From positions 1 through 64,000 of IMG/VR virus record IMGVR_UViG_3300027844_001828: a stretch of 64,000 nt of DNA; one strand, written 5' to 3'. Positions 1-64,000 of the stretch are shown here, piece by piece (position 1 is the first letter of the stretch; each line of letters begins with the position of its first letter). A model generated the notes under the pieces. That model saw only the letters and a list, made by a program, of their open reading frames with translations. It did not search any database and was not told the origin of the DNA. The position numbers were made by a program, and so were the translations under genes.

Positions 1-1059
1 GCCAGAGGCGGATCTACGGGAAGAAGTAAGTACAAGCGATGGAGAGCGGCTTATGAGAGAGCACAAATGAAATACTGGCATTATTCTAGAGATTCTGACG
101 AGATCTATGATGACGGTTCAGGTGTATCCTCTGAAAATGAAAACAAGATTCAGGCGGCGGGGAATAGATGGATGCAGCTTGAAGAATGGCGCGGCGGAAC
201 TTACGCTGACAAATACGAAAAAGAAAGAGAGGGGAGGCTACAAAGGGGATTTAAAAGGGCATATAAGAGATTTGCATATCTTTCTGGATCTGGCAAGAAG
301 CACACGCCAGAATATCATAATGTCAAGAGCAAATTAGAAGCAATGTATCGAGGAACACAATTCTCTGAAGAGGGGCTTCGTAGTCGTAGGGCAATGAATT
401 TTACGAGAAAGACAAATAAAAGAATGTACCACGTCGGGATGCGAGATCGTCGTATAAATGAAAAATTCATGAGTGAACAAGCTGATAACATAAGAATCTT
501 TAAAGCAAAAGAAAGTAAGGCCCTTACGGCACAGGCGCACGACTTCTTCGACTACGGTCAGGAAGAAAACCCCGCAAGAAGAAGGCCACCGAGGAGCGCA
601 GAAAATCCGTATCGATCAGGTCGCTTGCAAGATTATTACAAGAGACAAGGGAAAGACTACAGCCAAGACAATCCATTAAGAGCGGCGCAGAGAGCCGGAG
701 TGGAATACAGCCGTTCTAAGTCGTTTAAAGACCAGATTGCAGAGAGAAACAGTAGGCTCTATCACTATAATAAAGGTTTTGGTCGAACTCCAACCGAAGC
801 GAGAATGAACGGTGGGATCGTAATCCCTGACGCAACAGTGAGTAACTTCTTTGACGGGGGCGATTTGTTGGCCTCTAACATGCAAGGATTGATGGCGGGT
901 GGCGGCATGGGAGGCGGTGGCGGTGGTGGCGGTGGTAGCACCATGACTGGTGGTATAACTATTGAGAACTTGAGTCTCGGTGGAGAGGTCATCGGAAAAC
1001 GCTTGAGAAGTAGCAACGATAACGCATTCGAATTGATAAAAATACAAAATCGCGGTTAA
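1..1059 (+). CDS. C-terminal part of a large protein, probably the tail tape measure protein (5' truncated by window)
   Basis: Frame 1 is open from base 1 (ARGGSTGRSKYKRW...) into the 67..1059 ORF. It ends in a Gly-rich linker plus 'GGITIENLSLGGEVIGKRL', a typical tape-measure C-terminus, and lies directly upstream of baseplate-type genes. Confidence 0.5.
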   Translation, partial: ARGGSTGRSKYKRWRAAYERAQMKYWHYSRDSDEIYDDGSGVSSENENKIQAAGNRWMQLEEWRGGTYADKYEKEREGRLQRGFKRAYKRFAYLSGSGKKHTPEYHNVKSKLEAMYRGTQFSEEGLRSRRAMNFTRKTNKRMYHVGMRDRRINEKFMSEQADNIRIFKAKESKALTAQAHDFFDYGQEENPARRRPPRSAENPYRSGRLQDYYKRQGKDYSQDNPLRAAQRAGVEYSRSKSFKDQIAERNSRLYHYNKGFGRTPTEARMNGGIVIPDATVSNFFDGGDLLASNMQGLMAGGGMGGGGGGGGGSTMTGGITIENLSLGGEVIGKRLRSSNDNAFELIKIQNRG

Positions 1060-1065
1060 AATAAA

Positions 1066-4000
1066 ATGTCTACAACAGGCACAGATCTGTCATTATATAC
1101 AAACTGGCCTCCGTATCCGAGCTATAGCGATTGGGAATTGACAAAAGTTAACGATATCGCAGGATCAGAAGAGCACGAGATAGACGCAGACCAGTTACCC
1201 GCTTCACAATGGTCCATAAGATATAACCCCTTCTCTGATGAGGTTGATATTGGAGGATATGTTCCGCCAGCATCGTTTCTTCCAGCGTTCGCTCGGACAG
1301 GTAGTATATATCGCACAATTGGAACCATTAGCAGTTCTTATCAGTCGTGGTTGCTTACTGGGAACTCTACACTTGTGGATATTTCAGGCGCAGGCGGACA
1401 GCCATCTTATTCTGGGATAATACCACCCACCCTTGATTATCAATTTGCAGACAACTTCAAGGAAGTTTTACACTATGGAATGGAGGGGCTGTTTTCATGC
1501 CAGGTCACATCGACAGGAGCGGTATCGTTCATCTCCATGGAGTCGTTCTTTGCATATATGGAGTTCCTGGCGAGATGTAGAATGAAGCCATTTAGAATTG
1601 AGAGAGCGAATATTTTAACATCAAGTTTTGTCGAAGTGGACTCAAATGCAGATTGGGAATTCACATTAAACACTACATTGTCAAATAACAGATCGGACAT
1701 TATAGACACTCATTCTGACAATATTACCGGGACAATATTTCCAGTGGATGCGAATGGAATTGTTGATGGGAGTACTGTGACAGTCTCGGTAGATAAAATA
1801 ATTGGAAAAGAAATCACAGTAACAATGGCCCCGGTCGCCAACACAACCGCTGAAGAAGTGTCGGCTGGATGGGGTGCCTCTTATATCTCTTTTAATAAAG
1901 TCGTTTTCCTTGAAGATCCATTAATGTTATATGCAGAGAGAAAGGCGGACACAAGTAATATTGCAGGTAACGATTATGTCTATGAGTCAGCAGACGGATA
2001 CGAGACGAGGGAGCAGTCCGTTAAGTCATCAGGGGGAGTGACTGGTATTTATATAGCGAAGGCGGCAATGATCGCGTACATTGAGAAGTCGTTAACGGTT
2101 GTAACAAGTTCTGATTTAACAGACGACTTGGCGTATGCTCAGTCAGAAGATCTTGAAGAGCTTGAATCAGCATCGGCATTCTACGTCCCTTTTGAGGGTA
2201 CGCCAGCAGAAGTGGATCGTGCCAAAAGATTTTTAGGGTATATGAGTAATTTTGATACGAAGCCAAGCACAATAATATTGCATGTTGGAATTGGTGGTGG
2301 GGTAACAAGAAGACACAATATGCATGCGGGATGCTTAACTAATGATTATTTCATAACTCAAGATGGCGGCGAATCTACGTATAGGATATCAAATCATATT
2401 CGTAATGGTATCTACAGTGTTGAAACGAACTCAAAAACATCGTCATTGAATCTTCTCGATCATTTGTCTGACACTAACGTTACTATTTCTGATATATCGT
2501 TTGAAACGCATGCTTCCAGGATGTGGTTGTTTAATGATATTTGTTCAAACAATAGCAAAACAAGTGGTTCTTGTGATAGGGCTTTGTTTTGGGGTGAGAT
2601 AACCACGACGCCACTGAATTTCAATACCACCAATGGTGTTGCTCAAACGAGTTTTGAATTGAAGCTGGGATCGAATTTTTGGGATTATGGAGATAGAGAT
2701 TTTTTGAAGAACAGGTTTGTTCAAAATGTGTCCTCTTCCAATAATAACTTTATTGAAAAGTGGGATAAATTCGGAAATTGGAAATTAAATGATATAAATG
2801 GAACTAAATCTTATGATATTTTTTCTGTCGAAGAAAGTACGGTGTCTTCAGATTCATTCAAGATAAAAATATATGGAACATTTACGGTCGCTGATTTACC
2901 ACTTAATATATTGGAGTGGTGGATATCATTTGATGAGAAATTTGAGATAGCAAATGGCTTTGGGTATGTGACAGCGCCATATGTCGCCATGAGTGGCGTG
3001 TTAGCTGGGGACAATGATAACCAAGGAGGATTCACAAAAGTTATATTTAACGGGTTGTATGTTGGATTGCCTCTTAGAGAGTCCGCCCCAGATGGAGATG
3101 CATTAACAGTCGTTGTAGAGAATCCTGGAATATATCCAAACATAGAGACGCCTCCATCTATATATTTTTCAAGCGGAAAGACCGGCGAGTATTTATTCCT
3201 TGGGAAGAACGAAAGCTCAGAATCATTGAGATTGTTGTACAGGCGAAAAAATGACCAGGGTCAGGCTCTTGTCGTTAGGTCTGGAAGGCTTGGGTTTGAA
3301 TATGAAAATAATGAGACCCCGATATATTATGGTGACGCCGAGACTACGAATTCAAATGTATCTGTGTCTGGATCAGCTGGGGCAACTATTACTATTGATT
3401 CTGGGAACAACATTATTGACAATGATATTATTGGAATATCAGGAAAAAGGACTGCTAACTCCGCGCCAGTTGCGGTTAACGGGTCGTTCCCAAATATTAT
3501 CTGGCAACTGTTTCATGATGGGTATCCATTAGGGTATCCATCAACAAGTGGCAAGAGAGTGACTTTGTATAGTCGAACTGTCGGTTCTCCCCCACCGTAT
3601 GTAGAAGAGGATGTTACGGATGTCCCACTATACAAGAGTGGATTAATGTACAGCGTAGCAATTAAGTCCAATTATGATATTTATGTAACAAGTGACATAC
3701 AGGATGAAAACATAACCGATCCATCTCTGATAAAATTTGTCCCGATTGAGGGTGTTGCAAACTCCCCAATAATTGAGGCTCCAGAGATAACAATGGTAAA
3801 TAAAAGTAACGTTATTAAAAATGCTACGAACCCATTTGTTTATGAGTCAGATATTGGCATGGACGTTTTCATGTTTATAAAAAATCAAGGGTGGCTACAG
3901 GCGGTAGACGGTGGGTCGTCTTTTGTTAACATAAATAATTTCTCAATATTAAGGCCTGGATCACACCCTATTCAGGGATGTGACCCGACAGCTTCGCTTG

Positions 4001-4986
4001 AGGATTTAGACATGTCACAAGATGGTCTTTTTATTATAAAGAGCGATGGCGGTCTCGCCTCATTTTCTTCAGGTATATTTAGTAAGAATGACACCGCTGT
4101 TAGCAACACCCCTGTTGGCGGCATATCGACTCCAACCGTAAAGGATCTATATAGAATACCAAACTTGGTTATATCTAATATAACAAGGTGCGCGTATTCT
4201 GCTAATGGGGACATCGTAAATGTAGTGGGTTATTCAAACTTACGGGAATCTTTGAATTCGGAATTTGATATATTGGCGTTGGTATTCCATGAGGTTAGGC
4301 TTGTTGATGCTAATGAAGCTCCAATATATTTAGCCAGCGGTGGAATAGGAAGCGTATCGAACCCCTTGTTTACGTATTCCAGCCATGAGAGGGAGTATAA
4401 GAGGGTTATTGTTGAAAAACCCGCCTATGAGGAGACTATAAGTGATGCGCATCTATTTGTTGACCCAGGATTAGAATTAGGAGCCATCTCATTGGCGACA
4501 GAGGGTTCAATATCAATCATCATGTTACAGAACGGGAATACATTATCATATCTTGCAAGTGTAGATGGATCTAACTGGGCCTATTTCGATGATTTATTTC
4601 TTCTTAGCAATAGTGAAAATGTATCATCTCCATCAATACAGGTGATCAATGATTATTTGTGGATTTTCTATATGTTAAATCGAAGCGACCTTTATTTGAA
4701 GAAGGTCCCAATGAGTGACGTATTGGAGCTTTATGAGGCCACAGAAAATAATAAAAGCTCATTGGTAGCAGGAAATCCTTATCAAATTTTGAAAAGTAGT
4801 CTACAGATTAACATTGATGGATATAGCACAATCTTTGTCGCCACCATACCTAATCAACAGGTGTCTTTTGTGAAAGACGATAACGATACAATATTTTTAG
4901 CGTACAGAAACGCAAACAATCAGGCCGCAGCGATCTCTTCCCTTGACTATGGGGACACGTGGGATTTCAACCCGGTTAACTTTTAG
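1066..4986 (+). CDS. Large virion structural protein (1306 aa), beta-rich, with C-terminal Asp-box/BNR-like propeller
   Basis: Long ORF rich in S/T/D/N. It has Asp-box-like motifs (ASVDGSNW, SSLDYGDTW) and sits between the putative tape measure and hub genes. Confidence 0.55.
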   Translation: MSTTGTDLSLYTNWPPYPSYSDWELTKVNDIAGSEEHEIDADQLPASQWSIRYNPFSDEVDIGGYVPPASFLPAFARTGSIYRTIGTISSSYQSWLLTGNSTLVDISGAGGQPSYSGIIPPTLDYQFADNFKEVLHYGMEGLFSCQVTSTGAVSFISMESFFAYMEFLARCRMKPFRIERANILTSSFVEVDSNADWEFTLNTTLSNNRSDIIDTHSDNITGTIFPVDANGIVDGSTVTVSVDKIIGKEITVTMAPVANTTAEEVSAGWGASYISFNKVVFLEDPLMLYAERKADTSNIAGNDYVYESADGYETREQSVKSSGGVTGIYIAKAAMIAYIEKSLTVVTSSDLTDDLAYAQSEDLEELESASAFYVPFEGTPAEVDRAKRFLGYMSNFDTKPSTIILHVGIGGGVTRRHNMHAGCLTNDYFITQDGGESTYRISNHIRNGIYSVETNSKTSSLNLLDHLSDTNVTISDISFETHASRMWLFNDICSNNSKTSGSCDRALFWGEITTTPLNFNTTNGVAQTSFELKLGSNFWDYGDRDFLKNRFVQNVSSSNNNFIEKWDKFGNWKLNDINGTKSYDIFSVEESTVSSDSFKIKIYGTFTVADLPLNILEWWISFDEKFEIANGFGYVTAPYVAMSGVLAGDNDNQGGFTKVIFNGLYVGLPLRESAPDGDALTVVVENPGIYPNIETPPSIYFSSGKTGEYLFLGKNESSESLRLLYRRKNDQGQALVVRSGRLGFEYENNETPIYYGDAETTNSNVSVSGSAGATITIDSGNNIIDNDIIGISGKRTANSAPVAVNGSFPNIIWQLFHDGYPLGYPSTSGKRVTLYSRTVGSPPPYVEEDVTDVPLYKSGLMYSVAIKSNYDIYVTSDIQDENITDPSLIKFVPIEGVANSPIIEAPEITMVNKSNVIKNATNPFVYESDIGMDVFMFIKNQGWLQAVDGGSSFVNINNFSILRPGSHPIQGCDPTASLEDLDMSQDGLFIIKSDGGLASFSSGIFSKNDTAVSNTPVGGISTPTVKDLYRIPNLVISNITRCAYSANGDIVNVVGYSNLRESLNSEFDILALVFHEVRLVDANEAPIYLASGGIGSVSNPLFTYSSHEREYKRVIVEKPAYEETISDAHLFVDPGLELGAISLATEGSISIIMLQNGNTLSYLASVDGSNWAYFDDLFLLSNSENVSSPSIQVINDYLWIFYMLNRSDLYLKKVPMSDVLELYEATENNKSSLVAGNPYQILKSSLQINIDGYSTIFVATIPNQQVSFVKDDNDTIFLAYRNANNQAAAISSLDYGDTWDFNPVNF

Positions 4987-4993
4987 GGAAATC

Positions 4994-7771
4994 ATGGCCG
5001 CTCCAGAAAATATGGGAAGAGCATATTGCAAGGTTGTATTTTACGACTCCCTTCCAAATGTAATTAGAGACCCAGATAAGATGAGAAAGTCTGCCGAGAT
5101 GGTTCTCGGATTTGAGAGTCAAACTCTGATCAAAAGGGAGAGTTTTGGGGTTCAATTTATCGGTGTCCCACCAAGAACAGAAGGGCCACCTCTCGCTGGT
5201 GCTATAATACCCAGAATATTGTATGAGCCTGTCAATAATGAAACCTTTAATTCCTCGGCATGTGCGAACGCCCCGGTCCAATGGAATCAAATGAATCATC
5301 GTTTCGCTGGAGGCATCCCACCAATATTTAAGAGTTTAATTTTGGGCAAGACAGACGCTGACGTGACAGACGCTTCGAAACTTCCTGGATACAATAGGCA
5401 GACTTGGAGATCAAAACAAGTCCCAGTCGCAAACACAGAGTATGTTGAGTCGGAGTACATAAACACCAACATCGATTACCCGGCTGGGTTGGTGCCGGAG
5501 ATTGTACTGGTTCAGCCTGATGACAGGCCAATAAACACCAAATGTTTTGCCAGTCAGGAATATGGCGGAAAAGAAGTGTGGTGGGGGATAAAAAGTAATA
5601 ATTTCAAGGCGAAAGGGGCTCCGTTTTGGCTAACTATAAAAGCAACCAGAACATATGTAGAGCAACAAACTAATTATCCAAAAAGGTCTTACATCGCGGT
5701 CAAGTTTGCGGAATCAAGGGAGACTGTACAGTTATCAGATGGATCTACTGTGACCAGGCGTAACCCTCATATTTTGGTGATAAATGACAAGGGTGGCGTG
5801 ATGGTTAGGTATAAATATAAAGGGAATCTTATCGAAGTCTCAGTTAATCTCCCCCATTTGTCAGAGGCTTTTGAGAACAAAGATGAAACAATAAGAGTTG
5901 GTTTTTTACTTGTGGCTGGAAGACTGGTAGTTTTTGCCGATGAGCACAGGTATGATGTTATTAATGTTCATGGCCTAGATAGGGACCAGATAAGGATAGG
6001 ATTTCATCTTAATATGAGAGATGTTGAAGTGTATGGGTGGAATTGCCGAGCACTTATTAACGTATCTCCCATGACGTTTTTCAAGAGAGCGTGGTTCGTA
6101 GTTAAAAACATGTCTGGAAAAGTTTATTATGAAGGAAACAAATCTCCGCCTTCTAATAAAGGCGGATTCGCTGCCGGAACTTGGGCTCCTGGGTATTACA
6201 TTAATTGGCAAATAACTAAAGAGCAGTTTGAGGGAAATAACAGTAAGCCTATGTATGCTGCTCAATTTAACGAGTATCACGAAGTAGACTTAATTGACCC
6301 TCGTGCTAATCCAATAAGGCCACCGGTGGGGATAAACTTGCCAGGAAGGGCTTTTACAAAAGTAAATGACGCTAAGTATTGGTGGGGCAAGGTTGAGATT
6401 GTTAGATCTAAAAAGAAAGATGCAATTGTTGCAGACGATTTTTGGTTTGGTTATTTGGAAACTGAAGATATAGTCGATTCAGCAGCACCAGGCGGTGCGA
6501 TAACAACAAAAGACGCTGGGTTCCCTATAGTCTATAACTTGTTTGTTAAGCAGGACTCTGTAGAGGAGGTTCGAACTGGTCCGATTATGCCAGCGGCAGG
6601 GAGAGTTGACGTTTCTGACGATGTTATGAATGTTCATATAACTCAAGAATTAGACAATGTTAAACCAACTGCGATTATAAAGAAGGCAAAAATAACTCTT
6701 TTTGATGAAACGAATGATTATTCAAGATACTTAACAAGGGCGCGAGGTGTAAAAATTTGGTTGGAGTGGAGCACCAAGGACTCGAACCCAATTCTACTAA
6801 CAGACGATCCCATTTTTGTTGGGGTCGCTTATGGAGAATCATCGACTATTGAGCCAGGGAAAAGCACCATCTCCCTTACCTGTACAGACTATTGGGGCCT
6901 TCTTGATAAGGTTCGAGTTAAGAACTCTCCATTTTATGATGGGTTTGAAGTGGCAAGTGTTGTTGAAGACTTGGCTGATAGGGCGGGGATAAAAACCATT
7001 GATGATATAACACACACCACAGGGAACGCGAGAAGTGTCCCGTTCTATTTCTTGGGAAGTGGATTCTCATTCGATAAGCCAATGCATAGGTATGAGGGGA
7101 CAATGACAATTAAAGAGTGTATTTTCTCTGCGCTAAAGATGTTTCCATACTATGCATATTTCAATGACGTTGGAGAATTGACTATTGCCATAATACCAGG
7201 CGATTTTGACTTTTCAAAGAGACAAGCCGATTGGGACCCCTTGGTTAAGAAGTTCTATTATAGAGAATTTGGCCCCGGAGTTCCCGTTGGAAATCCAGAG
7301 AAGCTCATATTAAATAGTGTTAACATGCAATCAACATTAAGCACCAGTATTTATAATAGTTTTTTGGTCAAGGGCGTTGAGAGAACTCACAACAGGGTTA
7401 TTTTAGTCTCGAAAGGGAATCCTCATTCATTGACAAACCCGAACTATACGGGATATCTTGGTCATATTTCAGAGATTGTTATTCAAGTGCCAGCATTAGA
7501 TTCTCAAGCCGCTGTACAGTCATATGTTCAAAGAATTGCGAAGATGTATGCTAAGCCTGGGTTTGAAACGAGTATTCAGACCGTTGGGCATGTTACACCG
7601 TATAGGCCTGGGCAATTTATTAAAATAAAGGAAACAGTAGCGTCAAACATGTTAAAGTTTAGAGTTACAGAAATACAACATAAGTTCACGGCTGAAAAAA
7701 ACGAATGGTTGACAGATATAAATGCGTACCAGATCACACCTGGCGCAATAGCACTTATTAATACGCCGTAA
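4994..7771 (+). CDS. Baseplate hub / tail-associated protein (gp27/gp44/YqbQ-like C-terminal region)
   Basis: The C-terminal ~400 aa follow the hub pattern: 'ISLTCTDYWGLLDK...SPFYDG..VASVVEDLADRAGI', 'YAYFNDVGELTI', 'YRPGQFIKI...FRVTEIQHKF'. ATG 4994 is preferred over the track's TTG 4943, which overlaps the previous gene. Confidence 0.6.
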   Translation: MAAPENMGRAYCKVVFYDSLPNVIRDPDKMRKSAEMVLGFESQTLIKRESFGVQFIGVPPRTEGPPLAGAIIPRILYEPVNNETFNSSACANAPVQWNQMNHRFAGGIPPIFKSLILGKTDADVTDASKLPGYNRQTWRSKQVPVANTEYVESEYINTNIDYPAGLVPEIVLVQPDDRPINTKCFASQEYGGKEVWWGIKSNNFKAKGAPFWLTIKATRTYVEQQTNYPKRSYIAVKFAESRETVQLSDGSTVTRRNPHILVINDKGGVMVRYKYKGNLIEVSVNLPHLSEAFENKDETIRVGFLLVAGRLVVFADEHRYDVINVHGLDRDQIRIGFHLNMRDVEVYGWNCRALINVSPMTFFKRAWFVVKNMSGKVYYEGNKSPPSNKGGFAAGTWAPGYYINWQITKEQFEGNNSKPMYAAQFNEYHEVDLIDPRANPIRPPVGINLPGRAFTKVNDAKYWWGKVEIVRSKKKDAIVADDFWFGYLETEDIVDSAAPGGAITTKDAGFPIVYNLFVKQDSVEEVRTGPIMPAAGRVDVSDDVMNVHITQELDNVKPTAIIKKAKITLFDETNDYSRYLTRARGVKIWLEWSTKDSNPILLTDDPIFVGVAYGESSTIEPGKSTISLTCTDYWGLLDKVRVKNSPFYDGFEVASVVEDLADRAGIKTIDDITHTTGNARSVPFYFLGSGFSFDKPMHRYEGTMTIKECIFSALKMFPYYAYFNDVGELTIAIIPGDFDFSKRQADWDPLVKKFYYREFGPGVPVGNPEKLILNSVNMQSTLSTSIYNSFLVKGVERTHNRVILVSKGNPHSLTNPNYTGYLGHISEIVIQVPALDSQAAVQSYVQRIAKMYAKPGFETSIQTVGHVTPYRPGQFIKIKETVASNMLKFRVTEIQHKFTAEKNEWLTDINAYQITPGAIALINTP

Positions 7772-7784
7772 TGGGAGAGTTGAG

Positions 7785-8009
7785 ATGAATGGTAGTGAAT
7801 TAATAGGATTGATGAATGATATCACAGGGAGTTTATATAGTTCCAGAGTTGGAGATTTTGGTCTGTCCTTTGATTATCAGAATTTTACCGATATGGAATC
7901 CAGCCAAACAGAATACGTGAATAGTGACAACTCTGATCAGTTTTTTATCATGGGATTCTCAGAGTGGGGCGGTACCTCTGGAGGTAGTTCAGGCGTAATT
8001 GCTGAATAA
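7785..8009 (+). CDS. Small acidic baseplate-region protein (74 aa)
   Basis: GGAG Shine-Dalgarno upstream; fills the gap between two structural genes; ends 'FFIMGFSEWGG'. Confidence 0.55.
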   Translation: MNGSELIGLMNDITGSLYSSRVGDFGLSFDYQNFTDMESSQTEYVNSDNSDQFFIMGFSEWGGTSGGSSGVIAE

Positions 8010-8044
8010 TATCATGGGTATAAACACACAAGCGGCACATTTTA

Positions 8045-11000
8045 ATGGCTAAATACACAGAAAAATATAATTTCGGGTACTTTGAACCTGGAGACACTAC
8101 AGAAACAGTAGGGATAGAGTCTTACAGATGGCGCGTTATCGACGCCCAAATGGACGCTCTATTTAATGTTCTTGGAGACGGTGTTATTTCAGGGTGGGAT
8201 TTTGTCGTCAACGATTTTGACGAATTTGTGTTGTCAATAACCCCTGGATCTGGTCATATTTCAAATGTCGCTGTTGAAAGCACTGATACGGAAACGCTAA
8301 CTCTTCCTGCAAATACGAAGAGTTACATTTATGCGATTTCATCAGATGAATCATTTTATACCAAGGGTGTAACCTTCACCGCATCGACAAACGATTCTGA
8401 GGGTGAAGGCTACTTGCTTCTTGGATTCGCAACAACGGACGAGGTTGGCCAATCTCCGGCTATTACAGAGGTCAATATTGATGACCGTGTATACATTAGC
8501 TTTAAGCAGCAGATCTTAGACCTAATAAATGATCATAGGCATATTGGTGGAACAGAAAATCCATCTAAGATTGATCTTGAAACAGATGTCCAAGGATTCT
8601 TGAGGTCAGACAACATTGAAGACCTTGATGCGTCATTCATAGCCACCGGGACAATAGACCCGGACAGGCTACCAAAGATCGACCATATAACTAAGCTTTC
8701 TCATGTTGGTGTTCTCACCCACTCTCAGCTTGATACCTTTGTTCAGATATTGAGTCAAACAGGCGCGAGACTCATGGGTGATGTTTCCTCGACAGACTTA
8801 CTGAAGATGATTCTTGCTGTAAAGCATGTTTATCCAACAATTGATGAGTTCTTGATTAATGAGTTGGCCTTCATACCAGGAATTAGCGCAGAGACCCTTG
8901 TTGATAAAGTCAATACTACCGCCGTAGTTGATTATAGAACAGCCGCCCAAGGCGGTCTGCATACAATTAAGGGCACACCAGCGTCATCTACATCTACCTT
9001 TACCAAGAAGTGGGAGACCGATACCGAATTCACGGACACCACGAGGGACGACACAGCCGTTGTGGGAGATTCCGTCAAACTCGTGGCTCGTGAGAACAAG
9101 GTGTTTGTAGAAGACTTCCAAGATATTAGTGATTGGGAAACTATAACGACTGATCTTAGTTCAATATCCTCAAGCTTTTCTCTCGACTCTGTTTTGTCAC
9201 AAACAGGGACAACAAGTGGCAAGCTTGATATAAACAATGATGGAGTTGAGGTCGCCCTTATTCTTAGGAAAACATTTGGGGCTCAAGATTGGTCTTCATA
9301 CGACAAGCTTGTATTCAACTTGTACTCGCCATCGGCGGAGCATGGTGACATCTACTTCTATATTTATGACGCCGCGTCAGGAAGTCAGGATTCATATCAA
9401 ATAGTTCTTGAGAGAAACTCTCCAACAATAAATAGAGACTCTCTTGCTGTTGGGTGGAGAGAGATAGTGGTCGATATATCTTCATATTCAAGAGGGAGTA
9501 TAACAACCATTGGGCTTTATACCGCGACTTCTACGGGATGGGAGATAAATCAGCCATTTTCATTCAATGTTGATAACATGTTTTTGACATCCGGGAATTT
9601 GTTTGTAGATAGGGGGACATGCATATTTAGATATGGGAATGATTTTGAGTACACATTCTCAACTGTAAGGTGGGACGCCTCGGTGCCGGAAAATACGTTT
9701 GTCAGGGTCAGGACAAAGGTTTCAGATTCTGAAAGCATGGCGGGCGCTGTGTGGTCAGACTTTATCAACACGAGTGGGGGAAGTATTACGCTCCCATCAC
9801 AAACATCCTATAACTACATCGATGTAGAAGTTACTTTAGAGGCAGATTCGACCCTAAAGCTGACTCCGCAATTACACGCTTTATACCTTGACTCTACAGT
9901 GACAAGCACGGACTATTCATTTGAGTTCGACGCCAAAGATGATTGGGACGCTGGTGAGCTTTACAATATCGACACAGAGACAAATGCCGGAAGCATAACC
10001 ATAGACAACATTGGCGATATTGGAACATACCTTTATGGAAAGGATGGATCATTGAAACAGTTGAATTCTGATTTGACTGAAAAGCTATCTATCCTTGGAA
10101 CAACTGTACCAAAAAGCTTTGTTCAATTAAGTGCTGGTACCGTCGCTGGATTTGGCCAGATTTCTTCAGTTATATCTGGATTGAATGACAGCTTTATTGT
10201 CGCGGACACAGACAACGATAGAGTTTTGGAACTTGACAAAAGTGGAAATGTAATTTGGGGGTTGATGGGAACATTTATAGAGACGCCGACAAACCCATAT
10301 CTCGCTGCGGAGACCGTTGACGATGACACTGCCACCACAGCCGACGACACAACAGATGCCGAGGCGGTTTCGGCGGCATTCAACCCTATTGGATCATATT
10401 ATAATGTTGATGATAGCGCCTTGTATGTTATGTTTGATAAATACCTGGAAAACGTATACACATCAGAAACCTTTGACCCGTCCGGGATGTTTTTGAAATC
10501 TGGAGCGAGAAGAATTTATTTCGACAAGACCAATTTTACGTTTAGCGTAGTCGGGGCAGACAGTGAGCATATTGGAGAATCCGCCTCGTCAACAGAGTTC
10601 TCTGGAGCTAATGTCTTGAAGGTAGTAATTCCAGAAGCTGATGCGGTAACTCTTTCGGGGGCGGCTGTGACACAAGACCCATATCTGACCATGGTGACGC
10701 CAACATTGAATAAGGTTGTTACATCGAGCACGTTGGCTGTTGAATTCAAAGCTTATAATGTTGATATTGGATTGACCGATTACGGAATTAGATATCAGAT
10801 AGATAGTTTACCGAATGTTGATTTAAGAACGGGTCTAACTGCTACAATAACTGGGTTGGCAGACGGGGTTCATACAATTACCGCCGTGTTGATTGACAGT
10901 AATGGGAATGAGCTATCGGCGGTGGGAACGTCTTTAGTGGTCAAGATCTATGTTGAAACAGGGGTGTTGACAGAGACTGTGGTTTCGATACAATCTCCAA

Positions 11001-12235
11001 TAGAGAATCAAATTCTAAGCTCCGGTTCATTTTCAGTAGCTTACACAACGAATAATATCCCTTCTGGGTATACGTTAAGATACTCTATTGACTCAGGAAC
11101 GGGGATAGAATATTCAGGGTCGTCACCAATAGCTTTGACAGGGGTCGCATCAGGGTCTCATACGGTCAAGTTGTATTTGGCAGACTCTTTGAATGTTGAG
11201 TTGGCGGGTTCTGTGGCAAGTGCGACAGCAACCTTCGTCGTGGTCAGTAGGGCGAGTGTGAGTTTCAGTCTATATGTTGATAAAGGATCGGTAAAAGACA
11301 GTGACGGGAATGATGTCATTGAACAATCAATCTCTATTGATATCACAAAGATCAGACCCGCTAATATTTACGCCCCAATCGACATTAATATAGTCACAAG
11401 AGACGATGTTCAGGGAGACGCCTCTGAGTTTGATCTTTTGGTTGCGAAGTCTGGGACACCATCTAATCTTGATTATAAGGACACTTCATACAAGGACGGG
11501 CACAGCGTTGTTCAATTCACATCTCTTGGAATAGTGAGGTTGTCAGATAACACGGCAATAATCGCGGATACAAAAGATAATGCGAAAGCAAATCTTGGTT
11601 CCGCTCAAAAATATAGCGATACTGAGCTTTTCATAGCAGACCCATATGGCAAGAGAGCCGCTGTTATCAAACTTGATACAACTGAGATGACATCCTCTGT
11701 CCTTTGGCAGTATGATTCAGACAAGTTAGTTTCGGACTTTAACAGGATTCCAGACCCTTCTGCTGTAATTAATGTAAATACGGCCTCTCTCGCCTCGATT
11801 GAAGATTATCTTAGAAGAGACTCTGTCGTAACATGGTATAATAATACAAATGATACGGTCAGGATACTTTCTGGAACAACAACTTCCGCCCAATTTGATT
11901 TAGACCCCGATTTCGACTTGTTCGGAGACGAGTTTGATTCAGAAGAAATCCTTCCTGGAGAATTCTTCAGCCACAGGTTCATAAATTTTGGAACGTTCAA
12001 TTACTTTGTTCATCCATTTATACATGTAGGAAAGATTCACGTTATAAATACGTCCATAACGCCAGATGATAATTTTATCATCGCTGAGAATGATCCATCT
12101 GGGTCGTCTTATTTGAACAGGGTCATAAAAATAGACGCCTGGGGGAATATAGTTTGGAGTTTTGGAGAGTCGTTTGTTTCAACAATCAAGGGGGCGAAGC
12201 CGACTTCATCTGGTGAAATAATCATAACGGTGTAA
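8045..12235 (+). CDS. Tail fibre/baseplate-attached multidomain protein (1396 aa): fibre-type N-terminus, CBM-like, NHL, Ig-like and cupredoxin-like domains
   Basis: N-terminal 'LGDGVISGWDFV...LSITPGSGHI' fibre-anchor motif. Also 'DWSSYDKLVFNLY...GWREIVVDISSY' (CBM-like), 'IVADTDNDRVLELDKSGNVIW' (NHL), two Ig-like repeats ('GLADGVHTITAVL', 'GVASGSHTVKLYL') and 'FDSEEILPGEFFSHRFINFGTFNY' (cupredoxin-like). Confidence 0.65.
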   Translation: MAKYTEKYNFGYFEPGDTTETVGIESYRWRVIDAQMDALFNVLGDGVISGWDFVVNDFDEFVLSITPGSGHISNVAVESTDTETLTLPANTKSYIYAISSDESFYTKGVTFTASTNDSEGEGYLLLGFATTDEVGQSPAITEVNIDDRVYISFKQQILDLINDHRHIGGTENPSKIDLETDVQGFLRSDNIEDLDASFIATGTIDPDRLPKIDHITKLSHVGVLTHSQLDTFVQILSQTGARLMGDVSSTDLLKMILAVKHVYPTIDEFLINELAFIPGISAETLVDKVNTTAVVDYRTAAQGGLHTIKGTPASSTSTFTKKWETDTEFTDTTRDDTAVVGDSVKLVARENKVFVEDFQDISDWETITTDLSSISSSFSLDSVLSQTGTTSGKLDINNDGVEVALILRKTFGAQDWSSYDKLVFNLYSPSAEHGDIYFYIYDAASGSQDSYQIVLERNSPTINRDSLAVGWREIVVDISSYSRGSITTIGLYTATSTGWEINQPFSFNVDNMFLTSGNLFVDRGTCIFRYGNDFEYTFSTVRWDASVPENTFVRVRTKVSDSESMAGAVWSDFINTSGGSITLPSQTSYNYIDVEVTLEADSTLKLTPQLHALYLDSTVTSTDYSFEFDAKDDWDAGELYNIDTETNAGSITIDNIGDIGTYLYGKDGSLKQLNSDLTEKLSILGTTVPKSFVQLSAGTVAGFGQISSVISGLNDSFIVADTDNDRVLELDKSGNVIWGLMGTFIETPTNPYLAAETVDDDTATTADDTTDAEAVSAAFNPIGSYYNVDDSALYVMFDKYLENVYTSETFDPSGMFLKSGARRIYFDKTNFTFSVVGADSEHIGESASSTEFSGANVLKVVIPEADAVTLSGAAVTQDPYLTMVTPTLNKVVTSSTLAVEFKAYNVDIGLTDYGIRYQIDSLPNVDLRTGLTATITGLADGVHTITAVLIDSNGNELSAVGTSLVVKIYVETGVLTETVVSIQSPIENQILSSGSFSVAYTTNNIPSGYTLRYSIDSGTGIEYSGSSPIALTGVASGSHTVKLYLADSLNVELAGSVASATATFVVVSRASVSFSLYVDKGSVKDSDGNDVIEQSISIDITKIRPANIYAPIDINIVTRDDVQGDASEFDLLVAKSGTPSNLDYKDTSYKDGHSVVQFTSLGIVRLSDNTAIIADTKDNAKANLGSAQKYSDTELFIADPYGKRAAVIKLDTTEMTSSVLWQYDSDKLVSDFNRIPDPSAVINVNTASLASIEDYLRRDSVVTWYNNTNDTVRILSGTTTSAQFDLDPDFDLFGDEFDSEEILPGEFFSHRFINFGTFNYFVHPFIHVGKIHVINTSITPDDNFIIAENDPSGSSYLNRVIKIDAWGNIVWSFGESFVSTIKGAKPTSSGEIIITV

Positions 12236-12238
12236 GAG

Positions 12239-15200
12239 ATGTTAAAAAAGATACTATACAGCATAGCGAAAAAAAATGTCACAAGGAATTATATAGACAT
12301 TAGCTTGTCTTTCATCGACTCAAGCAGAATCTCTTTCTCGTTTTTCTATAGAATTAATGGATCGGGATCTTGGAACGATGACGCAATAATTGAAACAGTT
12401 GACTCGTCTATCATAAAAAGTAACATAGTAAGCAGTGCAGACCTTGATTCGGATGGGGAATGTGTGGTTAGATGGCATTATCGATTCAATGGTGTTTCTT
12501 ACTATGATGATGTCGAGATAGAAATCAGGCCAGAGCCATACGCAAACATCTTTTCCTACCACGATGACAAGTCTTCACAGGTAGAGCTTAATTCATATGG
12601 TGCTGGTGGATTATCATTATCATCTGGAAAGAGATTTTCAGGCCTTACCCATATTGTTGGGAACTCTCTCTATTTCAACGGATCATTAGTGACAAGCTCT
12701 TTGTCGAACCCATCATTTGTTGACGAATATAAGATTGGCGGATCTTACTACTTCATAGTTGCCGACACTGGAAACAACAGGGTTGTAGAAATAAATCAAA
12801 ATGGATCGTCGGTCATTGAAAAAATAGTAGTGGGAGAGACCCCAGTATATTGCACGATAAATAGAAGCAACGGAAACGTTCTTTATGTTGACAGCACTGG
12901 GGATAACATTATTGAGCTAAACTGGAGAAACCCGTCAACATGGTCCGTCTCTGGCGCGGCTGGCACGGTGGTGTGGGATTACAACACGTCCTTTCCGTCT
13001 AACGCTTTGACCAGCCCATTGTCAGCCACATATGGTGTAGGAGACAATGTTATAGTATCAGACACTGATATTGTTAAGATCGATAGGGACAAATCATCGA
13101 TTAGTAAGGTCGAAGGCCTGGGTTACAAGAGATCTATTGGTATAGAGTCCGAAAATAAGTATTCCCCAACCAACCTCTTTGTTTCGTTTGAGTTTGATGA
13201 AAACAGATACCTATCTCTTGAGAATACTGGCGAACTAATGCCATACCTTAATACGTCAGCGACACACACGACATATAATCGTGAATTGAAGAATGATTCA
13301 GCCTTCTCTGTTCATCGCGGGTTAGAGAATGATCTTCTTTACCCAATAGTTCCAGCCATAAGTGACGAGATCAACGTAACAATAACTTCGTTGAATGGAG
13401 ATGCGCTATCTTCGTCAATGAACAACGCTTATATTACGTTTGGAAGAGTTGATCTTCCGTTAAAGAGAGTCTCTGGGGACAAGGCAAGGGGAAATATATA
13501 TAAAGAGAGATTGTTATGGGGGGTTTCAGAGGCCTACAACAGAGGTGTTGGAACTCAGACTTTTGTTTGCACGACTGGGCAGCAAATTAATTTCAAGTTG
13601 TCTTATAGCGGAACCAAGATTGGATACGCCTTGAGCGGAATAGGAGCAGATCCTGTTTACGTGTCAGAGGCCGTGACGGTAACGATGACAGAATTAATAT
13701 CTGGGGTCTCTACGGAGGTCTATTCCAACATTTCATTATCAGCCGATGATACTTTCTCATTTGTGGCAGATGAGGCGTCGGCAAGTAGCTATACAAAGTC
13801 ATCTTCTATTGGCGCACATGCCATTTACTCAATGAGTATATCTGTAACAGAATCATATTACAAAGATAGTGATTTCGGAACGGTAAGTTCTCATGATCCG
13901 AGAACTTATGAATATAATTCGTTGATCTATTCATTCTGGTGGAGGCAAATACTGAAAGAGGCGAACGCTTCAGAGTCTCCAGTGTCTGACTACGGGTTTG
14001 ATTTAGAAGACTATTCCGAAACTCCAGCGGCGTTTTTCGGGGCATGGACATCATATCCAGATTTCTACAGAGTTGTTGGTGGAACAACATTAACATTATC
14101 AAACGCCCAGAAAGAGAAGATTATAAGAGACAATGCACTCGCTCTTCTATCGTACAAAGTGTCAGTGTTACCCGGAGATTCGGCCTTTGCAAAATCATTT
14201 GGCCTAAATCCAGTGAGTTATGTTGATCCAGTGATAGAAGACGTTACCCATCTTCATAGGGCGGATTTGTCTTCAAGAACAATCTCTCAAGATTTACCAG
14301 GTCTCGACGCTCAATATCAAATGACGAATGTATTTGAGGAAGAACCGACAATATCTGGTACGTTTAATCAATTTGTCAGGAGTCCAGCACGTTCGCTATT
14401 CGCGAATAGCGAACGCTTCCATGATTGTTGGGGAGAAAATGGCATGGAGACGCTTCCATATTGGGGAACCGTATCTGCCGTTAGAGTAACAATCCCAGAA
14501 AGTAGAAAGAGAATTTCAATCTCGATAGACAAACCCACATTATTTGTGGACACAATATCTCTAACTGGAGAAAGCTCTAACAGTGACAAAATTGGCGTGG
14601 ATGATCAAAGTCTTAAGGCATCCTTTACCACTATAAGCAGCCCAGATAAAGTCGTTATGGGCGTTTCTGTTGATGGGGGTCCCTACTCCACTTATACAGA
14701 CCCCTCTGGGACAGTCAGGGATTATATTTTTGATTCACCTCAGACAATAACTTCCCAGTCGATGGTTGAGGCTTTTATTGAGTTAACCGACACCGATGGT
14801 AAATCATACATTTTCTATGCGACCAAAAAGGTTTTTTCTGAAGAGAGAGTGTCCGCAATTGATGGTATTAGAGTCGAGGTGGATAAAAAGGGCAAGAGAT
14901 TAGTTGTAAATTACGATTTGACAACGAAATATGACTGGGTTCCGTACTCAATAGCGATGTCTGTTGACTCTGGATCTGGATACGTCGATATGGTAGACAG
15001 CATAAGTGGAGACTTTGGCTCCGTCGTTTCCGGCCTGAACAGGACGATAATATTGAATTATGGTCAAGTATTCACGGCAACGGTCCAAAAAGAGAGAATG
15101 AAGCTTAAACTTGATCTAACGTCATTGGTAACAGCGGAGTCGGCAGGCAGTGAGGGTTCTCATTTTTCTGTGAGAACAGAGGATCTATGGGATGATATAG

Positions 15201-15790
15201 TAACTGAAGAGGTGGCGGTTTTCCCAACTGACGATGATGATCCAGCGAGGCCGGAGAAAATAGTATCGACCGACAAGGTTTACGATATTGACTTGTTTTA
15301 CAAGAGTGATGTTGCAATTATTCCATCGGTAGTTGGGTTTTCTTTATCTTCAAGCTCGTCAAGCAAGAGTTCGTCTTCTTGCAGTTCCTATAGTTGCTCA
15401 AGCAGTTGCTCAAGGAGTTTCGGTTCAAGTTCAAGTTGTTCCTCGTCATCAGATATAGGCGTTGTACCAGCGGCATATAATGTTGAGTTCTCAGGGGACG
15501 CGACAGTGAATGGATATTATTGTTGGAGCGGAATGTATAATGGTAAGAATGAGTTTAAGAGACAGGACTCTGCGAAATGGATAAGATATATTGGCGGACC
15601 AATATATTTCTGGGGAATTGTAGACGCTATAGACACTTCTTACTATTTAAGTGAGGATGATTTAGTCTTACCCCCATTAGATACCTGGCAAGTGGGTGTA
15701 CTTGGCACGTTTCCTCCACCACTATTAACCGCAGCAACATGCTCAAGTAGCTCGTCTTCAAGCTCATCAAGTGGCGATGTTTGGCTTTGA
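12239..15790 (+). CDS. Large virion protein (1183 aa) with NHL repeats and Ser/Cys-rich C-terminal tracts
   Basis: 'IVADTGNNRVVEINQNG' NHL motif; poly-Ser/Cys tracts near the C-terminus; lies within the structural operon. Confidence 0.6.
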   Translation: MLKKILYSIAKKNVTRNYIDISLSFIDSSRISFSFFYRINGSGSWNDDAIIETVDSSIIKSNIVSSADLDSDGECVVRWHYRFNGVSYYDDVEIEIRPEPYANIFSYHDDKSSQVELNSYGAGGLSLSSGKRFSGLTHIVGNSLYFNGSLVTSSLSNPSFVDEYKIGGSYYFIVADTGNNRVVEINQNGSSVIEKIVVGETPVYCTINRSNGNVLYVDSTGDNIIELNWRNPSTWSVSGAAGTVVWDYNTSFPSNALTSPLSATYGVGDNVIVSDTDIVKIDRDKSSISKVEGLGYKRSIGIESENKYSPTNLFVSFEFDENRYLSLENTGELMPYLNTSATHTTYNRELKNDSAFSVHRGLENDLLYPIVPAISDEINVTITSLNGDALSSSMNNAYITFGRVDLPLKRVSGDKARGNIYKERLLWGVSEAYNRGVGTQTFVCTTGQQINFKLSYSGTKIGYALSGIGADPVYVSEAVTVTMTELISGVSTEVYSNISLSADDTFSFVADEASASSYTKSSSIGAHAIYSMSISVTESYYKDSDFGTVSSHDPRTYEYNSLIYSFWWRQILKEANASESPVSDYGFDLEDYSETPAAFFGAWTSYPDFYRVVGGTTLTLSNAQKEKIIRDNALALLSYKVSVLPGDSAFAKSFGLNPVSYVDPVIEDVTHLHRADLSSRTISQDLPGLDAQYQMTNVFEEEPTISGTFNQFVRSPARSLFANSERFHDCWGENGMETLPYWGTVSAVRVTIPESRKRISISIDKPTLFVDTISLTGESSNSDKIGVDDQSLKASFTTISSPDKVVMGVSVDGGPYSTYTDPSGTVRDYIFDSPQTITSQSMVEAFIELTDTDGKSYIFYATKKVFSEERVSAIDGIRVEVDKKGKRLVVNYDLTTKYDWVPYSIAMSVDSGSGYVDMVDSISGDFGSVVSGLNRTIILNYGQVFTATVQKERMKLKLDLTSLVTAESAGSEGSHFSVRTEDLWDDIVTEEVAVFPTDDDDPARPEKIVSTDKVYDIDLFYKSDVAIIPSVVGFSLSSSSSSKSSSSCSSYSCSSSCSRSFGSSSSCSSSSDIGVVPAAYNVEFSGDATVNGYYCWSGMYNGKNEFKRQDSAKWIRYIGGPIYFWGIVDAIDTSYYLSEDDLVLPPLDTWQVGVLGTFPPPLLTAATCSSSSSSSSSSGDVWL
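15347..15451 (+). repeat. Ser/Cys low-complexity coding tract (SSSSSSKSSSSCSSYSCSSSCSRSFGSSSSCSSSS)
   Basis: Read directly from the translation. Mixed TCN and AGY codons show it is not a simple DNA tandem repeat. Confidence 0.9.
15740..15772 (+). repeat. Second Cys + Ser10 coding tract at the extreme C-terminus
   Basis: tgc tca agt agc tcg tct tca agc tca tca agt = CSSSSSSSSSS, with mixed codons. Confidence 0.9.
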
Positions 15791-15896
15791 CTCGTCCCAT
15801 CTCGCCCTTATGTAGTTAATTTACAATAGTTCTTCAGAAGGTGTTTTCATATAAGTTTTTGAAAATACTTCATGAATAATACACAGGTGTTTTTAG

Positions 15897-18800
15897 ATGG
15901 CTTTCGAATCGTTACTTACTATAAGATTAAACCTCCCCTATTTTGGAGACGCATACAGGTACAGCGGCGAAGCTGACAGACAAAGATTTCTCTACCTTGA
16001 TTACAACTTAGAATCATACGTCGGGGTTATTGGAGTTGGGCTGATTAGTGGATGGACAATAACGGACGCTGGCGGCTTAAACATAACAATTGGGGCTGGG
16101 ACAGCTATATTAAGAGATTTCTTCTCTGAGAGCCCATTCACGGTCAAAGAGAGGTCAACAGTGCTGCCCGGTGACACTGTAGTCAGCTTGGGATACTATG
16201 TGGATATAGTTGAACCCGCCGAAGATGATAATGATTATGATGCCGATCTTGGACAATTCCCACCTTCTGTTTCAGATACGACTACATATTACGACAAGAT
16301 TTTGTATAGCTCTCCGTTAACAATGGCTGATGATAGCGACAATTATGTATACATCTACAGAAATTCAAATGAGTCTCAGGACGACCCGTATCATGAGCCG
16401 GACAATTCTTTGCCAATTATTGAGACTGCGTCAAATGAAAATCCAATCCATACAGCGGTCGCTTTTGGAATAACGTCATCTAAGAAACTTGCCCAGACAA
16501 GCGGTAGAGAATTTATTGGTAAGATTGTCACAAGAAGTGGTGATATCACTGAGATAGACGTTTCTGATGTGACAACTTTACAGGGTCTTGCTGGCCCAAT
16601 TCTTGCTTTTGGAGAATCTGCGGTCAATACACACAATCATGGTGGGTCTGGGACTTATGATCCAGAGGCCATACATCTAAGGACTGATTTGAGGAAGACT
16701 TTCCTACAATCCGTAAATGATGCGGAGGCCGTGTATAGGATCATGTATTCTGATCCGACATCAATCACAAATGGACACAAGCACAGATTTATGGTTGATT
16801 CAAGCGGGAATGGCTTCACTGTTGATAACATTGGCGGGACCGACACTCATTATCATGAAATATTAGAGTATGCAGTATTGAGCGCGGTACTTGGAGACGA
16901 TTTAGTTGACGATCACGGACACACCTTACCGGTAACTGCCACGTCAACAGACCCATGGGTAACGGCTGGTGATTTTGTCATCAATATTAATGACATCCCA
17001 TATACAGGATCTAATGCTACGGTAGACCCATCTGAGAAAACAATTACGTTTACAGAAGATGTCACCGTTACCAAAAGGAAATACTCGATCAACAAAACGT
17101 TTGATGACGGATCAACATATGATTTCGAATCGAACGAGAATGGCGTGTTCAGATTCTTGCTCAGAGCATCTCTCGATTATTACTCAAAGAACGCGGATGA
17201 AATTCATACTGACACAAAAACCCCTTTGATTTTCCCAGACCCAACAACTCCAGTGTCAACACTTGCGGACCAAAGTGTTGTCGCAGAGCAAAGATTAGTT
17301 GCCGCCGGAGACACATTCAAGTTCACGGGCGTAGTTGCACCAGACCCTGTCACTGTTATATTGGTAGAGCCAGGTTCGATAGACGAAGTGACGATTGAAA
17401 TAACTTCAAACTCAGAAGTTACGGGGAAATTGAAAGCCCAGAATGTTTTATACTTGCCAGCTGAGAAATTTGTCACTGGGACCTTTGACATTGGCAGAAT
17501 CCCAATACTAAGTCATGTCGGAAGACTTCTTGAGGAATGTAAGTTCGCGGCTGAAAGGGGTATATCTCAAGATGGATACACCTACACAGTAGACAACGTA
17601 TTACCATGGGGAAATTCCAAAGTTGTATATTCCAGCCATGTACAAACAAATGGAGACACGATCCTTGGAACTTCAGACGGGTTGTATTTCTACCCGGCTT
17701 CGGGTTCGTATTTATTCGTTGTTAACGGAGAGAAAATCCATAGGGCTTATGGTGATCTAAAAATGATGTTAGTATCAGCGGTCAATGACTACAATGCGAA
17801 AACTGGATCGACGATGGTGGTTAAAGACGCAACATTTGACCCTCAGATAACATCAGCAGAAAACGCTCTTACAAAAGTGGGGACATATTACAGGCTGAAT
17901 GGAGATTATCAAGTAATAGATGACAATGTAGTTTATGATATTGTTGATGTGTTTTATATTGATGGGTATAAGGTCCCAACATTTGGGGATGAAGAAAAGA
18001 GGCTTCAGTCAGAGATACTTGATGTGGAAGAGATAGTCTCTGTTGACCCAGACGACGCCACCAAGTTTTTGGTGAAGAACGATTTTAACAAGTCTGTCAT
18101 TAATCAAATAATCGTAGAGTCAGACATCACCGATACGTATGGCGGATTGAATCAAGTGTTTTTCACTTTTGCATCAGACTTCTTTACCAAGAGCATAGAT
18201 ATTGATAAGAATTGGGGTTTGATATATCAGTCTGGAACAATGGGGTATATCAAGGGTGTCGAAAGGACCTTCGAGGGATTCTACGTTGTTTATTCAACAA
18301 ACGGATTGTATATTTGTAAAAGCACAACCGCTTCAGAATATCGCGAGGCCGAGTTGCCATCGTTTTATTCCGACGTTATTGCAATGTCATTTGGGTTTGA
18401 TGATCTCTTGTTGATTTCTTACAAGGGCGGAGATTCATACACGACAGATTATGGAACAACATGGACGGATATGACGATATCCAACAACGATATTGAAAAA
18501 TTCATGTTTGACCCAACTAATGACACTACTTCAACAGTTAGTTCCCATTATCACGGTATGGATATAAATTTCAAGGGAACCGGTGCTACAAGTGGAATGT
18601 TTGACGCCTCAGATGCGCCAATCTCAGAGACACATACGCATACTGTAACTGTCGGGTCATTATCGACAGACAGCGGTCATACGCACATTGGTGAAAGAGA
18701 GTTTTATGCCGTAGACACGAAAGGCTCTATTTATAAATCAAGTGATTTAACAACCTGGGTAAAATTTGCAGACACGCCGACAGTATTTGGCCAGGTCGGG

Positions 18801-21800
18801 ATCTCATTTGTCGGATTTGGTAAATTGTTCTTTAGCACAGCGGAAGGTATTGTGTCCACGGTGAACGGAACGACATGGACAAAGCTTGTCGGATTTGATT
18901 CCCTTATCCATTCTTCTCAGTGGAGCGACGACAAGGAGACGATGTATCTTGGCGGAGTTAATGAGTTTTACTCTTATGACGGAACAACAGTGACCAAGGT
19001 CAAAACGCTTGAGGGTAATAATCCAGTGTCAGTACATGTTGATGATTCCAAGAAGATATTTGGATTTACTTTTACCAACAAATCGAATAAGGTCGATTTC
19101 AAAAACGACGACAAAACAAATAGCACGGTAGACTTGTACTATGACTTCAGTAGTTGCAACGCTGTTGGTGGCGCATGGACCGCTGGGGTTCCATATGACT
19201 TATATGTGAATGAAAGACTGATCCAATCCACTCGTGAGAGTTTAACGCTTGTGGGGTCAAACAAAGTAACCGTAAGCAATTTGGGACAGATTGATTTTAA
19301 CGCAACATCTCCACTTGCAGCTGAGATTGAGTATGGTGCCTCTTACATTGATGTTGATGACGGGGACAACTTCCCATCGTCTGGGATTGTTAGAGTGTCA
19401 TGGTCAAGTAGCTTGTCGTTCTTTTTGAAATTCTCATCTAAGACCGACAATAGATTATTTTTGACGGGACCCTCAATAAATTCTATAACTCCAAGCGATA
19501 GTTTGATCGTTACAGTGGATCTTGTAGGATCAATTGGTGACGATGACGATGTTCTTATAACAATTTATGAGGGCCGATTAACCAACGTCGGTGAAAACAC
19601 CCATGAAGAGATAGAGAATGATTTATCCACAAAAAATATTGGGTCCTCGAAATCATTTTCAGATGTTTTCTTATCAAACGTTGCACATTTGACGGTCGCT
19701 ATAAGAGCGGCTATCTCTGGAGTCGGAGATGACTATAAGAATTATTTCTTATCGCTGTTCGATTATAACGACACGCCGGGAGACCCAGACAATATTGATA
19801 GATTTATTGATAGGGTATCCAGCGATTTCTACAGTCAAGTTATTTACTCGAATGCGTTTACGCCTAATGTGGCGTTAACAATAAACAGGATAGTATTTGG
19901 CTTTGGTTCTTTCCCAAATACAATGCTCATTGCCACAAACATTGGACTTTTCGCCTCCAAGACGAACTTAGGATTAGAAGCAAACTGGTTCAGAATAAAT
20001 GTTTCATCATCAGAAGTCGCTTACGATGTTCTCCAAACAAGAACTGGAGAGGTTTTTGTTTGCACAGAATTAGGTATGTATCAGAATGATAATGTAGACC
20101 TTGATTCATGGACTCTTCTTGAAGAGGAAAAGCTCGGTGGAATACCAACGAAGATTGTTCCCAGATGGGGAACAATCAACGCTTACAACAACGACAGCCA
20201 ATATTGGTGGCAGGGTTGGACCGGAGTTTCCCACAGTAATCAAGATTTGATAAATTCATTGATTATATCAGGCGTCGGGTTTATGAGTGTTAGTGATGAT
20301 TATGGACTGACTTGGCAAAAGGGGATTCTGTTGGATGCTTCTGGATCTGTTGTCGATTCCAACTTCACCACAACAGACACTGAGATATTGCATAGCGGGT
20401 CAATCCTTTTCGGTCTCAGAGATGTTACGAATGACGCCTCCAAGGTCATGTATTCGACTGGCAACGGATCTGTTTCAAGAGAGAGACTTGGATTGTCAAA
20501 ATACACAGCAACCGTGAGCGAATATAGCATCACTTCGGACAGCAACGTAAATCTTTCTGTGGCGTATAGTGGAGACATTCCACCGACAGGTAGGCTAAGG
20601 GGTCTTAACCTTTCTGTTAACGCCAACAATTTCGATGTGATAGACAACTCTACTGGATCGCTTCTTGTATTTGGAACGTCGATAATAGATTCTCTGTTGG
20701 GTGACGATTTAATTTCAGTCTCTCCACCCGTTTTTAATTCTATATCAGAATTCCCAGAAGGGCAAGTGGCATTCGGGACATCTAATGGTGTTCTTACAGA
20801 CAGGGGTGTATTATTATCAGCTGACGAATCGTCTTCTGGCCTTGTGAAGAAGGTTGGGAATAGAGGCGTGGTTTCCTCTCTAAATATAAATGGAGAGTTA
20901 AAATCTGTCGTGTTCTCCACGGGAACAAAAGCATTGTTGTCATTAGAGTTAAACATGATTGTTAAGCAGAATGAAATCCAGGGGCAGCTGATAAAGATTG
21001 AAGGATTCACAGACATGACCGTGTCGAGTAATGAGTCCACAAGCGTAAACAATTTAACATCGGTTCTTGTGGAACACAGTATAGAGGCAATCCCAACCGG
21101 GGTTCCGATAACTGTCGTTGGAGAAAGCAACCGACTGTACGTCACATTTGATTCATTGGTAAGAGACGGCGATGTGACTAATGGGAAGTTATACATTAAA
21201 CCAGCAGACACGAGTTCAACTCCGGCAAAATCAATCCTTCATGAGTTTTCAATAGTCGGGAATGGGGAAGGGTATGTTGATATTGTCCAATCTGATGAGT
21301 TAGAATTGGTTTGGGAAAATGAATTTTACTCAGGGCTTGTAATATTTTGTACACAGCCAGACGATACTGTCCCGTTGTTCGTAGAATTTTCAAAGAAGCC
21401 ATTGCCAGGATCATTAAAGGGCAGCGCTATAAAATTTAGAGAGATCTCCGAAAATATAGATTCGGTAGAATTCAAAATCGTTGACAACACTGAGATTGCG
21501 GTCTACGTTCAAGACTCTGCACAGGCTTTGTTCACTTCAATCTCTGGCTCCAGTTTATCTGATAGTTTCTTGACCTATAGTCTTGTTTTTGACGGGGGTG
21601 ATTTCACTATTGAAACCGTAGGATTTGAGTCGGATGAGAAATTCAATTCGAGATCAACGTCTAAAGAGACGGATCACTTCCACACCACAAACCTTTATGG
21701 AAAGGAGATAGATGGTAAGATAGACACTTTTGGTGATACAACATCTACATACGTGGATTTGAACGTCACATCGGCAGGAATCGGCGAAGAGCCGTTCCTT

Positions 21801-22901
21801 AGCGACTCAACACTCCTTGGTGATCAGAAATTGGTCGCGTATGATCCAGACAATTATTCAAGAGTGTTCGACTTAGTAATTGTCAGTACAACCGCATCGA
21901 AGATTCGCGTCTTGAGAGATGGTGATGTATTTAACGTGTCTGGGGATGATGTCAAGAAAATATCTCCAGATTATAAGTTCTTTATTGACGCCTCAAGGTA
22001 TGGATCAACGGCTGGTACGGAATACTCAAAAGATTTTATTACTAAGACGGGATACTTGACCGCGTCTGCATTTATTGATGGTACTACATTCACGATTGAT
22101 GACACTACATCATTATCGGTTGGAGAAAGGGTGGTTATATTCAACGTTGACGGTATAGAGTTTAAGTCTGAAATCGCGACAATTCCGACATCTGCGACAT
22201 TCACCACCAATGACGCAACCCCATTTGATTTCACACTCAATAAAGACTCAGGATATAGGATCTTGTTTACCAAGTTGACAATAAGCGAATACGATCTTAC
22301 AGCAGACCTTGATCTTGGAGATACTGACGTGACGATATCAAGCACTTCTGACCTGTCTATTGGGGACATCGTAACACTGAGTGACGACAAAGGTCTTTTC
22401 ATGACATCTACAGTAAAAAGTATTGTTGGCCCAACAGTATTTAGACTCAATAATGATTCTAATGCCGATTTCACCACTTCTGATAGTGCGAAGGTGACGA
22501 TTAATAGAAACAACTTCACAGACAGTCATTCTCACACTATAAAGAGTGGAGAGTTTAGCAGTGTTGACAACTCTACGTGGCATAAAAGGGGTTATCAATA
22601 CAAGCATGGCCATATTATTTCACCTTTTGTGAAAGAAGTTTCAGACATTGAGGTCATTGATGGTAGAATATATGTTGTTGGTAGCGGATCAAAAATTTAT
22701 ATTAGTGACGACAACGGAAACGAGTGGTCAGAGTTTGTAGATTTGGCCAACTTTGTAGAATTCAGCCCGACGCCTGGCGCGATACAGAGAATTAGAAGCG
22801 ATGGAAACAATATTATTTTTGGTACAGACTCAGGATATATGGCGTACTTTTCCGTATCAATTCCAACGGCAGTGGTGCCACTTGAATTTCCAGTGGGATA
22901 A
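15897..22901 (+). CDS. Giant tail fibre/adhesin-like virion protein (2334 aa) with Asp-box propellers and HxH motifs
   Basis: N-terminus 'GVGLISGWTITDAGGLNITIGAGTA' resembles that of the 8045 protein. Asp-box repeats (YTTDYGTTW, YKSSDLTTW, STVNGTTW, VSDDYGLTW, ISDDNGNEW) and multiple HxH motifs are present. Confidence 0.65.
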   Translation: MAFESLLTIRLNLPYFGDAYRYSGEADRQRFLYLDYNLESYVGVIGVGLISGWTITDAGGLNITIGAGTAILRDFFSESPFTVKERSTVLPGDTVVSLGYYVDIVEPAEDDNDYDADLGQFPPSVSDTTTYYDKILYSSPLTMADDSDNYVYIYRNSNESQDDPYHEPDNSLPIIETASNENPIHTAVAFGITSSKKLAQTSGREFIGKIVTRSGDITEIDVSDVTTLQGLAGPILAFGESAVNTHNHGGSGTYDPEAIHLRTDLRKTFLQSVNDAEAVYRIMYSDPTSITNGHKHRFMVDSSGNGFTVDNIGGTDTHYHEILEYAVLSAVLGDDLVDDHGHTLPVTATSTDPWVTAGDFVININDIPYTGSNATVDPSEKTITFTEDVTVTKRKYSINKTFDDGSTYDFESNENGVFRFLLRASLDYYSKNADEIHTDTKTPLIFPDPTTPVSTLADQSVVAEQRLVAAGDTFKFTGVVAPDPVTVILVEPGSIDEVTIEITSNSEVTGKLKAQNVLYLPAEKFVTGTFDIGRIPILSHVGRLLEECKFAAERGISQDGYTYTVDNVLPWGNSKVVYSSHVQTNGDTILGTSDGLYFYPASGSYLFVVNGEKIHRAYGDLKMMLVSAVNDYNAKTGSTMVVKDATFDPQITSAENALTKVGTYYRLNGDYQVIDDNVVYDIVDVFYIDGYKVPTFGDEEKRLQSEILDVEEIVSVDPDDATKFLVKNDFNKSVINQIIVESDITDTYGGLNQVFFTFASDFFTKSIDIDKNWGLIYQSGTMGYIKGVERTFEGFYVVYSTNGLYICKSTTASEYREAELPSFYSDVIAMSFGFDDLLLISYKGGDSYTTDYGTTWTDMTISNNDIEKFMFDPTNDTTSTVSSHYHGMDINFKGTGATSGMFDASDAPISETHTHTVTVGSLSTDSGHTHIGEREFYAVDTKGSIYKSSDLTTWVKFADTPTVFGQVGISFVGFGKLFFSTAEGIVSTVNGTTWTKLVGFDSLIHSSQWSDDKETMYLGGVNEFYSYDGTTVTKVKTLEGNNPVSVHVDDSKKIFGFTFTNKSNKVDFKNDDKTNSTVDLYYDFSSCNAVGGAWTAGVPYDLYVNERLIQSTRESLTLVGSNKVTVSNLGQIDFNATSPLAAEIEYGASYIDVDDGDNFPSSGIVRVSWSSSLSFFLKFSSKTDNRLFLTGPSINSITPSDSLIVTVDLVGSIGDDDDVLITIYEGRLTNVGENTHEEIENDLSTKNIGSSKSFSDVFLSNVAHLTVAIRAAISGVGDDYKNYFLSLFDYNDTPGDPDNIDRFIDRVSSDFYSQVIYSNAFTPNVALTINRIVFGFGSFPNTMLIATNIGLFASKTNLGLEANWFRINVSSSEVAYDVLQTRTGEVFVCTELGMYQNDNVDLDSWTLLEEEKLGGIPTKIVPRWGTINAYNNDSQYWWQGWTGVSHSNQDLINSLIISGVGFMSVSDDYGLTWQKGILLDASGSVVDSNFTTTDTEILHSGSILFGLRDVTNDASKVMYSTGNGSVSRERLGLSKYTATVSEYSITSDSNVNLSVAYSGDIPPTGRLRGLNLSVNANNFDVIDNSTGSLLVFGTSIIDSLLGDDLISVSPPVFNSISEFPEGQVAFGTSNGVLTDRGVLLSADESSSGLVKKVGNRGVVSSLNINGELKSVVFSTGTKALLSLELNMIVKQNEIQGQLIKIEGFTDMTVSSNESTSVNNLTSVLVEHSIEAIPTGVPITVVGESNRLYVTFDSLVRDGDVTNGKLYIKPADTSSTPAKSILHEFSIVGNGEGYVDIVQSDELELVWENEFYSGLVIFCTQPDDTVPLFVEFSKKPLPGSLKGSAIKFREISENIDSVEFKIVDNTEIAVYVQDSAQALFTSISGSSLSDSFLTYSLVFDGGDFTIETVGFESDEKFNSRSTSKETDHFHTTNLYGKEIDGKIDTFGDTTSTYVDLNVTSAGIGEEPFLSDSTLLGDQKLVAYDPDNYSRVFDLVIVSTTASKIRVLRDGDVFNVSGDDVKKISPDYKFFIDASRYGSTAGTEYSKDFITKTGYLTASAFIDGTTFTIDDTTSLSVGERVVIFNVDGIEFKSEIATIPTSATFTTNDATPFDFTLNKDSGYRILFTKLTISEYDLTADLDLGDTDVTISSTSDLSIGDIVTLSDDKGLFMTSTVKSIVGPTVFRLNNDSNADFTTSDSAKVTINRNNFTDSHSHTIKSGEFSSVDNSTWHKRGYQYKHGHIISPFVKEVSDIEVIDGRIYVVGSGSKIYISDDNGNEWSEFVDLANFVEFSPTPGAIQRIRSDGNNIIFGTDSGYMAYFSVSIPTAVVPLEFPVG

Positions 22902-22904
22902 AAT

Positions 22905-25900
22905 ATGATAGTTCTTTCTTCATTCCAGGTAAACACAACAGGAACATGTGACAATGAAAATGTCATATTGACATCCAGTGGAGACCCTGTTGCCTCATGG
23001 AAGCAAGATGGGGATTTGAAAGTAAGGCTCTCCAAAGACGGTCTGTGGTACACCATTGACGATGTTGGAGTGTCACCATCAAATGATGTGAAGATTGGCT
23101 TGTCAAGCAATGGGAATTATCTTCTTTTCTATCTTTCATTGACAACGTTAAGATGTCTCGAATACGATTTCACAAATTCAAACTTCAGAGCCCCAGTAAC
23201 CGTAGCGACAGGAGTTGATATTTTTGAAGCCACAAGAAACGCCCCTTCTATCACGGTTGCGTATACGCAGACGAATAAAATTTACACTGCGACGAGAGAT
23301 GAAGATAGCAAAGTCTGGAATACTGGCGCACTTGTGGTTACTGAGACGGGATCTATTACGGACCTTTCAATTGATGGTGAAACTGGGTATACGGCAATTG
23401 CGTATTCAATTGGGGATGAGATTGATGTTTATCAGTCAGTAGACTCATCCCCATTCAGTAGAATTATATCGACCGGAGTTTTGGCAAATGTAAACTTAAG
23501 GTCTGTTAGTGCGTCAAGCTTTGATCTCGTCTATACAGAGAGTCTTGGCGGCGGTAATAATTCAATAGAGCATGTCAGGCGAGACATCTATGTCGATTGG
23601 GCGACACAGATTGTTGACGCCACAAATGATAACAACAACGTGGATCTATACTCCGAGTCTCTAAAAGCCTATGTTGTTTGGGTAGAGGGCGGAAAGGTTC
23701 GATACAGAGAAAGGGCCGACGACAATTCTTGGAGCAATCTTGTCGGGTCAACTGAGATCGATACGTGTGACGCTGACAGCGAGCCTAAAATATTGTTCTA
23801 CGCCAGTTACGCAAGAGTTTTGTATAAGAAGAGCGGCGATGTTTATTATGCTGGGATGACACCAAATACCCAAAACATTGTTGGTAATTTTGGCGCTTCA
23901 TCATGGGGCGGGACAAAGCACATTGATAATAGTGCAACAGCGATAAGATCAAGTTTGGTTGAGAATAGGATTTCTCAAAGGATCATATTCACTCAGAAAG
24001 AATTGAGCATTGGTGGTGTCTCGTGCTATTTGAAAAATAAGTCGAGTGACGCGGACGTGACCTACACATTGTATATGGACATATATTATTCCGATATCAG
24101 TGCGAACCCATACTCTACACCTCTCGCAACAACGTCTATTGCCTCGTCAGCTATCCCAGATCAAGGTTGGGCCGAGTTCGATTTTAATTTGAGCGACCTT
24201 GCAATACCATTGGACGGATATTGTTTTGTAATGAGTCAGGTTGGTGGAGATGAGAATAATTACGCCTCATGGCTCTCCTTTAAGGATGGCGGAACGGGGT
24301 CAAAGGTAAGTAATGATGAAACCACATGGGATTTGGTTAATGGATTCACACGTGGAATCATGATCAAGGGTAATTTTGATCCGTATGCCAACATAATAAA
24401 TGTTGACCCCGCAAAGATAACTAATGAACTGGTTACCCCGCCTGCGGTTTTGTCAACTGTTAAGCAGATTGAATTGACCGACCTTAATGAAGGTCTCTTC
24501 GACGGGACAAAGCTCGTTAACTTTGGATCTCCAGCTTATGGTCAGGTGATTGATCAGGACGAAAGGATATCTGGATACACAGGAACGGATGAAGACTGGA
24601 GAGTCGTTCTCTCAGACAAGAATCTTATTTTATCATTTGTCGTAGATAGCTCTGGTAGCTGCGGGTGGAATGACGTTTTTGGATTGAGAAAAAGCTTGAT
24701 GAATAAGATTATCGCGAGACTAAAGACCAAAACTACCGGTCAGATACTTTTTGATTTTGTAAAATATGGTGGTATGTTAATTGATGACGTGTCAGTTAAT
24801 CTAACCAAGAAGGTTAGAGGGGTAATAGCATCAATAGATGATGTAAAATCTGTCTCAGGATTCGATTCAGATGGGAACCCTATAGACTCTACAATAAATC
24901 CCAGAGAGCATTTGAGGACAGGGGTCATTGCTTATGGATACAAGGCTCTTAAAACGGGAACCACGTATCAGGCCAGAGGCGTGAAACTTGGATGGAAAGA
25001 CATTTTCCATAGATCAGTAGAGTCGAATTGGCATGATTTTTGGAAGGTGGATTCCCCTACACTTAGCGTTGCTACGAATGGCCCTGAAAGCGAAACGGTA
25101 TTGAACATTGCTCTCACCGATTCGGCAAAGGACGCAACAAGATTTTATGCTGCGAATAGTGATGATGATTCCAGGTCTTTCCTTGAAACAGATCTCGCAT
25201 CCGGTTCATTAGACACTGAGGTTTTTGACTCTACAGGATTTGAGGCCGACAGAAGAATAAATGTTTTAGATAAGGATTCTATAAATACGTATTTCATTGT
25301 TGAGTCGGTAGATTCGGTAACGGACATCATAACAGCAGAGCAACAGTCTAATTATAGTTTGACAGCTGCCGGAGCAGTCGTAGAAACAATCAGGCCATTA
25401 TTTGTTCAATCGGGGTGGGAAGCGACAGACTCTATGGAGTTCTTCATTAAAGACGGAGAGAGTAAGGGCGCAATAATATTTTTCATCCAGTGCCTTAATG
25501 GCGCACATATGGAATGGGAAGTTACCCCGTTGGCCGAATGGTCTTCTTCCAATCTTTATTTCATAGATGAAACGGCCAAGTTCGATGTCGATGCTGTCAA
25601 CTCTCAGGGAGAGAACTTGCCAGACGGAACCCTTGTTGAGTTCTATGTTGATAAGCCACCGCCATTAGGTTCTGACGAATTAACCGCTGATGGACAAGCG
25701 TCTTCGGCGCAGGCGTCATATGATTTGTCGCAAGACGCATTAGACGGGTCTTCAGTAATCTATTTGGGCTCTACGGCTATAACGGCTCTTAGTAGGAATG
25801 ACAAGGTCGAGATAATAGATTCCAACAAAACCTATACAAGCGCACAGGGGAGTGGCGGTCCTCACTACTCATTTGTTTCAGAGATAAACGCTGATGACGG

Positions 25901-28900
25901 ATACATTATAATAACAGATTCGCTCGAAGATGATTTTTTGACAGTGGACAGTGCGAAGCTGGTTTTTCCCGCGACAGAAATAAGGGAAAACGACTTCCCG
26001 CTAAAGACGGAAATAGATATTCATGCGAATATTGTAAACGTCACCCCCACATACATTGGGAGAGAATTGGATAGCGGACTATACGACGGGCTTGATAAAA
26101 AGAGATCTGCTGTGGCGGACGGGTATGATGATCACAACGCTGACAATGAATATGTCTACAGGGACTCGGCGGAAATGCTAACGACAGATGGATATTCCGC
26201 CCTTAGAATTTTACCAGTTACGGAAGATAATTTCTTAAGCAAAGACTTGAAAGAAGCAGCCGCGAATTCAATCTTTGGGTTGACAGACCGAGAGAAAGTT
26301 AATGCGGATGCAGAACCTGGAGGTTTAGAGTCGGAAGATGAAACAGCCGTGGCCCTATCCTCGGATGATGATACGGCGAAGTACTTCGAGCCACCCGCCG
26401 ATTTTGTTATGGACCATAGAGTTAGCGTTTTCGGCGGGGAGGCAAGCACAACGATGAAGTCATTCGCCTCAGAACTCTATGCCGAAACCATCAATGGAAG
26501 AACATACCTTGCGAAGAGCTATGAGGTGTACACCGCAATGACATTTTTCAAAGAGAATGGGAATATTCTTGCACAGTCGATGCTCCCATCCTTCACTGTT
26601 AGTTTCGCCTCCCCAATAAGAATGGGGAGTGAAATAAATAAAACGACCACATACAGTTGCCCACCAACAGAGCACGGCGAAGAAGAGTCTAATCAAATTG
26701 TTTCTGGAACATTTGCGACAGATGAAGACTCTGTCGTGGTAACTTACAATATTGATGATAGGGATTTCCCATTACCGAATGGCGTTATAGAAGTTTACGT
26801 TTATGATGGGATGAGAGATGAAGACAATGCAAATGTTACTGATGACGACATCGGGGAGCCAAATGGTTGTGACGACAAATTGTCAAGCGCAGGCGGAACG
26901 CTAATTTATGTTGGTGAAAATTCGACTTACGATTCTGATATTAGTAAGTATCTACTTGCCGACTCATATCTTGACCCATTTAGTTTCGAGTCAAAACAAA
27001 CCTTAGTTGTTGACAATGGTGTTGCGACTCTGACGCTTCCAGCAATTGATAGAGTCGCTAAATTTGTTATCCATGCCGTTTATGAGATCGAAGAGGGTAA
27101 GAGGGTCGTTCATGAGCAGACTATTTACTACAGAAGCCCTCTGGTTATCGAGTACACAGGGCCAACAACACTTGTTGCGGATGGCTCTTCTGTTTACAAT
27201 TTGAGCGCCTCGTTAGAGTGGAGAGGAACTGACAACGTAGACGATGGAACAATCGTCAACTTTTCAGCAAGTGGTGGGGATTTAACCCCTTCAGTAAGTG
27301 AGACCGTAAGTAATATTGCCAGCGGTGTGGAATACCATCCAAACTTACAATACGGAGTGGAGATAGTTTCAGACGATGAAGAAGCCCAGTCTTTAAGTCA
27401 GAATTTTGCGGATAGATTGTCGGGCGAGGAATCAACAGAGTCGAGGTCTATAGTTATCACCGCAACGTATCAGGGGTTCTCAGGAAGAACAAGTGCGACG
27501 TTGAATATTAACGACACAGAAGATGGGACTGGGGATTTCTTTTTCTATTGCTCAGTAGATCCGGCAGAAATATACTCGGATGGTGAAGACCCTTCAATGG
27601 TGGTTGCTGACCTTCAGGAATCTACGAATAGAGGGTTCCCGTTCATTGAGGTGGTGGGAGAGGACCTTGTCGAGAGCAATATTGGTTGTTTGTTTAATGG
27701 GCCTGGAATAACTGTAGAGAACAGACTGGCCAGATGGACTGATGATTTACCTCCAGACGGAAGCTTCGCAACTCCGGATGACACCCCGTGGTATGCATGG
27801 AATAGGATTACGGCAAATGAATTCATTGGTAGACCAAAATACTTCCCACCAGGGAGGCCAGGGTCTCCGCCAGCTTGTAATTCGCCAGCTTGTGTTTTAC
27901 TTAATGTTTACACAAGGTCTCAGAAGTTCAATTCTTTTGGGAGAGGAATAGATAGCTTCACTGTTTCCTTCTTGTCTTCAACAATAACTGGAGTCGCAAA
28001 AATTCCAAAGCCAAGGATCGAATTGAAAGAACCCCTTGGCATAGACGTTTCATTTGAGCCAATTGATAGAACTGAATATCAGACTACGGCTTGGAGGTCC
28101 ACGCCACTTGGAACTCACCCGTCTTCTCACTATATTGATGAATACAACCATCCAATAAGAAGAGATGGGTCCGCCAAACATTATGTTGTAGCCGAAATAA
28201 CATGGAAGGACAAGTATATTGTTGGCACGGCTCAAAACCCACTTCCAAAAGTTACATTCACTTCGGGCGAACTCGACGTGAACAGTGAGAACCAGTCATA
28301 TGATGTTTCGTTCACGGAAAATGACGACTACAGTCTTGACACAACAGAAGCTCAGGTTTCTATAGCGAGAACAAGTTTTGACGAAAGTCATTATCACGTT
28401 TGCTATGTTGATGCTAATGGAAAAGGGTTGACAACGGAAACTATAGTGTTCGAAAAAGGGGTGACAGTCGCAGATCATGTGCATGCGATTGATCTTAATG
28501 CTGAAGAAGTAATATCTTACGAGGTGTTTGATAAGGTTGTTACAAATGAGAGCGGATCAGATGTCGAAGCCGCCGTTAACCATACTCACAGTCCAAGGGC
28601 GGTTGCGATAATATCTACTGGATCAACAAGCGATATTAGCCTACCCATAGCTGTTAAGGGCGAAGTCACATATGACAATGGTGTATTGCTTAATAATGGC
28701 AAGAGAGTGGTCAGGACTCTTGAGAACTACGCCTTGAGCAAGCCGGAGAAGAAAACGGATTCTGGATCTGTATTTACAGAGCAATATTTCCTTGAAATCA
28801 TTCCCCCACAACAGAAGGTTGAAGACGGATTAGTTCCTGGGATATTGACATCGACAAATAAATCTAAGCCCGGCCACACTATTGCTTATCATGCGTGGAA

Positions 28901-31184
28901 GCAGGATGATGAAGGAAATCTACTTCCCCTTCCAGATGGAACGAGGATATTGACGAGCTTCAAGTTTTATGAGCCAGAAGCCACAGAGGGGCAGACTGAC
29001 AATTCAACATCGGGCGTTATCAATGTTGAACAGTCAATAAGGCAAGACTATGCAATCATGGAAGTTAACGCAAGAATAACAGGTTTGCCGATTGATGTGA
29101 CTGCGAAGATGCAAATAATTATTCAGAGCGATACTAATTGGTTCCCATATATTAACAATCCTATATTTGACAAGCCAACAGCGGATAGTTTGTACTTAAC
29201 TCAGGCTATCGATTCATTGACAGAGTTTGGAGCAAGCCAAATGAATGACGCGCTTGCTCAAGCGGCAAGCAGATTGATAACGGCGGAAGAAACGTATGCT
29301 GGGTGGGTTAAGGCTGTCGTCCTGATATCTAATGGAAGCGAGAACACCTCTGACGTTTCTTATTCTCAAGCAGCAGCTGCGATAAACTCTATTGATGGCG
29401 ACGGGGAGGTCCCAATATTCGCAATCAAGTTAGCGGACACAGATAGCTTCGACACGGTCGTAATGCAAAAAATGTCCAAATTAACATCTGGTGAAATGTT
29501 CAAGATTGGTCAGATTGTTGGAACCGTTGACGCTACGGCTACAGCCGTGGTCAATTCCATCCTCGCGTTAGACAAGTTCAACTTGTTAAGTGGAAAATAT
29601 ACGAACACAGTGGATCTTGGGGAAGACAAGTATTATGAGACGATAAAATTCAATGTTCTTCTTGAGGCTGGAACCTCAATCAAATTCAGAGTTAGATTCA
29701 GCGTCGATAATGTAACGTTTGGGGAGTGGGTGGAGCTTGATACGGCGACATACTCAGACGCCATTGGAAATATCATCCAGACGCACTCCATAGACCTTTC
29801 AAGCATAACTGATTTTTCCAGATACATGCAATATGAAGCGACTATGTTTGGGAACGTGACTACGTTTAAGTCGCCACAGATTCAAAGCATCAACACAGAT
29901 TATTATGAGCCTGGAGAGTACGTTTTATTCTTTCAGCCAATTGAGTTGGAAGGGAACGATGAATTTATTGGAGAGATTATATTTGTCCATGAAGGAACGG
30001 TTCCCACCACATCATCAGTCAAGTATGGTTTAACACACGATATTACATCTGATTTTAATTCTGAATATTCATCAACAGAGCAGCCGTTGTTTAGTTCCGG
30101 CAGATCCGCAATAGTATTGTCGAGGGTTAACGAAAAAACAACGACTGTTGATTATAAGAATTACTATGCAATAAATGGAAGATGGAACGATTCTTATGAA
30201 GTGGATGTCTACAGGGTTTCCGAAGATCAGCCAAAGGGTATCATTGTCCCAGATGGAGACTACTCGGTAGAAAACGCTGAGGGCCTTATTACGTTTATTT
30301 CAGCGCAGCCAATATCTAATGAATTCAATCTTGTGATAAAGCTAAACCCCTATTTTAAGCCAGCTATCGAGATGAGAAACTTCAAGCCAGAATCGGTGGT
30401 CTTGGATAACGTTTCGTTTATCTACAATGTAGTTGATAAAAACGATCTTTTCCCAGCTAATGATCATCGAGATGTCACTGGGCTCGTAGAAACCGATGTG
30501 ACCCCTTTAGGATCACTACAGGGAACGTTAGATGACGGGTTTGTAGTCTCCAACGCCAACGTCGGAAGTGACCAAGACATTTCAATTGATTTCGCAGAAG
30601 TCAGGATTGACGATAACAATGTTTCGTACTTCTGGCTTTTGACAAACTCTACTGGTCCGTATGTAGTAGAGATGCTGACGAACTTGACCAAGGTTGTCAC
30701 CCATACATTTACGGACGGGCCAACATATACTCCAATATCAATGTCGTTTGATGAGGATAATTGGTATCTTGTCGAAAGGACTTCGACAGGGTTGAAAGTA
30801 CACAAGTATGATTCGTTATTTAACTTTATAGTATCCAGTGTTCACTTAGTCGGATTCTTAAAGACGGATGATAGCTTCAAGAACATCAGAAGATTTGATT
30901 CTAAATGGTATGTTACCGAAAGCGACAGGCTCCATATCTTAAATCAGTCGTTCACAAGCATTAGCGAGATTCTCCTTCCGGTTAAGACTTCAGGGCCATT
31001 TTCGGTTGATTCAGAGAACGCCTGGATTGTTTCTAGCTTGAAAGATGTGGTGTTTGGTGTTACATTATCTGGAGCCTCAGTAGGATATTATGACGCGAAT
31101 CAGGCTGTGATTCTAAATAATTTATCCAGATTGTCAGACTTATTCTATAAGGTAAAAGATCAAAAAATCATAGAACTAACGTAA
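22905..31184 (+). CDS. Giant virion adhesin-like protein (2759 aa) with an interrupted vWA domain and invasin-type Ig-like (Big_1-like) domains
   Basis: vWA start 'LILSFVVDSSGSCGWND' and later vWA end 'GASQMNDALAQA...KAVVLISNG...PIFAIKL...LTSGEMF'. Big_1-like 'TTLVADGSSVYNLSASL...DGTIVNFSASGG'. HxH module near 28386. Confidence 0.65.
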   Translation: MIVLSSFQVNTTGTCDNENVILTSSGDPVASWKQDGDLKVRLSKDGLWYTIDDVGVSPSNDVKIGLSSNGNYLLFYLSLTTLRCLEYDFTNSNFRAPVTVATGVDIFEATRNAPSITVAYTQTNKIYTATRDEDSKVWNTGALVVTETGSITDLSIDGETGYTAIAYSIGDEIDVYQSVDSSPFSRIISTGVLANVNLRSVSASSFDLVYTESLGGGNNSIEHVRRDIYVDWATQIVDATNDNNNVDLYSESLKAYVVWVEGGKVRYRERADDNSWSNLVGSTEIDTCDADSEPKILFYASYARVLYKKSGDVYYAGMTPNTQNIVGNFGASSWGGTKHIDNSATAIRSSLVENRISQRIIFTQKELSIGGVSCYLKNKSSDADVTYTLYMDIYYSDISANPYSTPLATTSIASSAIPDQGWAEFDFNLSDLAIPLDGYCFVMSQVGGDENNYASWLSFKDGGTGSKVSNDETTWDLVNGFTRGIMIKGNFDPYANIINVDPAKITNELVTPPAVLSTVKQIELTDLNEGLFDGTKLVNFGSPAYGQVIDQDERISGYTGTDEDWRVVLSDKNLILSFVVDSSGSCGWNDVFGLRKSLMNKIIARLKTKTTGQILFDFVKYGGMLIDDVSVNLTKKVRGVIASIDDVKSVSGFDSDGNPIDSTINPREHLRTGVIAYGYKALKTGTTYQARGVKLGWKDIFHRSVESNWHDFWKVDSPTLSVATNGPESETVLNIALTDSAKDATRFYAANSDDDSRSFLETDLASGSLDTEVFDSTGFEADRRINVLDKDSINTYFIVESVDSVTDIITAEQQSNYSLTAAGAVVETIRPLFVQSGWEATDSMEFFIKDGESKGAIIFFIQCLNGAHMEWEVTPLAEWSSSNLYFIDETAKFDVDAVNSQGENLPDGTLVEFYVDKPPPLGSDELTADGQASSAQASYDLSQDALDGSSVIYLGSTAITALSRNDKVEIIDSNKTYTSAQGSGGPHYSFVSEINADDGYIIITDSLEDDFLTVDSAKLVFPATEIRENDFPLKTEIDIHANIVNVTPTYIGRELDSGLYDGLDKKRSAVADGYDDHNADNEYVYRDSAEMLTTDGYSALRILPVTEDNFLSKDLKEAAANSIFGLTDREKVNADAEPGGLESEDETAVALSSDDDTAKYFEPPADFVMDHRVSVFGGEASTTMKSFASELYAETINGRTYLAKSYEVYTAMTFFKENGNILAQSMLPSFTVSFASPIRMGSEINKTTTYSCPPTEHGEEESNQIVSGTFATDEDSVVVTYNIDDRDFPLPNGVIEVYVYDGMRDEDNANVTDDDIGEPNGCDDKLSSAGGTLIYVGENSTYDSDISKYLLADSYLDPFSFESKQTLVVDNGVATLTLPAIDRVAKFVIHAVYEIEEGKRVVHEQTIYYRSPLVIEYTGPTTLVADGSSVYNLSASLEWRGTDNVDDGTIVNFSASGGDLTPSVSETVSNIASGVEYHPNLQYGVEIVSDDEEAQSLSQNFADRLSGEESTESRSIVITATYQGFSGRTSATLNINDTEDGTGDFFFYCSVDPAEIYSDGEDPSMVVADLQESTNRGFPFIEVVGEDLVESNIGCLFNGPGITVENRLARWTDDLPPDGSFATPDDTPWYAWNRITANEFIGRPKYFPPGRPGSPPACNSPACVLLNVYTRSQKFNSFGRGIDSFTVSFLSSTITGVAKIPKPRIELKEPLGIDVSFEPIDRTEYQTTAWRSTPLGTHPSSHYIDEYNHPIRRDGSAKHYVVAEITWKDKYIVGTAQNPLPKVTFTSGELDVNSENQSYDVSFTENDDYSLDTTEAQVSIARTSFDESHYHVCYVDANGKGLTTETIVFEKGVTVADHVHAIDLNAEEVISYEVFDKVVTNESGSDVEAAVNHTHSPRAVAIISTGSTSDISLPIAVKGEVTYDNGVLLNNGKRVVRTLENYALSKPEKKTDSGSVFTEQYFLEIIPPQQKVEDGLVPGILTSTNKSKPGHTIAYHAWKQDDEGNLLPLPDGTRILTSFKFYEPEATEGQTDNSTSGVINVEQSIRQDYAIMEVNARITGLPIDVTAKMQIIIQSDTNWFPYINNPIFDKPTADSLYLTQAIDSLTEFGASQMNDALAQAASRLITAEETYAGWVKAVVLISNGSENTSDVSYSQAAAAINSIDGDGEVPIFAIKLADTDSFDTVVMQKMSKLTSGEMFKIGQIVGTVDATATAVVNSILALDKFNLLSGKYTNTVDLGEDKYYETIKFNVLLEAGTSIKFRVRFSVDNVTFGEWVELDTATYSDAIGNIIQTHSIDLSSITDFSRYMQYEATMFGNVTTFKSPQIQSINTDYYEPGEYVLFFQPIELEGNDEFIGEIIFVHEGTVPTTSSVKYGLTHDITSDFNSEYSSTEQPLFSSGRSAIVLSRVNEKTTTVDYKNYYAINGRWNDSYEVDVYRVSEDQPKGIIVPDGDYSVENAEGLITFISAQPISNEFNLVIKLNPYFKPAIEMRNFKPESVVLDNVSFIYNVVDKNDLFPANDHRDVTGLVETDVTPLGSLQGTLDDGFVVSNANVGSDQDISIDFAEVRIDDNNVSYFWLLTNSTGPYVVEMLTNLTKVVTHTFTDGPTYTPISMSFDEDNWYLVERTSTGLKVHKYDSLFNFIVSSVHLVGFLKTDDSFKNIRRFDSKWYVTESDRLHILNQSFTSISEILLPVKTSGPFSVDSENAWIVSSLKDVVFGVTLSGASVGYYDANQAVILNNLSRLSDLFYKVKDQKIIELT

Positions 31185-31198
31185 AACCAGCAACTTAT

Positions 31199-32752
31199 AT
31201 GATAATAATATACGATAAAAAAAGCAGGGTGATCGTTGAGAGCCTTACCACAAACTCAGAGGGCGAGCTACCCTCTTCAGACTCTTTGTCTAAGATGTAT
31301 CCAAAAAGTTATAAGAGACTTCTTTGCTGTAACATGGAAATCCCGACAAATATAAGTGTTGTTGGAGCGACGATTGAAATAAAATCTGAGATTCCTTTCA
31401 AGATTTTCAAAGACGATTCGATAGTGTTTGAGTTGACTATAAAAGAGTTCGATCAGAAGCTCAAAAACAAGCGAGAAGAAAGAAGAAACAGCATGCTTGT
31501 AAACTTTCCGTGCGTATTCTCCAAGAAAGGAGTGAGCGGATTCACAGATCAACTTTCACGCTTGCCACAAACCTTTGATGAAATTGGGTTGTCGATGCGA
31601 GATGGTAGTTATTTTGAAAAGGGGTTGATGAAGGTTGGTTGGTGGGGAACATTCATGGATGCTGGCGGCTATGCCAACATGAATCGCGAGATAACAAGAA
31701 GGCTACACAACTATAGGATAATCCCCTATGTTAGAACTTACGCGACCGCCTGTCAGATTGACCCACCTGCTGCTGACTTATTCAGGCAATACGAAGATAT
31801 GAAACCTAAAAAGGGCGATCACCCATTTGTATATGCTTACACTCCGATGGCTCACACTTACCATGGCGGTAAGCGTGTCTTTTTTACAATGATGGAGACC
31901 TCATCTTTACACTCTGTGTTTGTAGACCATTGCAATAGGTTTAGTGATGAAGTCTGGGTCCCGTCTGAGGCTAACAAGGAGTTATTCAAATCAGAGGGTG
32001 TAAAAAAGAGAATCAGAGTTGCCCCACTTGGCATTGATGAAATCATATACTTTAAACAAAGTGTTCCGGTTAAGAAAATAAATTCCTACAAGAGTTTGTT
32101 TGGACCAAAGGTGGAAGATGGCGTGAGGGATTTTAAGTTCCTAACACTGATTCAGTGGAACTTTAGGAAAGGCTATGACGCCTTGATAAAAGCCTTCGTT
32201 AATAAGTACACGGCAAAGGATGATGTCTGCTTAGTCTTTGCCACACAATATTCATTTGACACGGTGTACAACGACTTGAAAAGACATTTACCAAGGAATA
32301 GTGATCTTCCACAGGTTGTCCTGTATAATGACATAATCCCGACAGTAGACATGCCGGGGTTCTACAAAAATTTTGATTGTTATATTCATATGTCAAGAGG
32401 TGAAGGTTTTAGCTTGACTCAAATTGAAGCAGCCGCATGTGGGTTGCCAGTAATATCTAATTGTCATTCTGGGATGACTGAGTATCTCACAAAAGAAAAC
32501 AGTTTCATGATCGACTGCAAAGAGGTTGAGAAGTGTTGCCCAGAGCTTGGTAGCGTTTGCTATTTTTACCAAGGTCAGTACTTGTGGAAAGTTGGAAAAA
32601 AACAAATTAACCAGGCTTCAGAATATATGGATTACGTTGTTAATAATTACGGTAATGCGAAGAAGAAAGCGGAAGTGTTCCATGATGACGTAATAAAAAA
32701 TTATACCTGGGAATTAACCGCAGAACGGATAGCATCATTGCTCAAGAGTTAA
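31199..32752 (+). CDS. Glycosyltransferase family 4 (GT-B) with ~140 aa N-terminal extension
   Basis: 'RKGYDALIKAF' and 'SRGEGFSLTQIEAAACGLPVISNCHSGMTEY' are the GT4 signature; 'DEVWVPSEAN...PLGID' also fits. Confidence 0.9.
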   Translation: MIIIYDKKSRVIVESLTTNSEGELPSSDSLSKMYPKSYKRLLCCNMEIPTNISVVGATIEIKSEIPFKIFKDDSIVFELTIKEFDQKLKNKREERRNSMLVNFPCVFSKKGVSGFTDQLSRLPQTFDEIGLSMRDGSYFEKGLMKVGWWGTFMDAGGYANMNREITRRLHNYRIIPYVRTYATACQIDPPAADLFRQYEDMKPKKGDHPFVYAYTPMAHTYHGGKRVFFTMMETSSLHSVFVDHCNRFSDEVWVPSEANKELFKSEGVKKRIRVAPLGIDEIIYFKQSVPVKKINSYKSLFGPKVEDGVRDFKFLTLIQWNFRKGYDALIKAFVNKYTAKDDVCLVFATQYSFDTVYNDLKRHLPRNSDLPQVVLYNDIIPTVDMPGFYKNFDCYIHMSRGEGFSLTQIEAAACGLPVISNCHSGMTEYLTKENSFMIDCKEVEKCCPELGSVCYFYQGQYLWKVGKKQINQASEYMDYVVNNYGNAKKKAEVFHDDVIKNYTWELTAERIASLLKS

Positions 32753-32754
32753 TT

Positions 32755-33396
32755 ATGATTGGACTTGGTTTAATAACTTTGAATGAAGAAGAGTATGTCG
32801 AAAGATGTATCAAGAGCGCCGAGGGGCTCTATGATGAATTAATAGTTCTTGACCACTTCTCTTCAGATAGGACGGCTGAAATATGCGCCGATCTTGGGGC
32901 GCAAGTCGTTCAGGCCAAATGGATTCACGATTTTTCACTCGCCAGGAACCAACTAAATAATTTATTTACCTCTCCATGGATATTTCAGATGGACGCTGAT
33001 GAACATCTTGAGGGGGAAAAGTTAAATTTATTGTCACATGCAGTTGAAATATCAGAAAACCAGGGTATAGTAGCATGGTCCTTGTTAAGGAAGAACCATT
33101 ATCCTGATCATGATGCAGGATCTCCGTTTTTTGCGGCTCCGTTTTACCCGGACCCGCAAGTGAGACTGTTCAAAAACCAACCTGAGATATATTGGAGTGG
33201 AGCAGTTCACGAAGGAGTTTCTCAGGCGATTACAGAAGGGAATATTGGAACAATAGGACGCCTTTCTGTTTGTCTTCACCATCACATGTTCCGAGGAAAC
33301 CAAGAAAAATACGAAGACTTAAAAGGACAATATTACAGTAACATTCAACAAGGAGTTTTCCATGAAGATGGCCACCCGACTAATAAAGTCAACTGA
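32755..33396 (+). CDS. Glycosyltransferase family 2 (GT-A; WaaE/SunS/flagellin-GT-like catalytic domain)
   Basis: 'LITLNEEEYVERCIKS...ELIVLDHFSSDRT', 'DFSLARN', DxD motif 'MDADE', 'VRLFKN...WSGAVHE'. Confidence 0.9.
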   Translation: MIGLGLITLNEEEYVERCIKSAEGLYDELIVLDHFSSDRTAEICADLGAQVVQAKWIHDFSLARNQLNNLFTSPWIFQMDADEHLEGEKLNLLSHAVEISENQGIVAWSLLRKNHYPDHDAGSPFFAAPFYPDPQVRLFKNQPEIYWSGAVHEGVSQAITEGNIGTIGRLSVCLHHHMFRGNQEKYEDLKGQYYSNIQQGVFHEDGHPTNKVN

Positions 33397-35644
33397 ATTA
33401 GAATTTCTCAATGCCTACAAGCATGAATTGTACTCAAAGGGCTCTGACATTTCAAAGTCCTGGAAGGTAGGCGAGAACCTCGTTTTTGTCGTTGGAGACG
33501 AAATCGCTGGTTTTGCTAACGTTCTTGGAAGGTCTTATCATAGCGATGAGGAATTGTGGCCCGGAGTGACGAAGCCGTTCAGGTTGCCTATAGATTTTAT
33601 AAGGGTTTTCCCCGTTGGTGATAGACCGACATTCTCAGGGTCGGTCCACAAAAATATGCTTATAGAAATATATGGTAAGAATAATTGGGGCCATGTTTTT
33701 GTAAACAAGCACTCTCTCCCAGACCATGTCAGCAAGAGCCTTCTCACCGAGTTGAAAGGGCTCAGAAACATGAGCGAAAAAGTAGACTTCTCATTGGACA
33801 TCTCAATCTCCAATGAGATAAAATCTATCACTGAGAAAATTCAGAGAAAGGCCAAACAAAGTATGAACCAAGACAAAGTTGACTATGAAGAGAAAAGGGA
33901 GACGCTTGTTTTCCGAATGCTTGAATTTGTAAGAAACGATCCAGAAAGGTTGGAGAAGCTTAAACATAAATCTTTCCTTAAGTCACTCGACGAGTCGGAA
34001 AACAATTACTTCAGAGAAGTCAAATACGCTGACGTAAAACATGATGTTAAAGAATTAATGTCAATTCAGGGATTATTCAGACCCAAGTGGAAAGAGTATG
34101 GCCCAGGAACATACGTAGTTGTTGGCGACTCTCATGGTGATCATGCGGAAGCTGGGGTGTTCTCTCTTGTCCAATCATTAAGCGAATACATCGGTGCCGA
34201 TAATGTATTCCATATTGGACATATATTGGATGATAATGAAATAATCAACGAAGACTTGGTGAGAATAAAAGACCTTGTTGTTATTTCAAGGGTGGAAGAG
34301 TCGCCACAGATTGAAGAGTTTTATGAAGACAACTCAACCGGTGACACCGAGCCATTTGAAATTATTCAAGAGGGCGTTTTACTTGGTAATGTAAAGGTCG
34401 CTAATCACGATCTTTCAAACGACTATATGAGTACGAGAGCGGATAGCAAAACAGTAAATAGGAAGGTATTTGAAGAGTCTTCTATTTTGAGCGGGCACAG
34501 ACATGAAATATCCAATACTGCCACAAATGATGATCAGAGAGTCGTCTCTGGATTTCCAGGATGCTTGTGTGAAAATCACGTTTCATCAAATTCGAGAAAG
34601 CCAAGATACAGACAAGACATTCTCGAAAAGTTCTTGAAAAAGAACCCGTGGCATTTGAAAGCCAATAGAAGAAGGATTACGATCAAGGAAGAGTGGGAAC
34701 AGGGCGTTTTTGTTGTCAATGTAAGCGCGGACTATTCACATACGATTGTTCCATGCCGAATCAAAAAAGTAATGATTGAAGGAAGAGAAAGATTTGCCAC
34801 GAGTTACTTCGACAAGATCATTTCTGAAAACGCAGTTCATGAGCCAGACAAAAAGATTTTCGTCAATGGTGATGTTCACGCTCCGCTTCAAGACTCGCAG
34901 GTTCTCCACATTCAGGACCAAGTAGTGAAGGACTACCAACCAGATATTTATGTCAACATCGGAGACATAAGAAGCAGCGAGGGGTTGAATCATCATATCC
35001 TTGATCGTGGAGAGATTCCTAATGAGACCCTCATTGAAGAATCCACTTGCGTCTATCATCTTCTTAAAATGATGTCTGAATGGGCACCTGAAAAGCATGT
35101 CTTGTTTGGAAATCATGAAAGATTCGCTTGTGACTTTATAAAGAAGAACCCTCAATTCGAAGGGCTCATTGATTTCAACTTTATGTGTGGAGTAGAAAGA
35201 CTTGGGTATAATCTTGTTCCGCATCAAGGAACTCTTGAGATTGATGACGTTGTATTCGTCCATGGAGATATCTTGAGAGGTGGAGCGGCAGCGATGGATA
35301 AGTACGCTTCTGCGTTCCCCGACAAGACGGTCGTTTTGGGCCACAGTCACTATCCTGCAATAAGGTCTGAAGTGTACATGATGGGTCTCACCGGATTGAG
35401 AGATCAGGGATACAATGAGAAATCAATAACGAGATGGTGCCATGGATTAGGTTTTGTAAATACCTTCAATGGGGTATCCTGGGCCACATCCATAGCTATT
35501 GAAAGACATTCGATAAGCATAAATGGGAAAAAATATTCCTCAGACGACGATGGTTTTTGGAGGACTTATCGGTATAAAACAGAATTAGTTTATATACCAG
35601 AAGACCCCGAAAGCGAGTTAGATGATGAATTGGCACTTGAATGA
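33362..35644 (+). CDS. EVE/PUA-like domain fused to two calcineurin-like metallophosphoesterase domains
   Basis: N-terminus 'WKVGENLVFVV..EIAGFANVLGRSYHSDEELWP...PFRLPIDF' is EVE-like. MPE1 has GDSHG / GHILDD / NHD / GHRH. MPE2 has GDVH / GDI / GNHE / HGD / GHSH. Confidence 0.7.
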   Translation: MKMATRLIKSTELEFLNAYKHELYSKGSDISKSWKVGENLVFVVGDEIAGFANVLGRSYHSDEELWPGVTKPFRLPIDFIRVFPVGDRPTFSGSVHKNMLIEIYGKNNWGHVFVNKHSLPDHVSKSLLTELKGLRNMSEKVDFSLDISISNEIKSITEKIQRKAKQSMNQDKVDYEEKRETLVFRMLEFVRNDPERLEKLKHKSFLKSLDESENNYFREVKYADVKHDVKELMSIQGLFRPKWKEYGPGTYVVVGDSHGDHAEAGVFSLVQSLSEYIGADNVFHIGHILDDNEIINEDLVRIKDLVVISRVEESPQIEEFYEDNSTGDTEPFEIIQEGVLLGNVKVANHDLSNDYMSTRADSKTVNRKVFEESSILSGHRHEISNTATNDDQRVVSGFPGCLCENHVSSNSRKPRYRQDILEKFLKKNPWHLKANRRRITIKEEWEQGVFVVNVSADYSHTIVPCRIKKVMIEGRERFATSYFDKIISENAVHEPDKKIFVNGDVHAPLQDSQVLHIQDQVVKDYQPDIYVNIGDIRSSEGLNHHILDRGEIPNETLIEESTCVYHLLKMMSEWAPEKHVLFGNHERFACDFIKKNPQFEGLIDFNFMCGVERLGYNLVPHQGTLEIDDVVFVHGDILRGGAAAMDKYASAFPDKTVVLGHSHYPAIRSEVYMMGLTGLRDQGYNEKSITRWCHGLGFVNTFNGVSWATSIAIERHSISINGKKYSSDDDGFWRTYRYKTELVYIPEDPESELDDELALE

Positions 35645-37733
35645 AGTATTTGGGCAGCAGCCACATAAAGATACTTCAACAATTAATTTTTACTTATTTT
35701 TATCAAATGGGGAGTATTGGGTTGAGACAATCGACACCAATTACCCCATGGGATATATAGAAAGTGAATTCACCAAACAGTTAATCAGCATGAACACCGC
35801 TGAGTACGGAACAGACCAGTCCGTATTGACCATTTTGCGTAAGAGATTGACCCCAACTTCCGCCTTGCATCTAATATTTGACCGAGATAAGGCTGATTTA
35901 TACCTCTCAGAAGACAATAAGCAGCTTCTGAAGGCAAATCGTGGCGAAGACGGGTATCGAATCGCAACCTTAGCCTTGAAGGCGCTCGGTGGCTGGCTGG
36001 TAAGTGATGATCAACCTAAGACCAACTTATTTGGTGAATTAGATAAAAGTTCACTGTCCCTCGTCTCAAACAATAAGTTCTGGATAAATAAAAATTTCTC
36101 CATATATTCACTTATGGATTTTCCAGCAATAATTTCGTCCTTAGAGAATTCTGGTAAAGAGTGGAAAGGGATGGAGACAGCGAGTATTTTCATCTTTGAT
36201 TACAATGATGAGCAGATACGGGAAGTTATGGAGAAGCAAATAGGGAACGGGTTTCTTGATAGAGATGCTAGCCTGTGCTTGCTAAACTTCAATATCGGGA
36301 GATTTGAGGTCCAGTCGCCATCTATTATTGTTGACTCGAATGAAAAGGGAATCTTTGAGATTCAAAACGCTATAAAAGACGTATTGTTGAAAAAGATTGG
36401 TGTTACGGGACTACCATTAATGAAGGCGAGATCTGAGGCCGCTTTTAATAGCGGGTACAGTGTTCAGGATATTTACTATACGTCTTTCAAAGACGCGGAG
36501 CATGATCAGGCCATATCTAACGCATTCAATAGCGGCCCTAACAAAGAAGCCAAGGCTAAGATGGCAAAAATATTCAAGGATTATAAAATTTTCCTTGGTG
36601 ACACTGAGATGAGAAACTTCTTATTGAGCTTTTTTATTTTCAAAGAGATATTCCCATTGTCAGACGCCGCAAAACAATACAAGACTTTTTTCACTATTAT
36701 CGGAATGGCAAAACCACCCGGAGCGCCGGGGAGAAATCCCTCAGTAAACAACCAGGAAGTATTTGACGCTATCTTCACTGCCGTTGGAGACCCCGTTGTC
36801 GGAGAAGACAAATTATATTACCTTATATCTTCAAGGTTTTGTTTCCCAAAGAGGGTGTTTTCTTTATTTTTCAATGTGAACGATTCCTCTGATGCCACAA
36901 TGCATGATGTGATCGAGTTCAATCAGAAGAATGGGATGGTATCTGGGTACAGTTTGACCGAGGGCGAGTCTGATACGACTCAAGATGAAAAAGCGTTTTA
37001 CAACCTTAAAGTAGCGCCACATATGCAGAAAGCTGTTATTGCCAAACTTGGAGATAAGGTCAGAGACAATCGGGTGGATGAAAAAGTAATGATTAAAAGC
37101 TTGTCTGAATTTCCAGATGCGCATTCTCAGATCTTACAGTCTTTTGAATCCTACGGAGTTGAGTATCAAGACATTAATGTTATCATGACATTTTCCCCCG
37201 GCGAGGCAGGGCAGGTAGCTGGTTATGCCAGTAACACATTCAATGATCAGGAAGCGGTGTCTCTGGCTCGGGGGCACAGGGACTTTAAGATGCCATTTAT
37301 CATTATGAACACTGCATCGCCGCAGGTTTCAAATAGAGAGAAGATGACATCAATATTGATTCATGAGGCGGATCACTACTTGCATGATATGCTAATACTA
37401 AAAGGAGAACTTGATAAATCGTTTAACGACATCAAGGGCGGCAGCGATGCAAAAACGCACAAGGAGCAAATCCAAAACCATCTTGAGTATTTGAGATCAC
37501 CATCTGAGACGGAGGCCCACACGGTTGAGGCGCTATCCGTTCTTCGAGCATTCTCTGTCCCGTACCTTATCAAAAACTGGCATACAATAAAAAGTAAGAT
37601 TATAGCAGAGGAATTTGAAGTCAAAGGAGAGCTTGCCTACCAAGTAGTCATCAAAGAATATTCTGGTTTCGTCGAAGAGGCGCTAAGAAGATATATTAAA
37701 GAAGTTGAAGTCTCAAATCCCCCACCTGAGTAA
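35622..37733 (+). CDS. Large protein (703 aa) with C-terminal HExxH zincin-like metallopeptidase motif
   Basis: 'ILIHEADHYLH' followed by 'YLRSPSETEAH', a downstream Glu-ligand pattern. The N-terminal ~500 aa are unrecognised. Confidence 0.55.
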   Translation: MMNWHLNEVFGQQPHKDTSTINFYLFLSNGEYWVETIDTNYPMGYIESEFTKQLISMNTAEYGTDQSVLTILRKRLTPTSALHLIFDRDKADLYLSEDNKQLLKANRGEDGYRIATLALKALGGWLVSDDQPKTNLFGELDKSSLSLVSNNKFWINKNFSIYSLMDFPAIISSLENSGKEWKGMETASIFIFDYNDEQIREVMEKQIGNGFLDRDASLCLLNFNIGRFEVQSPSIIVDSNEKGIFEIQNAIKDVLLKKIGVTGLPLMKARSEAAFNSGYSVQDIYYTSFKDAEHDQAISNAFNSGPNKEAKAKMAKIFKDYKIFLGDTEMRNFLLSFFIFKEIFPLSDAAKQYKTFFTIIGMAKPPGAPGRNPSVNNQEVFDAIFTAVGDPVVGEDKLYYLISSRFCFPKRVFSLFFNVNDSSDATMHDVIEFNQKNGMVSGYSLTEGESDTTQDEKAFYNLKVAPHMQKAVIAKLGDKVRDNRVDEKVMIKSLSEFPDAHSQILQSFESYGVEYQDINVIMTFSPGEAGQVAGYASNTFNDQEAVSLARGHRDFKMPFIIMNTASPQVSNREKMTSILIHEADHYLHDMLILKGELDKSFNDIKGGSDAKTHKEQIQNHLEYLRSPSETEAHTVEALSVLRAFSVPYLIKNWHTIKSKIIAEEFEVKGELAYQVVIKEYSGFVEEALRRYIKEVEVSNPPPE

Positions 37734-37751
37734 GTAATAGTTGCCCCCGGC

Positions 37752-37779
37752 TTGCAAAGCGCACCGACTCGGCTATATT
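37752..37779 (+). promoter_or_regulatory. Sigma70-type promoter TTGCAA-N16-TATATT
   Basis: Intergenic, upstream of ORF 37816; the same motif recurs at 51653 and 55518. Confidence 0.7.
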
Positions 37780-37815
37780 ATGCTATCGAAACGATTATAA
37801 ACTCAGGAGCGCACC

Positions 37816-38196
37816 ATGTTTGACAATAAATTAATAGCTATATTTAACACCAAGAAAGAAAAACTAATTAGCGGCTTCAACTTTCCAGAATGGCTTCACC
37901 TCAAGTGTTTTGGATGCAGTGGAGAAATGGGCCGGTCCTCGATTCAGGCTCTTGAAGTATCGTTTGTCCCGTCATTCCTTGGCGATCTTGTTATCACGTA
38001 CCTTTGCGATGAGTGCTCCAGTTGTTATTGTATGCACCTTAAGGCGGGGGTGAAAAACTTTACGGACGTTGCCGATGTTTTAGAGAGTTCCGTGAATACC
38101 TGGGAATTTATAGACAGGAATGAGTTGTTAGGTAACGACAGACATAACTTAATAGAACGATGGAAAGACGATGCAGAAACTACAGATAATAATTGA
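37816..38196 (+). CDS. Small putative zinc-ribbon protein
   Basis: AGGAG SD; CxxC (CFGC) and CxxC (CDEC) plus extra Cys/His. Confidence 0.6.
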   Translation: MFDNKLIAIFNTKKEKLISGFNFPEWLHLKCFGCSGEMGRSSIQALEVSFVPSFLGDLVITYLCDECSSCYCMHLKAGVKNFTDVADVLESSVNTWEFIDRNELLGNDRHNLIERWKDDAETTDNN

Positions 38197-39724
38197 TAAT
38201 AATGAGACGAGAATTGTTGGTCAAATCCCGATGGAAGCCAACAACGCTCTTTCAGATAAAATGTCATATGTAATGAAAGGGCGCGAGCATGTCCAATCAT
38301 ATATTGATGATGAATGGGATGGCGTGGTCAGACTTTTCAAACCAAGTGGTTTTCTCAGCGGTCTTTTGGGGATTGTCAAGGGCACTTTCGATGAGTATGG
38401 TGTAGAATATGAAGTGTGTGATGAACGTCGTCGCACCAGTAATAATTTCCCTGAGTTGGAGTTCACTTACCCCGAAGGGTATGAAAAAAGAGACTACCAG
38501 GATTTCACCGTAGAAAGATCCATTCAGATCACTCGTGGGACATTGAATATAGCGACCGGTGGTGGGAAGACTGTGATAGTAGCGAAGTTGATTGGAGATT
38601 TGAAGGTCAAACCATTTTTGTTTTATACATTGACGAAAGACCTTTTGTATCAGGCCAAAGATGTTTTAGGGAAGCATCTAAATTGTAAAATAGGCCAGAT
38701 TGGCGACTCTAAAGTTGACATACAAGATGTCACAGTCTGCACCAAGGATGCGGTTTTGTACGCATTGAATAAGGGTAAGAGCGTAGATTTCAAAAAGTAC
38801 AAACTTGATAGTGAAGACGTGTGGGACGAAAGCGAAGTATTTGGATCGAGTTCTGCCGAAGAGATTTGTGAGTTGGTAAGAAATTGCAGAGGTTTGTATT
38901 TTGACGAAGTTCATCATGCGTCAGCAACTACTTGCCAAGAGATTATTAATGCCTCACCAAATGCGTATTGGAGATTCGGCGGCAGCGCTACATTACTTCG
39001 AGAAGACGGTCAAGAAATAGTTATTCAGGGATTGTTCGGCAGAAGGATTGTTAATATCCCCTTGTCTTATTTGGTTAAGAACGGGCACCTTGTTCCTGCG
39101 GGTTTATTTGTTGCCCCGGTCACCGTCAACCATAATATTTACAAGTCGTATCCTCAAATTTACAAGAAGTGTGTCATTGATAATGAGCAAGTGGCTCAGA
39201 CCATTGCTGATATTGCGATATACACATCTGGATTAGGGAAGAGTAATTTGGTCCTTGTGTCTAAGATAAAACATGGGCAGTCGATTAAGAAACTAATTCC
39301 CGGATCTGTGTTTTTGTCTGGTAGGGACTCTTCGAAAAAGAGGAACCAAGCTATCGAAGATATGAGAACTGGAAAGAAGATGGTTCTCATAGCCACGACG
39401 CTGGCTGATGAGGGCCTTGATATAACGAACTTGGATATAGTCCATATGGCTGGAGCGGGGGCGTCAATCTCCAGAATCCCCCAAAGGATCGGTCGAATAG
39501 TTAGAAAGAGGCCGGGAAAAACCTACGGCATCGCGATATATTATCATTACTGCACCACCTATTTGTATGAACACGGATTGAAGGTGAAGAAAATAGTAAA
39601 GGCCGAAGAGGGAGCTATCGAAATAATACAGGTTGCCGATGTAGTAGATTTGAAGTCTGAGATTATAAGATACATGAATAAGAAAGAAACATTGTTTGGG
39701 GAATTAGAAAAAGAACTTGAGTAG
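38171..39724 (+). CDS. Superfamily 2 DExH helicase (UvsW/XPB/ResIII-like)
   Basis: Walker A 'ATGGGKT', 'DEVHH', motif III 'SAT', motif VI 'QRIGRIVR'. Confidence 0.9.
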   Translation: MQKLQIIIDNNETRIVGQIPMEANNALSDKMSYVMKGREHVQSYIDDEWDGVVRLFKPSGFLSGLLGIVKGTFDEYGVEYEVCDERRRTSNNFPELEFTYPEGYEKRDYQDFTVERSIQITRGTLNIATGGGKTVIVAKLIGDLKVKPFLFYTLTKDLLYQAKDVLGKHLNCKIGQIGDSKVDIQDVTVCTKDAVLYALNKGKSVDFKKYKLDSEDVWDESEVFGSSSAEEICELVRNCRGLYFDEVHHASATTCQEIINASPNAYWRFGGSATLLREDGQEIVIQGLFGRRIVNIPLSYLVKNGHLVPAGLFVAPVTVNHNIYKSYPQIYKKCVIDNEQVAQTIADIAIYTSGLGKSNLVLVSKIKHGQSIKKLIPGSVFLSGRDSSKKRNQAIEDMRTGKKMVLIATTLADEGLDITNLDIVHMAGAGASISRIPQRIGRIVRKRPGKTYGIAIYYHYCTTYLYEHGLKVKKIVKAEEGAIEIIQVADVVDLKSEIIRYMNKKETLFGELEKELE

Positions 39725-39735
39725 GGGCTACGAAA

Positions 39736-41352
39736 ATGAGTAACATTAAAGACATAGAACCGATAAGGGAGTTGCTTGATTGTGCCAACGGGCAGTTTAA
39801 CTTATCGCAACCAAACTTCACACTTTGTTTGAATGCCATCGAGAAGGGTGGAGTTAAGGCTATGGTATCCGTTGCTCTTTTTAACAGAATAACGAGCAAT
39901 GTTTATTTGTTAAAAACCGAAGGGAGACAAAAGAAGGGAAGTGTCTGGTCAAACCCAATCCCTGTTGAAGAGATCATAATGGATTGCACCTCCAGGAAAG
40001 TTCTTGGAGAAAAAGGAATCGCTGCTTTGAAGCCGAACTATAGCCGCTACATTGCCGAGCTTATTGCAAATAACGTTTTCTACAGATTCGGTAAAAACAA
40101 CTTCCATGTATACACTTATGAGAAAGAAGTTTTCTCGTGGGGGTATATGAATAAAAAGTTAGCCTTCGTGTATCCTAAGACGGTTAAGAAATTGATCGCA
40201 TCAAAAACTGATTTGTGGAACTTGTTTTCTCATAACCACAAACCCGGCGTAAACTCATCAATGATGATCGGAGAGTTCTCTGAAAGGTTCGCGATGTTCA
40301 TTGACGAACTTGTTCAGAAGATGCCACCCAAAACGAAGAGCAGATTTAGAAAGTACACGAAGCATTATGACGCTTCGATTTATTTGTATGAGGTCGAGGC
40401 CATGTTAGCCAAAACGGATGATTTCGACGGGTTTGACGAGTATAACTCATTTGACGAGTCCATGCTTCCGTTATCGGTAGAGGGAAAGTTCTCAGAGCTT
40501 ATTCCGGGGGAAGTGAAAAGTAATTCAAGCAATGCGTTTGGTCACCAGAGAAGAATATCCGAGAAGAGCCTCTTCTTTATTAATGAGTCACTCTTAGCAA
40601 AGATCGTCGCAGTTAATGGGCTCCCCGAAGAGCAACTTCATGTTTCAAGTGATGCGTATCATCTTTTGAGTTATTTGGAGAGAAAGATAAAGGAGAAGCG
40701 CGGTATCACAGATCCGTCACTCGTTATATTTAAGAGTCTTTCCAAAGAGCAGAATCAATGTGCCGAGTTGTTCGACCGGTTGACCGCGACCGACAATCGA
40801 GATGACGACTTCATAAAAGAGTGGATAAAATGGTTTGTCATAAACCAAACTTTGGACAAGGACTTCGATAGTTCGTATGTCATTTGTCGCGCATTACTTA
40901 GGACATATAATAAGTTTTCTAAGAGTTATTTAATTGAAATGGGTGACGATAAAGTTGTCAGCGTCCTTTACAATTCGATGAAAGACAAGTATAGTATTGA
41001 CTGTACAATTGAGGAACTCTGCGGTCAGTTTGGAGTCTGGTTGTCTTATAATTTTTTGCACGTTTCATACGGTGAGAAAGAGGCTATCGATCTTATGCTT
41101 GGCATGTTCGAGGAAATATCTAACGAAGAGGGTCAGAAGAAGCGCACAAGGATTGAAACACTCTTGAAGGCGACTTGTTCTAGACCTTGGGAGCCGGGCT
41201 TGGTAACAAGACTTCACCCCATTACTAAAGCAATGGATAAGATGGTGTCGGGAAATAATTGTAGGTTGGCGGATCTCGGTTTGTCACCAGACAGAACAAC
41301 TGACGCGCAGCATTCAGCATTTTGGAGGAAAATAAATGACGAACGAAAGTAA
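39736..41352 (+). CDS. Hypothetical protein (538 aa), possibly a replication initiator
   Basis: Long ORF with SD, located between the SF2 helicase and the loader/DnaB genes. No motif recognised, so function is inferred from context only. Confidence 0.5.
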   Translation: MSNIKDIEPIRELLDCANGQFNLSQPNFTLCLNAIEKGGVKAMVSVALFNRITSNVYLLKTEGRQKKGSVWSNPIPVEEIIMDCTSRKVLGEKGIAALKPNYSRYIAELIANNVFYRFGKNNFHVYTYEKEVFSWGYMNKKLAFVYPKTVKKLIASKTDLWNLFSHNHKPGVNSSMMIGEFSERFAMFIDELVQKMPPKTKSRFRKYTKHYDASIYLYEVEAMLAKTDDFDGFDEYNSFDESMLPLSVEGKFSELIPGEVKSNSSNAFGHQRRISEKSLFFINESLLAKIVAVNGLPEEQLHVSSDAYHLLSYLERKIKEKRGITDPSLVIFKSLSKEQNQCAELFDRLTATDNRDDDFIKEWIKWFVINQTLDKDFDSSYVICRALLRTYNKFSKSYLIEMGDDKVVSVLYNSMKDKYSIDCTIEELCGQFGVWLSYNFLHVSYGEKEAIDLMLGMFEEISNEEGQKKRTRIETLLKATCSRPWEPGLVTRLHPITKAMDKMVSGNNCRLADLGLSPDRTTDAQHSAFWRKINDERK

Positions 41353-42358
41353 CAAAAATCTTGATGATGCAATAAAGTATCTTCAAGAGATTGAGCGTGG
41401 TACTGGCATAGATTTGCAAAAGTACGCGCACAAAAAAAGTTGGTTTGATAAGAAATTCTCAAACAAGCTTAAAGGGGTTAAAAACCCAGATGAATTGTCG
41501 GAATTCTTAAGTAAGGGAGTTGGTAGTTATTCAAATTCAGAGTTGACAGTTTTTGTTGACGGCCCAGTCCCAGGCAGCAGGCTTCTTGATGGATTGGATT
41601 ATAGAGAGGAAATATCTCGACATATTATGGTTGCCACTTTGCTACCGACGCTTTTCCACATAGATAGTTTCTCAGCTTCAGAGATGGTTCATCGAGAAGA
41701 GTTTAGTTCAGTGGTTCCTAAGCTCGTAGATTTTAAGAAGTCCGCAGAAGCGATTGAAAGGATGATCTCCGCCAAGATATTGTTTCTTGGAAACGTATCT
41801 TGCAATTCGGTTTTCGCCGTTTCAAACAGAGGCGGAAATCAAGAGCACTCCAATAAAACCACACAGTGGATATCAAGTGTTTTCGAAAGAGTCTTTTCAA
41901 CGAGGATGCTACAAGGGAAAATCACGATTGTGAGCCTTCTTGACCCGTATGAGACGATCATGGAAGAAGGGTCATGGCTCGGCCCTACGCTTCTTGAGAA
42001 GGTAAAAATATGCCACTCTTACCCAAACAGGGTTGATAACGCTATCTACTCAGAGATAAAAGGATTCAGAATTAGTTTGTCCACTAAGATCGAGGGAAGT
42101 GCTTTTGATTGTGAGTCGGTGAAGAAAAGAGTTATAAAAGCCGCTAATAAAGCGAGGTTGGGGATTGAAGACAAAGAGATAGATAGTGCGTTTATGAATT
42201 TTCATCAAAAGTGTGTGGATCTTAAAGTTCCAGACACAATTTATGAGAAGGTTGAAGCGTGGTTTGGATACGCAGTGGAGAACGACAAAGACGGAATGAA
42301 GAAGTTGATTTCCCAAATGAAAGAAGACCCGTCATTTATTACAATTTTTGCGAGGTAG
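41336..42358 (+). CDS. DnaC/IstB-like helicase loader with degenerate P-loop
   Basis: 'ISSVFERVFSTRMLQGKITIVS' matches the DnaC-type 'LFxIIxxRYxxxKPTIITSN' segment. 'VFVDGPVPGSR' lies at the Walker A position. Directly upstream of dnaB. Confidence 0.45.
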   Translation: MTNESNKNLDDAIKYLQEIERGTGIDLQKYAHKKSWFDKKFSNKLKGVKNPDELSEFLSKGVGSYSNSELTVFVDGPVPGSRLLDGLDYREEISRHIMVATLLPTLFHIDSFSASEMVHREEFSSVVPKLVDFKKSAEAIERMISAKILFLGNVSCNSVFAVSNRGGNQEHSNKTTQWISSVFERVFSTRMLQGKITIVSLLDPYETIMEEGSWLGPTLLEKVKICHSYPNRVDNAIYSEIKGFRISLSTKIEGSAFDCESVKKRVIKAANKARLGIEDKEIDSAFMNFHQKCVDLKVPDTIYEKVEAWFGYAVENDKDGMKKLISQMKEDPSFITIFAR

Positions 42359-42361
42359 AGA

Positions 42362-44011
42362 ATGTCATTTAGAGAAATAGATATAGCTAAAATAAAGCAG
42401 CGTGAAAGATTGTTGCCAAATGAAGATGTGATGATTGAGGCTCAGAGAGAAGAAGTTCAATTGCTATCTATCGTCATGAGAAAAGGCGGTGATCAATACC
42501 TTCAGGATATGATGGATTGCACAGAAGTTGGAGTTGAGCATTTCTTGTTCGCTCCTAATGCAAGGATGTTCTCACTTGTTTGTAAGTGTTACATGAAGAA
42601 TAGATCGAGGCCAACAAGGATCTACATTGAAAAACAAGCCGAGTACTTCGACTCGCCTGCACAGGTTCGATCATTTTATGAAAAGATTGTTCGGTTAAAT
42701 GTAGAAGAAGATAATTATGAGCAGTTGAAAAGAGGGTTGGTCGCAAGATTCCTACAGCAGTCATTTTTTGAAATAACTATGGGCAAGACTCCAGATGAAG
42801 TCGGACTCATGCAAAGAATATTTGACGCCAAAGATGATCAAGATAAGTTGATTGACAAGATGAGGGACCAACTCTTAGGTCTTGAGGCTCCAAATGATTC
42901 CGAAGATAAATTCACAAAGACGGTTTTGGTTAAAGAGGAAATAGATGAGGTCTATGATGAAATCATGGATCGAAGAATGAATCCAGAGGCCCATCAAGGA
43001 ATGATGTGTGGAATCCCAGGATTTGACAACACCTTGAATGGTTGGAAGCCGGGGGAGTACTCGATTTTGGTTGGGCACCCTAACGGCGGTAAAACAACGA
43101 CCATGATAAACTTGGCTGTGGGAATGGCTGAACGAGGCGCGAGGGTGTGCTATGTTACGGTAGAGTCATCAAGTCAGCAGTTGATCGAGAGATTGATCTC
43201 AAGAGAGTCTAAGATTGATTCGGCGATTATCAAGAAGGGTGGACAGGGAGAAGATGAGATAAACCAAGAAAGAGCTAACAAGATATACCATGCAAAGGAA
43301 AAGATCAAAGAGATGCTTGGCGATACCTTGTGCTTTATCACTGTTCCTCAGAAGACTAAGATCACATCAATGCTTGCCCGTGTAGAAAAACAGCGTAGGT
43401 TTTCTGACTTCGATGTTCTATTTGTTGATTATCTTGATGTTATTGATTCCGTAGAGAGATATCCAGACAGAAAGGACTTGGAGATCGGTGACGTAAGTGT
43501 TAGACTTCAGTCTTATGGAAGAAGACATGGGTTGACCACCTTTACTGCACAGAGTTTCAATAATGAAATGATAAAGGCCATTAAGAAGTGCCAAGAGAAT
43601 GCGTCCGATGATGAAGAGTCTGATCTTGAAAACGTTGTTGGAATCGAAGGTGTTGGAGGAACTCAGAAGTTATCGAGAGACGCAGATTATATGTGGGGGA
43701 TAATACTGGGAAATCAAGGGTTGAAGCTCTCCATATTTTGGCTTAAATCAAGGAACACTGGAAAAGAAAGACCATTTATCTTAAACGCCTTTTTAGACTG
43801 TTGCCTCCTTGTTCAAAGAGAGAGCTTCCAGGCTGATGGAAACGGAACAGGTCCGATTCTTCCAAATGTAAGCGAAGAAGAAGTCGCTAAGGGTATTGAA
43901 GCAATAAGCTCGGACGAGGACGGGCCAGAAGAAATTAACAAGGGGAAAGACGGTTCGATTGCCGATGAGGTAAGCACAGGCAGTGGTTTCGCTATGAACC
44001 CAGAGGTATAG
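42362..44011 (+). CDS. dnaB: Replicative DNA helicase DnaB
   Basis: Walker A 'GHPNGGKTT', 'VCYVTVESS', Walker B 'FVDYLDVI', 'AQSFN', 'QKLSRDADY', 'LKSRN'. Confidence 0.9.
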   Translation: MSFREIDIAKIKQRERLLPNEDVMIEAQREEVQLLSIVMRKGGDQYLQDMMDCTEVGVEHFLFAPNARMFSLVCKCYMKNRSRPTRIYIEKQAEYFDSPAQVRSFYEKIVRLNVEEDNYEQLKRGLVARFLQQSFFEITMGKTPDEVGLMQRIFDAKDDQDKLIDKMRDQLLGLEAPNDSEDKFTKTVLVKEEIDEVYDEIMDRRMNPEAHQGMMCGIPGFDNTLNGWKPGEYSILVGHPNGGKTTTMINLAVGMAERGARVCYVTVESSSQQLIERLISRESKIDSAIIKKGGQGEDEINQERANKIYHAKEKIKEMLGDTLCFITVPQKTKITSMLARVEKQRRFSDFDVLFVDYLDVIDSVERYPDRKDLEIGDVSVRLQSYGRRHGLTTFTAQSFNNEMIKAIKKCQENASDDEESDLENVVGIEGVGGTQKLSRDADYMWGIILGNQGLKLSIFWLKSRNTGKERPFILNAFLDCCLLVQRESFQADGNGTGPILPNVSEEEVAKGIEAISSDEDGPEEINKGKDGSIADEVSTGSGFAMNPEV

Positions 44012-44013
44012 TT

Positions 44014-44556
44014 ATGGCTGGTGGATTCAGAGGATTAGTTTATAATCAGGTGGATCTTAAGGACTTCTTGGAAACGACATGCGGTGTCCGATTGAGAAAG
44101 ACCGGGGACGACAGTTATAAAACTCTTTGCCCGTTCCCGTATCATAGGGACGGGAAGCCGTCATTTCAGGTAGATCTTAAGGAAGGTGGCTGGATGTGGT
44201 ATTGCTATGGCTGCTCTGAAGGCGGGACGATATTTGAATTCGTCCAAAAGTATTTCAGTCTCGATGCCGAGAATGCCGTCAAGTATATCACTGATAATTT
44301 TGAAATAAGAAGTGACGTTGAGGCTATCGTCTCGTCTATGGCTTTATCGGGATCTGACTCTAAGCGTAGGGTGGAGACTGAGACTCATCATGTTGTTTTG
44401 TGCAACGTCTGTTATGATTTATTAAAAAATAGATCTGGGGATAAAGAAGTTTTTTTAAAGGTCAAGAATATATTTTCCAGAGCGAATGAGGCGTTGTCCA
44501 CAATGGACGCTAATGAAATGTATGAAATCATGTCTGACGCATTGTCTATAGATTAA
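44014..44556 (+). CDS. Stand-alone DnaG-type CHC2 zinc-binding domain protein (no TOPRIM domain)
   Basis: 'CPFPYHRDGKPSFQV...WYCYGCSEGGTIFEFVQKY' is the CHC2 zinc finger; the ORF stops at 180 aa. Confidence 0.85.
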   Translation: MAGGFRGLVYNQVDLKDFLETTCGVRLRKTGDDSYKTLCPFPYHRDGKPSFQVDLKEGGWMWYCYGCSEGGTIFEFVQKYFSLDAENAVKYITDNFEIRSDVEAIVSSMALSGSDSKRRVETETHHVVLCNVCYDLLKNRSGDKEVFLKVKNIFSRANEALSTMDANEMYEIMSDALSID

Positions 44557-44558
44557 CG

Positions 44559-44567
44559 TGGTATAAT
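44559..44567 (+). promoter_or_regulatory. Extended -10 promoter (TGgTATAAT), probably giving a near-leaderless dCMP deaminase mRNA
   Basis: TG-n-TATAAT lies 8 nt upstream of ATG 44576, with no SD in the gap. Confidence 0.5.
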
Positions 44568-44575
44568 TTAGAATT

Positions 44576-45133
44576 ATGAGAAATGATTATAATAGTTGGC
44601 ACGAATGCTTTTTTGGATTCGCATATGAGGCGGCGGGACGATCAAAAGATCCGTCTACTCAATGCGGAGCTTGTATTGTTAGAAATAACAGGCCGAAGGG
44701 GATTGGATATAATGGCTTTATAAAAGGAGTCGAAGACACCCCGGAACGATGGGAAAAAGAAGAAAAGAAAAAGTACGTCTACCACGCTGAAAAGAATGCG
44801 ATAGCTAATAGTGAACTTAGAGACTTTGAAGATTGTCATTTGTATTTATGGTCTTCAAACCCGAATGTTTACCTTCCGTGCAAGGCATGCGCTGGAGATA
44901 TCGTACAGTTTGGAATAAGAAACGTACACGTATTGAAAAGACACAACGCAATTGAACCTGAAGATGACAAAAGATGGGACACTGGATTGACCTTATCTCT
45001 ATTTGAACATGGAGACGTAAGAGTTCATTCTCATTCCGCCGAAGAAGTACACCGTGCTTTGCTCACAAGAGCAACGAAAGATCTAAGCATGGAGAACATA
45101 GGTAATGAGTCAGGAACAGATAACAAGTGTTAA
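44576..45133 (+). CDS. dCMP deaminase (ComEB/T4 Cd-like)
   Basis: 'AAGRSKDPSTQCGACIV', 'GIGYNGF', 'HAEKNAI', 'PCKAC'. Confidence 0.92.
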   Translation: MRNDYNSWHECFFGFAYEAAGRSKDPSTQCGACIVRNNRPKGIGYNGFIKGVEDTPERWEKEEKKKYVYHAEKNAIANSELRDFEDCHLYLWSSNPNVYLPCKACAGDIVQFGIRNVHVLKRHNAIEPEDDKRWDTGLTLSLFEHGDVRVHSHSAEEVHRALLTRATKDLSMENIGNESGTDNKC

Positions 45134-46196
45134 TGCGATAGCACCAACGAGAATTTGCGATATTGGCGGGTGGACTGATACCTGGTTCGCAGGACACGGG
45201 TCAATTTTTAATATTGCAGTATATCCGTATGTGGATGTCCAGGTTTCCATATTGAGGGACGAAGAGAGCGCTGGGAAAATTTTTCTTTCTATGGAAAATT
45301 ACGACGATAAGTACCAGTTTGACTCAAGCAAAAAAATTGATGGCCCACTTGGGTCAAAGTTATTTTTACGAGAGGGTAAGGGGGGAGAATTCGGAAAATA
45401 CCCACTCGTAGAGAAGGCTGTTGAGATAATGGATACCCCTATGGATGTAGGGTATAGTATCAGCGTGTATTCTGACGCGCCACCTGGAGCGTCCATCGGA
45501 ACCTCCGCCGCCGTTTCTGTCGCCTTAATCGCGAGCCTTGACAGGCTATCTGACGGCCATTTAACCGCTCATGAAATAGCTCAGATGGCGCATTCAATAG
45601 AAACCAAGTACTTAAATTTGGAATGTGGCGTTCAGGATCAGTTGGCAAGTGCCTATGGTGGTATTAATTTCATTGATGTAAATAGATACCCATACTCAGT
45701 CGTCTCACCAGTTCCTATTAGCGATCAGATTTGGTGGGAATTAGAACAGAGACTGGCATTAGTTTATATTGGAATTCCACATGAATCGAGTGCGATCCAT
45801 AAGATTGTTATTGAAAGCCTTGGGAAAACCCCCTCACTTGACAATCGAATAGAGAAATTAAGGGTTCTTGCGAGAAGAGCTAAAAACGCTTTGATCGATG
45901 GTAATTTCGTCGAATTTGGCGATATTATGAATGAAAGCACAGCTGTTCAAAAAAGTATGCATCCAGAATTGGTGTGCTCTCAGTTTAGAGAGATCATCGA
46001 TATAGTTAAACATTATAAAGCCCTTGGATGTAAAGTAAATGGGGCTGGCGGGGATGGCGGGTCTTTAAGTATCTTGTTTGGAGAATGTAGAGAGGATAAA
46101 AGGAAGTGCCTGAAAGTTCTTGAAGAAAAGGGGTTTAACATTCTCCCCATATATCTCGCAAGAAGGGGGCTTAGGGTTTGGGAATCAAGAGGGTAG
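45105..46196 (+). CDS. hddA: GHMP sugar kinase, D-glycero-alpha-D-manno-heptose-7-phosphate kinase (HddA)-like
   Basis: 'APTRICDIGGWTD', 'PPGASIGTSAA', 'GVQDQLASAYGGINFI' and 'GCKVNGAGGDGG' match the HddA/fucokinase subgroup of GHMP kinases. Confidence 0.75.
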   Translation: MSQEQITSVNAIAPTRICDIGGWTDTWFAGHGSIFNIAVYPYVDVQVSILRDEESAGKIFLSMENYDDKYQFDSSKKIDGPLGSKLFLREGKGGEFGKYPLVEKAVEIMDTPMDVGYSISVYSDAPPGASIGTSAAVSVALIASLDRLSDGHLTAHEIAQMAHSIETKYLNLECGVQDQLASAYGGINFIDVNRYPYSVVSPVPISDQIWWELEQRLALVYIGIPHESSAIHKIVIESLGKTPSLDNRIEKLRVLARRAKNALIDGNFVEFGDIMNESTAVQKSMHPELVCSQFREIIDIVKHYKALGCKVNGAGGDGGSLSILFGECREDKRKCLKVLEEKGFNILPIYLARRGLRVWESRG

Positions 46197-46199
46197 GAC

Positions 46200-47090
46200 A
46201 TGAAATACATTCCGTCTGATGAGAATTTGGTAAAGTTTACAGACTTTGTCAATGAGGGGGGTTTCTATTTGAGAAACACGAGAGTTTGGAAAGGTAGATC
46301 TTCTTGTGTTATAAAACTCCCTGGTGTAGATGCCGATATAGAATTTAAGCCTCAAAGAGACTTCACTATTCATGATAGACTCATGATGACTCATATGAGA
46401 ATACATCGTTGGATGTATAGAACATTCACGGTCAAAACAGAATATGGATATTTCGTCCCCAATTGCAACCTTGATGAGTTTTCTTTGGTTAACGAAAGGT
46501 TCACAGAAAGATTCTACAATATTGTTGAGGAATCATCCACTATAAGACTTGATGAAATAAAAGCAAGCGTTGAAGGATCGTTTCATGAGATGATTAGATG
46601 GATATGGGCGAACAATCTTGGAAATGATGGAGACCCACCAGAGTCATTTGTAAATGAATATATCAAAAAACGAATAAAAAGCATAGAAACTCCAGAGTCG
46701 TTCAAAAACCAGTTTGAGTATTCGGTAACAAAAGTAAACCCGGAAAAATCCCCGGAGATTAGTGAAAAAGTAGCGAGAGAGGTGTATTCCAGGTGTATAA
46801 ACAAGAGGATGGCTTTCTATTTGTACTTGAGCAAGTCAAAAGAAAAGATCAGGGCCACAGGGAATGGGCCTTTAAAAAATCTTGTGAGATACACCCTACA
46901 TTGGAAAAAGGTACCATTCTATGGTGATGACGAGCTATTATTTTTTATAGATGAGATAAGACATTTGGTCATGAGAAACTTGGAAAGAGATCATGAAGAA
47001 ATATGCGCCAAGATAGATGTTTTAATGAACTATATAAAGACGTGTACAAAATACCCAATATACCTTGGAGACAAAAAGTATGGAGAATAG
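46200..47090 (+). CDS. Hypothetical protein (296 aa), weak resemblance to DUF3150-type phage proteins
   Basis: Intact ORF with SD. 'RIHRWMYRTFTVKTEYGYFVPNCNLDEF' recalls the DUF3150 pattern, but the match is tentative. Confidence 0.5.
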   Translation: MKYIPSDENLVKFTDFVNEGGFYLRNTRVWKGRSSCVIKLPGVDADIEFKPQRDFTIHDRLMMTHMRIHRWMYRTFTVKTEYGYFVPNCNLDEFSLVNERFTERFYNIVEESSTIRLDEIKASVEGSFHEMIRWIWANNLGNDGDPPESFVNEYIKKRIKSIETPESFKNQFEYSVTKVNPEKSPEISEKVAREVYSRCINKRMAFYLYLSKSKEKIRATGNGPLKNLVRYTLHWKKVPFYGDDELLFFIDEIRHLVMRNLERDHEEICAKIDVLMNYIKTCTKYPIYLGDKKYGE

Positions 47091-47343
47091 ATTCGAAGGA
47101 ATAGAAGTGATAGATGATGGCCCGGATGTTTATTCCAGGAGTAAGGACGGTAGAATCATGTTTAGATTTAATAGAATAGACGGGACGTTTGCCCTGTTCA
47201 GATCTACAAGAATCAGCGATGCAGAAAAAGAGTTCACGTTGATAATGTTTGATAAGTTGAGCAATGATATGACCGAGACGAGTAGAGAAGATGTAAAATG
47301 TGCATTAGAGTATAAACTTGAAAAGGACCTATTTTGCACATGA
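47080..47343 (+). CDS. Hypothetical protein
   Basis: GGAG SD upstream of ATG 47080; its stop overlaps the next ATG (ATGA). Confidence 0.55.
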   Translation: MENRFEGIEVIDDGPDVYSRSKDGRIMFRFNRIDGTFALFRSTRISDAEKEFTLIMFDKLSNDMTETSREDVKCALEYKLEKDLFCT

Positions 47344-49535
47344 GTAATGCAGAGCATAAAAACATATTACCATTTAGCATTTTCAAAACCATCCTCATTG
47401 TAGAGAAGAGGGCTCTTGATGAAGGGATATCATTAGTGGACTCTTGTTTTTTCGCAAGCTGTATGATGAGTGCGAACAAGATGCATTTCCACCCCACCTT
47501 TGACGATAAAGAGATGGGCAAGTTCTGCGCCTTCATAGATGAAAACTGTCTTGTTAGATCGAAAAAGAAGACTTTTAATATAGATGACATCAAGTTCGCG
47601 AAACCAGTAATCGACTGTGTTGTGAAAGCGAAGGTCGAACCCAACAATGTTGATGCATGTCACGTCTTTTATCTTTTGATGAAATCAGATAGGAAGTTGA
47701 ATTCAATCGCTGCGCAACACAATATAACCACGAATAAGATTCTTGAGGTTGTAAATAGGATTGGCTCAAGTAAAATTGAGAATGATAAAAAGGTTACGGG
47801 TAAAAACAAGAAGCCCGCCAAGAGTGTCGCAAGTGGAAAAGAAGATTTGATTTTCAAATACTGCATAGATTTTAATGAGAAAGCAGCCAAGGGCGAATTG
47901 TCACCAGTGTTTTGTAGGGATGATGAAATTGAGAAGGTGATCGTCTCCTTGATGAAAAAGAACAAAGCTAATCCATTGTTGATTGGTGAGCCGGGAGTCG
48001 GTAAGACAGCCATTGTTGAGGGTATAGCGCAAAAGTTCGCTGCCGGGGATGTGCCTAAGAGATTCAAAGGGTATAAGATTCTTGGATTAAGTATGTCATC
48101 GATCATTCAAGGGACAACCTTGAGAGGGCAGTTTGAAGAACGCCTCGAAGCCATAATGAAAAAGATAATCGAAACTGGCAATATCATTTTGTTCATTGAT
48201 GAGATCCACACAATGGTGGGTGCGGGAAACGACTCTAATGGATTGGATGCGGGAAATATTATGAAGCCGTATCTTGCCAGAGGTGAATTTAGATGCATCG
48301 GAGCGACAACGTTTGACGATTATTATAAGTACATGAAAAAAGACAAGGCTCTTTCGAGAAGGTTCCAGAGAATTTTTGTTTCAGAACCCAGTAAAGAAGA
48401 GACGATTGAAATAATTAGGGGGTTAGCACCAGGTCTTGAGACCTATCACGGTTGCGTCATTGACTCATCGTCTTTTGAAAAATCTGTTGATTTATGCCAA
48501 AGATTTATCAATGACAGGTTTTTTCCAGACAAGGCTATAGATTGTCTTGATCACGCTTGTGCAAAGTCATCATTAGACTTGAGTGTTGTCGGAGACGATA
48601 TTATTGAGGAAGTTATTAGCGACTTCTGTGACATCCCCGTCTCTTTAATCAGAACGAAAGAGTCTGTGAGGCTTGAGAAGCTTGAGGGCGCTATTGGGAG
48701 TGAGATATTTGGAAATGAAAATAGTATCAAAGAATTTTGCAATAGAATAAGATTCGCTTGCTCAACGAGGAAGTCTTCGAGTGGGCCGTTATGTTCTTTT
48801 GTGTTTTATGGCCCTCCGGGGATTGGTAAAAAATCTATTATCGGGATAACAGCGAGGCATCTGTATGGTGATCAATCCGTAATAGTAATAAATGGATCGG
48901 AATACTCAGAGAGCAATGCGATAAATAGAATAATTGGCTCTCCGCCTGGATATATCGGTTACGATGAGGAAGGGTATATTTTAAGAGAGGTGAGACGCAA
49001 GCCCCATACGATGATTTTAATTAAGAAGCAAGATCTAATGCATGCTACAGTGAAAGAGCAGTTTAAGCAGATAATAGAGCGTGGTGTGGTAACTGATGTT
49101 CATGGGATGATAGCGGACTTCTCAAATTGCGTTATCGCCTTCTCGGTGGACACCAGCAACAAAAGTAGTTTGGGATTTACTCAGGGAGGGAACAGCGTCA
49201 GTGGCGATGCGGAATGCGAGACAATAAAAAAGAATTGCCCATTATTATCCCGCGTGTCTCACCACATATCTTTCAACGACACACCATCCGAGTACGTGTC
49301 GAGTCTCGTATCAGTCGAAATGGAAAAATTCCATGACGAGTTGAAATTCAGCGAAATCCGTGTACATTATGATTCTAAGTGTATCAAGTATTTCGAATCC
49401 TTGAAGGGCTCTCCTTCATCTATTCGATCCGAAGTAAGAAACAAGCTCGAATACGAATTATGTAATGGGCTATCCTCAGACAATCGAGAGTACTGGTTTG
49501 AAGTAGTCGATGATGAAATAACAGTTAGGAGGTAA
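47340..49535 (+). CDS. clpA: ClpA/ClpC-family AAA+ chaperone; NBD1 intact, NBD2 degenerate
   Basis: NBD1 has 'GEPGVGKT', 'FIDEIH', 'CIGATT' and 'ALSRRFQ'. NBD2 has 'GPPGIGKK', pore loop 'GSPPGYIGY', Walker B replaced by 'LIKKQD', and an 'LGF' loop. There is no middle coiled-coil domain. Confidence 0.85.
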   Translation: MSNAEHKNILPFSIFKTILIVEKRALDEGISLVDSCFFASCMMSANKMHFHPTFDDKEMGKFCAFIDENCLVRSKKKTFNIDDIKFAKPVIDCVVKAKVEPNNVDACHVFYLLMKSDRKLNSIAAQHNITTNKILEVVNRIGSSKIENDKKVTGKNKKPAKSVASGKEDLIFKYCIDFNEKAAKGELSPVFCRDDEIEKVIVSLMKKNKANPLLIGEPGVGKTAIVEGIAQKFAAGDVPKRFKGYKILGLSMSSIIQGTTLRGQFEERLEAIMKKIIETGNIILFIDEIHTMVGAGNDSNGLDAGNIMKPYLARGEFRCIGATTFDDYYKYMKKDKALSRRFQRIFVSEPSKEETIEIIRGLAPGLETYHGCVIDSSSFEKSVDLCQRFINDRFFPDKAIDCLDHACAKSSLDLSVVGDDIIEEVISDFCDIPVSLIRTKESVRLEKLEGAIGSEIFGNENSIKEFCNRIRFACSTRKSSSGPLCSFVFYGPPGIGKKSIIGITARHLYGDQSVIVINGSEYSESNAINRIIGSPPGYIGYDEEGYILREVRRKPHTMILIKKQDLMHATVKEQFKQIIERGVVTDVHGMIADFSNCVIAFSVDTSNKSSLGFTQGGNSVSGDAECETIKKNCPLLSRVSHHISFNDTPSEYVSSLVSVEMEKFHDELKFSEIRVHYDSKCIKYFESLKGSPSSIRSEVRNKLEYELCNGLSSDNREYWFEVVDDEITVRR

Positions 49536-49537
49536 TC

Positions 49538-50029
49538 TTGAACGCTAACAAGTTCACGCTCGGTAAGATCATCTTGGATTGTGACACAACAGTTCACGCT
49601 TTGTTAAGGGATGACCAGAGGGGTGTATTCACGCCGATGTATTTGGATTACGAATGCTCAAGGTCCCTTGTTGAATTAAATGAAAATAATTACGCCCGCG
49701 AAATGAAAATGACTGTAGACTTTTTGATCCAGTCATGGCGGAGTATGGGTTTTTCAATCGAGAGTCTTTTTCTTGACAATCCAAACGGGGGAGCAGACGA
49801 CGTTCCAGTTCCAGTTATCGTATTGGCCCAGAATAATGGTGATCAGGTGATGATGAAGATTTCCTCGTTTGCACCCATCAATGTCGCTTTAACAATTGTT
49901 CAGTTAACTGGAATAAATATTTATATTACTGATAGAATAGAGAAAAATCTTCATATTTTAGATATTTCAGTGTATGATAAGTATATACAAGAAACATCTT
50001 TGACAGATGAAATAGAAGAGGAAGACTAA
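49538..50029 (+). CDS. DUF151 / bifunctional-nuclease-like protein (diverged)
   Basis: AGGAGG SD with TTG start. 'PMYLDYECSRSL...MTVDFL...MGFSIESLFL...APINVALTIVQLTGINIYI' follows the DUF151 layout. Confidence 0.55.
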   Translation: MNANKFTLGKIILDCDTTVHALLRDDQRGVFTPMYLDYECSRSLVELNENNYAREMKMTVDFLIQSWRSMGFSIESLFLDNPNGGADDVPVPVIVLAQNNGDQVMMKISSFAPINVALTIVQLTGINIYITDRIEKNLHILDISVYDKYIQETSLTDEIEEED

Positions 50030-50313
50030 TGGATAGGACGATTGTCAATGAAGGAGAATACATAGAGGTCGAATGTGAAAATATTTCCGGTGATATCGAG
50101 AAACTTGAGGAAGCGGAAATAATTGTTCTTACAAATATGAGAATAGAATTGGCTGACAAAGACAAGTCAGATTTTCTAAGAGTTTTTAAGAAGTGGTATG
50201 AATTTTTTATAGAGACTTCACCATACTTTAACCAGCTTGATGAGACCCAACGTTCAGACGCCACAATAAGGAAGATGTTGACCCATGTGCCTAATTTCAA
50301 TAAAGCTGACTAA
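50029..50313 (+). CDS. Hypothetical protein
   Basis: GAGGA SD; start overlaps the previous stop; 94 aa. Confidence 0.55.
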   Translation: MDRTIVNEGEYIEVECENISGDIEKLEEAEIIVLTNMRIELADKDKSDFLRVFKKWYEFFIETSPYFNQLDETQRSDATIRKMLTHVPNFNKAD

Positions 50314-50530
50314 GAAGGCCTCGGAAGGCCCGGAGCCGCAATTCTTTTATAGTCTCAAAGAGAGATTCAAAGACTTTTTTAGTAAATGTGACGTTGTATC
50401 ATACGAGAAGGTTAATGATAGGTTCTTATTGAGAGTTTATGTGCATTGGCCGGAGAACGCGGTTTCAATATTTATCAATGGTGCCTTATTGCGGGTAAGA
50501 GGCGTTGAAAAAGCATCAATTATATCATAG
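50285..50530 (+). CDS. Possible small hypothetical protein
   Basis: Fills an otherwise empty ~220 nt gap in a co-oriented operon; start uncertain. Confidence 0.35.
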   Translation: MCLISIKLTKKASEGPEPQFFYSLKERFKDFFSKCDVVSYEKVNDRFLLRVYVHWPENAVSIFINGALLRVRGVEKASIIS

Positions 50531-50540
50531 GAGTATGGAA

Positions 50541-51224
50541 ATGGAAGATCAAATAACGGTTGAAGAACTTGAGAAGCAACTGTCAGAAATTGACAAAAAA
50601 GCGATGAGTATAGAAATTTTCCAATGGCTAATTGACAACGCCGAACATTACATTGACACAATGACCGAAGATTTCTCGTTAAGCTTTTTAGCTAATGATG
50701 AGATTATGCCAGAGACTGTGAAAGTTGAAAAGCTATGCAATGATCTTGAGACTATGGAGATCGAAGTGACCGGGGCGGAAGATCAGTTGGAAGACGTTAT
50801 CAATGATAACCCAGATATTGAGGAAGCGGCAAGAAAGCAGACAGCATTGAACGAGTTTATGGAAGAGGTTAGGGTTTTTATGGATGAAGACCTGGAGTAT
50901 AAAGGGAAAATCCTTGACAAGTTCATGTATTTCCACGACTTTGTTGGATATCGACCAGTTGAAAAAGAAGACGGTACAATAAAAGCCGAAGAGATTATAA
51001 AAGATATGACCGGCTCAGTAGAAATATCATATCTGTCTTTTGAGAACATGAGCATGGACGTATCAAGAATAGCCCACGACCCAGTTTATGACGATGATGG
51101 TAATATTGTCAGTTATGAAAAAGATGAGGCTAAGAGAGAGATCGTCGGAAAGATTCCGCCGTCATTTTGTATAGACATGTCAGTTAGCGTATGGGAGAAC
51201 CATGGATCAGCCTCAATATTCTAA
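50541..51224 (+). CDS. Acidic hypothetical protein with N-terminal coiled coil
   Basis: GGAG SD 7 nt before ATG 50541; very D/E-rich. Confidence 0.6.
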   Translation: MEDQITVEELEKQLSEIDKKAMSIEIFQWLIDNAEHYIDTMTEDFSLSFLANDEIMPETVKVEKLCNDLETMEIEVTGAEDQLEDVINDNPDIEEAARKQTALNEFMEEVRVFMDEDLEYKGKILDKFMYFHDFVGYRPVEKEDGTIKAEEIIKDMTGSVEISYLSFENMSMDVSRIAHDPVYDDDGNIVSYEKDEAKREIVGKIPPSFCIDMSVSVWENHGSASIF

Positions 51225-51648
51225 AATAATAATTCCTGTCCCAGTTAGTGTATCCATTGTGGTGATCAGTGACGCACGTGTGTTGGTAAAAAAACATGAC
51301 ATTGGATTTCACTTCCCATTTGATTATTTTACACACTCTGAAAGTGCTACCACACAAGATTGCGCCGCAAAATTATTATCAGAGATTACCGATGTTGTAC
51401 ATGACGGAGAAAATTGGCTTCCAGTTGATATTAGAAGTTTCGGGGTGCGGAAAAATATCGACAATAATCATAGCTTAGACATTGGCTACATGACAATGTT
51501 AAATACGCTTGACATCCCACTTGTAGATGAAGATGAGTATGAGTGGAAGATAGTAGATTTTGATAAAAAGACGTTCCCGGTTGATCTCTTAACCGATCAC
51601 GAGTCGTTATGGCAAGCCGCTTGGAATATGTTTGATATAATGAAATAG
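51202..51648 (+). CDS. Nudix-fold protein with degenerate Nudix box
   Basis: 'VSIVVISDARVLVKK...FHFPFDYFTHSESATTQDCAAKLLSEITDV...W...DHE' follows the Nudix layout, but the G and the catalytic RExxEE are missing. Confidence 0.55.
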   Translation: MDQPQYSKIIIPVPVSVSIVVISDARVLVKKHDIGFHFPFDYFTHSESATTQDCAAKLLSEITDVVHDGENWLPVDIRSFGVRKNIDNNHSLDIGYMTMLNTLDIPLVDEDEYEWKIVDFDKKTFPVDLLTDHESLWQAAWNMFDIMK

Positions 51649-51652
51649 CGGC

Positions 51653-51680
51653 TTGCAATCCACCGTATTAACGGTATATT
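51653..51680 (+). promoter_or_regulatory. Sigma70-type promoter TTGCAA-N16-TATATT
   Basis: Intergenic, upstream of the 5'-3' exonuclease gene; second copy of the motif. Confidence 0.7.
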
Positions 51681-51705
51681 GACAGTAATTTAACGGAGAA
51701 CACCT

Positions 51706-52782
51706 GTGAAGAAAATTCTATTTATTGACGGTATGAATTTGGCCTGGAAGGCTATCCATGCTTATAATCTCTCGACCTCAAGCGGACAAGATACGTCCGC
51801 TATTTTTGGTTTTATAAACCAGCTTATATCAGTAATAAACGGTAGAAAAGACTTGTTGATTGTTGTAGCGTGGGACGGTGGTTATGAAGAGAGGACCAGG
51901 CTCTCAAACGCGGGTATTGAAAAGGGCATTATCAATGCTGCGTATAAGTCTAATCGAAAATCAGACGATAAGACTCAAGACACCAAGATCAACTTAGACC
52001 CTCAGCTTAAAGAGATCCAACGCGCACTTAGCCACACTGACATAAAACAAATATTTGTAGCTGGCGAAGAGGCCGATGATGTTATCGCTTCATGCGCCAA
52101 AAAGATCGGTGGCAAGGCGGAGATACTCTGCTTAACCTGCGACCATGATTATTATCAATTATTGAGTGACAATTTTTCAATTTTGGATAGGATGCATGGC
52201 ACAGAGAATTTAATCACGAACAAAACATTCACCGAAGACAAGGGTATAGAGCCTTGTCAGTGGGTTGATTCTGGAGCGTTAAGCGGAGACACGAGTGATT
52301 GCATTATGGGGGTTCCCGGATGTGGAGAACCAACTGCTATAAAGCTCATCAAAGCACATGGAGATGTTGAGAGTGTCATTAGTCATTTTGAATCTGAATT
52401 GTCTATAGAAAGGGGTAAGTATCCAGATTTACAAACTCAGGATGAAGTAAATGAGTTGATCTCTCTTGGTGGGACTAAGAAAGTAAAGGGAAATAGTCAA
52501 AAGCCAAATTATGAGGGTATTTATGTTGGGATGCCCTTCAGCGGAGTTTGCTTGGCGAACTTGAGGGGTGACTTGAAAAAGGTAAAGAAGATTGATATAA
52601 AGGTCGTCATGTACCAAGAGAGAATCCGTCTTGCAAAGCAGTTGAAAAAGATGAGGTCAGATATAGACGTTCCAAACATAACGTTTGAATCGTCTTTTAA
52701 TGAAAGAGAGTTTTGCAGAATTTGTGGGGAATATGAGTTGTATTCTATAACCATGAAAGCTGAGGTTTTTAAGTTCTTATGA
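51706..52782 (+). CDS. 5'-3' exonuclease / flap endonuclease (PolA N-terminal / T5 D15-like)
   Basis: 'FIDGMNLAWKA', 'YKSNR', 'EADDVIAS', 'DHDYYQL', H3TH 'ALSGDTSDCIMGVPGCGEPTA'; GTG start with GGAG SD. Confidence 0.92.
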   Translation: MKKILFIDGMNLAWKAIHAYNLSTSSGQDTSAIFGFINQLISVINGRKDLLIVVAWDGGYEERTRLSNAGIEKGIINAAYKSNRKSDDKTQDTKINLDPQLKEIQRALSHTDIKQIFVAGEEADDVIASCAKKIGGKAEILCLTCDHDYYQLLSDNFSILDRMHGTENLITNKTFTEDKGIEPCQWVDSGALSGDTSDCIMGVPGCGEPTAIKLIKAHGDVESVISHFESELSIERGKYPDLQTQDEVNELISLGGTKKVKGNSQKPNYEGIYVGMPFSGVCLANLRGDLKKVKKIDIKVVMYQERIRLAKQLKKMRSDIDVPNITFESSFNEREFCRICGEYELYSITMKAEVFKFL

Positions 52783-53042
52783 AACGAAGATACGATATGA
52801 GAAGGTCTGATAACTTTCCTCATTGTTCGACAGTAGAGAAATTTCTTGAGGGGGAATCCGGTAAGGTTTTTATCCATACCGGATTTCCCGTAAAGAGCGC
52901 AATAGTGGTTCCCACATCTATACCAGAAGGGTCTGAATTGTTTGCTGACCCGGAGTTCGATGAAGAGGAAGGTTTCAATGTAATCTTTAACAAAATGCCA
53001 GGTGATCAGAACTTGGTAAAATTCAGCTATCAGGCAACATAA
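52779..53042 (+). CDS. Small hypothetical beta-rich protein
   Basis: ATGA overlap with the exonuclease stop; 87 aa. Confidence 0.5.
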   Translation: MKRRYDMRRSDNFPHCSTVEKFLEGESGKVFIHTGFPVKSAIVVPTSIPEGSELFADPEFDEEEGFNVIFNKMPGDQNLVKFSYQAT

Positions 53043-53044
53043 AT

Positions 53045-54700
53045 ATGAAATTAGTAATATTAGAGTCTCCGAATAAGATATCCACCATTAAAAAGTATCT
53101 ACCTGATGACTTTGAGGTCTTGGCCTCAGTTGGTCATATCATGGAGATACCGGCAGATTCGATGAATATCAACATAGCAGATGGGACATTCGCTCCCGTT
53201 ATCAGACCGATACCAGGAAAAGAAGATACAATAAAGTTGATTCAGTTTAAGGCCAAGCAAGCCGATGAAGTGTTTATCTGTACTGACCCTGACCGTGAGG
53301 GAGAAAGAATAGCTCTAGATATCTATGAAATATTGGAAGATAAAAGCAAAGTTAAGCGAGCGGCTTTCCACGAGATCACAAAGAAAGCCGTGGCGAAGGC
53401 CATTAATGAGGCTGGAGATATTGATTTTAATAGAGCATACAGTCAAATGGCTCGTCAAATTATAGATCGAGTATTGGGGTACACAGTAAGTCCAATGGTA
53501 TGGAAGAGCATCGTTGGTGGAAAAAGCGCCGGGAGAGTCCAGTCTGTCGCCCTTGGGTTGATCGCAGAAAGAGAGGCGGAGATTGATTCTTTTGTAAGAG
53601 ACTTATTCTGGGATATCACTGTGGGTATGAAGATTGGAGGGGAAAATGTTTTCGGAGTTGTTTCAACAAACAATAAGGGGAATAGAATATACAAACAGGC
53701 CGACGCCGAGAGAGCAAAGGAGATCATTGAGAAAAGTGAGCTTAAGGTTTCAAACGTTAGCAAAAGTATCAAGGCAAGAAAGGCCCAGGCACCATTTGAC
53801 ACTGCTTCATTGCAGAAGTTGGCCTCTACAAATTTTGGGTGGTCAGGAAAAAAGACGATGGATGTTGCTCAGAAATTGTATGAAAAGGGAATGTGTACAT
53901 ATCATAGGACCGACAGTTTCAGCGTATCAACGGAGGCTCAAGAAGTCTGTTCAGGATATATAAAGACCGAACATGGAGACGATTACGTCCCAAAGACTCC
54001 AAATGTTTATAAGAAGAAAGGGCAAACATCTCAGGAGGCCCATGAGTGTATAAGGCCAACATCTGTAAGGGGAGACTCGTGGATTAATGAACCCTTAGAG
54101 AAAGATGAGCAGAGGCTTATAGATATGATCACGAACAGGTTTGTTGCCTCGCAAATGTCTGACTTGAGGGTAAAAAGCACCGTTATCACTATTCCATGCA
54201 AGCCGTGTAAGATTATTGTAGAGGGGAAGTCGATTGAGTTTGATGGCTGGTCAAAGGTTTGGCAAATAAGCGGAAAGGAAGTATTCCTTCCGAATATCGA
54301 AGAGAATGACACCCTCGATCTCAATGGAGTGGTTATTAAGGATCATGAGACCCGTCCACCGGAAAGGTACAACACGGGTACTTTAGTGTCAAAGATGGAG
54401 AAGCACGGGGTTGGAAGGCCCTCAACATGGGCGCAGATAATTGAAAACATCGTTGGGCGAGGATATGTTGAAAATGACGGGAAGAGGTTCGCTCTCACCA
54501 GTATAGGGAAGGATGTTTATACTTTCTTGGTGAATAAATTTAGAGAATCTTTCATGGACTTGGGATACACTTCTACAGTAGAAGCCGAGTTAGACAAAAT
54601 ATGTAAAGACCCGTCAATTAGAGTGGAAGTGATTTCTAACTTTTACGATAATATTAACAGGGCAATCAAAAAAAGTCGGCGCGTATCCCTTGGAATATAG
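53045..54700 (+). CDS. topA: DNA topoisomerase IA (core, no C-terminal zinc ribbons)
   Basis: 'LVILESPNK', 'SVGHI', 'TDPDREGE', 'SAGRVQS', active-site 'TYHRTDS', 'HECIRPT', 'GVGRPSTW'. Confidence 0.95.
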   Translation: MKLVILESPNKISTIKKYLPDDFEVLASVGHIMEIPADSMNINIADGTFAPVIRPIPGKEDTIKLIQFKAKQADEVFICTDPDREGERIALDIYEILEDKSKVKRAAFHEITKKAVAKAINEAGDIDFNRAYSQMARQIIDRVLGYTVSPMVWKSIVGGKSAGRVQSVALGLIAEREAEIDSFVRDLFWDITVGMKIGGENVFGVVSTNNKGNRIYKQADAERAKEIIEKSELKVSNVSKSIKARKAQAPFDTASLQKLASTNFGWSGKKTMDVAQKLYEKGMCTYHRTDSFSVSTEAQEVCSGYIKTEHGDDYVPKTPNVYKKKGQTSQEAHECIRPTSVRGDSWINEPLEKDEQRLIDMITNRFVASQMSDLRVKSTVITIPCKPCKIIVEGKSIEFDGWSKVWQISGKEVFLPNIEENDTLDLNGVVIKDHETRPPERYNTGTLVSKMEKHGVGRPSTWAQIIENIVGRGYVENDGKRFALTSIGKDVYTFLVNKFRESFMDLGYTSTVEAELDKICKDPSIRVEVISNFYDNINRAIKKSRRVSLGI

Positions 54701-54759
54701 GGTAATTTTTTATGATAATTTCTGGGTTTTCAGGTATCGGTGTGATTATAAGAGGAGGG

Positions 54760-55503
54760 ATGTCTCAATCGCCATTTAGATTTCTTAGCGCCGACATAAA
54801 TCTAAGTCAAAACATTAATATCTATCTACCATCATACGGTGGGGAAAATCTTAGAAGAATAATTTCTCCAAATATTGGAACAATATCGGGGAGGGTGTCT
54901 TTGATACCAACCGCCTCTTCAAGCGCAATGTTTTATAATATCGTCAAGGACTTCGAGCCGGTAGATGTCAAGCTGTATTATTATTCTGGCCGAAATAGAT
55001 CCTTCACCACTTGTTTCTTAGACAACCTGACGTTTTCTTGTAAGGCCGGTGAAATGGTCAATTTAAGTTTTGATGTGGTTTGTGAGGGTGAGGACTTTGA
55101 GTCCAATTCAAAAAGATACACTGTCGCTGAAAAACTTGTAACCTGGGACAAGACTGGAATTACTGGGTTCCCATTGAGCGCCACTGAGGATCTGAATAGT
55201 TTTACCTACTCTGTAAAGAACAACCTGGTTCTCATTAGAACAGCGGAAGGTCTGCTTCCAAGAAAGTACGGTAAAGGAATACAGGAGGTCAGTGGTAATT
55301 TGACTTATTTCTCATCTATAGATTCTTTGAGAGAGCCGTCTCGACTGAATAAATATAAGATTCAAGTTTCCAATGCAGTAACCTTTTATGTTGACGACTT
55401 CTCTGTTACCCATAAGATCGCGAACCATTGGACATACAAGACACCATTGAGTCCTGGGATCGTCATCACGACCCTTGACTGGACCCGCGTTGACGACATA
55501 TAA
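54760..55503 (+). CDS. Tail-tube-like protein, isolated from the structural module
   Basis: Two similar halves ('ISGRVSL...FTTCFLDNLTFSCKAGEMVNLSFDV' and 'LNSFTYSVKNNL...IQEVSGNLTY') resemble phage tube-fold proteins. GGAGG SD before ATG 54760. Confidence 0.5.
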   Translation: MSQSPFRFLSADINLSQNINIYLPSYGGENLRRIISPNIGTISGRVSLIPTASSSAMFYNIVKDFEPVDVKLYYYSGRNRSFTTCFLDNLTFSCKAGEMVNLSFDVVCEGEDFESNSKRYTVAEKLVTWDKTGITGFPLSATEDLNSFTYSVKNNLVLIRTAEGLLPRKYGKGIQEVSGNLTYFSSIDSLREPSRLNKYKIQVSNAVTFYVDDFSVTHKIANHWTYKTPLSPGIVITTLDWTRVDDI

Positions 55504-55517
55504 TTGTTGTCAGCAGC

Positions 55518-55545
55518 TTGCAATTTATTCGTATCACGGTATAAT
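55518..55545 (+). promoter_or_regulatory. Sigma70-type promoter TTGCAA-N16-TATAAT
   Basis: Intergenic, upstream of dnaX; perfect -10; third copy of the motif. Confidence 0.75.
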
Positions 55546-55595
55546 ATACAATCGGGAAGCTATGTCGATGTTAATTATTATAATCGGAGAACACG

Positions 55596-56690
55596 ATGCC
55601 AGAGATCTTTTATCAAAAATACAGGCCTAAATACATTGGTCACCTAATAGGTCAAGAAATCGTTTCCAAAATACTCACGAGAGCCTGTGAGAAAGAGTTT
55701 TTCCACCATTCGTACTTGTTATCTGGAAAACACGGCACCGGAAAGACCACAGTAGCCCGAATTATCGCATCTATGCTTGTTTGTGAGTCAAGGAAGACCG
55801 GAAGTGATGTCACATGTGGAAAATGCCCCGGCTGCAATGCGGTACATAAGAATGCGTCTCCAGACGTTCAGGAAATCGATGCGGCGTCGAATAGCAGCGT
55901 TGACAATATTAGATCCGTGATCGAAAGTAGCCGCCACTCTCCACAGGACTTGAAAAAGAGAGTGTTCATTATTGATGAATGTCATAGGCTCAGTCCAGCC
56001 GCTATGTCAGCTTTGTTGAAAACATTGGAAGAACCATCTTCCTCTTCGGTGTTCATATTGTGTACAACAGAGTTCGATAAGGTTTTGTCAACTATTAAAG
56101 GCCGGTGTCAAAAGTTGTTTTTCAATCCGGTACCACCCAAGAAAATGATTCCGTATTTAGGTGGTTTGTTTAAGTCAAGGGATGTTAAGATTGACACACC
56201 AGCGTTATTCAGTATCGCATCAGCCAGTGGCGGAAGTGTCCGAGAAGCGCTTGAGATTTCCCAAGAAGTTATTGTGTTAGCGGATGGCGAAGTGACTGAA
56301 GCAATGATTGCTGAGAATTACGGGATAGCAAACCGCCAGGATCTTTACACCTTAGTTGGTGCCACATTGTCGGACGACTTAATAAAAACTTTTGACACCT
56401 TAGAGCGACTTTTCGCATCAAATATTGATGTACGAAAGGTTTGCAGAGAAATTGGAGATATTTTTAGGAGTATAATGTTATCGAAAGTTGATTCAAAATA
56501 TATTAATGGATTGGTTGACTCAGAAAAAGAGTTCATTAGTAAGACGGGGTCAACAGTAAACATTTCGGATTTAGCGTCATTCTTGCCCTTTTTCGAAGAG
56601 GCGGAAAGATGTTTCGAAGTAAACGTAAACAACAAATGGGTATTAGAAGCCATAATTGTTAAGATAACTCAAAAGATAAACGGAAAATAA
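55596..56690 (+). CDS. dnaX: DNA polymerase III clamp loader subunit gamma/tau (short, gamma-like)
   Basis: 'YQKYRP...LIGQE', 'GKHGTGKTTVARI', Zn module 'CGKCPGC', 'EIDAASNSSVDNIR', 'IIDECHRLS', 'LLKTLEEP', 'GRCQ'. Confidence 0.95.
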   Translation: MPEIFYQKYRPKYIGHLIGQEIVSKILTRACEKEFFHHSYLLSGKHGTGKTTVARIIASMLVCESRKTGSDVTCGKCPGCNAVHKNASPDVQEIDAASNSSVDNIRSVIESSRHSPQDLKKRVFIIDECHRLSPAAMSALLKTLEEPSSSSVFILCTTEFDKVLSTIKGRCQKLFFNPVPPKKMIPYLGGLFKSRDVKIDTPALFSIASASGGSVREALEISQEVIVLADGEVTEAMIAENYGIANRQDLYTLVGATLSDDLIKTFDTLERLFASNIDVRKVCREIGDIFRSIMLSKVDSKYINGLVDSEKEFISKTGSTVNISDLASFLPFFEEAERCFEVNVNNKWVLEAIIVKITQKINGK

Positions 56691-56708
56691 TTCAGATAGT
56701 ACGCTTCC

Positions 56709-56730
56709 TTCCCTGCTCATGCAAGGGGAA
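56709..56730 (+). promoter_or_regulatory. Putative hairpin occluding the ribosome-binding site of the sigma factor gene
   Basis: ttccct-gc (tcat) gc-aa-ggggaa can pair and covers the AAGGGG SD 8 nt before GTG 56737. Confidence 0.35.
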
Positions 56731-56736
56731 TAACAA

Positions 56737-57444
56737 GTGGAAAAAGACACGAAGAAGAGACCAAAGAACAAAGCGAAAACCAAGGAACAGGTAGAAAAAT
56801 TAAATAACTATGCTCTTAGTTTGCAGATGAACATCGATAACGATGAGGCTTTTGAAGCAATCCATGCAGCATTGCATAACTTTATAATAAGCCAGGCTTT
56901 TCATAGGTTTATTATCAAGGGGCAAGAAGGTAAAGACTTGTATCAAGAATCGTTAATTGTCTTGTGGCAAAAGGCGATTCCTAAATTCAATCCAGATAAG
57001 GGAATGAGTTTTCTTGGGTTTGCTAAGATGTGTATAAATAGGCACCTGATCACAATATTGAATAGCGCCTTAAATCGAAAGAAAGACATTCCTATGAATA
57101 GGTCAGTTTCTCTCGATGAAGTATTTGGCGGTAAAGATGGAGATGAAGAGGGATGCTCCCTATATAACATGTTAGCTGATGAAGACACTGATTTTGTTAG
57201 AGATTTATGCTCGAATCAAGATCGACATGAGACGGTTAAAAAATTGAAAGCGGAGTTAAGTCCATTTGAATCTATGGTACTTTACCACTATCTTGATCAC
57301 CTATCATACAAAGAAATTGCCGAGTCTGTGTCAAACACTCTTGGCACACGATATAATGAAAAGTCAGTAGACAACGCTTTGCTTAGAATAAGGAGAAAAG
57401 CATCCGACCTGATGTCGGAAGTTCAGCTGGCCCTTTTTGAATAG
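56737..57444 (+). CDS. sigH: RNA polymerase sigma factor, SigH (Spo0H)-like
   Basis: 'KDLYQESLIVLWQKAIPKF...SFLGFAKMCINRHLITIL...RKKDIPMNRSVSLD' and 'LSPFESMVLYHYLDHLSYKEIA...KSVDNALLRIRRK' parallel the SigH signature segments. Confidence 0.85.
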   Translation: MEKDTKKRPKNKAKTKEQVEKLNNYALSLQMNIDNDEAFEAIHAALHNFIISQAFHRFIIKGQEGKDLYQESLIVLWQKAIPKFNPDKGMSFLGFAKMCINRHLITILNSALNRKKDIPMNRSVSLDEVFGGKDGDEEGCSLYNMLADEDTDFVRDLCSNQDRHETVKKLKAELSPFESMVLYHYLDHLSYKEIAESVSNTLGTRYNEKSVDNALLRIRRKASDLMSEVQLALFE

Positions 57445-57459
57445 AACAAGGAGTAGACA

Positions 57460-58635
57460 ATGCACGTTAAGACCCTCTCTGATAAGATATTGGAAACGAT
57501 TGATAAAGGCACCGTATCATTAGCCTTGCCGCCAAAAATTGAGGGGCCACTCTCGGAATTCGGGAGTGTGTCCTTTAGTGAAGATGGGATTTCCGTAAGG
57601 TCATCTGGCTCACATTCATCTTCAGAATATTCACGCGATTGGGACGATGATGAAGAATTTATTAGTGCCGGATCATGCGCGATAAATATCGCCAAGTTGA
57701 AATCTATGTTGTCTTCTACCAAGAAGGGAACTCCGGTTGAGATAAGGCTTAATGAGAAAGAAGCGAGTGGCGAAGCTATTGGGGTATTGGAATGTGAAGC
57801 TGGGAAAAGCTCTTGGAGGATGCCTTGCGTACACTCTGACATAGTTGCCGATGTGAGACCGGATAATGGGAAACTCATGCTTGAAGCAACAAAGAAAGAC
57901 CTTGTCATGGCGATCTCTTCTGTTTCCTATGCGGCGAACATAAGGGATGCATTTTTTACGAACTCAAACATTTGTTTCAGCGTAAATGGTGATAAGCTCT
58001 TAATGGGCGCGACAGATGATATTCGTTGTGCGGTCTACGAATTGAAATTGGAGAACCAATACGAAGATAGCAGATTCTTAGCTCCAGTAGTATGTGTCTC
58101 TCCAGCGTTGAAAAGTTTCAATGAGGGGCCGATGTCTATTTTTGTCGGTGACAAAAGCGTAAGGCTCGAACAGCATGGTCACCAAGTCAGATTCTCTCTT
58201 CCAGATGCCGCTGATGTAAACAGGTTTCCAAAGTACGAAGCCGCTGTGTTGGCTAATTATCCGTATTCAACCAGAGTCCTTGTCAGCGCATTTGCAGAAG
58301 CGATAAGCGCCTGTCAGAAAATGAACAAGGAAGAATTTTTACTCCGATACAAAGATGACGTTATGGATTTGTATGCTTACGACAGCAAAGATGGGATGTC
58401 ATATAAATCAGAGGTTGGGTACACTGGTGATAATATTAGTGTCTCAGTGGAGATATGCTCAATGTTTTTGATCGAGTTCATCAAGAAGGTTAGTGGAGAT
58501 GTCGTTAATATTGAGTTCAGAGAAAATGAGGGTAAGCAGAAGGTCATCAAGATCTCTGACGAGTCTGGGAGAACTTACATAATGAAATCACTTGTTGATA
58601 TGATTTGCGTACCTCCAGATTCAATTGAGGTATAA
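57460..58635 (+). CDS. dnaN: DNA polymerase III beta sliding clamp
   Basis: Three-domain length (391 aa). 'LVMAISSVSYAA...ICFSVNGDKLLMGATDDIRCA', 'RFPKYEAAV' and 'FLIEFIK' match beta-clamp motifs. Confidence 0.8.
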   Translation: MHVKTLSDKILETIDKGTVSLALPPKIEGPLSEFGSVSFSEDGISVRSSGSHSSSEYSRDWDDDEEFISAGSCAINIAKLKSMLSSTKKGTPVEIRLNEKEASGEAIGVLECEAGKSSWRMPCVHSDIVADVRPDNGKLMLEATKKDLVMAISSVSYAANIRDAFFTNSNICFSVNGDKLLMGATDDIRCAVYELKLENQYEDSRFLAPVVCVSPALKSFNEGPMSIFVGDKSVRLEQHGHQVRFSLPDAADVNRFPKYEAAVLANYPYSTRVLVSAFAEAISACQKMNKEEFLLRYKDDVMDLYAYDSKDGMSYKSEVGYTGDNISVSVEICSMFLIEFIKKVSGDVVNIEFRENEGKQKVIKISDESGRTYIMKSLVDMICVPPDSIEV

Positions 58636-58637
58636 TA

Positions 58638-59621
58638 ATGGCAGAAGTATACATTATTTGTGGCGATGACTATTTTAGAAAAATAGAGATAGATAAAGTA
58701 AAAAGCCAATACGATTTTTCTATCAAGTCGGACTATCCAGACAAGGAAGGGTTGTTCAGGGACTTGTTTTTTGAGTCGGTTTTTGACAGTGGTAGAAAGG
58801 CGGTTGTGGTCAGGGGCTTGGATATGAAGAAGTGGGCTTCAGATTTGATATTGAGATTTTCTAAATCGTCTTCAAATGATTGCTTGATCGTTAGCGAAGG
58901 AGACCCTAAAAAGGCAAAGGCCTTCGCAAAGAAGATAGATGGAGTCCAACTTGTTGAATTGAGCAAAGCTAATAAACCCAATGATGGGGTCAAGTTCTCT
59001 ATTGATAGAGCAAAAGACTTCGGGTTCACACTCAACAGAGACGGGGCCAAACTCCTTGTTGATCTTTGTGGATTAGATTATGCGATGTTATCAACCGAGA
59101 TTGACAAGTTGTCTGATATTTTTCCTGGCGAGGACATTGGAGAAAGAGAAGTGTATTTTTGCATAAATAGGTTATCTGGCAATTCCGACTTCCTCTCCCT
59201 CTACGTTTCCATTATGACAGGAGACACCTCCGAGTCCATAAGACATGCTCACAACATGAAGGATGAAATGACTCTTGACGCTGTATTGGGATCGATCATA
59301 AAAATTCTTCATGCTACAATAATAATCTCTCTTTTCGATGGCGATAAAGACAGAGCTTTTGATTTCTCAACAGCTAAGCGTGAAGAGGCTAAAACGAGCT
59401 TTTCATCTATCGGTGGAGTTAAGAAAAGTAAAGACCCGGCTCCCACAAAGTTCTTGTATAATGTATCTGATAAGGTGCAAAAAAGAATACTGTGCAAGCG
59501 AAAGGTTTTAGCTCTTTATGAAAATGCCTATAATTCATTAGTGAATAGTAGGGTCAAACAAAATGAAAACCTCGCTCTTGCACAGTTAGACAAGATAATT
59601 TGTTTAATGTGTAGGAGATAA
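58638..59621 (+). CDS. holA: DNA polymerase III delta subunit
   Basis: 'VYIICGDDYFR', 'LFFESVFDSGRKAVVV', 'LVDLCGLDYAMLSTEIDKL'; adjacent to dnaN. Confidence 0.75.
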   Translation: MAEVYIICGDDYFRKIEIDKVKSQYDFSIKSDYPDKEGLFRDLFFESVFDSGRKAVVVRGLDMKKWASDLILRFSKSSSNDCLIVSEGDPKKAKAFAKKIDGVQLVELSKANKPNDGVKFSIDRAKDFGFTLNRDGAKLLVDLCGLDYAMLSTEIDKLSDIFPGEDIGEREVYFCINRLSGNSDFLSLYVSIMTGDTSESIRHAHNMKDEMTLDAVLGSIIKILHATIIISLFDGDKDRAFDFSTAKREEAKTSFSSIGGVKKSKDPAPTKFLYNVSDKVQKRILCKRKVLALYENAYNSLVNSRVKQNENLALAQLDKIICLMCRR

Positions 59622-59623
59622 AT

Positions 59624-60280
59624 ATGATAATAGGAATCGACCAGTCCCTAACTGGAACTGGAATAGCTTCAATTGACGATGACGGAACTCTTCTAATGAC
59701 CCAAACGGTCGAAACGAGTAAGATGAGGGGCGTAGAGCGATTGGCTCAAATCTGTCAGGTGGTAGAAGAGATGTGCGATAACGTTGGCGAGAAATACGTT
59801 GTTGCCAGAGAGGGTTACTCTTTCGGAAGCAAGGGTAGAGCAACCTTTAGCCTCGGAGAACTCGGCGGCTGTTTGGATCTCACCTTGTACCAAATTGAAA
59901 ATCCAAATCTCAAGTCCTATTACATTATCCCGCCAACGACTATCAAGAAACTTTGCCTGGGATCTGGCGCTATAAAGAAAGATAGTGCCTATTTATTGAA
60001 GATATTCACCACTCTGGGTATAGAATTCGCTAACGATAACGAAGCTGATGCTTACATGATTGCTGTTTCTTTATGGAAGTATTTAAGGTCTTCAAAGGCC
60101 AATTCTATCAAAGGTTATTACGAGACCCTCAAGGTATATGAAAAAGAGGCAATTTTGAGTTCCCTAATTTCCAAATCAGGGTCTGGCGTAACTAAGGCCT
60201 CACTTAAAAATTTAACTGAGGAAGATTACGCAACAGCAGCCAAATCTGTTTTAGATGGCTACTTATGCTTTGCGAGATAA
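59624..60280 (+). CDS. ruvC: RuvC-like Holliday junction resolvase
   Basis: 'IIGIDQSLTGTG', 'EGYSF', 'LGELGG', 'PTTIKK', 'DNEADAY'. Confidence 0.88.
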   Translation: MIIGIDQSLTGTGIASIDDDGTLLMTQTVETSKMRGVERLAQICQVVEEMCDNVGEKYVVAREGYSFGSKGRATFSLGELGGCLDLTLYQIENPNLKSYYIIPPTTIKKLCLGSGAIKKDSAYLLKIFTTLGIEFANDNEADAYMIAVSLWKYLRSSKANSIKGYYETLKVYEKEAILSSLISKSGSGVTKASLKNLTEEDYATAAKSVLDGYLCFAR

Positions 60281-60290
60281 CGGAGTCGAT

Positions 60291-60509
60291 ATGATAAAGA
60301 AAAATTCAGATTCAATCCAAACCATTCAAGAATTATTAAAAAGAACTCATAATGGAAGGATTATAGACAAGCAAATTGACAATTCAAATGAAAATATTGA
60401 AGGGTATGGGAAGACGGAGTGCCAATTGTGTGGTCTAATCTTAACATCGGACCAATTCGTGAGCGGATGCCTTCAGTGTGGCTCGACAGAATTTAATGCA
60501 ATAACGTAA
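60291..60509 (+). CDS. Small zinc-ribbon protein
   Basis: GGAG SD; 'CQLC...CLQC'. Confidence 0.55.
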   Translation: MIKKNSDSIQTIQELLKRTHNGRIIDKQIDNSNENIEGYGKTECQLCGLILTSDQFVSGCLQCGSTEFNAIT

Positions 60510-60519
60510 GGAGTTAACA

Positions 60520-61482
60520 ATGGCTAGTATACAAACAGCTGGACATGGCAATCCAAATAGAGACGACGCATATCACAATCCATATTTTGACACTTCAGAT
60601 ATGCTCGCACAGTCGCTAAAAAATAATCTTAAGGGCGTGACAAGCGATAGTGTCCAGGTTGAGGGATCATCCGTTGATATTGAAGGAGATCCAGCGGCGG
60701 TCCCCTTTGGGGCGGTTGGACCCGCTGGAGAAATTGCTGAAAGAGGAAGTGACTCTCTCGGCGGAAATTATGTAAGCCCATTATTTTACGAGCAGGTTCT
60801 TAATAATCTTGATGCCGTGAAGGATGACTTGTCTGCCCTGTTCCAAAATTCGTCTTCAGACCATGTTGTGGCAGAAAAAATTGAGCAGACAATCAGAAGA
60901 GTCGAGGGGATTCAGCAAGACATGGGCGCAGAAATAGTCCCATTTGAGCCATTAAGGAACATGTCCGGGCTCGAAAATGGTGGTCCATTGGAGAACACTG
61001 AGAAGGTGATTGAGAACACTGTTCATCACTATAAGATGAATAAGATAAGCTCAATCGAGCCAGAACTTGTTGCCAATAAAGGATCAATCAGGATACATTT
61101 ATATGGCCATTCGGACAATCTGGGATTTGAAATACGAGGAACGGTAACCTCAAATAGCGACTTCAATGGGAACGAAGCTATCGATTATGTTTACTCGCCA
61201 GAAGGTGGGCTAATGACCGTTAAAGCCAAGATTGGCGGGCAATGGAGAGACGTGTCAGAGAATTGCAGAATAAACTTTGAAGTCAACAGAACTAAATTTG
61301 ATGAAGAGGGAACAGAGCCGTTCTGGACTTTCCTTGGAGAAAAAATAATTGCGGAGGGGAAGGAAAAAATCGTCTCGGCATTGAAGATCAATAATAACAG
61401 TTTGAGATTTGGTAAATGCAGGGTTTTTTCAAATGACCAAGTAATAATAGATAAGATCGAAAAGCTGGTTAGAATAAACTAA
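60520..61482 (+). CDS. Hypothetical protein (320 aa)
   Basis: AGGAG SD; intact ORF; no recognised motif. Confidence 0.65.
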   Translation: MASIQTAGHGNPNRDDAYHNPYFDTSDMLAQSLKNNLKGVTSDSVQVEGSSVDIEGDPAAVPFGAVGPAGEIAERGSDSLGGNYVSPLFYEQVLNNLDAVKDDLSALFQNSSSDHVVAEKIEQTIRRVEGIQQDMGAEIVPFEPLRNMSGLENGGPLENTEKVIENTVHHYKMNKISSIEPELVANKGSIRIHLYGHSDNLGFEIRGTVTSNSDFNGNEAIDYVYSPEGGLMTVKAKIGGQWRDVSENCRINFEVNRTKFDEEGTEPFWTFLGEKIIAEGKEKIVSALKINNNSLRFGKCRVFSNDQVIIDKIEKLVRIN

Positions 61483-61510
61483 ACATGTAATAAAATGGAT
61501 CTTCAGTAAA

Positions 61511-61939
61511 ATGAGCAAAGTAACACAAAGAGAAAATCAAAGAAGAACGTTTGTAGATTCTTTGTATAAGGAGCTTGACAAGCTCTCTTCTGCATTTGAA
61601 GCTGAAAATGAAACGTTATTGGCAAAGGCAAGCACCCTCATTTTTGAAGACAAGCTCAGTAATGACATGGCCGTTGATTTACTTATCATCGACGGTATAG
61701 GTTCTAAAGAGGCCCGTCAGTGTGTGAACACACTTTGCGCCAGTAAACTTTCCAGTTCATCCGACACCAAACAATTCGACTATTCATTTTCAGACCATAG
61801 AGGCAGAATTTTCAGCGGAAGAGAATTAGGCAATCTGGTTGAAGCTGAAAACGAAGAGAAGGCAGAGGTTATTGCTGGTGAGATCCTTTCATCATTTGAC
61901 CCTCCAGTTCAGTTGCTGTCGGTAACCGAACTATCTTAG
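61511..61939 (+). CDS. Hypothetical protein (142 aa)
   Basis: Intact co-oriented ORF. Confidence 0.6.
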   Translation: MSKVTQRENQRRTFVDSLYKELDKLSSAFEAENETLLAKASTLIFEDKLSNDMAVDLLIIDGIGSKEARQCVNTLCASKLSSSSDTKQFDYSFSDHRGRIFSGRELGNLVEAENEEKAEVIAGEILSSFDPPVQLLSVTELS

Positions 61940-61959
61940 GTCACATAGGAGGATGAGAT

Positions 61960-62259
61960 ATGTATAATATTTCTCCACATGCATTGACCATAATGTCAAT
62001 TATCAATAACGTCGCAGACCTCGCCGTTAAACATCACGAATACCATGTCGCCAGAGATGTCGTCCGAGCGATGGAAAAAGTTTGCGCCGAATTGGAATTT
62101 GATCTCCCTAACAATGTTTTTGCGCATATAATAAGCATCATAGGCAACAACCCTCCGATTAGAACGGCCAGGGAATTAGAAATGCTTAGTTTCATGGTGA
62201 TAGAAAAAGACAAGCAACTTAGTAAAAAGCCACAGGCAAACGACAAGAGAAATGAGTAA
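61960..62259 (+). CDS. Hypothetical protein (99 aa)
   Basis: GGAGG SD; intact ORF. Confidence 0.6.
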   Translation: MYNISPHALTIMSIINNVADLAVKHHEYHVARDVVRAMEKVCAELEFDLPNNVFAHIISIIGNNPPIRTARELEMLSFMVIEKDKQLSKKPQANDKRNE

Positions 62260-62941
62260 CACAGAACTCACAATTCCACAGACATCAAAAAAGCAATTAG
62301 AAAAAGTAGTAGGCAGTGACGAAGATTTAGAGAAATTTCTTTATGCACAAGTCAGCATCAATAATGATGGCCTATATTACGAATCTGATTGCGTAGTATG
62401 TTCCAGCCAGTACAGAAAAGAGTCAGAAGAAAAATGGCTCGACTCCAGGAACGCTGATGAAATCGTTACTTATTTCAAAGATAAGGGCGAACCAATTCCA
62501 AGATCGGTTGTAAAAAACCATATGGAATTCCACATTGATCAGAGCTATATTGAACTCCGTAAAAGAGAATACATAAAAAAAGTCATTTCTATGACCAATA
62601 TGCACCTCGATACTATAAGTAGAGTTGAGATGGCAATGTCGGCAATAAATGACCGTATCATAGCAATAAACGCTTCAGAAGAGCCAGCGTCATCACCTGT
62701 TGCTATAAACAAGATAAAAGCCGAGACCACATGTAAATTAGTCTCGTCAATGTCGAGTTTGTTACAATTGAGAGCCAATCTTTTGGGAGAAATGGCTGCT
62801 TCAGGGGAAGTGTTAACAATAAAGCAAGAAGATTTTTCTTCTATATTTGGAGACTCGTTGCAAAAGTTTAATTCAGAATCGGCGAGAGAAGCAATAAATT
62901 ATATCTTAGACAAGTTTGTCGAGGCAGCAAAAAAACAATAG
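62252..62941 (+). CDS. CxxC...HxxxH zinc/HTH protein with coiled coil, possibly small-terminase-like DNA-binding protein
   Basis: 'CVVCSSQYRKESEEKWL...IVTYF...VVKNHMEFH' followed by a helical region. Confidence 0.4.
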   Translation: MSNTELTIPQTSKKQLEKVVGSDEDLEKFLYAQVSINNDGLYYESDCVVCSSQYRKESEEKWLDSRNADEIVTYFKDKGEPIPRSVVKNHMEFHIDQSYIELRKREYIKKVISMTNMHLDTISRVEMAMSAINDRIIAINASEEPASSPVAINKIKAETTCKLVSSMSSLLQLRANLLGEMAASGEVLTIKQEDFSSIFGDSLQKFNSESAREAINYILDKFVEAAKKQ

Positions 62942-62951
62942 GAGAATAACG

Positions 62952-63335
62952 ATGGAAAATAACTTAAATGAAGAAGTCGAAGAGACATCCCCAGTAACAC
63001 TTGAAGCTGGAGAAGAACAGGTTGAAGAAGTCAAGGATATCCCTCTTGGAATTAGAGACATTAAAGCCTTGAAAAGAAACAAATACGACGATGTCAAAAA
63101 CAATTTTAATCAGGTTTTTGTGTTAAAGCATAAGACTGGGAAGATCGCGCAATTACAAGCGGCGAGCGATGCCCACGCATGCACGTTGATCGGATGGAGA
63201 CCGCGACAATGCAAGCTCATCACATCTTATGTAAAGTCTGCTGATGAGGAAGTTGATGTTCAAACTATTGACCCGTTGTTCACTCAGGGGTTCAAAGAAG
63301 AACCGGCTGTGTCCCCTGCCGCGTCAATTTCGTAG
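62952..63335 (+). CDS. Hypothetical protein
   Basis: GGAG SD before ATG 62952. Confidence 0.6.
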   Translation: MENNLNEEVEETSPVTLEAGEEQVEEVKDIPLGIRDIKALKRNKYDDVKNNFNQVFVLKHKTGKIAQLQAASDAHACTLIGWRPRQCKLITSYVKSADEEVDVQTIDPLFTQGFKEEPAVSPAASIS

Positions 63336-63413
63336 CTCAATAGAGGGAATAGGGCGGCGGCGCTTGAAAATAACCATATCAATTTTGATTAATAAATATT
63401 AAGGAGAATCCAG

Positions 63414-64000
63414 ATGTCTCAATATTGCAGAACTTCACTAACTATATCAGCAGAGATGATTAACCAGTATGTCGCCCAAGTCCTTGGCATTACCAGTTTA
63501 GACTTGGAAGGGACAGAACAGGAAAAGTCTGATCTGGAGAAGCAAATAGAAAGACTTATTGAAGCTTTTGCAACAGAGAGGGATGTCTCACCTACAAGGG
63601 TCACCACGAGAAGAGCCTTGAGAGAAGAATTCGTAAATAAATACGCCGCCAGTCTTGGGATGTTAACCGCTGATTTAGATGAGAAACTTCGAGAGATATC
63701 ACGAGATACGCCGCCAACCCTTATGGATTTGTTAAATACATATGCGCAAGGTAAGGGCGTCCCATTGGAATGTTTTTATGATCCCAACGGAATCACAGAT
63801 GAAAACTTTGCGCTTTGTGATGGGGCAGAAAAAGGAGCGTCTCAGACGGGGATGTATCATGGAACGTATTATGGGAACCTCAAAGAAACTGTGCAGAAGT
63901 CATCGCAATCTTCATTAACCGAAAACGATGAGGTTATTGATAAAGTATACCTTGCTATTCCACCATCAATCGGATCACAGATTTATGGACAGAGAATGCA
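63414..64000 (+). CDS. Hypothetical protein, 3' truncated by window (MSQYCRTSLTISAEMINQYVAQ...)
   Basis: AAGGAG SD; frame open from 63414 to the window end. It is absent from the ORF track because it has no stop codon in the window. Confidence 0.7.
   Translation, partial: MSQYCRTSLTISAEMINQYVAQVLGITSLDLEGTEQEKSDLEKQIERLIEAFATERDVSPTRVTTRRALREEFVNKYAASLGMLTADLDEKLREISRDTPPTLMDLLNTYAQGKGVPLECFYDPNGITDENFALCDGAEKGASQTGMYHGTYYGNLKETVQKSSQSSLTENDEVIDKVYLAIPPSIGSQIYGQRM

What the first reader, a model, noticed from the sequence alone, without database searches (positions are those of the whole stretch)
41336..51648. Pattern: a cluster of host-like pseudo-enzymes
Seen: within about 10 kb, four host-derived folds lack key catalytic residues (DnaC-like Walker motifs, ClpA NBD2, DUF151 motif, Nudix box). 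Neighbouring enzymes (DnaB, dCMP deaminase, NBD1, exonuclease, TopA) keep perfect motifs and all ORFs are full length, so this is not general decay. Inference: a host-takeover toolkit based on mimicry and decoy binding rather than catalysis.
Basis: inference. Interest (0 to 1): 0.6.

Follow-up and report, generated by a model that had tools for sequence, protein, structure and literature searches.

The report
Degenerate enzyme folds in jumbo phage
In the replication gene block of an uncultured marine jumbo phage, four proteins keep the shape of known enzymes (a DnaC-type helicase loader, the second ATPase ring of a ClpA/C unfoldase, a DUF151 "nuclease" and a Nudix hydrolase) but lack the usual catalytic residues; distant relatives keep them too, so they are most likely working non-catalytic parts of the phage's own machinery, not a kit of host decoys.

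Summary
The observation largely holds. All four fold assignments were supported.
- P0001 (41336-42358) is a DnaC/IstB/DnaA-clade AAA+ fold with no Walker A or B.
- P0002 (47334-49535) is ClpA/C-like. NBD1 is intact. NBD2 is degenerate at Walker A, Walker B, sensor 1 and sensor 2.
- P0003 (49538-50029) has the DUF151/BFN fold. The family's His is lost, but its invariant Asp is kept in the window copy.
- P0004 (51202-51648) has a Nudix fold with a dead Nudix box.

DnaB, dCMP deaminase, NBD1, the 5'-3' exonuclease and TopA keep their motifs.

The same gene order, including all four proteins, recurs in very distant relatives. The ClpA-like and Nudix-like proteins are as conserved (44% and 41%) as the true enzymes (41-51%). 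This is old, maintained loss, not decay.

The "host mimicry/decoy toolkit" reading has no positive support. The DnaC-like gene always sits beside the phage's own DnaB. The Clp ATPase keeps an active ring, pore loops and a ClpP-docking (L/I)GF loop, and the phage encodes its own ClpP. The DUF151 catalytic motif is only putative.

Each case has a well-known precedent, so the four are best read as independent non-catalytic subunits. I could not show that the clustering exceeds chance. Interest is moderate.

The parts
39736..41352 (+). 538-aa ORF (P0023) of unknown fold that always precedes the DnaC-like gene
   Evidence: It has no family hit. ORFs of 533-554 aa hold the same position in relatives.
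41336..42358 (+). P0001: DnaC/IstB/DnaA-clade AAA+ fold without Walker A or B. It is a candidate ATP-independent partner or loader of the phage DnaB.
42362..44011 (+). DnaB-family replicative helicase with Walker A (GHPNGGKT) and Walker B (VLFVDYLD) intact
   Evidence: It is 42% identical to the L127 orthologue.
44014..44556 (+). DnaG CHC2 zinc-ribbon-only protein. The catalytic DNAG_N+Toprim part is encoded 30 kb away at G000 75050-75673.
44576..45133 (+). dCMP/cytidine deaminase with HAE and PCxxC intact
45105..46196 (+). GHMP-family sugar or small-molecule kinase. It is present here but absent from the syntenic relatives.
47334..49535 (+). P0002: ClpA/ClpC-like two-ring AAA+ unfoldase (the gene caller starts it at 47340). 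NBD1 is canonical and NBD2's ATPase site is degenerate. The NBD2 pore loop (GYIG) is kept, as is a ClpP-docking-type LGF loop at residues 613-615 (nt 49170-49178).
   Evidence: Pfam, PHROG 4871 and TIGR02639 hits and alignments A1 and A5. The NBD2 Walker A is at nt 48810-48833 (GPPGIGKK). The Walker B positions are at nt 49023-49028 (KK in place of DE). Identity to the L127 orthologue is 60% in D1 and 39% in D2.
49538..50029 (+). P0003: DUF151/BFN-fold protein starting 3 nt after the Clp ATPase stop. The family His is lost; the Asp is kept here but not in the relative.
   Evidence: Identity to the L127 counterpart is 17% (z 6.9).
50029..51224 (+). Three conserved small or medium ORFs of unknown function (94 aa, 81 aa and 227-239 aa) between the BFN-like and Nudix-like genes
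   Evidence: Orthologues in L127 are 32-37% identical.
51202..51648 (+). P0004: Nudix-fold protein with a degenerate Nudix box (residues 40-65, nt 51319-51396)
   Evidence: It is 41% identical to the L127 orthologue, whose box has no Glu at all.
51706..52782 (+). 5'-3' exonuclease/FEN with its acidic clusters present
53045..54700 (+). Type IA topoisomerase (TopA) with Toprim acidic residues and the catalytic Tyr motif present

Best explanation
The interval is the conserved replication, nucleotide and proteostasis gene block of a marine jumbo-phage clade. It holds four old, maintained, non-catalytic derivatives of enzyme folds. Each most likely serves the phage's own machinery, and they are not one decoy kit.

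(a) P0001 is a DnaC/IstB-type AAA+ protein that lost nucleotide hydrolysis long ago. It acts as an ATP-independent loader or partner of the adjacent phage DnaB. This is inferred.

(b) P0002 is a ClpA/C-type unfoldase in which ring 1 is the only motor. Ring 2 survives as a structural ring that still carries the substrate pore loop and the (L/I)GF loop for docking on ClpP, probably the phage's own ClpP. The motif states are shown; the activity is inferred.

(c) P0003 is a fast-evolving DUF151-fold protein, probably translationally coupled to the Clp gene. It is most simply a binding or adaptor protein. This is inferred, and weakly.

(d) P0004 is a Nudix-fold ligand- or nucleic-acid-binding protein that no longer hydrolyses. 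The degenerate box is shown; the role is inferred.
For: Fold assignments. Motif states.

Conservation:
- The block order 538-aa ORF, DnaC-like, DnaB, DnaG Zn ribbon, deaminase, about 300-aa ORF, Clp ATPase, about 160-aa ORF, small ORFs, about 150-aa ORF, 5'-3' exonuclease, TopA recurs on three distant contigs. The DnaC-like/DnaB pair also recurs on four short contigs.
- Identity of window versus L127: true enzymes 41-51%, Clp ATPase 44%, Nudix-like 41%, DnaC-like 21.5% (z 16.6), BFN-like 17% (z 6.9).
- The L127 orthologues share the GKK Walker A, a lost Walker B Glu, sensor 1 Asp, sensor 2 GSP and a dead Nudix box.
- The ratio of D2 to D1 identity is about 0.9 in canonical Clp pairs. It is 0.54-0.65 for this clade. 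That means relaxation of the ATPase site but not of the domain.
- Six population contigs carry 5 SNP sites in 20 kb, of which 4 are synonymous.

Own partners:
- The phage ClpP has Ser, His and Asp in place. It lies in an auxiliary module, not a head module.
- An LGF or IGF loop sits at the ClpA IGL position in both clade members.
- DnaB plus P0001 fold-together: weak support. The score was 0.39 (runs 0.39, 0.46, 0.39) against a best control of 0.00. That mark was reached by 58 of 80 solved complexes and 2 of 110 mismatches, but at 0.60 or under by only 7 of those 80 solved complexes and by both mismatches that passed. The runs agree in at least 61% of contacts, and partner pLDDT is at least 77.

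Precedent from established knowledge: inactive AAA+ subunits occur in loaders (clamp-loader delta-prime, ORC subunits); NSF D2 is a non-hydrolysing ring; NrtR and the MutY C-terminal domain are non-catalytic Nudix folds; and several phage helicase loaders (lambda P, T4 gp59) are not ATPases.
Against: - No activity or binding was measured.
- The DnaB-P0001 prediction is only weak support. It may reflect memory of DnaBC structures.
- ClpP P0020 scores below NCBIfam cut-offs for both true ClpP and ClpP-like head protease. No other prohead protease family was found, so it could be the head maturation protease rather than a partner of P0002.
- Residue-level alignments for P0003 and P0004 rest on MAFFT at under 20% identity.
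- The P0003 AF2 model is low confidence (pLDDT 55).
- Only one distant relative with DNA (L127) could be inspected for three of the four proteins.
- Catalytic residues may have migrated, as is known for some 'pseudoenzymes' (PMC10211241).
Confidence: 0.6

Rival explanations
1. One reading: the four proteins are a coordinated host-takeover kit. They mimic host DnaC, ClpA, a nuclease and a Nudix enzyme, and they titrate or block host partners without catalysis.
For: All four folds lack canonical catalytic residues yet are conserved. They lie in one co-directional block that is probably early or middle. Jumbo phages are thought to deploy Clp components against the host (PMC7824862, read). A dead NBD2 with a ClpP-docking loop could in principle cap host ClpP.
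Against: No host partner is identified. P0001 is fixed next to the phage's own DnaB, and the fold-together test with that DnaB gave weak support. P0002 keeps a canonical NBD1 and pore loops, and the phage has its own ClpP. Three of the four show no sequence similarity to any cellular protein, which is not expected of mimics that must fit host interfaces. The four are interleaved with ordinary replication enzymes rather than forming a unit.
Confidence: 0.12
2. Cryptic enzymes: some of the four are still catalytic, using non-canonical or migrated residues. Candidates are the conserved D-Y-R-E motif of P0001 at the P-loop position, the GKK site of NBD2 binding nucleotide, and the conserved FPFD, SLDIGY and DH..LW residues of P0004.
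For: New conserved motifs replace the lost ones. Migrated catalytic residues are documented in other 'pseudoenzymes' (PMC10211241). The DUF151 mechanism is unknown, so loss of its His need not abolish activity (PMC7249048).
Against: NBD2 lacks Walker B acidic residues, the sensor 1 Asn and the sensor 2 Arg together, and in L127 it also lacks the Arg finger. The one Glu left in the window's Nudix box is not conserved in L127. None of the 14 P0001-family proteins has a Lys-Thr/Ser P-loop.
Confidence: 0.1
3. No pattern: the four are unrelated coincidences in a genome where most proteins are very divergent. 'Loss of motif' is partly an artefact of aligning at under 20% identity.
For: P0003 and P0004 cannot be aligned by HMM or hhalign to their families. 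The DUF151 motif is only putative. Choosing four out of about 16 genes was post hoc. No null model could be computed.
Against: The NBD2 and P0001 losses are unambiguous at residue level and are shared across the clade. The Nudix-box helix is located consistently by MAFFT and by the pairwise orthologue alignment.
Confidence: 0.18

Closest known systems
DnaC / DnaI / IstB helicase-loader AAA+ proteins (initiator clade, with DnaA)
   Different: There is no Walker A GK[ST] and no Walker B acidic pair in any of the 14 family members. It has an extra C-terminal helical bundle of about 80 residues. It has no Pfam, PHROG or NCBIfam sequence match.
Inactive AAA+ subunits of replication loaders (clamp-loader delta-prime, some ORC subunits). 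From established knowledge, not tested here.
   Same: An AAA+ fold retained as a structural subunit of a replication loading machine without nucleotide hydrolysis.
   Different: These work inside hetero-oligomers with active paralogues. No active DnaC-like paralogue was looked for or found in this phage.
ClpA / ClpC (Hsp100 class I unfoldases), and the ClpA-like protein of RaK2-type Klebsiella jumbo phages
   Same: Two AAA+ rings and no ClpB-type middle domain. NBD1 is 46-48% identical to ClpC, ClpB and RaK2. It has a GYxG pore loop and a [LIV]-G-[FL] loop at the ClpP-docking position.
   Different: The NBD2 ATPase site is degenerate (GKK, KK or DN, sensor 1 Asp, sensor 2 Arg lost), whereas RaK2 and the bacterial proteins are canonical. 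It scores far below the TIGR02639 ClpA cut-off (481 versus 993 bits). The N domain is highly diverged.
Type II AAA+ proteins with one non-hydrolysing ring (NSF D2, Pex1/6 D1) and the Hsp100-like SMAX1/D53 family. From established knowledge; only a weak PF23569 precomputed hit here.
   Same: One ring keeps the fold and oligomer role but not hydrolysis. A weak NBD_SMAX1 hit is on record for this protein.
   Different: A different clade and different cellular roles. In ClpA the second ring is normally the main motor, so its loss here is the unusual direction.
DUF151/BFN domain (TM0160, Rv1829/Cor, plant BBD/UVR2-4)
   Same: The fold matches (Atlas TM 0.70-0.72; AF2 model versus 1vjl/1sj5 at E about 4e-6). 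It is a small stand-alone protein. Plant DUF151-UVR proteins are trapped by a Walker-B ClpC1 mutant (PMC8889267), and here the gene directly follows a ClpC-like gene.
   Different: It does not reach the Pfam model at all. The RP.THD and RPSD motifs are degenerate and there is no UVR domain. It is very poorly conserved within the clade (17%).
Non-catalytic Nudix folds (NrtR effector domain, MutY C-terminal domain)
   Same: A Nudix fold with a degenerate box. The best Atlas structural row (TM 0.79) is an NrtR-type cluster.
   Different: There is no winged-helix or glycosylase partner domain. The ligand is unknown. There is no detectable sequence relation.

Membership tests
DnaC/IstB/DnaA initiator-clade AAA+ | AAA+ alpha-beta core with the initiator-specific two-helix insertion between strands 2 and 3 | tested here: met
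DnaC/IstB/DnaA initiator-clade AAA+ | Walker A GxxxxGK[ST] and Walker B hhhhD[DE] | tested here: not met
   Both are absent in P0001 and in all 13 relatives.
DnaC/IstB/DnaA initiator-clade AAA+ | Sequence match to PF01695 / PF00308 | tested here: not met
   No hit even at E of 1-10 for any of the 14 members.
DnaC-type helicase loader (function) | Binds the cognate DnaB helicase | tested here: inconclusive
   Adjacency to DnaB is conserved. The fold-together test gave weak support only: 0.39 against a best control of 0.00.
ClpA/ClpC class I Hsp100 | Two AAA+ modules (AAA plus AAA_lid_9, then AAA_2), with a canonical NBD1 | tested here: met
ClpA/ClpC class I Hsp100 | Canonical NBD2 ATPase site (Walker A GKT, Walker B DE, sensor 1 Asn, Arg finger, sensor 2 GAR) | tested here: not met
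   The window has GKK, KK, Asp, Arg kept, and GS-. L127 has GKK, DN, Asp, Phe, and GS-.
ClpA/ClpC class I Hsp100 | ClpP-docking [LIV]-G-[FL] loop in NBD2 | tested here: met
   The window has LGF and L127 has IGF. These align with LGF of a Paenibacillus ClpC and IGV of RaK2. ClpB lacks the loop. Binding itself was not tested.
ClpA equivalog TIGR02639 | Score over the curated cut-off | tested here: not met
   480.9 bits against a cut-off of 993.
BFN_dom / DUF151 (PF02577) | Fold of TM0160 | tested here: met
   Atlas TM is 0.70-0.72. Foldseek gives only 1vjl/1sj5 as significant hits. The AF2 model itself is low confidence.
BFN_dom / DUF151 (PF02577) | Pfam model match and the conserved RP.THD / D.RPSDAI motifs | tested here: not met
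   There is no Pfam hit. The motifs read TVD and NNGD, so the His is lost and the Asp is kept. Neither is kept in L127.
Nudix hydrolase (PF00293) | Nudix alpha/beta/alpha fold | tested here: met
   The Atlas model has TM 0.68-0.79 to nine Nudix clusters, and the feature score is 0.96. There is no independent model of my own.
Nudix hydrolase (PF00293) | Nudix box Gx5Ex7REUxEExGU | tested here: not met
   In the window the REUxEExGU part reads KLLSEITDV. In L127 it reads KILRKCTGI. There is no Pfam hit in the genome.

The most novel reading that the evidence does not exclude
The Clp part is a new kind of phage-encoded protease system. It would be a ClpA/C-type unfoldase that has permanently switched off its normally dominant second ring and runs on ring 1 alone, keeping ring 2 as pore and ClpP-docking platform. 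It would work with the phage's own ClpP and with the translationally coupled DUF151-fold protein as its adaptor or regulator, echoing the unexplained DUF151-ClpC1 association in chloroplasts.

In parallel, the Nudix-fold protein would be an NrtR-like ADP-ribose/NAD-metabolite binder in a phage that carries its own NAD salvage genes.
Probability: 0.2. Interest if true: 0.65.

Novelty: new variant of a known kind. Interest (0 to 1): 0.4.

Why it matters
If confirmed at the bench, the clade would offer three things.
- A natural ClpA/C unfoldase whose second ring is catalytically dead. That would be a ready-made test of how much work ring 1 can do alone.
- A family of nucleotide-free DnaC/IstB-fold proteins attached to a DnaB helicase. 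That bears on how helicase loaders can dispense with ATP.
- A possible first functional context, a Clp partner, for the long-unexplained DUF151 domain.

It also shows that 'pseudo-enzymes' in phage genomes can be stable, ancient components and need not be decoys. As it stands, each element has a good precedent and nothing has been measured, so the finding is a moderate lead and not a surprise.

Tried and rejected
- Close relatives: megablast and tblastn against GenBank phages found nothing for the region or for P0001, P0003 or P0004. IMG/VR scans with P0002 and with a DnaB alignment gave no clade members. The scan with alignment A2 could not run. The JGI metagenome scan gave only the source contig and one 4.5-kb fragment.
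- Word searches for P0001, P0003 and P0004 returned only near-identical copies.
Population contigs differ at only 5 sites in 20 kb, and the only distant relative with DNA is far past synonymous saturation. I used amino-acid identity relative to neighbouring true enzymes instead.
- A weak RecA C-terminal-domain hit for P0001 was rejected. The family profile does not reproduce it, and the model is AAA+, not RecA.
- HMM and hhalign alignment of P0004 to a small Nudix profile failed to place the box. Only MAFFT and the orthologue alignment place it.
- The Pfam Nudix and BFN models find nothing in the whole genome.
- PADLOC gave nothing specific.
- Searches for S77 and S78 prohead proteases were blank, so the role of the ClpP-like protein stays open.
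- RNA-library contigs identical to parts of the Clp, ORF227 and Nudix-like genes exist. Contigs in an RNA library do not prove transcription.
- I did not compute a chance expectation for 'four in 10 kb', because no census of degenerate folds in phage genomes was at hand.

Full report
**Context.** The window is the first 64 kb of a 235.6-kb IMG/VR jumbo-phage record. Near-identical DNA occurs in seawater and marine metagenomes from at least a dozen studies. Between 38 and 56 kb all genes lie on the + strand. In order they are:
- an SF2 helicase;
- a 538-aa ORF;
- P0001 (41336-42358);
- DnaB;
- a DnaG zinc-ribbon protein;
- dCMP deaminase;
- a GHMP kinase;
- two unknown ORFs;
- a ClpA/C-like ATPase, P0002 (47334-49535);
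- P0003 (49538-50029);
- three unknown ORFs;
- P0004 (51202-51648);
- a 5'-3' exonuclease;
- an 87-aa ORF;
- TopA;
- a tail-tube-like protein.

**Fold assignments.** P0001, P0003 and P0004 give no hit in Pfam, PHROGs or NCBIfam, even at permissive thresholds.

- P0003: the Atlas's own model (pLDDT 0.77) matches BFN_dom clusters at TM 0.70-0.72. My AF2 model is poor (pLDDT 55). Even so, its only significant PDB matches are the two TM0160/DUF151 entries (E about 4e-6, TM 0.54-0.67), and the next hit is at E 0.04.
- P0004: the Atlas model (pLDDT 0.75) matches nine different Nudix clusters at TM 0.68-0.79, with a feature score of 0.96.
- P0002 is unambiguous by sequence: AAA, AAA_lid_9, AAA_2, PHROG 4871, and ClpA/ClpB NCBIfam models.

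**Motif states.**
- P0001 and its whole family lack a GK[ST] P-loop. The loop between strand 1 and helix 1 is longer and ends in a conserved G-x-[DN]-[YH]-R-[ED]. The Walker-B strand ends in x-[ND] in place of D-[DE].
- P0002 was aligned with the RaK2 phage ClpA-like protein, two bacterial ClpC proteins and Salmonella ClpB. NBD1 is canonical. In NBD2, Walker A is GPPGIGKK (Thr to Lys), Walker B DE is KK, the sensor-1 Asn is Asp, and the sensor-2 GAR has lost its Arg. The GYxG pore loop is kept, as is an LGF tripeptide at the position of the ClpA/ClpC ClpP-docking loop. ClpB lacks that loop. The RaK2 homologue is canonical throughout, so the degeneracy is specific to this clade.
- P0003 was aligned to three canonical BFN proteins taken from bacterial genomes. 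It reads TVD for THD and NNGD for RPSD. The His of the putative triad is lost, and the Asp reported as invariant in the family is kept. That triad is a proposal from the TM0160 crystal structure and is not an established mechanism (PMC7249048).
- P0004 was aligned by MAFFT to nine canonical Nudix domains. It places FD for GG, keeps the first Glu, and reads K-L-L-S-E-I-T-D-V for R-E-U-x-E-E-x-G-U.
- The neighbouring enzymes are intact. DnaB has GHPNGGKT and VLFVDYLD. The deaminase has HAE and PCxxC. TopA has its Toprim acidic residues and the TYHRTDS tyrosine. The exonuclease has its acidic clusters.

**Conservation.**
- Population contigs from other samples are almost clonal. There are five variable sites in 20 kb, four of them synonymous, including two in NBD2. 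That is too few for a test.
- The DnaC-like family gave access to deep relatives. Short contigs show [about 540-aa ORF]-[DnaC-like]-[DnaB].
- Three longer contigs show the whole block in the same order, including a 720-747-aa Clp ATPase, a 155-167-aa ORF after it, and a 147-155-aa ORF before the 5'-3' exonuclease. Only one of these, L127, came with DNA.
- Window versus L127 identities: DnaB 42%, DnaG Zn ribbon 41%, deaminase 44%, exonuclease 51%, Clp ATPase 44%, Nudix-like 41%, DnaC-like 21.5% (z 16.6 against shuffles), BFN-like 17% (z 6.9).
- The L127 Clp ATPase shares the GKK Walker A, has DN for DE, Asp at sensor 1, no Arg finger and no sensor-2 Arg. It carries IGF in the docking loop.
- The L127 Nudix-like protein has no Glu at all in the box. 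It shares strongly conserved residues elsewhere (FPFD, SLDIGY, DH..LW).
- Within the Clp ATPase, D1 is 60% identical and D2 is 39% identical between the two phages. The ratio of D2 to D1 identity is about 0.9 for canonical pairs but 0.54-0.65 for this clade. Ring 2 has therefore been released from ATPase constraint, but not from constraint as a domain.

**Partners.**
- The genome encodes one ClpP-family protein (G000 161512-161940) with Ser, His and Asp in the expected motifs. It lies among an NAD-dependent ligase, NAPRTase, an actin-like protein, NadE and an RNA ligase, not among head genes. However, its NCBIfam scores are below the cut-offs for both true ClpP and ClpP-like head protease, and no S77 or S78 prohead protease was found. 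Its role therefore stays open.
- Folding P0001 together with the phage DnaB gave weak support: score 0.39 (runs 0.39, 0.46, 0.39) against a best control of 0.00. The mark was reached by 58 of 80 solved complexes and 2 of 110 mismatches. At scores of 0.60 or under, it was reached by only 7 of those 80 solved complexes and by both mismatches that passed. The runs agree in at least 61% of contacts, and partner pLDDT is at least 77. Given the fold and the fixed adjacency the guess was likely beforehand, but the pass may also reflect memory of DnaBC structures.
- Plant DUF151-UVR proteins are strongly enriched on a Walker-B trap of chloroplast ClpC1 (PMC8889267). This is the only outside hint that a DUF151 fold next to a ClpC-like gene might be a Clp partner. 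P0003 lacks the UVR domain.

**Interpretation.** The proposed mechanism, a toolkit of host mimics and decoys, has no positive evidence. The simpler reading is four independent, long-established non-catalytic derivatives, each with a familiar precedent:
- a nucleotide-free AAA+ subunit attached to the phage's own replicative helicase;
- a two-ring unfoldase with one silent ring that still carries the pore and the ClpP-docking loop;
- a DUF151-fold protein whose family function is itself unknown;
- a Nudix fold used for binding.

Jumbo phages are already known to carry ClpP, ClpA, ClpX and ClpS genes (PMC7824862). What is unusual here is that the silent ring is D2, which is normally the main motor of ClpA (established knowledge). 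I could not show that four such proteins in about 16 genes is more than chance. The selection was post hoc, one case is soft, and one is half of an active enzyme.

**Limits.** No biochemical data exist. The residue-level statements for P0003 and P0004 rest on low-identity alignments. For three of the four proteins only one distant orthologue could be read. The two other long syntenic contigs were listed without DNA. RNA-library contigs identical to parts of the Clp, ORF227 and Nudix-like genes exist, but they do not prove transcription.

Noticed in passing
window 44014-44556, and G000 75050-75673 (outside the window): The DnaG-type primase is split. A 180-aa CHC2 zinc-ribbon-only protein sits after DnaB, and DNAG_N plus Toprim_2 lie in a 247-aa frame 30 kb away. 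The Zn-ribbon-only gene is conserved (182-184 aa) in the relatives.
   Followed up: partly
window 45105-46196: A GHMP-family kinase lies between the dCMP deaminase and the 296-aa ORF. Its nearest NCBIfam model is heptose-7-phosphate kinase HddA, far below cut-off. It is present in this phage but absent from all three long syntenic relatives, so it looks like a lineage-specific insertion, possibly linked to nucleotide or sugar modification.
   Followed up: partly
G000 152000-171000 (locus L138): An auxiliary module holds an NAD-dependent DNA ligase, NAPRTase, a full-length Volactin-family actin homologue (PF25216, E 1.9e-74), a glutamine-dependent NAD synthetase, the ClpP-like protein and an RNA ligase. 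This gives the phage its own NAD salvage genes and an actin-like filament protein.
   Followed up: partly
window 39736-41352: A 538-aa ORF with no detectable family always precedes the DnaC-like gene, overlapping it by 17 nt here. Relatives have 533-554 aa ORFs in the same place. It is a candidate third member of the loader/initiator set.
   Followed up: no
TopA gene in relatives (contig of P0016; JGI 3300010883 contig): In one distant relative TopA carries an intein with a LAGLIDADG homing endonuclease (1084 aa). In one near-identical population contig TopA is called as two pieces (233 + 280 aa).
   Followed up: no
window 50594: One RNA-library contig (run X17) identical to 50533-50768 carries a single inserted A behind 50594, inside the 227-aa ORF. 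Depth is under 5, so it may be an assembly error.
   Followed up: no
window 42182-42334 (P0001 residues 283-333): There is a weak local similarity to the RecA C-terminal domain (single-copy E 0.04-0.19). The family profile does not reproduce it, so it is taken as chance.
   Followed up: yes
window 55-60 kb (seen through loci L003/L128): Downstream of TopA, on the same strand, lie a tail-tube-like protein, a clamp-loader-like AAA+ (DNA_pol3_delta2), a sigma-70 region-2 protein, a beta-clamp and a RuvC-like protein. The tail-tube-like gene is thus embedded in the replication block.
   Followed up: no

What the first reader, a model, noticed from the sequence alone, without database searches (positions are those of the whole stretch)
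47340..49535. Phage ClpA with a catalytically dead second ring but intact pore loop and ClpP-docking loop
Seen: NBD1 is canonical. In NBD2, Walker A reads GPPGIGKK (T>K, ~48809-48835) and Walker B reads 'LIKKQD' instead of 'LFDEIE' (~49011-49035). The GYIG pore loop (~48950) and an LGF motif (49170-49178) are retained, and there is no M-domain. Known: in ClpA, D2 hydrolysis provides most unfolding power, D1 drives assembly, and IGF/LGF loops dock ClpP. Inference: a decoy unfoldase that occupies or reprogrammes host ClpP, or poisons host ClpA/C hexamers. This could stabilise phage proteins or block proteolysis-dependent defences such as antitoxin turnover.
Basis: partly seen in the sequence, partly recalled or inferred. 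Interest (0 to 1): 0.68.

Follow-up and report, generated by a model that had tools for sequence, protein, structure and literature searches.

The report
Phage ClpA-like unfoldase, dead second ring
A lineage of giant aquatic phages keeps a ClpA-type protein-unfolding machine whose second ATPase ring, normally the main motor, has lost its catalytic residues. That ring is still under strong selection, together with its substrate-gripping loop and a loop that looks like a protease-docking loop, so it is a natural one-motor version of a two-motor enzyme.

Summary
ORF 47340-49535 (+) encodes a 731-aa two-ring Clp/Hsp100 ATPase without an M-domain. D1 is canonical. D2 reads GPPGIGKK in Walker A and ILIKKQD at the Walker B position, and it keeps GYIG and LGF.

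It is not an error or drift:
- The identical protein is on at least 24 contigs.
- 27 relatives (33-54% identity, contigs up to 470 kb) form one clade (support 100). All lack the Walker B Asp-Glu pair.
- 25/27 lack the Arg finger and all lack the sensor-2 Arg. 25/27 have Asp at the sensor-1 position and 24/27 have Lys after the P-loop Lys.
- The P-loop, GYxG and [LIMV]GF stay conserved, and dN/dS of D2 is about 0.04.
- The gene holds a fixed slot in the replication module. In a sister phage lineage the same slot holds a ClpA-like gene with intact or independently degraded D2, followed by DnaJ.

Best reading: a D1-powered hexamer whose D2 is a static conduit and ClpP-docking ring, probably working with host ClpP. 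No ClpP was found in 133 of 235 kb. ClpP binding is untested, and the decoy idea is neither shown nor excluded. I rate it a new variant of a known kind, of moderate interest.

The parts
47340..49535 (+). ClpA-like two-ring AAA+ gene (731 aa, P0001)
   Evidence: AAA + AAA_lid_9 + AAA_2. TIGR02639 ClpA scores 481 bits, below its cutoff of 993. phrog_4871. AF2 pLDDT 91.9, with ClpC/ClpA/ClpB protomers as top Foldseek hits.
47361..47789 (+). Divergent Clp_N-type N-domain (aa 8-150)
   Evidence: No Pfam Clp_N hit. Profile-profile hhalign of clade N-domains against ClpB/ClpA N-domains gives probability 97.3%, E 2.5e-11 over 130 columns.
47847..48584 (+). D1 AAA+ module, fully canonical (Walker A 47985-48008, Walker B 48186-48203, sensor-1 48300-48311, Arg fingers 48354-48368). 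Its pore loop is TLR instead of KYR (48111-48128).
   Evidence: G216, G219, G221, K222, D287, E288, T324, R340 and R341 are invariant across 144 sequences. xLRG is found in all 27 clade members.
48780..49532 (+). D2 AAA+ module without catalytic residues
   Evidence: Walker B DE is absent in 27/27. The Arg finger is absent in 25/27. The sensor-2 Arg is absent in 27/27. Sensor-1 Asn is Asp in 25/27. Mean pairwise identity of D2-large is 0.42, against 0.56 in active relatives. dN/dS is about 0.04.
48810..48836 (+). D2 P-loop GPPGIGKKS, with Lys in place of the Mg-binding Thr/Ser
   Evidence: In the clade: G491 27/27, G494 26, G496 27, K497 26, K498 24. Lys after the P-loop Lys occurs only in clade members among the 263 aligned proteins whose D2 motifs were printed (the 37 with degraded Walker B and the 89 M-less proteins).
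48948..48959 (+). D2 pore-1 loop GYIG
   Evidence: G537 26, Y538 26 and G540 26 of 27 in the clade.
49011..49034 (+). Former D2 Walker B, MILIKKQD (Asp-Glu replaced by Lys-Lys)
   Evidence: The two positions vary across the clade (QN, KN, TN, TG, DG and others) and are never DE.
49170..49178 (+). LGF tripeptide in a flexible loop after the sensor-1 strand, at the position of the ClpA IGL / ClpC VGF ClpP-docking loop
   Evidence: It aligns to the IGL of the ClpA loop in the BAP chimera 5ofo. [LIMV]GF is present in 25/27 clade members. The loop lies between strand 598-604 and helix 623-632, in the 10-residue pLDDT blocks that score 82 and 64.
47080..47343 (+). Conserved 87-aa partner gene whose stop overlaps the ClpA-like start (ATGA)
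   Evidence: A family of 27 proteins of 79-92 aa; the longest contig listed matches that of a clade protein for 9 of them. It sits directly upstream in L001, L003, L004, L005 and L010, and a weak homologue sits upstream of sister P0026. It is absent from L011/L012. The ATGA overlap is shown.
49538..50029 (+). Downstream 163-aa gene of unknown function, syntenic in relatives. An AGGAGG Shine-Dalgarno lies inside the last codons of the ClpA-like gene.
   Evidence: Identity among orthologues is only 15-26%.
46200..47090 (+). Upstream 296-aa gene of unknown function, syntenic in all relatives examined

Best explanation
This is a core, functional gene of a lineage of huge aquatic phages. It is predicted to form a ClpA-type hexamer in which only the D1 ring hydrolyses ATP.

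The D2 ring has become a non-catalytic pseudo-ATPase ring. It probably still holds a nucleotide or phosphate in its conserved P-loop as a structural ligand. It keeps two working surfaces: the GYxG pore loops that line the substrate channel, and the [LIMV]GF loops that dock onto ClpP.

The machine would therefore be a low-force, D1-driven translocase and gate-opener. It would feed loosely folded or adaptor-delivered substrates into ClpP. That is most likely the host's ClpP, because no phage clpP was found. Substrate choice would be set by a divergent Clp_N domain and perhaps by the co-transcribed 87-aa protein.

Shown: the anatomy, its conservation, purifying selection and synteny. Inferred: hexamer formation, D1-only hydrolysis, nucleotide binding by D2, ClpP docking and the identity of the substrates.
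For: - D1 catalytic residues are invariant over 144 sequences.
- The D2 Walker B, Arg finger, sensor-1 and sensor-2 are lost across one clade of 27 with SH-aLRT 100.
- The D2 P-loop, GYxG and xGF are conserved at 24-27 of 27.
- dN/dS between L011 and L012 is 0.04 for D2-large and 0.04 for D1.
- The identical protein is on at least 24 contigs in 31 index blocks.
- The gene has a fixed position in the replication module of phages of 150-470 kb.
- LGF aligns to the ClpA IGL loop.
- The AF2 protomer superposes on substrate-engaged ClpA 6w24_A (TM-score normalised to target length 0.86).
- An intein sits in the D1 P-loop of clade member P0008. From general knowledge, inteins favour essential active sites, so this mildly marks that site as important.
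- The Walker B Glu of D2 needs at least 5 changes of state on the tree of relatives, all within the dead clade and its sister group, so D2 hydrolysis is repeatedly dispensable here.
- Literature: D1 KYR loops of ClpA can translocate on their own and D1 has independent motor activity (PMC8666677).
Against: [quoted passage not shown] A D1-only machine would be weak.
- The D1 pore-loop Tyr, which matters for ClpA degradation (Y259A, PMC8666677), is Leu in the whole clade.
- ClpP binding is untested. The complex prediction gave no verdict.
- No ClpP gene was found near the gene or in 133 kb of the genome. The host is unknown, so no partner is identified.
- The position in a replication module hints at a remodelling role that need not involve ClpP.
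Confidence: 0.45

Rival explanations
1. It is a ClpP-independent remodelling chaperone. The hexamer would use D1 hydrolysis to disassemble or activate phage replication, transcription or assembly complexes, in the way ClpA activates P1 RepA or ClpX releases MuA. On this reading the xGF loop is inherited baggage or contacts another partner.
For: - The gene is locked between the DnaB/primase genes and the FEN/topoisomerase/clamp-loader/sigma/clamp genes in every relative examined.
- In the sister lineage the orthologous gene is followed by DnaJ, which makes a chaperone module.
- No ClpP gene was found.
- Iyer et al. propose translocase or assembly roles for jumbo-phage ClpA/ClpX (PMC7824862).
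Against: - [LIMV]GF is retained in 25/27 members over deep divergence, while the neighbouring loop residues vary.
- In the few ClpB proteins inspected at this position the loop is absent.
- Gene order in huge phages is weak evidence of function.
Confidence: 0.25
2. This is the reader's idea: a decoy or inhibitor. The hexamer would cap host ClpP through its xGF loops, or co-assemble with host ClpA/ClpC, and so block or slow host proteolysis. That would protect phage proteins or stop proteolysis-dependent defences.
For: - It has docking-type loops and a ring that cannot hydrolyse ATP.
Against: - A plug does not need an invariant D1 Walker B Glu and Arg fingers, nor a conserved D2 pore-loop Tyr.
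- Identity to cellular Clp ATPases is only about 30-35%, which makes specific co-assembly with host subunits unlikely.
- The sister lineage holds the same slot with an intact D2, so the ancestral role was an active enzyme.
Confidence: 0.15
3. It works with a phage-encoded ClpP-like peptidase located in the unsampled 44% of the genome, forming a self-contained phage protease.
For: - Some jumbo phages do encode ClpP (PMC7824862).
- Only 133,039 of 235,624 bp were screened.
Against: - phmmer with E. coli ClpP found nothing at E<=10 in the window, in bases 64-133 kb, or in the flanks of eight related loci.
- ClpP does not occur anywhere in the text of the moraphage paper, including its table of 26 VOGs found in over 80% of genomes. 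That lineage may be related (PMC12619734).
Confidence: 0.1
4. It is a decaying gene or an assembly artefact with no function.
For: D2 is less conserved than in active relatives (0.42 against 0.56 pairwise identity).
Against: - The identical protein is on at least 24 contigs.
- The reading frame is intact in 27 diverged relatives.
- dN/dS is about 0.04-0.09 in every domain.
- The AF2 model is confident across D2.
Confidence: 0.02

Closest known systems
E. coli ClpA (TIGR02639; PDB 1ksf, 6w24, 7uiv)
   Same: - Same domain order: Clp_N, then D1 (classic clade), then D2 (HCLR clade), with no M-domain.
- GYxG pore loop in D2.
- A hydrophobic-Gly-hydrophobic loop after the sensor-1 strand, at the IGL position.
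- The protomer fold superposes (TM-score normalised to target length 0.86).
   Different: - D2 lacks the Walker B DE, sensor-1 Asn and sensor-2 Arg. The clade also lacks the Arg finger, though this phage has an Arg in that column.
- Walker A reads GKK.
- The D1 pore loop is TLR, not KYR.
- The N-domain and D2-small domain are too diverged for Pfam.
- It scores 481 bits against the equivalog cutoff of 993.
Engineered D2-inactive ClpA (E565Q) used by the Sauer/Baker laboratories (PMC7568338)
   Same: Only D1 can hydrolyse ATP, while the pore loops and ClpP loops are intact.
   Different: - The mutant keeps Mg-ATP binding, the Arg finger and the sensors.
- The phage protein has lost the whole catalytic set and has been shaped by selection in that state.
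ClpA-like proteins of cultured jumbo phages (RaK2/Muenster CPT_Muenster_308; phrog_4871)
   Same: Phage-encoded, M-less, two-ring Clp ATPases, about 33% identical to this one.
   Different: They have a canonical D2 (GKT, DE, TTN, NRID, GARP) and a KYR D1 loop.
Sister phage lineage: ClpA-like + DnaJ module (P0026, P0125 and relatives)
   Same: - Same slot after the helicase, DnaB, primase and dCMP deaminase genes, with a small upstream gene.
- xGF loop present.
- Sensor-2 Arg already lost.
   Different: - D2 Walker A/B, sensor-1 and Arg finger are intact in P0026, or degraded separately in several branches (P0125/P0251, P0128/P0217, P0186).
- The D1 loop has Tyr or Phe.
- Clp_N and D2-small are recognised by Pfam.
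- DnaJ lies downstream.
Two-ring AAA+ proteins with one non-hydrolysing structural ring (NSF D2, PEX1/PEX6 D1); from general knowledge, not tested here
   Same: One ring does the work while the other binds nucleotide, or nothing, and serves as scaffold.
   Different: These are different families. In Clp/Hsp100 the ring sacrificed here is the one that normally does most of the work and contacts the peptidase.

Membership tests
Clp/Hsp100 class-1 (two-AAA+) ATPases | Tandem classic-clade and HCLR-clade AAA+ modules with AAA_lid_9 | tested here: met
   PF00004, PF17871 and PF07724 all score above their cutoffs. Foldseek E 1e-40 to 1e-52 to ClpC/ClpB/ClpA.
ClpA (TIGR02639 equivalog) | Whole-protein score at or above the curated cutoff | tested here: not met
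   480.9 bits against a cutoff of 993.15. ClpB and ClpV models score about as well.
ClpA | Clp_N double-repeat N-domain | tested here: met
   Met only by profile-profile comparison (hhalign 97.3%, E 2.5e-11). There is no Pfam PF02861 hit.
ClpA | No M-domain between D1 and D2 | tested here: met
   The linker is 97 residues, like other M-less relatives. HMMER aligns it to ClpA as a single stretch but to ClpB/Hsp104 as two.
ClpA | Catalytically competent D2 (Walker B Asp-Glu, sensor-1 Asn, Arg finger, sensor-2 Arg) | tested here: not met
   In this protein the positions read KK, D, (R) and S. Across the clade DE is absent in 27/27.
ClpP-partnered unfoldases (ClpA/ClpC/ClpE/ClpX) | [ILMV]-G-[FL] tripeptide on a flexible loop of the ClpP-facing ring | tested here: met
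   LGF at aa 611-613 aligns with the ClpA IGL loop in 5ofo. It is conserved in 25/27 and lies in a lower-confidence loop.
ClpP-partnered unfoldases | Physical binding to and activation of ClpP | tested here: inconclusive
   Complex prediction of D2 with two copies of E. coli ClpP gave no verdict. This needs biochemistry.
ClpB/Hsp104 disaggregases | Coiled-coil M-domain, and no ClpP loop | tested here: not met
   There is no M-domain and the xGF loop is present.
ClpS adaptors (considered for the 87-aa upstream gene) | ClpS alpha/beta fold (PF02617) | tested here: not met
   No Pfam or PHROG hit. The AF2 model (pLDDT 88.6) has no PDB match (Foldseek E > 0.2, VIA best Z 4.6), and no ClpS appears in the lists.

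The most novel reading that the evidence does not exclude
The dead D2 ring is not just a scaffold but a new kind of regulatory pseudo-ATPase. Its P-loop, with a conserved extra Lys (GKK) and an Asp at the sensor-1 position, would bind ATP or another phosphate ligand without Mg2+ and without turnover, locking the ClpP-docking ring in a permanent 'on' conformation.

Together with the co-transcribed 87-aa orphan protein, this would turn host ClpP into a phage-controlled protease driven by a single classic-clade motor. That would be a previously undescribed viral way of taking over the Clp system. It would also be a natural test of whether hand-over-hand translocation can be driven through a ring that never hydrolyses ATP.
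Probability: 0.2. Interest if true: 0.75.

Novelty: new variant of a known kind. Interest (0 to 1): 0.55.

Why it matters
In ClpA the D2 ring is described as the principal motor and D1 as an auxiliary (PMC7568338). Here evolution has kept the opposite arrangement over deep divergence: D1 alive, D2 dead but with its pore loop and protease-docking loop preserved. The Walker B Glu of D2 has changed state at least five times in this phage gene family.

If the protein still translocates substrates, it gives the AAA+ field a natural system for two questions. One is how much a non-hydrolysing ring can contribute to grip and to ClpP coupling. The other is what the minimal motor for a ClpP partner is.

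For phage biology it points to a conserved, unstudied interaction between huge aquatic phages and host proteostasis. These phages may infect Bacteroidota, if the lineage is related to the moraphages of PMC12619734. The 87-aa orphan partner would be a candidate adaptor.

Tried and rejected
- **Complex prediction.** Complex prediction of D2 (aa 440-731) with two copies of E. coli ClpP gave no verdict (score 0.27, mark 0.34). It counts neither for nor against binding.
- **ClpS-like adaptor.** The idea that the 87-aa upstream protein resembles ClpS is not supported: no Pfam or PHROG hit and no PDB fold match.
- **Downstream 163-aa protein.** By eye it resembled a DUF151/bifunctional-nuclease domain. 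Pfam scans of four orthologues at E<=5 gave nothing, so I dropped the idea.
- **Search for ClpP.**
  - Pfam on most ORFs of 90 aa or more in the window found none.
  - phmmer with E. coli ClpP on all six-frame ORFs of 50 aa or more found none. This covered the window, eight related loci and a walk along IMGVR_UViG_3300027844_001828 to base 133,039.
- **Genome scan.** A genome-contig scan with P0001 found no relative in bacterial or archaeal genomes, so it gave no host link or prophage copy.
- **GenBank phages.** The collection holds no member of the clade. The best hits are below 43% identity and have a canonical D2.
- **Pocket geometry.** Model coordinates are not exposed, so the K498-D604 distance in the D2 pocket could not be measured.
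- **Moraphage membership.** I could not verify that this phage is a 'moraphage' (PMC12619734). The contig names of three related loci (L003, L009, L011) are not in the paper's text.
- **dN/dS caveat.** dS between the closest available pair is saturated (1.2-2.3). The dN/dS values are rough, though clearly far below 1.
Full report
**Observation**

The window is the first 64 kb of a 235,624-bp viral contig, IMGVR_UViG_3300027844_001828. The gene sits at 47340 in contig coordinates. All genes lie on the + strand.

ORF 47340-49535 encodes a 731-aa protein (P0001). It matches AAA, AAA_lid_9 and AAA_2 in Pfam. It scores 481 bits on the ClpA equivalog TIGR02639, below the cutoff of 993, and it matches phrog_4871, 'ATP-dependent protease'.
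- D1 GEPGVGKT and ILFIDE
- D2 GPPGIGKKS at 48810-48836
- GYIG at 48948-48959
- MILIKKQD at 49011-49034
- LGF at 49170-49178

HMMER alignments to solved Hsp104 and ClpB place KK under the Walker B Asp-Glu. They place the LGF stretch under the ClpA IGL loop that was grafted into the BAP chimera 5ofo. The D1-to-D2 linker is 97 residues, so there is no M-domain.

The D2 sensor-1 Asn is Asp. The sensor-2 GAR motif is SPS. The D1 pore loop is TLR rather than KYR. This phage has an Arg in the D2 Arg-finger column, but its relatives do not.

**Not an error, not drift**

The identical protein is called on at least 24 contigs, in 31 blocks of the assembly index, from independent samples. Word-indexed and exhaustive searches recover a set of relatives at 33-54% identity, on contigs up to 470 kb.

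In a maximum-likelihood tree of 71 M-less relatives and ClpB outgroups, the 27 proteins with a degraded D2 form one clade with SH-aLRT 100. This clade is sister, with support 99, to a group of 14.

Within the clade:
- The Walker B pair is never Asp-Glu. The two positions vary freely.
- The Arg finger is absent in 25/27 and the sensor-2 Arg in 27/27.
- Sensor-1 is Asp in 25/27.
- The residue after the P-loop Lys is Lys in 24/27. No protein outside the clade has Lys there among those whose D2 motifs were printed.

Other D2 positions are held at 24-27 of 27:
- the P-loop glycines and Lys
- GSPPGYxG
- the Gly-Phe of the loop
- a PSEIRR-like stretch in the D2 small domain

The D2 large domain is less conserved than in active relatives (mean pairwise identity 0.42 against 0.56). 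D1 is at least as conserved (0.60 against 0.56).

Between the two closest members with DNA in hand (L011, L012), dN/dS is about 0.04 for both D1 and D2-large. dS is saturated, so the ratio is rough but far below 1.

**Structure**

AlphaFold2 with a 144-sequence alignment gives mean pLDDT 91.9. Foldseek returns ClpC, ClpB and ClpA protomers. Substrate-engaged ClpA 6w24_A superposes at TM-score 0.86 normalised to the target length, rmsd 3.6 Å.

The xGF tripeptide lies in a loop between strand 598-604 and helix 623-632, in the 10-residue confidence blocks that drop to 82 and 64. That is what I would expect of a flexible docking loop.

The N-terminal 150 residues have no Pfam hit. A profile-profile comparison shows they are a diverged Clp_N domain (97.3%, E 2.5e-11).

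**Genomic context**

The gene lies in a replication and nucleotide-metabolism block, in this order:
- UvsW-like helicase
- two unknown genes
- DnaB
- primase zinc ribbon
- dCMP deaminase
- GHMP kinase
- an unknown 296-aa gene
- an unknown 87-aa gene
- the ClpA-like gene
- five small unknown genes
- FEN
- topoisomerase IA
- a tube-like protein
- clamp loader
- sigma factor
- beta clamp
- RuvC

The same order holds around clade members that are only 37-50% identical, on contigs of 149, 332 and 470 kb, and around two closer ones.

The 87-aa gene overlaps the ClpA-like start in an ATGA. It belongs to a family of 27 small proteins; the longest contig listed matches that of a clade protein for 9 of them. 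It is also upstream of the most divergent member, P0121, and a weak homologue precedes the sister-group gene. It is missing from L011 and L012. Its model is confident (pLDDT 88.6) but has no match among solved structures, and it is not ClpS-like.

**Sister lineage**

Two members of the sister group (P0026, P0125) occupy the same slot after the helicase, DnaB, primase and deaminase genes in other large phage contigs. There the ClpA-like gene is followed by an overlapping DnaJ gene.

The sister group has already lost the sensor-2 Arg. Some members keep a complete Walker A/B, sensor-1 and Arg finger. Three branches have lost the Walker B Glu (P0125/P0251, P0128/P0217, P0186), and P0140 and P0230 have Asp in its place. 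On the tree the Glu needs at least five changes of state.

ClpA-like proteins of cultured jumbo phages (RaK2/Muenster) and of a 735-kb metagenomic phage have a canonical D2.

So D2 catalysis has been given up repeatedly in this particular phage gene family. It was given up once completely, and long ago, in the clade that contains the window.

**Is there a ClpP?**

None was found by any of these searches:
- Pfam on most ORFs of 90 aa or more in the window
- phmmer with E. coli ClpP on all six-frame ORFs of the window and of eight related loci
- a walk along the viral contig to base 133,039, which is 56% of the genome

A phage clpP in the remaining 102 kb is not excluded.

**Mechanism**

The evidence shows a selected, intact two-ring protein in which D1 has every residue needed for hydrolysis and D2 has none. 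Yet D2 keeps its phosphate-binding loop, its pore-loop tyrosine and a ClpP-type docking tripeptide.

From established ClpA work (PMC7568338, PMC8666677):
- D2 supplies about 83% of the ATPase and most of the unfolding power.
- A D2-inactive variant fails on many substrates.
- D1 has independent translocation activity.

I therefore consider the following most likely (0.45). The protein is a D1-driven, low-force translocase and ClpP activator. Its D2 ring serves as a static conduit and docking adaptor. It works with host ClpP on substrates chosen by the diverged N-domain and possibly by the 87-aa protein.

The conserved Lys after the P-loop Lys, the loss of the acidic Walker B pair and the Asp at sensor-1 suggest Mg-free, non-exchanging ligand binding. 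I could not test this.

Points against this reading:
- The Leu in the D1 pore loop.
- The expected weakness of a D1-only motor.
- The absence of any direct evidence of ClpP binding. The single complex prediction gave no verdict and is not evidence either way.

The rivals are:
- A ClpP-independent remodelling chaperone tied to replication or assembly (0.25). This is favoured by the synteny and the DnaJ neighbour in the sister lineage.
It is disfavoured because a plug needs neither D1 hydrolysis residues nor a D2 pore loop, and because the ancestral state at this locus was an active enzyme.
- Partnership with an unseen phage ClpP (0.10).
- A decaying gene, which is excluded.

**Comparison and novelty**

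The protein works most like ClpA and shares its architecture. It fails the ClpA equivalog score and the defining competent D2, so I do not file it as ClpA.

Jumbo-phage ClpA, ClpX, ClpS and ClpP genes have been catalogued (PMC7824862). A ClpA family is listed among the near-core genes of the aquatic 'moraphages' predicted to infect Bacteroidota (PMC12619734). That lineage may be related, since the DnaJ-linked sister group fits its description, but I could not verify this.

My full-text searches found no description of a naturally D2-dead Clp/Hsp100 unfoldase in phages. I rate it a new variant of a known kind, interest about 0.55. It is a clean natural counterpart to engineered ring-inactivation experiments, but its function rests on inference until ClpP binding and D1-only activity are measured.

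Noticed in passing
window 1066-31184: Six consecutive giant ORFs (1306, 942, 1396, 1183, 2334 and 2759 aa) fill 30 kb and have no Pfam match at E<=1e-4. They may be virion or injected proteins of this huge phage.
   Followed up: partly
window 47080-47343: An 87-aa orphan protein is translationally coupled (ATGA) to the ClpA-like gene. Its family has 27 members, with invariant R25, F28, R29, F40, R41, S42, R44, E49 and a penultimate Cys. The confident four-strand, two-helix model has no match among solved structures.
   Followed up: yes
protein P0008 (clade member, 1094 aa): An intein with a LAGLIDADG homing-endonuclease domain is inserted inside the D1 P-loop, between GEPGVGK and TAIVEG.
   Followed up: partly
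L004:12288-13953: In the 332-kb relative, a resolvase gene and an IS605 OrfB/TnpB (Cas12f1-like) gene are inserted directly after the ClpA-like gene. They split it from its usual downstream neighbours.
   Followed up: no
L008:12277-13305 and L009:12340-13380: In the sister phage lineage the orthologous ClpA-like gene is followed by an overlapping full-length DnaJ gene. A Dam-type methyltransferase sits after the helicase.
   Followed up: partly
window 45105-46196; L004:7783-8823; L005:7780-8805: The slot between the dCMP deaminase/primase genes and the ~300-aa gene is variable. It holds a GHMP kinase here, an NAD-dependent sugar epimerase/dehydratase in two relatives, and nothing in L003. With the glycosyltransferases at 31199-33396, this hints at sugar-nucleotide or DNA-modification chemistry.
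   Followed up: no
window 54712-55503: A tail-tube-like gene (PF18906; phrog_290 minor tail) sits between topoisomerase IA and the clamp loader, inside the replication block. It is conserved there in relatives.
   Followed up: no
JGI sample 3300010883 copy of the locus: In one otherwise identical contig the topoisomerase IA gene is called as two ORFs (233 + 280 aa). This is a frameshift or an assembly error.
   Followed up: no
window 49520-49540: A perfect AGGAGG Shine-Dalgarno lies within the last codons of the ClpA-like gene, 5 nt before the TTG start of the downstream 163-aa gene. This indicates operon-style coupling.
   Followed up: partly

What the first reader, a model, noticed from the sequence alone, without database searches (positions are those of the whole stretch)
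55596..60280. Phage-encoded bacterial-type Pol III clamp and clamp loader (dnaX, dnaN, holA) in one operon with ruvC
Seen: dnaX (364 aa, lacking the tau C-terminal domains), dnaN, holA and ruvC are co-transcribed, and DnaB, exonuclease and TopA lie nearby. Known: most phages use T4-type clamps/loaders or borrow the host's; in bacteria these genes are dispersed, and the loader also needs delta-prime (HolB). Inference: a near-autonomous Pol III-like replisome. The absence of holB here suggests either a simplified gamma/delta loader or a gene elsewhere.
Basis: partly seen in the sequence, partly recalled or inferred. Interest (0 to 1): 0.6.

Follow-up and report, generated by a model that had tools for sequence, protein, structure and literature searches.

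The report
Marine jumbo phage's own clamp loader
A 250-kb marine phage carries its own bacterial-style DNA sliding clamp and a pared-down two-protein clamp loader with no delta-prime subunit, and a sigma factor gene inside the same gene block ends in a clamp-binding-like motif, which hints that the phage ties transcription to replication.

Summary
The named genes are real and at the stated coordinates. They are dnaX (55596-56690, gamma-length, catalytic motifs intact), dnaN (57460-58635), a very divergent holA (58638-59621, confirmed by fold) and ruvC (59624-60280).

The window is the start of a 235.6-kb IMG/VR virus record found in seawater metagenomes. The same genome also encodes DnaB, a DnaG core, DnaE, a DnaQ-like exonuclease, LigA, topoisomerase IA, FEN and RecA, so a near-complete bacterial-type replisome is supported.

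No holB was found in about 250 kb of the roughly 253-kb genome with any profile I could run. Seven related contigs keep the order dnaX-sigma-dnaN-holA. In a DnaX tree the phage group forms its own clade, outside 80 bacterial sequences from 17 named phyla, so this is not a recent host transfer.

Phage-encoded beta, gamma and even delta-prime genes are already in GenBank (Streptococcus phage MS1), so this is a new variant, not a new kind. Most likely the loader is delta-prime-less, perhaps DnaX4-delta1.

The sigma factor ends in QLALF, and relatives keep a similar motif. This suggests, but does not show, clamp-coupled transcription as in T4 and Mu.

No capsid, terminase or sheath gene was detected.

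The parts
55475..55504 (+). sigma-70-like promoter candidate in the 92-nt gap before dnaX (TTGACT, 18 nt, TATAAT)
   Evidence: 11 of 12 matches. Promoter-like sites are not enriched over shuffles in this region (20 found, 17 expected), so this is only suggestive.
55596..56690 (+). dnaX: gamma-length clamp-loader ATPase, 364 aa, without tau domains IV-V
   Evidence: TIGR02397 323.8 bits (cut-off 250), PF13177 4.5e-39, phrog_5846 7.6e-65. Motifs read: Walker A at residues 44-51, four Cys of the zinc module (63, 74, 77, 80), Walker B DECH at 127, GRC in place of SRC (R170 and C171 invariant in 19 relatives), sensor-2 R216.
   Evidence: PF04542 region 2 at 29.4 bits (cut-off 24); region 4 hit 5.4e-4; best NCBIfam hits are SigH-type but far under their cut-offs. 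A sigma gene follows dnaX in all related contigs seen.
57424..57438 (+). codons for QLALF (residues 230-234), one residue before the sigma factor's C-terminus; a beta-clamp-binding-motif look-alike
   Evidence: Relatives have VLPMF, AIPLF, ELPLF, VPLF and LPIF at the same place after region 4. F234 is invariant in the five-sequence alignment A6. The loose motif occurs in the last 20 residues of only 7 of 202 proteins of this genome.
57460..58635 (+). dnaN: divergent beta sliding clamp, 391 aa, pI 4.9
   Evidence: PF00712 28.1 bits, PF02767 28.2 bits, phrog_947 1.9e-23, TIGR00663 2.9e-10 over residues 70-369. pI. No tblastn match in GenBank phages.
58638..59621 (+). holA: divergent delta subunit (clamp 'wrench'), 327 aa, no P-loop
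   Evidence: TIGR01128 4.5e-18. AF2 pLDDT 90.7. The eight best Foldseek matches are delta subunits of B. subtilis and E. coli. A profile search of 1.84 billion representatives finds 12 close relatives, then bona fide HolA proteins carrying PF06144 and PF21694.
58776..58787 (+). codons for SVFD (delta residues 47-50), the likely beta-interaction element in domain I
   Evidence: S47, F49 and D50 are invariant in alignment A2. More distant relatives have SLFD or PLFA. Equating this with the hydrophobic plug of E. coli delta rests on my knowledge of structure 1JQJ, not on a test here.
59624..60280 (+). ruvC-like Holliday junction resolvase, 218 aa; its start lies 2 nt after the holA stop
   Evidence: PF02075 27.2 bits (cut-off 22.2), phrog_159 4.3e-28.
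60255..60509 (+). small conserved protein, 84 aa, with two CxxC pairs
   Evidence: A 76-80 aa gene holds this position in most related contigs. Sequence read. Function unknown.
60520..61482 (+). conserved 320-aa protein of unknown function; tested as a delta-prime candidate and rejected
   Evidence: 19 homologues. The AF2 model (pLDDT 72) has N-terminal helices and an antiparallel beta sheet, with no PDB match at E <= 0.001. hhalign against DnaX and delta profiles gives probability under 1%.
54712..55503 (+). Phage_tube_2-like protein immediately upstream of dnaX
   Evidence: PF18906 32.7 bits (cut-off 27). The gene keeps this position in the relatives, several of which also hit PF18906.
53045..54700 (+). 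type IA topoisomerase (TopA-like)
   Evidence: PF01131 5.8e-109, PF01751 8.9e-21.
51706..52782 (+). 5'-3' exonuclease / flap endonuclease
   Evidence: PF02739 1.4e-28, PF01367 3.5e-16.
42362..44011 (+). DnaB-type replicative helicase
   Evidence: PF03796 4.0e-24, 82 bits.

Best explanation
This is the conserved core of the replication module of an uncultured marine jumbo phage of about 250 kb.

What the phage makes:
- its own bacterial-type sliding clamp (beta);
- an active AAA+ loader motor, a gamma-length DnaX without the tau domains;
- a highly diverged delta 'wrench'.

How it most likely works (inferred). DnaX and delta assemble through their C-terminal collar domains into a pentamer with no delta-prime, most simply DnaX4-delta1. 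That is the same 4:1 layout as T4 gp44/gp62 and archaeal RFC. Delta's conserved S-[LV]-F element pries open the acidic, ring-type beta dimer. ATP-bound DnaX places the ring on primed DNA for the phage DnaE.

DnaX lacks tau domains IV-V. The relatives' DnaE shows only PHP, polymerase, finger and HhH domains, and the window's DnaE ends just after the HhH region. The polymerase is therefore probably not tethered to the loader or helicase through tau.

The sigma factor gene embedded between dnaX and dnaN, with its C-terminal clamp-binding-like tail, may use the loaded clamp to couple transcription to replication. That step is a hypothesis.

Shown here: gene identities, motif conservation, the delta fold, synteny, lack of any detectable holB, and a separate phylogenetic position. 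Inferred: stoichiometry, delta-beta and sigma-beta contacts, and co-transcription.

The confidence of 0.65 is for the whole statement. I put the gene identities and the phage-encoded clamp and loader at about 0.9, a loader that truly works without any delta-prime at about 0.45, and a sigma-clamp contact at about 0.35.
For: Gene identities.

DnaX catalytic residues are intact and invariant across 19 relatives.

Beta has pI 4.9. Kazlauskas and Venclovas (PMC3201878) associate lower clamp pI with ring-forming, loader-dependent clamps.

No second clamp-loader paralogue was found:
- PF13177 and TIGR00678 hit only dnaX in six frames.
- A DnaX-family HMM run with --max against all 316 ORFs finds only dnaX.
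- hhalign of each ORF of 150-600 aa gives only P-loop-level matches.
- Phage MS1's delta-prime used as a probe finds only dnaX.
- 14.6 kb beyond the record end is also negative.

The only other small AAA protein (188670-189689) belongs to a widespread classical-AAA phage family.

The order dnaX-sigma-dnaN-holA holds in seven related contigs, including one whose DnaX is only 36% identical, and none shows a second PF13177 gene. ruvC follows holA only in the closer ones.

The rest of the replisome is encoded: DnaE, DnaQ-like, DnaG core, DnaB, LigA.

Phylogeny: the phage clade has SH-aLRT 99. The median phage-to-bacterium path is 3.8, against 2.3 between bacteria.
Against: - No experiment or complex model supports the stoichiometry.
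- All studied bacterial loaders need delta-prime, so a host-supplied or unrecognisably diverged fifth subunit is possible. About two thirds of the ORFs I looked at have no annotation.
- About 2 kb of the roughly 253-kb genome was not seen.
- The phage MS1 gene set does include delta-prime, so phages do not generally dispense with it.
- No capsid, terminase or sheath gene was detected. The viral nature rests on IMG/VR and CheckV, a tube-like protein, tRNAs and typical phage accessory genes.
- The RNA evidence comes from assembled contigs of RNA libraries, without a DNA-contamination control.
Confidence: 0.65

Rival explanations
1. Hybrid loader. The phage supplies gamma and delta, which must match its divergent clamp, but borrows the host's delta-prime as the fifth, stator subunit.
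For: holB is universal in bacteria (established knowledge), so it would be available in any host. No phage holB is detectable.
Against: Phage DnaX is at most about 39% identical to any cellular DnaX, and the clade sits outside all 17 sampled phyla. Collar-domain compatibility with a host subunit is therefore doubtful. The rest of the replisome is self-encoded. The host is unknown, so nothing could be tested.
Confidence: 0.2
2. A phage delta-prime exists but has diverged beyond profile detection, or lies in the last roughly 2 kb not seen.
For: Delta itself escaped Pfam and PHROGs and needed a fold to confirm it. Most ORFs are orphans. Conserved unannotated genes of 300-375 aa lie just downstream (60520-61482 and 63414-64541).
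Against: Delta-prime is a close DnaX paralogue and is normally caught by PF13177 or TIGR00678; MS1's copy matches the DnaX profile at 96% probability. Neither 300-375 aa candidate shows a detectable loader fold. The first models as helices plus a beta sheet. For the second, the Atlas's own model is poor (pLDDT 0.41) and gave no usable match. The sequence seen beyond the record end holds only small ORFs.
Confidence: 0.15
3. The clamp system is not mainly for genome replication. It is a platform for recombination or repair (RuvC, RecA, RecD2 and SbcCD are neighbours) and for sigma-dependent transcription, while bulk synthesis relies on DnaE alone or on host factors.
For: ruvC starts 2 nt after the holA stop. 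A sigma gene with a clamp-binding-like tail is embedded in the block. The DnaE C-terminus shows only a weak, poorly conserved clamp-motif candidate.
Against: Clamp, loader and DnaE are kept together in every relative seen. A 250-kb genome needs processive synthesis. The two roles are not mutually exclusive; in T4 one clamp serves both.
Confidence: 0.1
4. The contig is cellular or a plasmid, or the genes are recent acquisitions from the host.
For: No capsid, terminase or sheath family was detected. The gene set is strikingly bacterial in type.
Against: It is an IMG/VR virus record with CheckV 93%. It has no rRNA, only tRNAs. A Phage_tube_2 protein scores over its cut-off. There are many PHROG hits and no plasmid match. 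A pattern scan with the delta alignment over one genome for each of 185,579 species confirmed no relative. The DnaX clade lies outside all sampled bacterial phyla.
Confidence: 0.04

Closest known systems
Bacterial gamma complex (DnaX3-delta-delta') with beta clamp (E. coli, B. subtilis)
   Same: Homologous DnaX motor with zinc module, Walker A and B, arginine finger and sensor 2. Homologous three-domain delta (best fold matches 3zh9, 8giy_A, 1jr3_D). Homologous beta clamp. Bacterial-type DnaE, DnaB, DnaG core and LigA in the same genome.
   Different: No delta-prime is detectable. DnaX has no tau domains IV-V. The relatives' DnaE shows no OB domain in Pfam and the window's DnaE ends just after the HhH region. 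The genes are clustered in one block with a sigma factor and RuvC. Delta and beta fall below or near family cut-offs.
Streptococcus phage MS1 (KY629621) replication genes
   Same: A phage that encodes DnaN, a gamma-length DnaX, a delta-like protein (gp16, annotated 'gamma'; hhalign 96.7% to the delta profile), RecA, a resolvase and a small sigma factor.
   Different: MS1 has an annotated delta-prime (gp15) right after dnaX, where this phage has a sigma factor. MS1 is a 56-kb siphophage of a Gram-positive pathogen. Its DnaX is only about 30% identical. The MS1 sigma factor has no such C-terminal motif.
T4 gp44/gp62 loader, gp45 clamp and the gp55/gp33 late-transcription system
   Same: A phage-encoded clamp and a two-gene loader; T4's has 4:1 stoichiometry and the same is proposed here. 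A sigma-like factor with a C-terminal clamp-binding tail couples late transcription to replication (PMC2988020, PMC7892883, listed).
   Different: T4's parts are of the archaeo-eukaryotic PCNA/RFC type, and gp55 is a minimal sigma. Here all parts are bacterial-type (beta, gamma, delta, a sigma-70 factor with regions 2 and 4). No gp33-like co-activator was identified. Clamp binding by the sigma factor is untested.
Phage Mu MuC and the host beta clamp (PMC12867686)
   Same: A bacterial beta clamp enlisted for late transcription through near-consensus clamp-binding motifs on a transcription factor.
   Different: Mu uses the host clamp and an activator that works with host sigma-70. Here the candidate motif is on a phage sigma factor, and the clamp and loader are phage-encoded.
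Phages RSL1 and Ma-LMM01 (beta plus gamma only), Bacillus phage 0305phi8-36 (DnaE plus beta, no loader) and jumbo group 3.2 (phage G, c-st) with Pol III alpha
   Same: Earlier surveys found bacterial-type replicase parts in large phages (PMC3201878, PMC4889955, PMC7824862).
   Different: Those surveys report only a gamma homologue as the loader subunit, or no loader at all. Here a delta is also present, and the full set (DnaE, beta, gamma, delta) is kept together in a marine clade with no close GenBank phage.

Membership tests
DnaX (gamma/tau) clamp-loader ATPase | Full-length match to the N-terminal DnaX model above its trusted cut-off | tested here: met
   TIGR02397 323.8 bits against cut-off 250, covering residues 4-357.
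DnaX (gamma/tau) clamp-loader ATPase | Walker A, Walker B, SRC arginine finger, sensor 2 and four-Cys zinc module | tested here: met
   GKHGTGKT at 44-51; DECH at 127; GRC with R170 and C171 invariant in relatives (most have SRC); R216; C63, C74, C77, C80.
DnaX (gamma/tau) clamp-loader ATPase | Tau-specific domains IV-V (DnaB and alpha binding) | tested here: not met
   The protein ends at residue 364. All 17 closest relatives are 362-368 aa. It corresponds to gamma only.
Delta subunit (HolA) | Sequence model above trusted cut-off | tested here: not met
   TIGR01128 65.6 bits against cut-off 80. PF06144 has no hit even at E <= 10.
Delta subunit (HolA) | Three-domain delta fold (degenerate AAA-like domain I, lid, helical collar) without a P-loop | tested here: met
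   AF2 pLDDT 90.7. The eight best Foldseek matches are delta chains, E from 7e-12 to 3e-9, ahead of gamma chains. No GKT motif in the sequence.
Delta subunit (HolA) | Binds and opens the beta clamp through a hydrophobic element of domain I | not testable with these tools
   A conserved S-[LV]-F element is present, but binding needs biochemistry or a structure.
Beta sliding clamp (DnaN) | Pfam beta-clamp domains above gathering score; three-domain length | tested here: met
   PF00712 28.1 bits (cut-off 24.4) and PF02767 28.2 bits (cut-off 27), both marginal. 391 aa. phrog_947 1.9e-23. TIGR00663 reaches only 39.6 bits against 137.65.
Canonical bacterial gamma complex (gamma3-delta-delta') | A delta-prime (HolB) subunit encoded alongside | tested here: not met
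   PF13177, TIGR00678, a DnaX-family HMM with --max, per-ORF hhalign and the MS1 delta-prime probe all find only dnaX. The extra 14.6 kb past the record end is negative.
Canonical bacterial gamma complex (gamma3-delta-delta') | Chi and psi accessory subunits | not tested
   No search was made. These subunits are restricted to some proteobacteria (my own knowledge).
Clamp-activated late transcription (T4 or Mu type) | A transcription factor carrying a terminal clamp-binding motif | tested here: inconclusive
   The sigma factor ends in QLALF-E. Six relatives keep [LIV]-x-[LMI]-F at the same place. The motif fits the QLxLF consensus, which I cite from memory. Binding was not tested.
Clamp-activated late transcription (T4 or Mu type) | Late promoters and dependence of late transcription on clamp loading | not testable with these tools
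   This needs an infection time course or in-vitro transcription.
RuvC resolvase | Pfam RuvC above gathering score | tested here: met
   PF02075 27.2 bits (cut-off 22.2) over residues 2-148; phrog_159 4.3e-28.
Tailed phage (Caudoviricetes) | Terminase large subunit, major capsid protein, portal or sheath | tested here: not met
   PF03237, PF17289, PF03354, PF05065 and PF04984 give no hit. PHROG or Pfam scans of about 50 larger ORFs found only a tube-like protein and a weak tail-protein hit. Divergence is the likely reason, but that is unproven.

The most novel reading that the evidence does not exclude
A marine jumbo-phage lineage has built, entirely from bacterial-type parts, the equivalent of the T4 system. 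It would have a minimal two-gene clamp loader (DnaX4-delta1, no delta-prime, no tau). It would also have a sigma-70-family factor that docks on the phage's own beta clamp through a C-terminal QLxLF-like tail, so that late transcription fires only on replicating DNA. That would be convergent with T4 gp45-gp55/gp33 and with Mu MuC. It would also show that a DnaX-family loader can work without delta-prime.
Probability: 0.3. Interest if true: 0.8.

Novelty: new variant of a known kind. Interest (0 to 1): 0.55.

Why it matters
Bacterial clamp loaders are thought always to need delta-prime as a rigid stator and as donor of an arginine finger. A natural, conserved gamma-plus-delta system would test that assumption directly. 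It would also offer a simpler loader for structural and mechanistic work.

The lineage shows that phages can carry an almost complete, deeply diverged Pol III-type replisome. That bears on whether such genes are host captures or old viral lineages.

If the sigma tail binds the clamp, replication-coupled transcription would have arisen a third time, here with a true sigma-70-family factor and a beta clamp.

The phage is common in seawater data sets, so the system is ecologically relevant.

Tried and rejected
- Complex prediction of DnaN with delta domain I (residues 1-135): no verdict. It is not used as evidence either way.
- Delta-prime candidates rejected:
  - the 320-aa protein at 60520-61482 (helices plus a beta sheet, no PDB match, hhalign probability under 1%);
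  - the 375-aa protein at 63414-64541 (Atlas model pLDDT 0.41, no usable hit);
  - the AAA protein at 188670-189689 (classical-AAA phage family, N-terminal extension, no collar).
- DNA similarity of the region to GenBank phages: none.
- tblastn of delta against phages gave one marginal hit. tblastn of beta gave none. tblastn of delta against plasmids gave none.
- Pattern scans with delta in IMG/VR contigs and in one genome per species confirmed no relatives, so no host link was obtained.
- Hallmark virion genes (three terminase families, HK97 capsid, sheath) were not found. The six giant ORFs at 1066-31184 have no Pfam hit.
- The strongly conserved 684-aa protein at 171028-173082 matches only hypothetical proteins of Xanthomonas jumbo phages.
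- Looking up the first ORF of the window (67-1059) in the contig index found nothing, so the sequence upstream of the record start was not examined.
- The MS1 genome paper does not mention polymerase, replication or clamp. Whether MS1 has a DnaE was not settled.

Full report
**What is there**

The window is the first 64 kb of a 235,624-bp IMG/VR virus record, classed as linear with a CheckV completeness of 93%.

- 55596-56690 encodes a 364-aa DnaX. It scores above the trusted cut-off of TIGR02397 (323.8 bits against 250) and matches PF13177 and phrog_5846.
- The DnaX motifs are intact: Walker A (residues 44-51), four zinc-module cysteines, Walker B (DECH), the arginine finger (GRC here, SRC in most relatives; R170 and C171 invariant) and sensor-2 R216.
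- DnaX stops after domain III, so it corresponds to gamma, not tau.
- 57460-58635 encodes a 391-aa beta clamp. It passes the Pfam thresholds only narrowly, but phrog_947 (1.9e-23) and TIGR00663 (2.9e-10) support it. Its pI is 4.9.
- 59624-60280 is a RuvC-type resolvase.

**The gene called holA**

This was the least secure call.
- It has no Pfam or PHROG hit. TIGR01128 gives 4.5e-18 but stays under the cut-off.
- A profile search of 1.84 billion representative proteins found 12 close relatives, then about 280 distant ones. Sampled distant hits carry the two HolA Pfam domains.
- An AlphaFold2 model built on a 53-sequence alignment reached pLDDT 90.7. Its eight best PDB matches are delta subunits of B. 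subtilis and E. coli, ahead of gamma chains.
- The protein has no P-loop. It keeps a conserved S-[LV]-F element in domain I. I equate this with the beta-interaction plug of E. coli delta from my own knowledge of the 1JQJ structure.

I accept it as a divergent delta.

A 235-aa sigma-70-family factor (56737-57444) lies between dnaX and dnaN. Region 2 scores over the Pfam cut-off, region 4 is weaker, and the SigH-type NCBIfam hits are far below their cut-offs.

The gaps between genes are 46, 15, 2 and 2 nt. A near-consensus sigma-70-type promoter lies in the gap before dnaX, and none of the terminator-like hits lies in a gap between genes.

Three seawater RNA libraries hold identical short contigs on the block, some bridging dnaX-sigma and dnaN-holA. 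These are assembled contigs, and DNA carry-over was not controlled. Co-transcription is therefore plausible, not shown.

**Context**

The same genome encodes the following.
- DnaB (42362-44011).
- FEN and topoisomerase IA.
- A RecD2-like helicase.
- DnaE (68294-71524).
- RecA, a DnaG core and an SbcCD-like fusion.
- A DnaQ-like exonuclease near 100.6 kb.
- RecJ.
- NAD-dependent ligase and ribonucleotide reductase.

It has 11 tRNAs and no rRNA. In the relatives, Pfam finds only PHP, polymerase, finger and HhH domains in DnaE. The window's DnaE ends shortly after the HhH region. That fits the lack of tau in DnaX.

**Is delta-prime really absent?**

Every search found only dnaX.
- PF13177 and TIGR00678 over six frames of the whole record.
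- A DnaX-family HMM with filters off against all 316 ORFs.
- hhalign of each ORF of 150-600 aa against the DnaX alignment, which gave only P-loop-level matches.
- The delta-prime of phage MS1 used as a probe.

Three size-matched candidates were examined and rejected.

The record is incomplete, so I walked 14.6 kb past its end on nearly identical contigs. That stretch holds only small ORFs and gave no hit. About 2 kb of a roughly 253-kb genome remains unseen.

**Relatives and origin**

Seven related metagenome contigs keep the order dnaX-sigma-dnaN-holA, and none shows a second PF13177 gene. In the closer ones the full block reads FEN, TopA, tube-like protein, dnaX, sigma, dnaN, holA, ruvC and then, further on, RecD2 and DnaE. 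One contig in the set has a DnaX only 36% identical to the window's.

DnaX has 17 gamma-length relatives at 47-57% identity. Identity then drops to at most about 39% for cellular proteins of many phyla.

I built a tree of 19 phage-type and 80 bacterial DnaX sequences. The phage sequences form one clade (SH-aLRT 99) outside all bacterial rows, while most of the well-sampled bacterial phyla cluster. Fast evolution in phages could exaggerate the separation, but nesting inside a host phylum is not seen.

Identical sequence occurs in many seawater and marine metagenome runs from separate studies.

**Mechanism**

The simplest reading is a delta-prime-less pentamer, DnaX4-delta1, which mirrors T4 gp44/gp62 and archaeal RFC. 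That E. coli DnaX alone can form tetramers is my recollection of the literature, not something tested here. A hybrid with host delta-prime, or a hidden fifth subunit, remains possible.

**The sigma tail**

The sigma factor ends in QLALF followed by one residue. The relatives have VLPMF, AIPLF, ELPLF, VPLF and LPIF at the same position after region 4. In the five-sequence alignment the phenylalanine is invariant, in an otherwise variable tail.

The loose motif occurs in the last 20 residues of only 7 of 202 proteins of this genome. It resembles the bacterial clamp-binding consensus.

T4 activates late genes through its clamp and a sigma-like factor (PMC2988020, PMC7892883). Mu was recently shown to use the host beta clamp through motifs on MuC (PMC12867686). 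A sigma gene wedged between the loader and clamp genes fits the same logic. This remains a hypothesis.

**Novelty**

Surveys from 2011, 2016 and 2021 already report Pol III alpha, beta and gamma homologues in phages. GenBank's phage MS1 is annotated with beta, gamma/tau and delta-prime, and its 'gamma' gp16 is delta-like by profile comparison.

The kind is therefore known. What is new is a marine jumbo-phage clade with gamma and delta but no delta-prime or tau, and an embedded sigma factor with a clamp-motif tail.

**Caveat**

I found no capsid, terminase or sheath gene.

Noticed in passing
G000 180852-182294 (L017:17852-19294), outside the window: A 480-aa protein with the eukaryote-style PARP1 architecture: WGR, PARP regulatory and PARP catalytic domains. 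An NAD synthetase (159292-161226) and a nicotinamide phosphoribosyltransferase-like gene (154082-155251) lie in the same genome.
   Followed up: no
window 54712-55503: A Phage_tube_2-like protein, scoring over the Pfam cut-off, sits inside the replication block directly before dnaX. The gene keeps that position in the relatives seen. This is an odd place for a tail-tube fold.
   Followed up: partly
L008, L009, L021 and a contig without DNA: Relatives carry inteins with LAGLIDADG homing endonuclease domains in DnaE (L008, L009, L021). The contig without DNA has one in TopA and intein or Hint hits in its DnaE. The window's genome has neither (TopA 551 aa, DnaE 1076 aa).
   Followed up: no
window 1066-31184: Six consecutive giant ORFs of 942 to 2,759 aa have no Pfam hit. 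Of the four also scanned against PHROGs, one gave a weak tail-protein hit.
   Followed up: partly
whole record G000: No terminase, HK97-type capsid or sheath family was detectable. The virion genes must be highly divergent, or the element is not a conventional tailed phage.
   Followed up: partly
window 41336-42358: The 340-aa unannotated protein immediately upstream of DnaB ends in ...SFITIFAR. This is another [LIV]-x-[LMI]-F motif near a C-terminus and could be a second clamp-binding candidate.
   Followed up: no
window 47334-49535 and 45105-46196: A ClpB/ClpA-like double-AAA protein (733 aa) and a GHMP-family kinase lie just upstream of the replication block. The Clp-like gene also lies upstream of the block in at least two relatives, L008 and L110.
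   Followed up: no
G000 78338-81916 (L010:15338-18916): A single 1,192-aa ORF combines a calcineurin-like phosphoesterase domain (as in Mre11/SbcD) with SMC and SbcC-type ATPase hits, apparently a fused SbcCD.
   Followed up: no
G000 record end (235624); L106 and L108: Contigs about 99.7-99.9% identical continue at least 14.6 kb past the record's end. That stretch holds only small ORFs and short repeats that recur near 224-234 kb. The record is truncated there.
   Followed up: partly
G000 111397-119104 (L014:8397-16104): A cluster of eight tRNA genes (Pro x2, Gln, Ser, Leu x3, Glu). Three more (Met x2, Arg) lie elsewhere.
   Followed up: no
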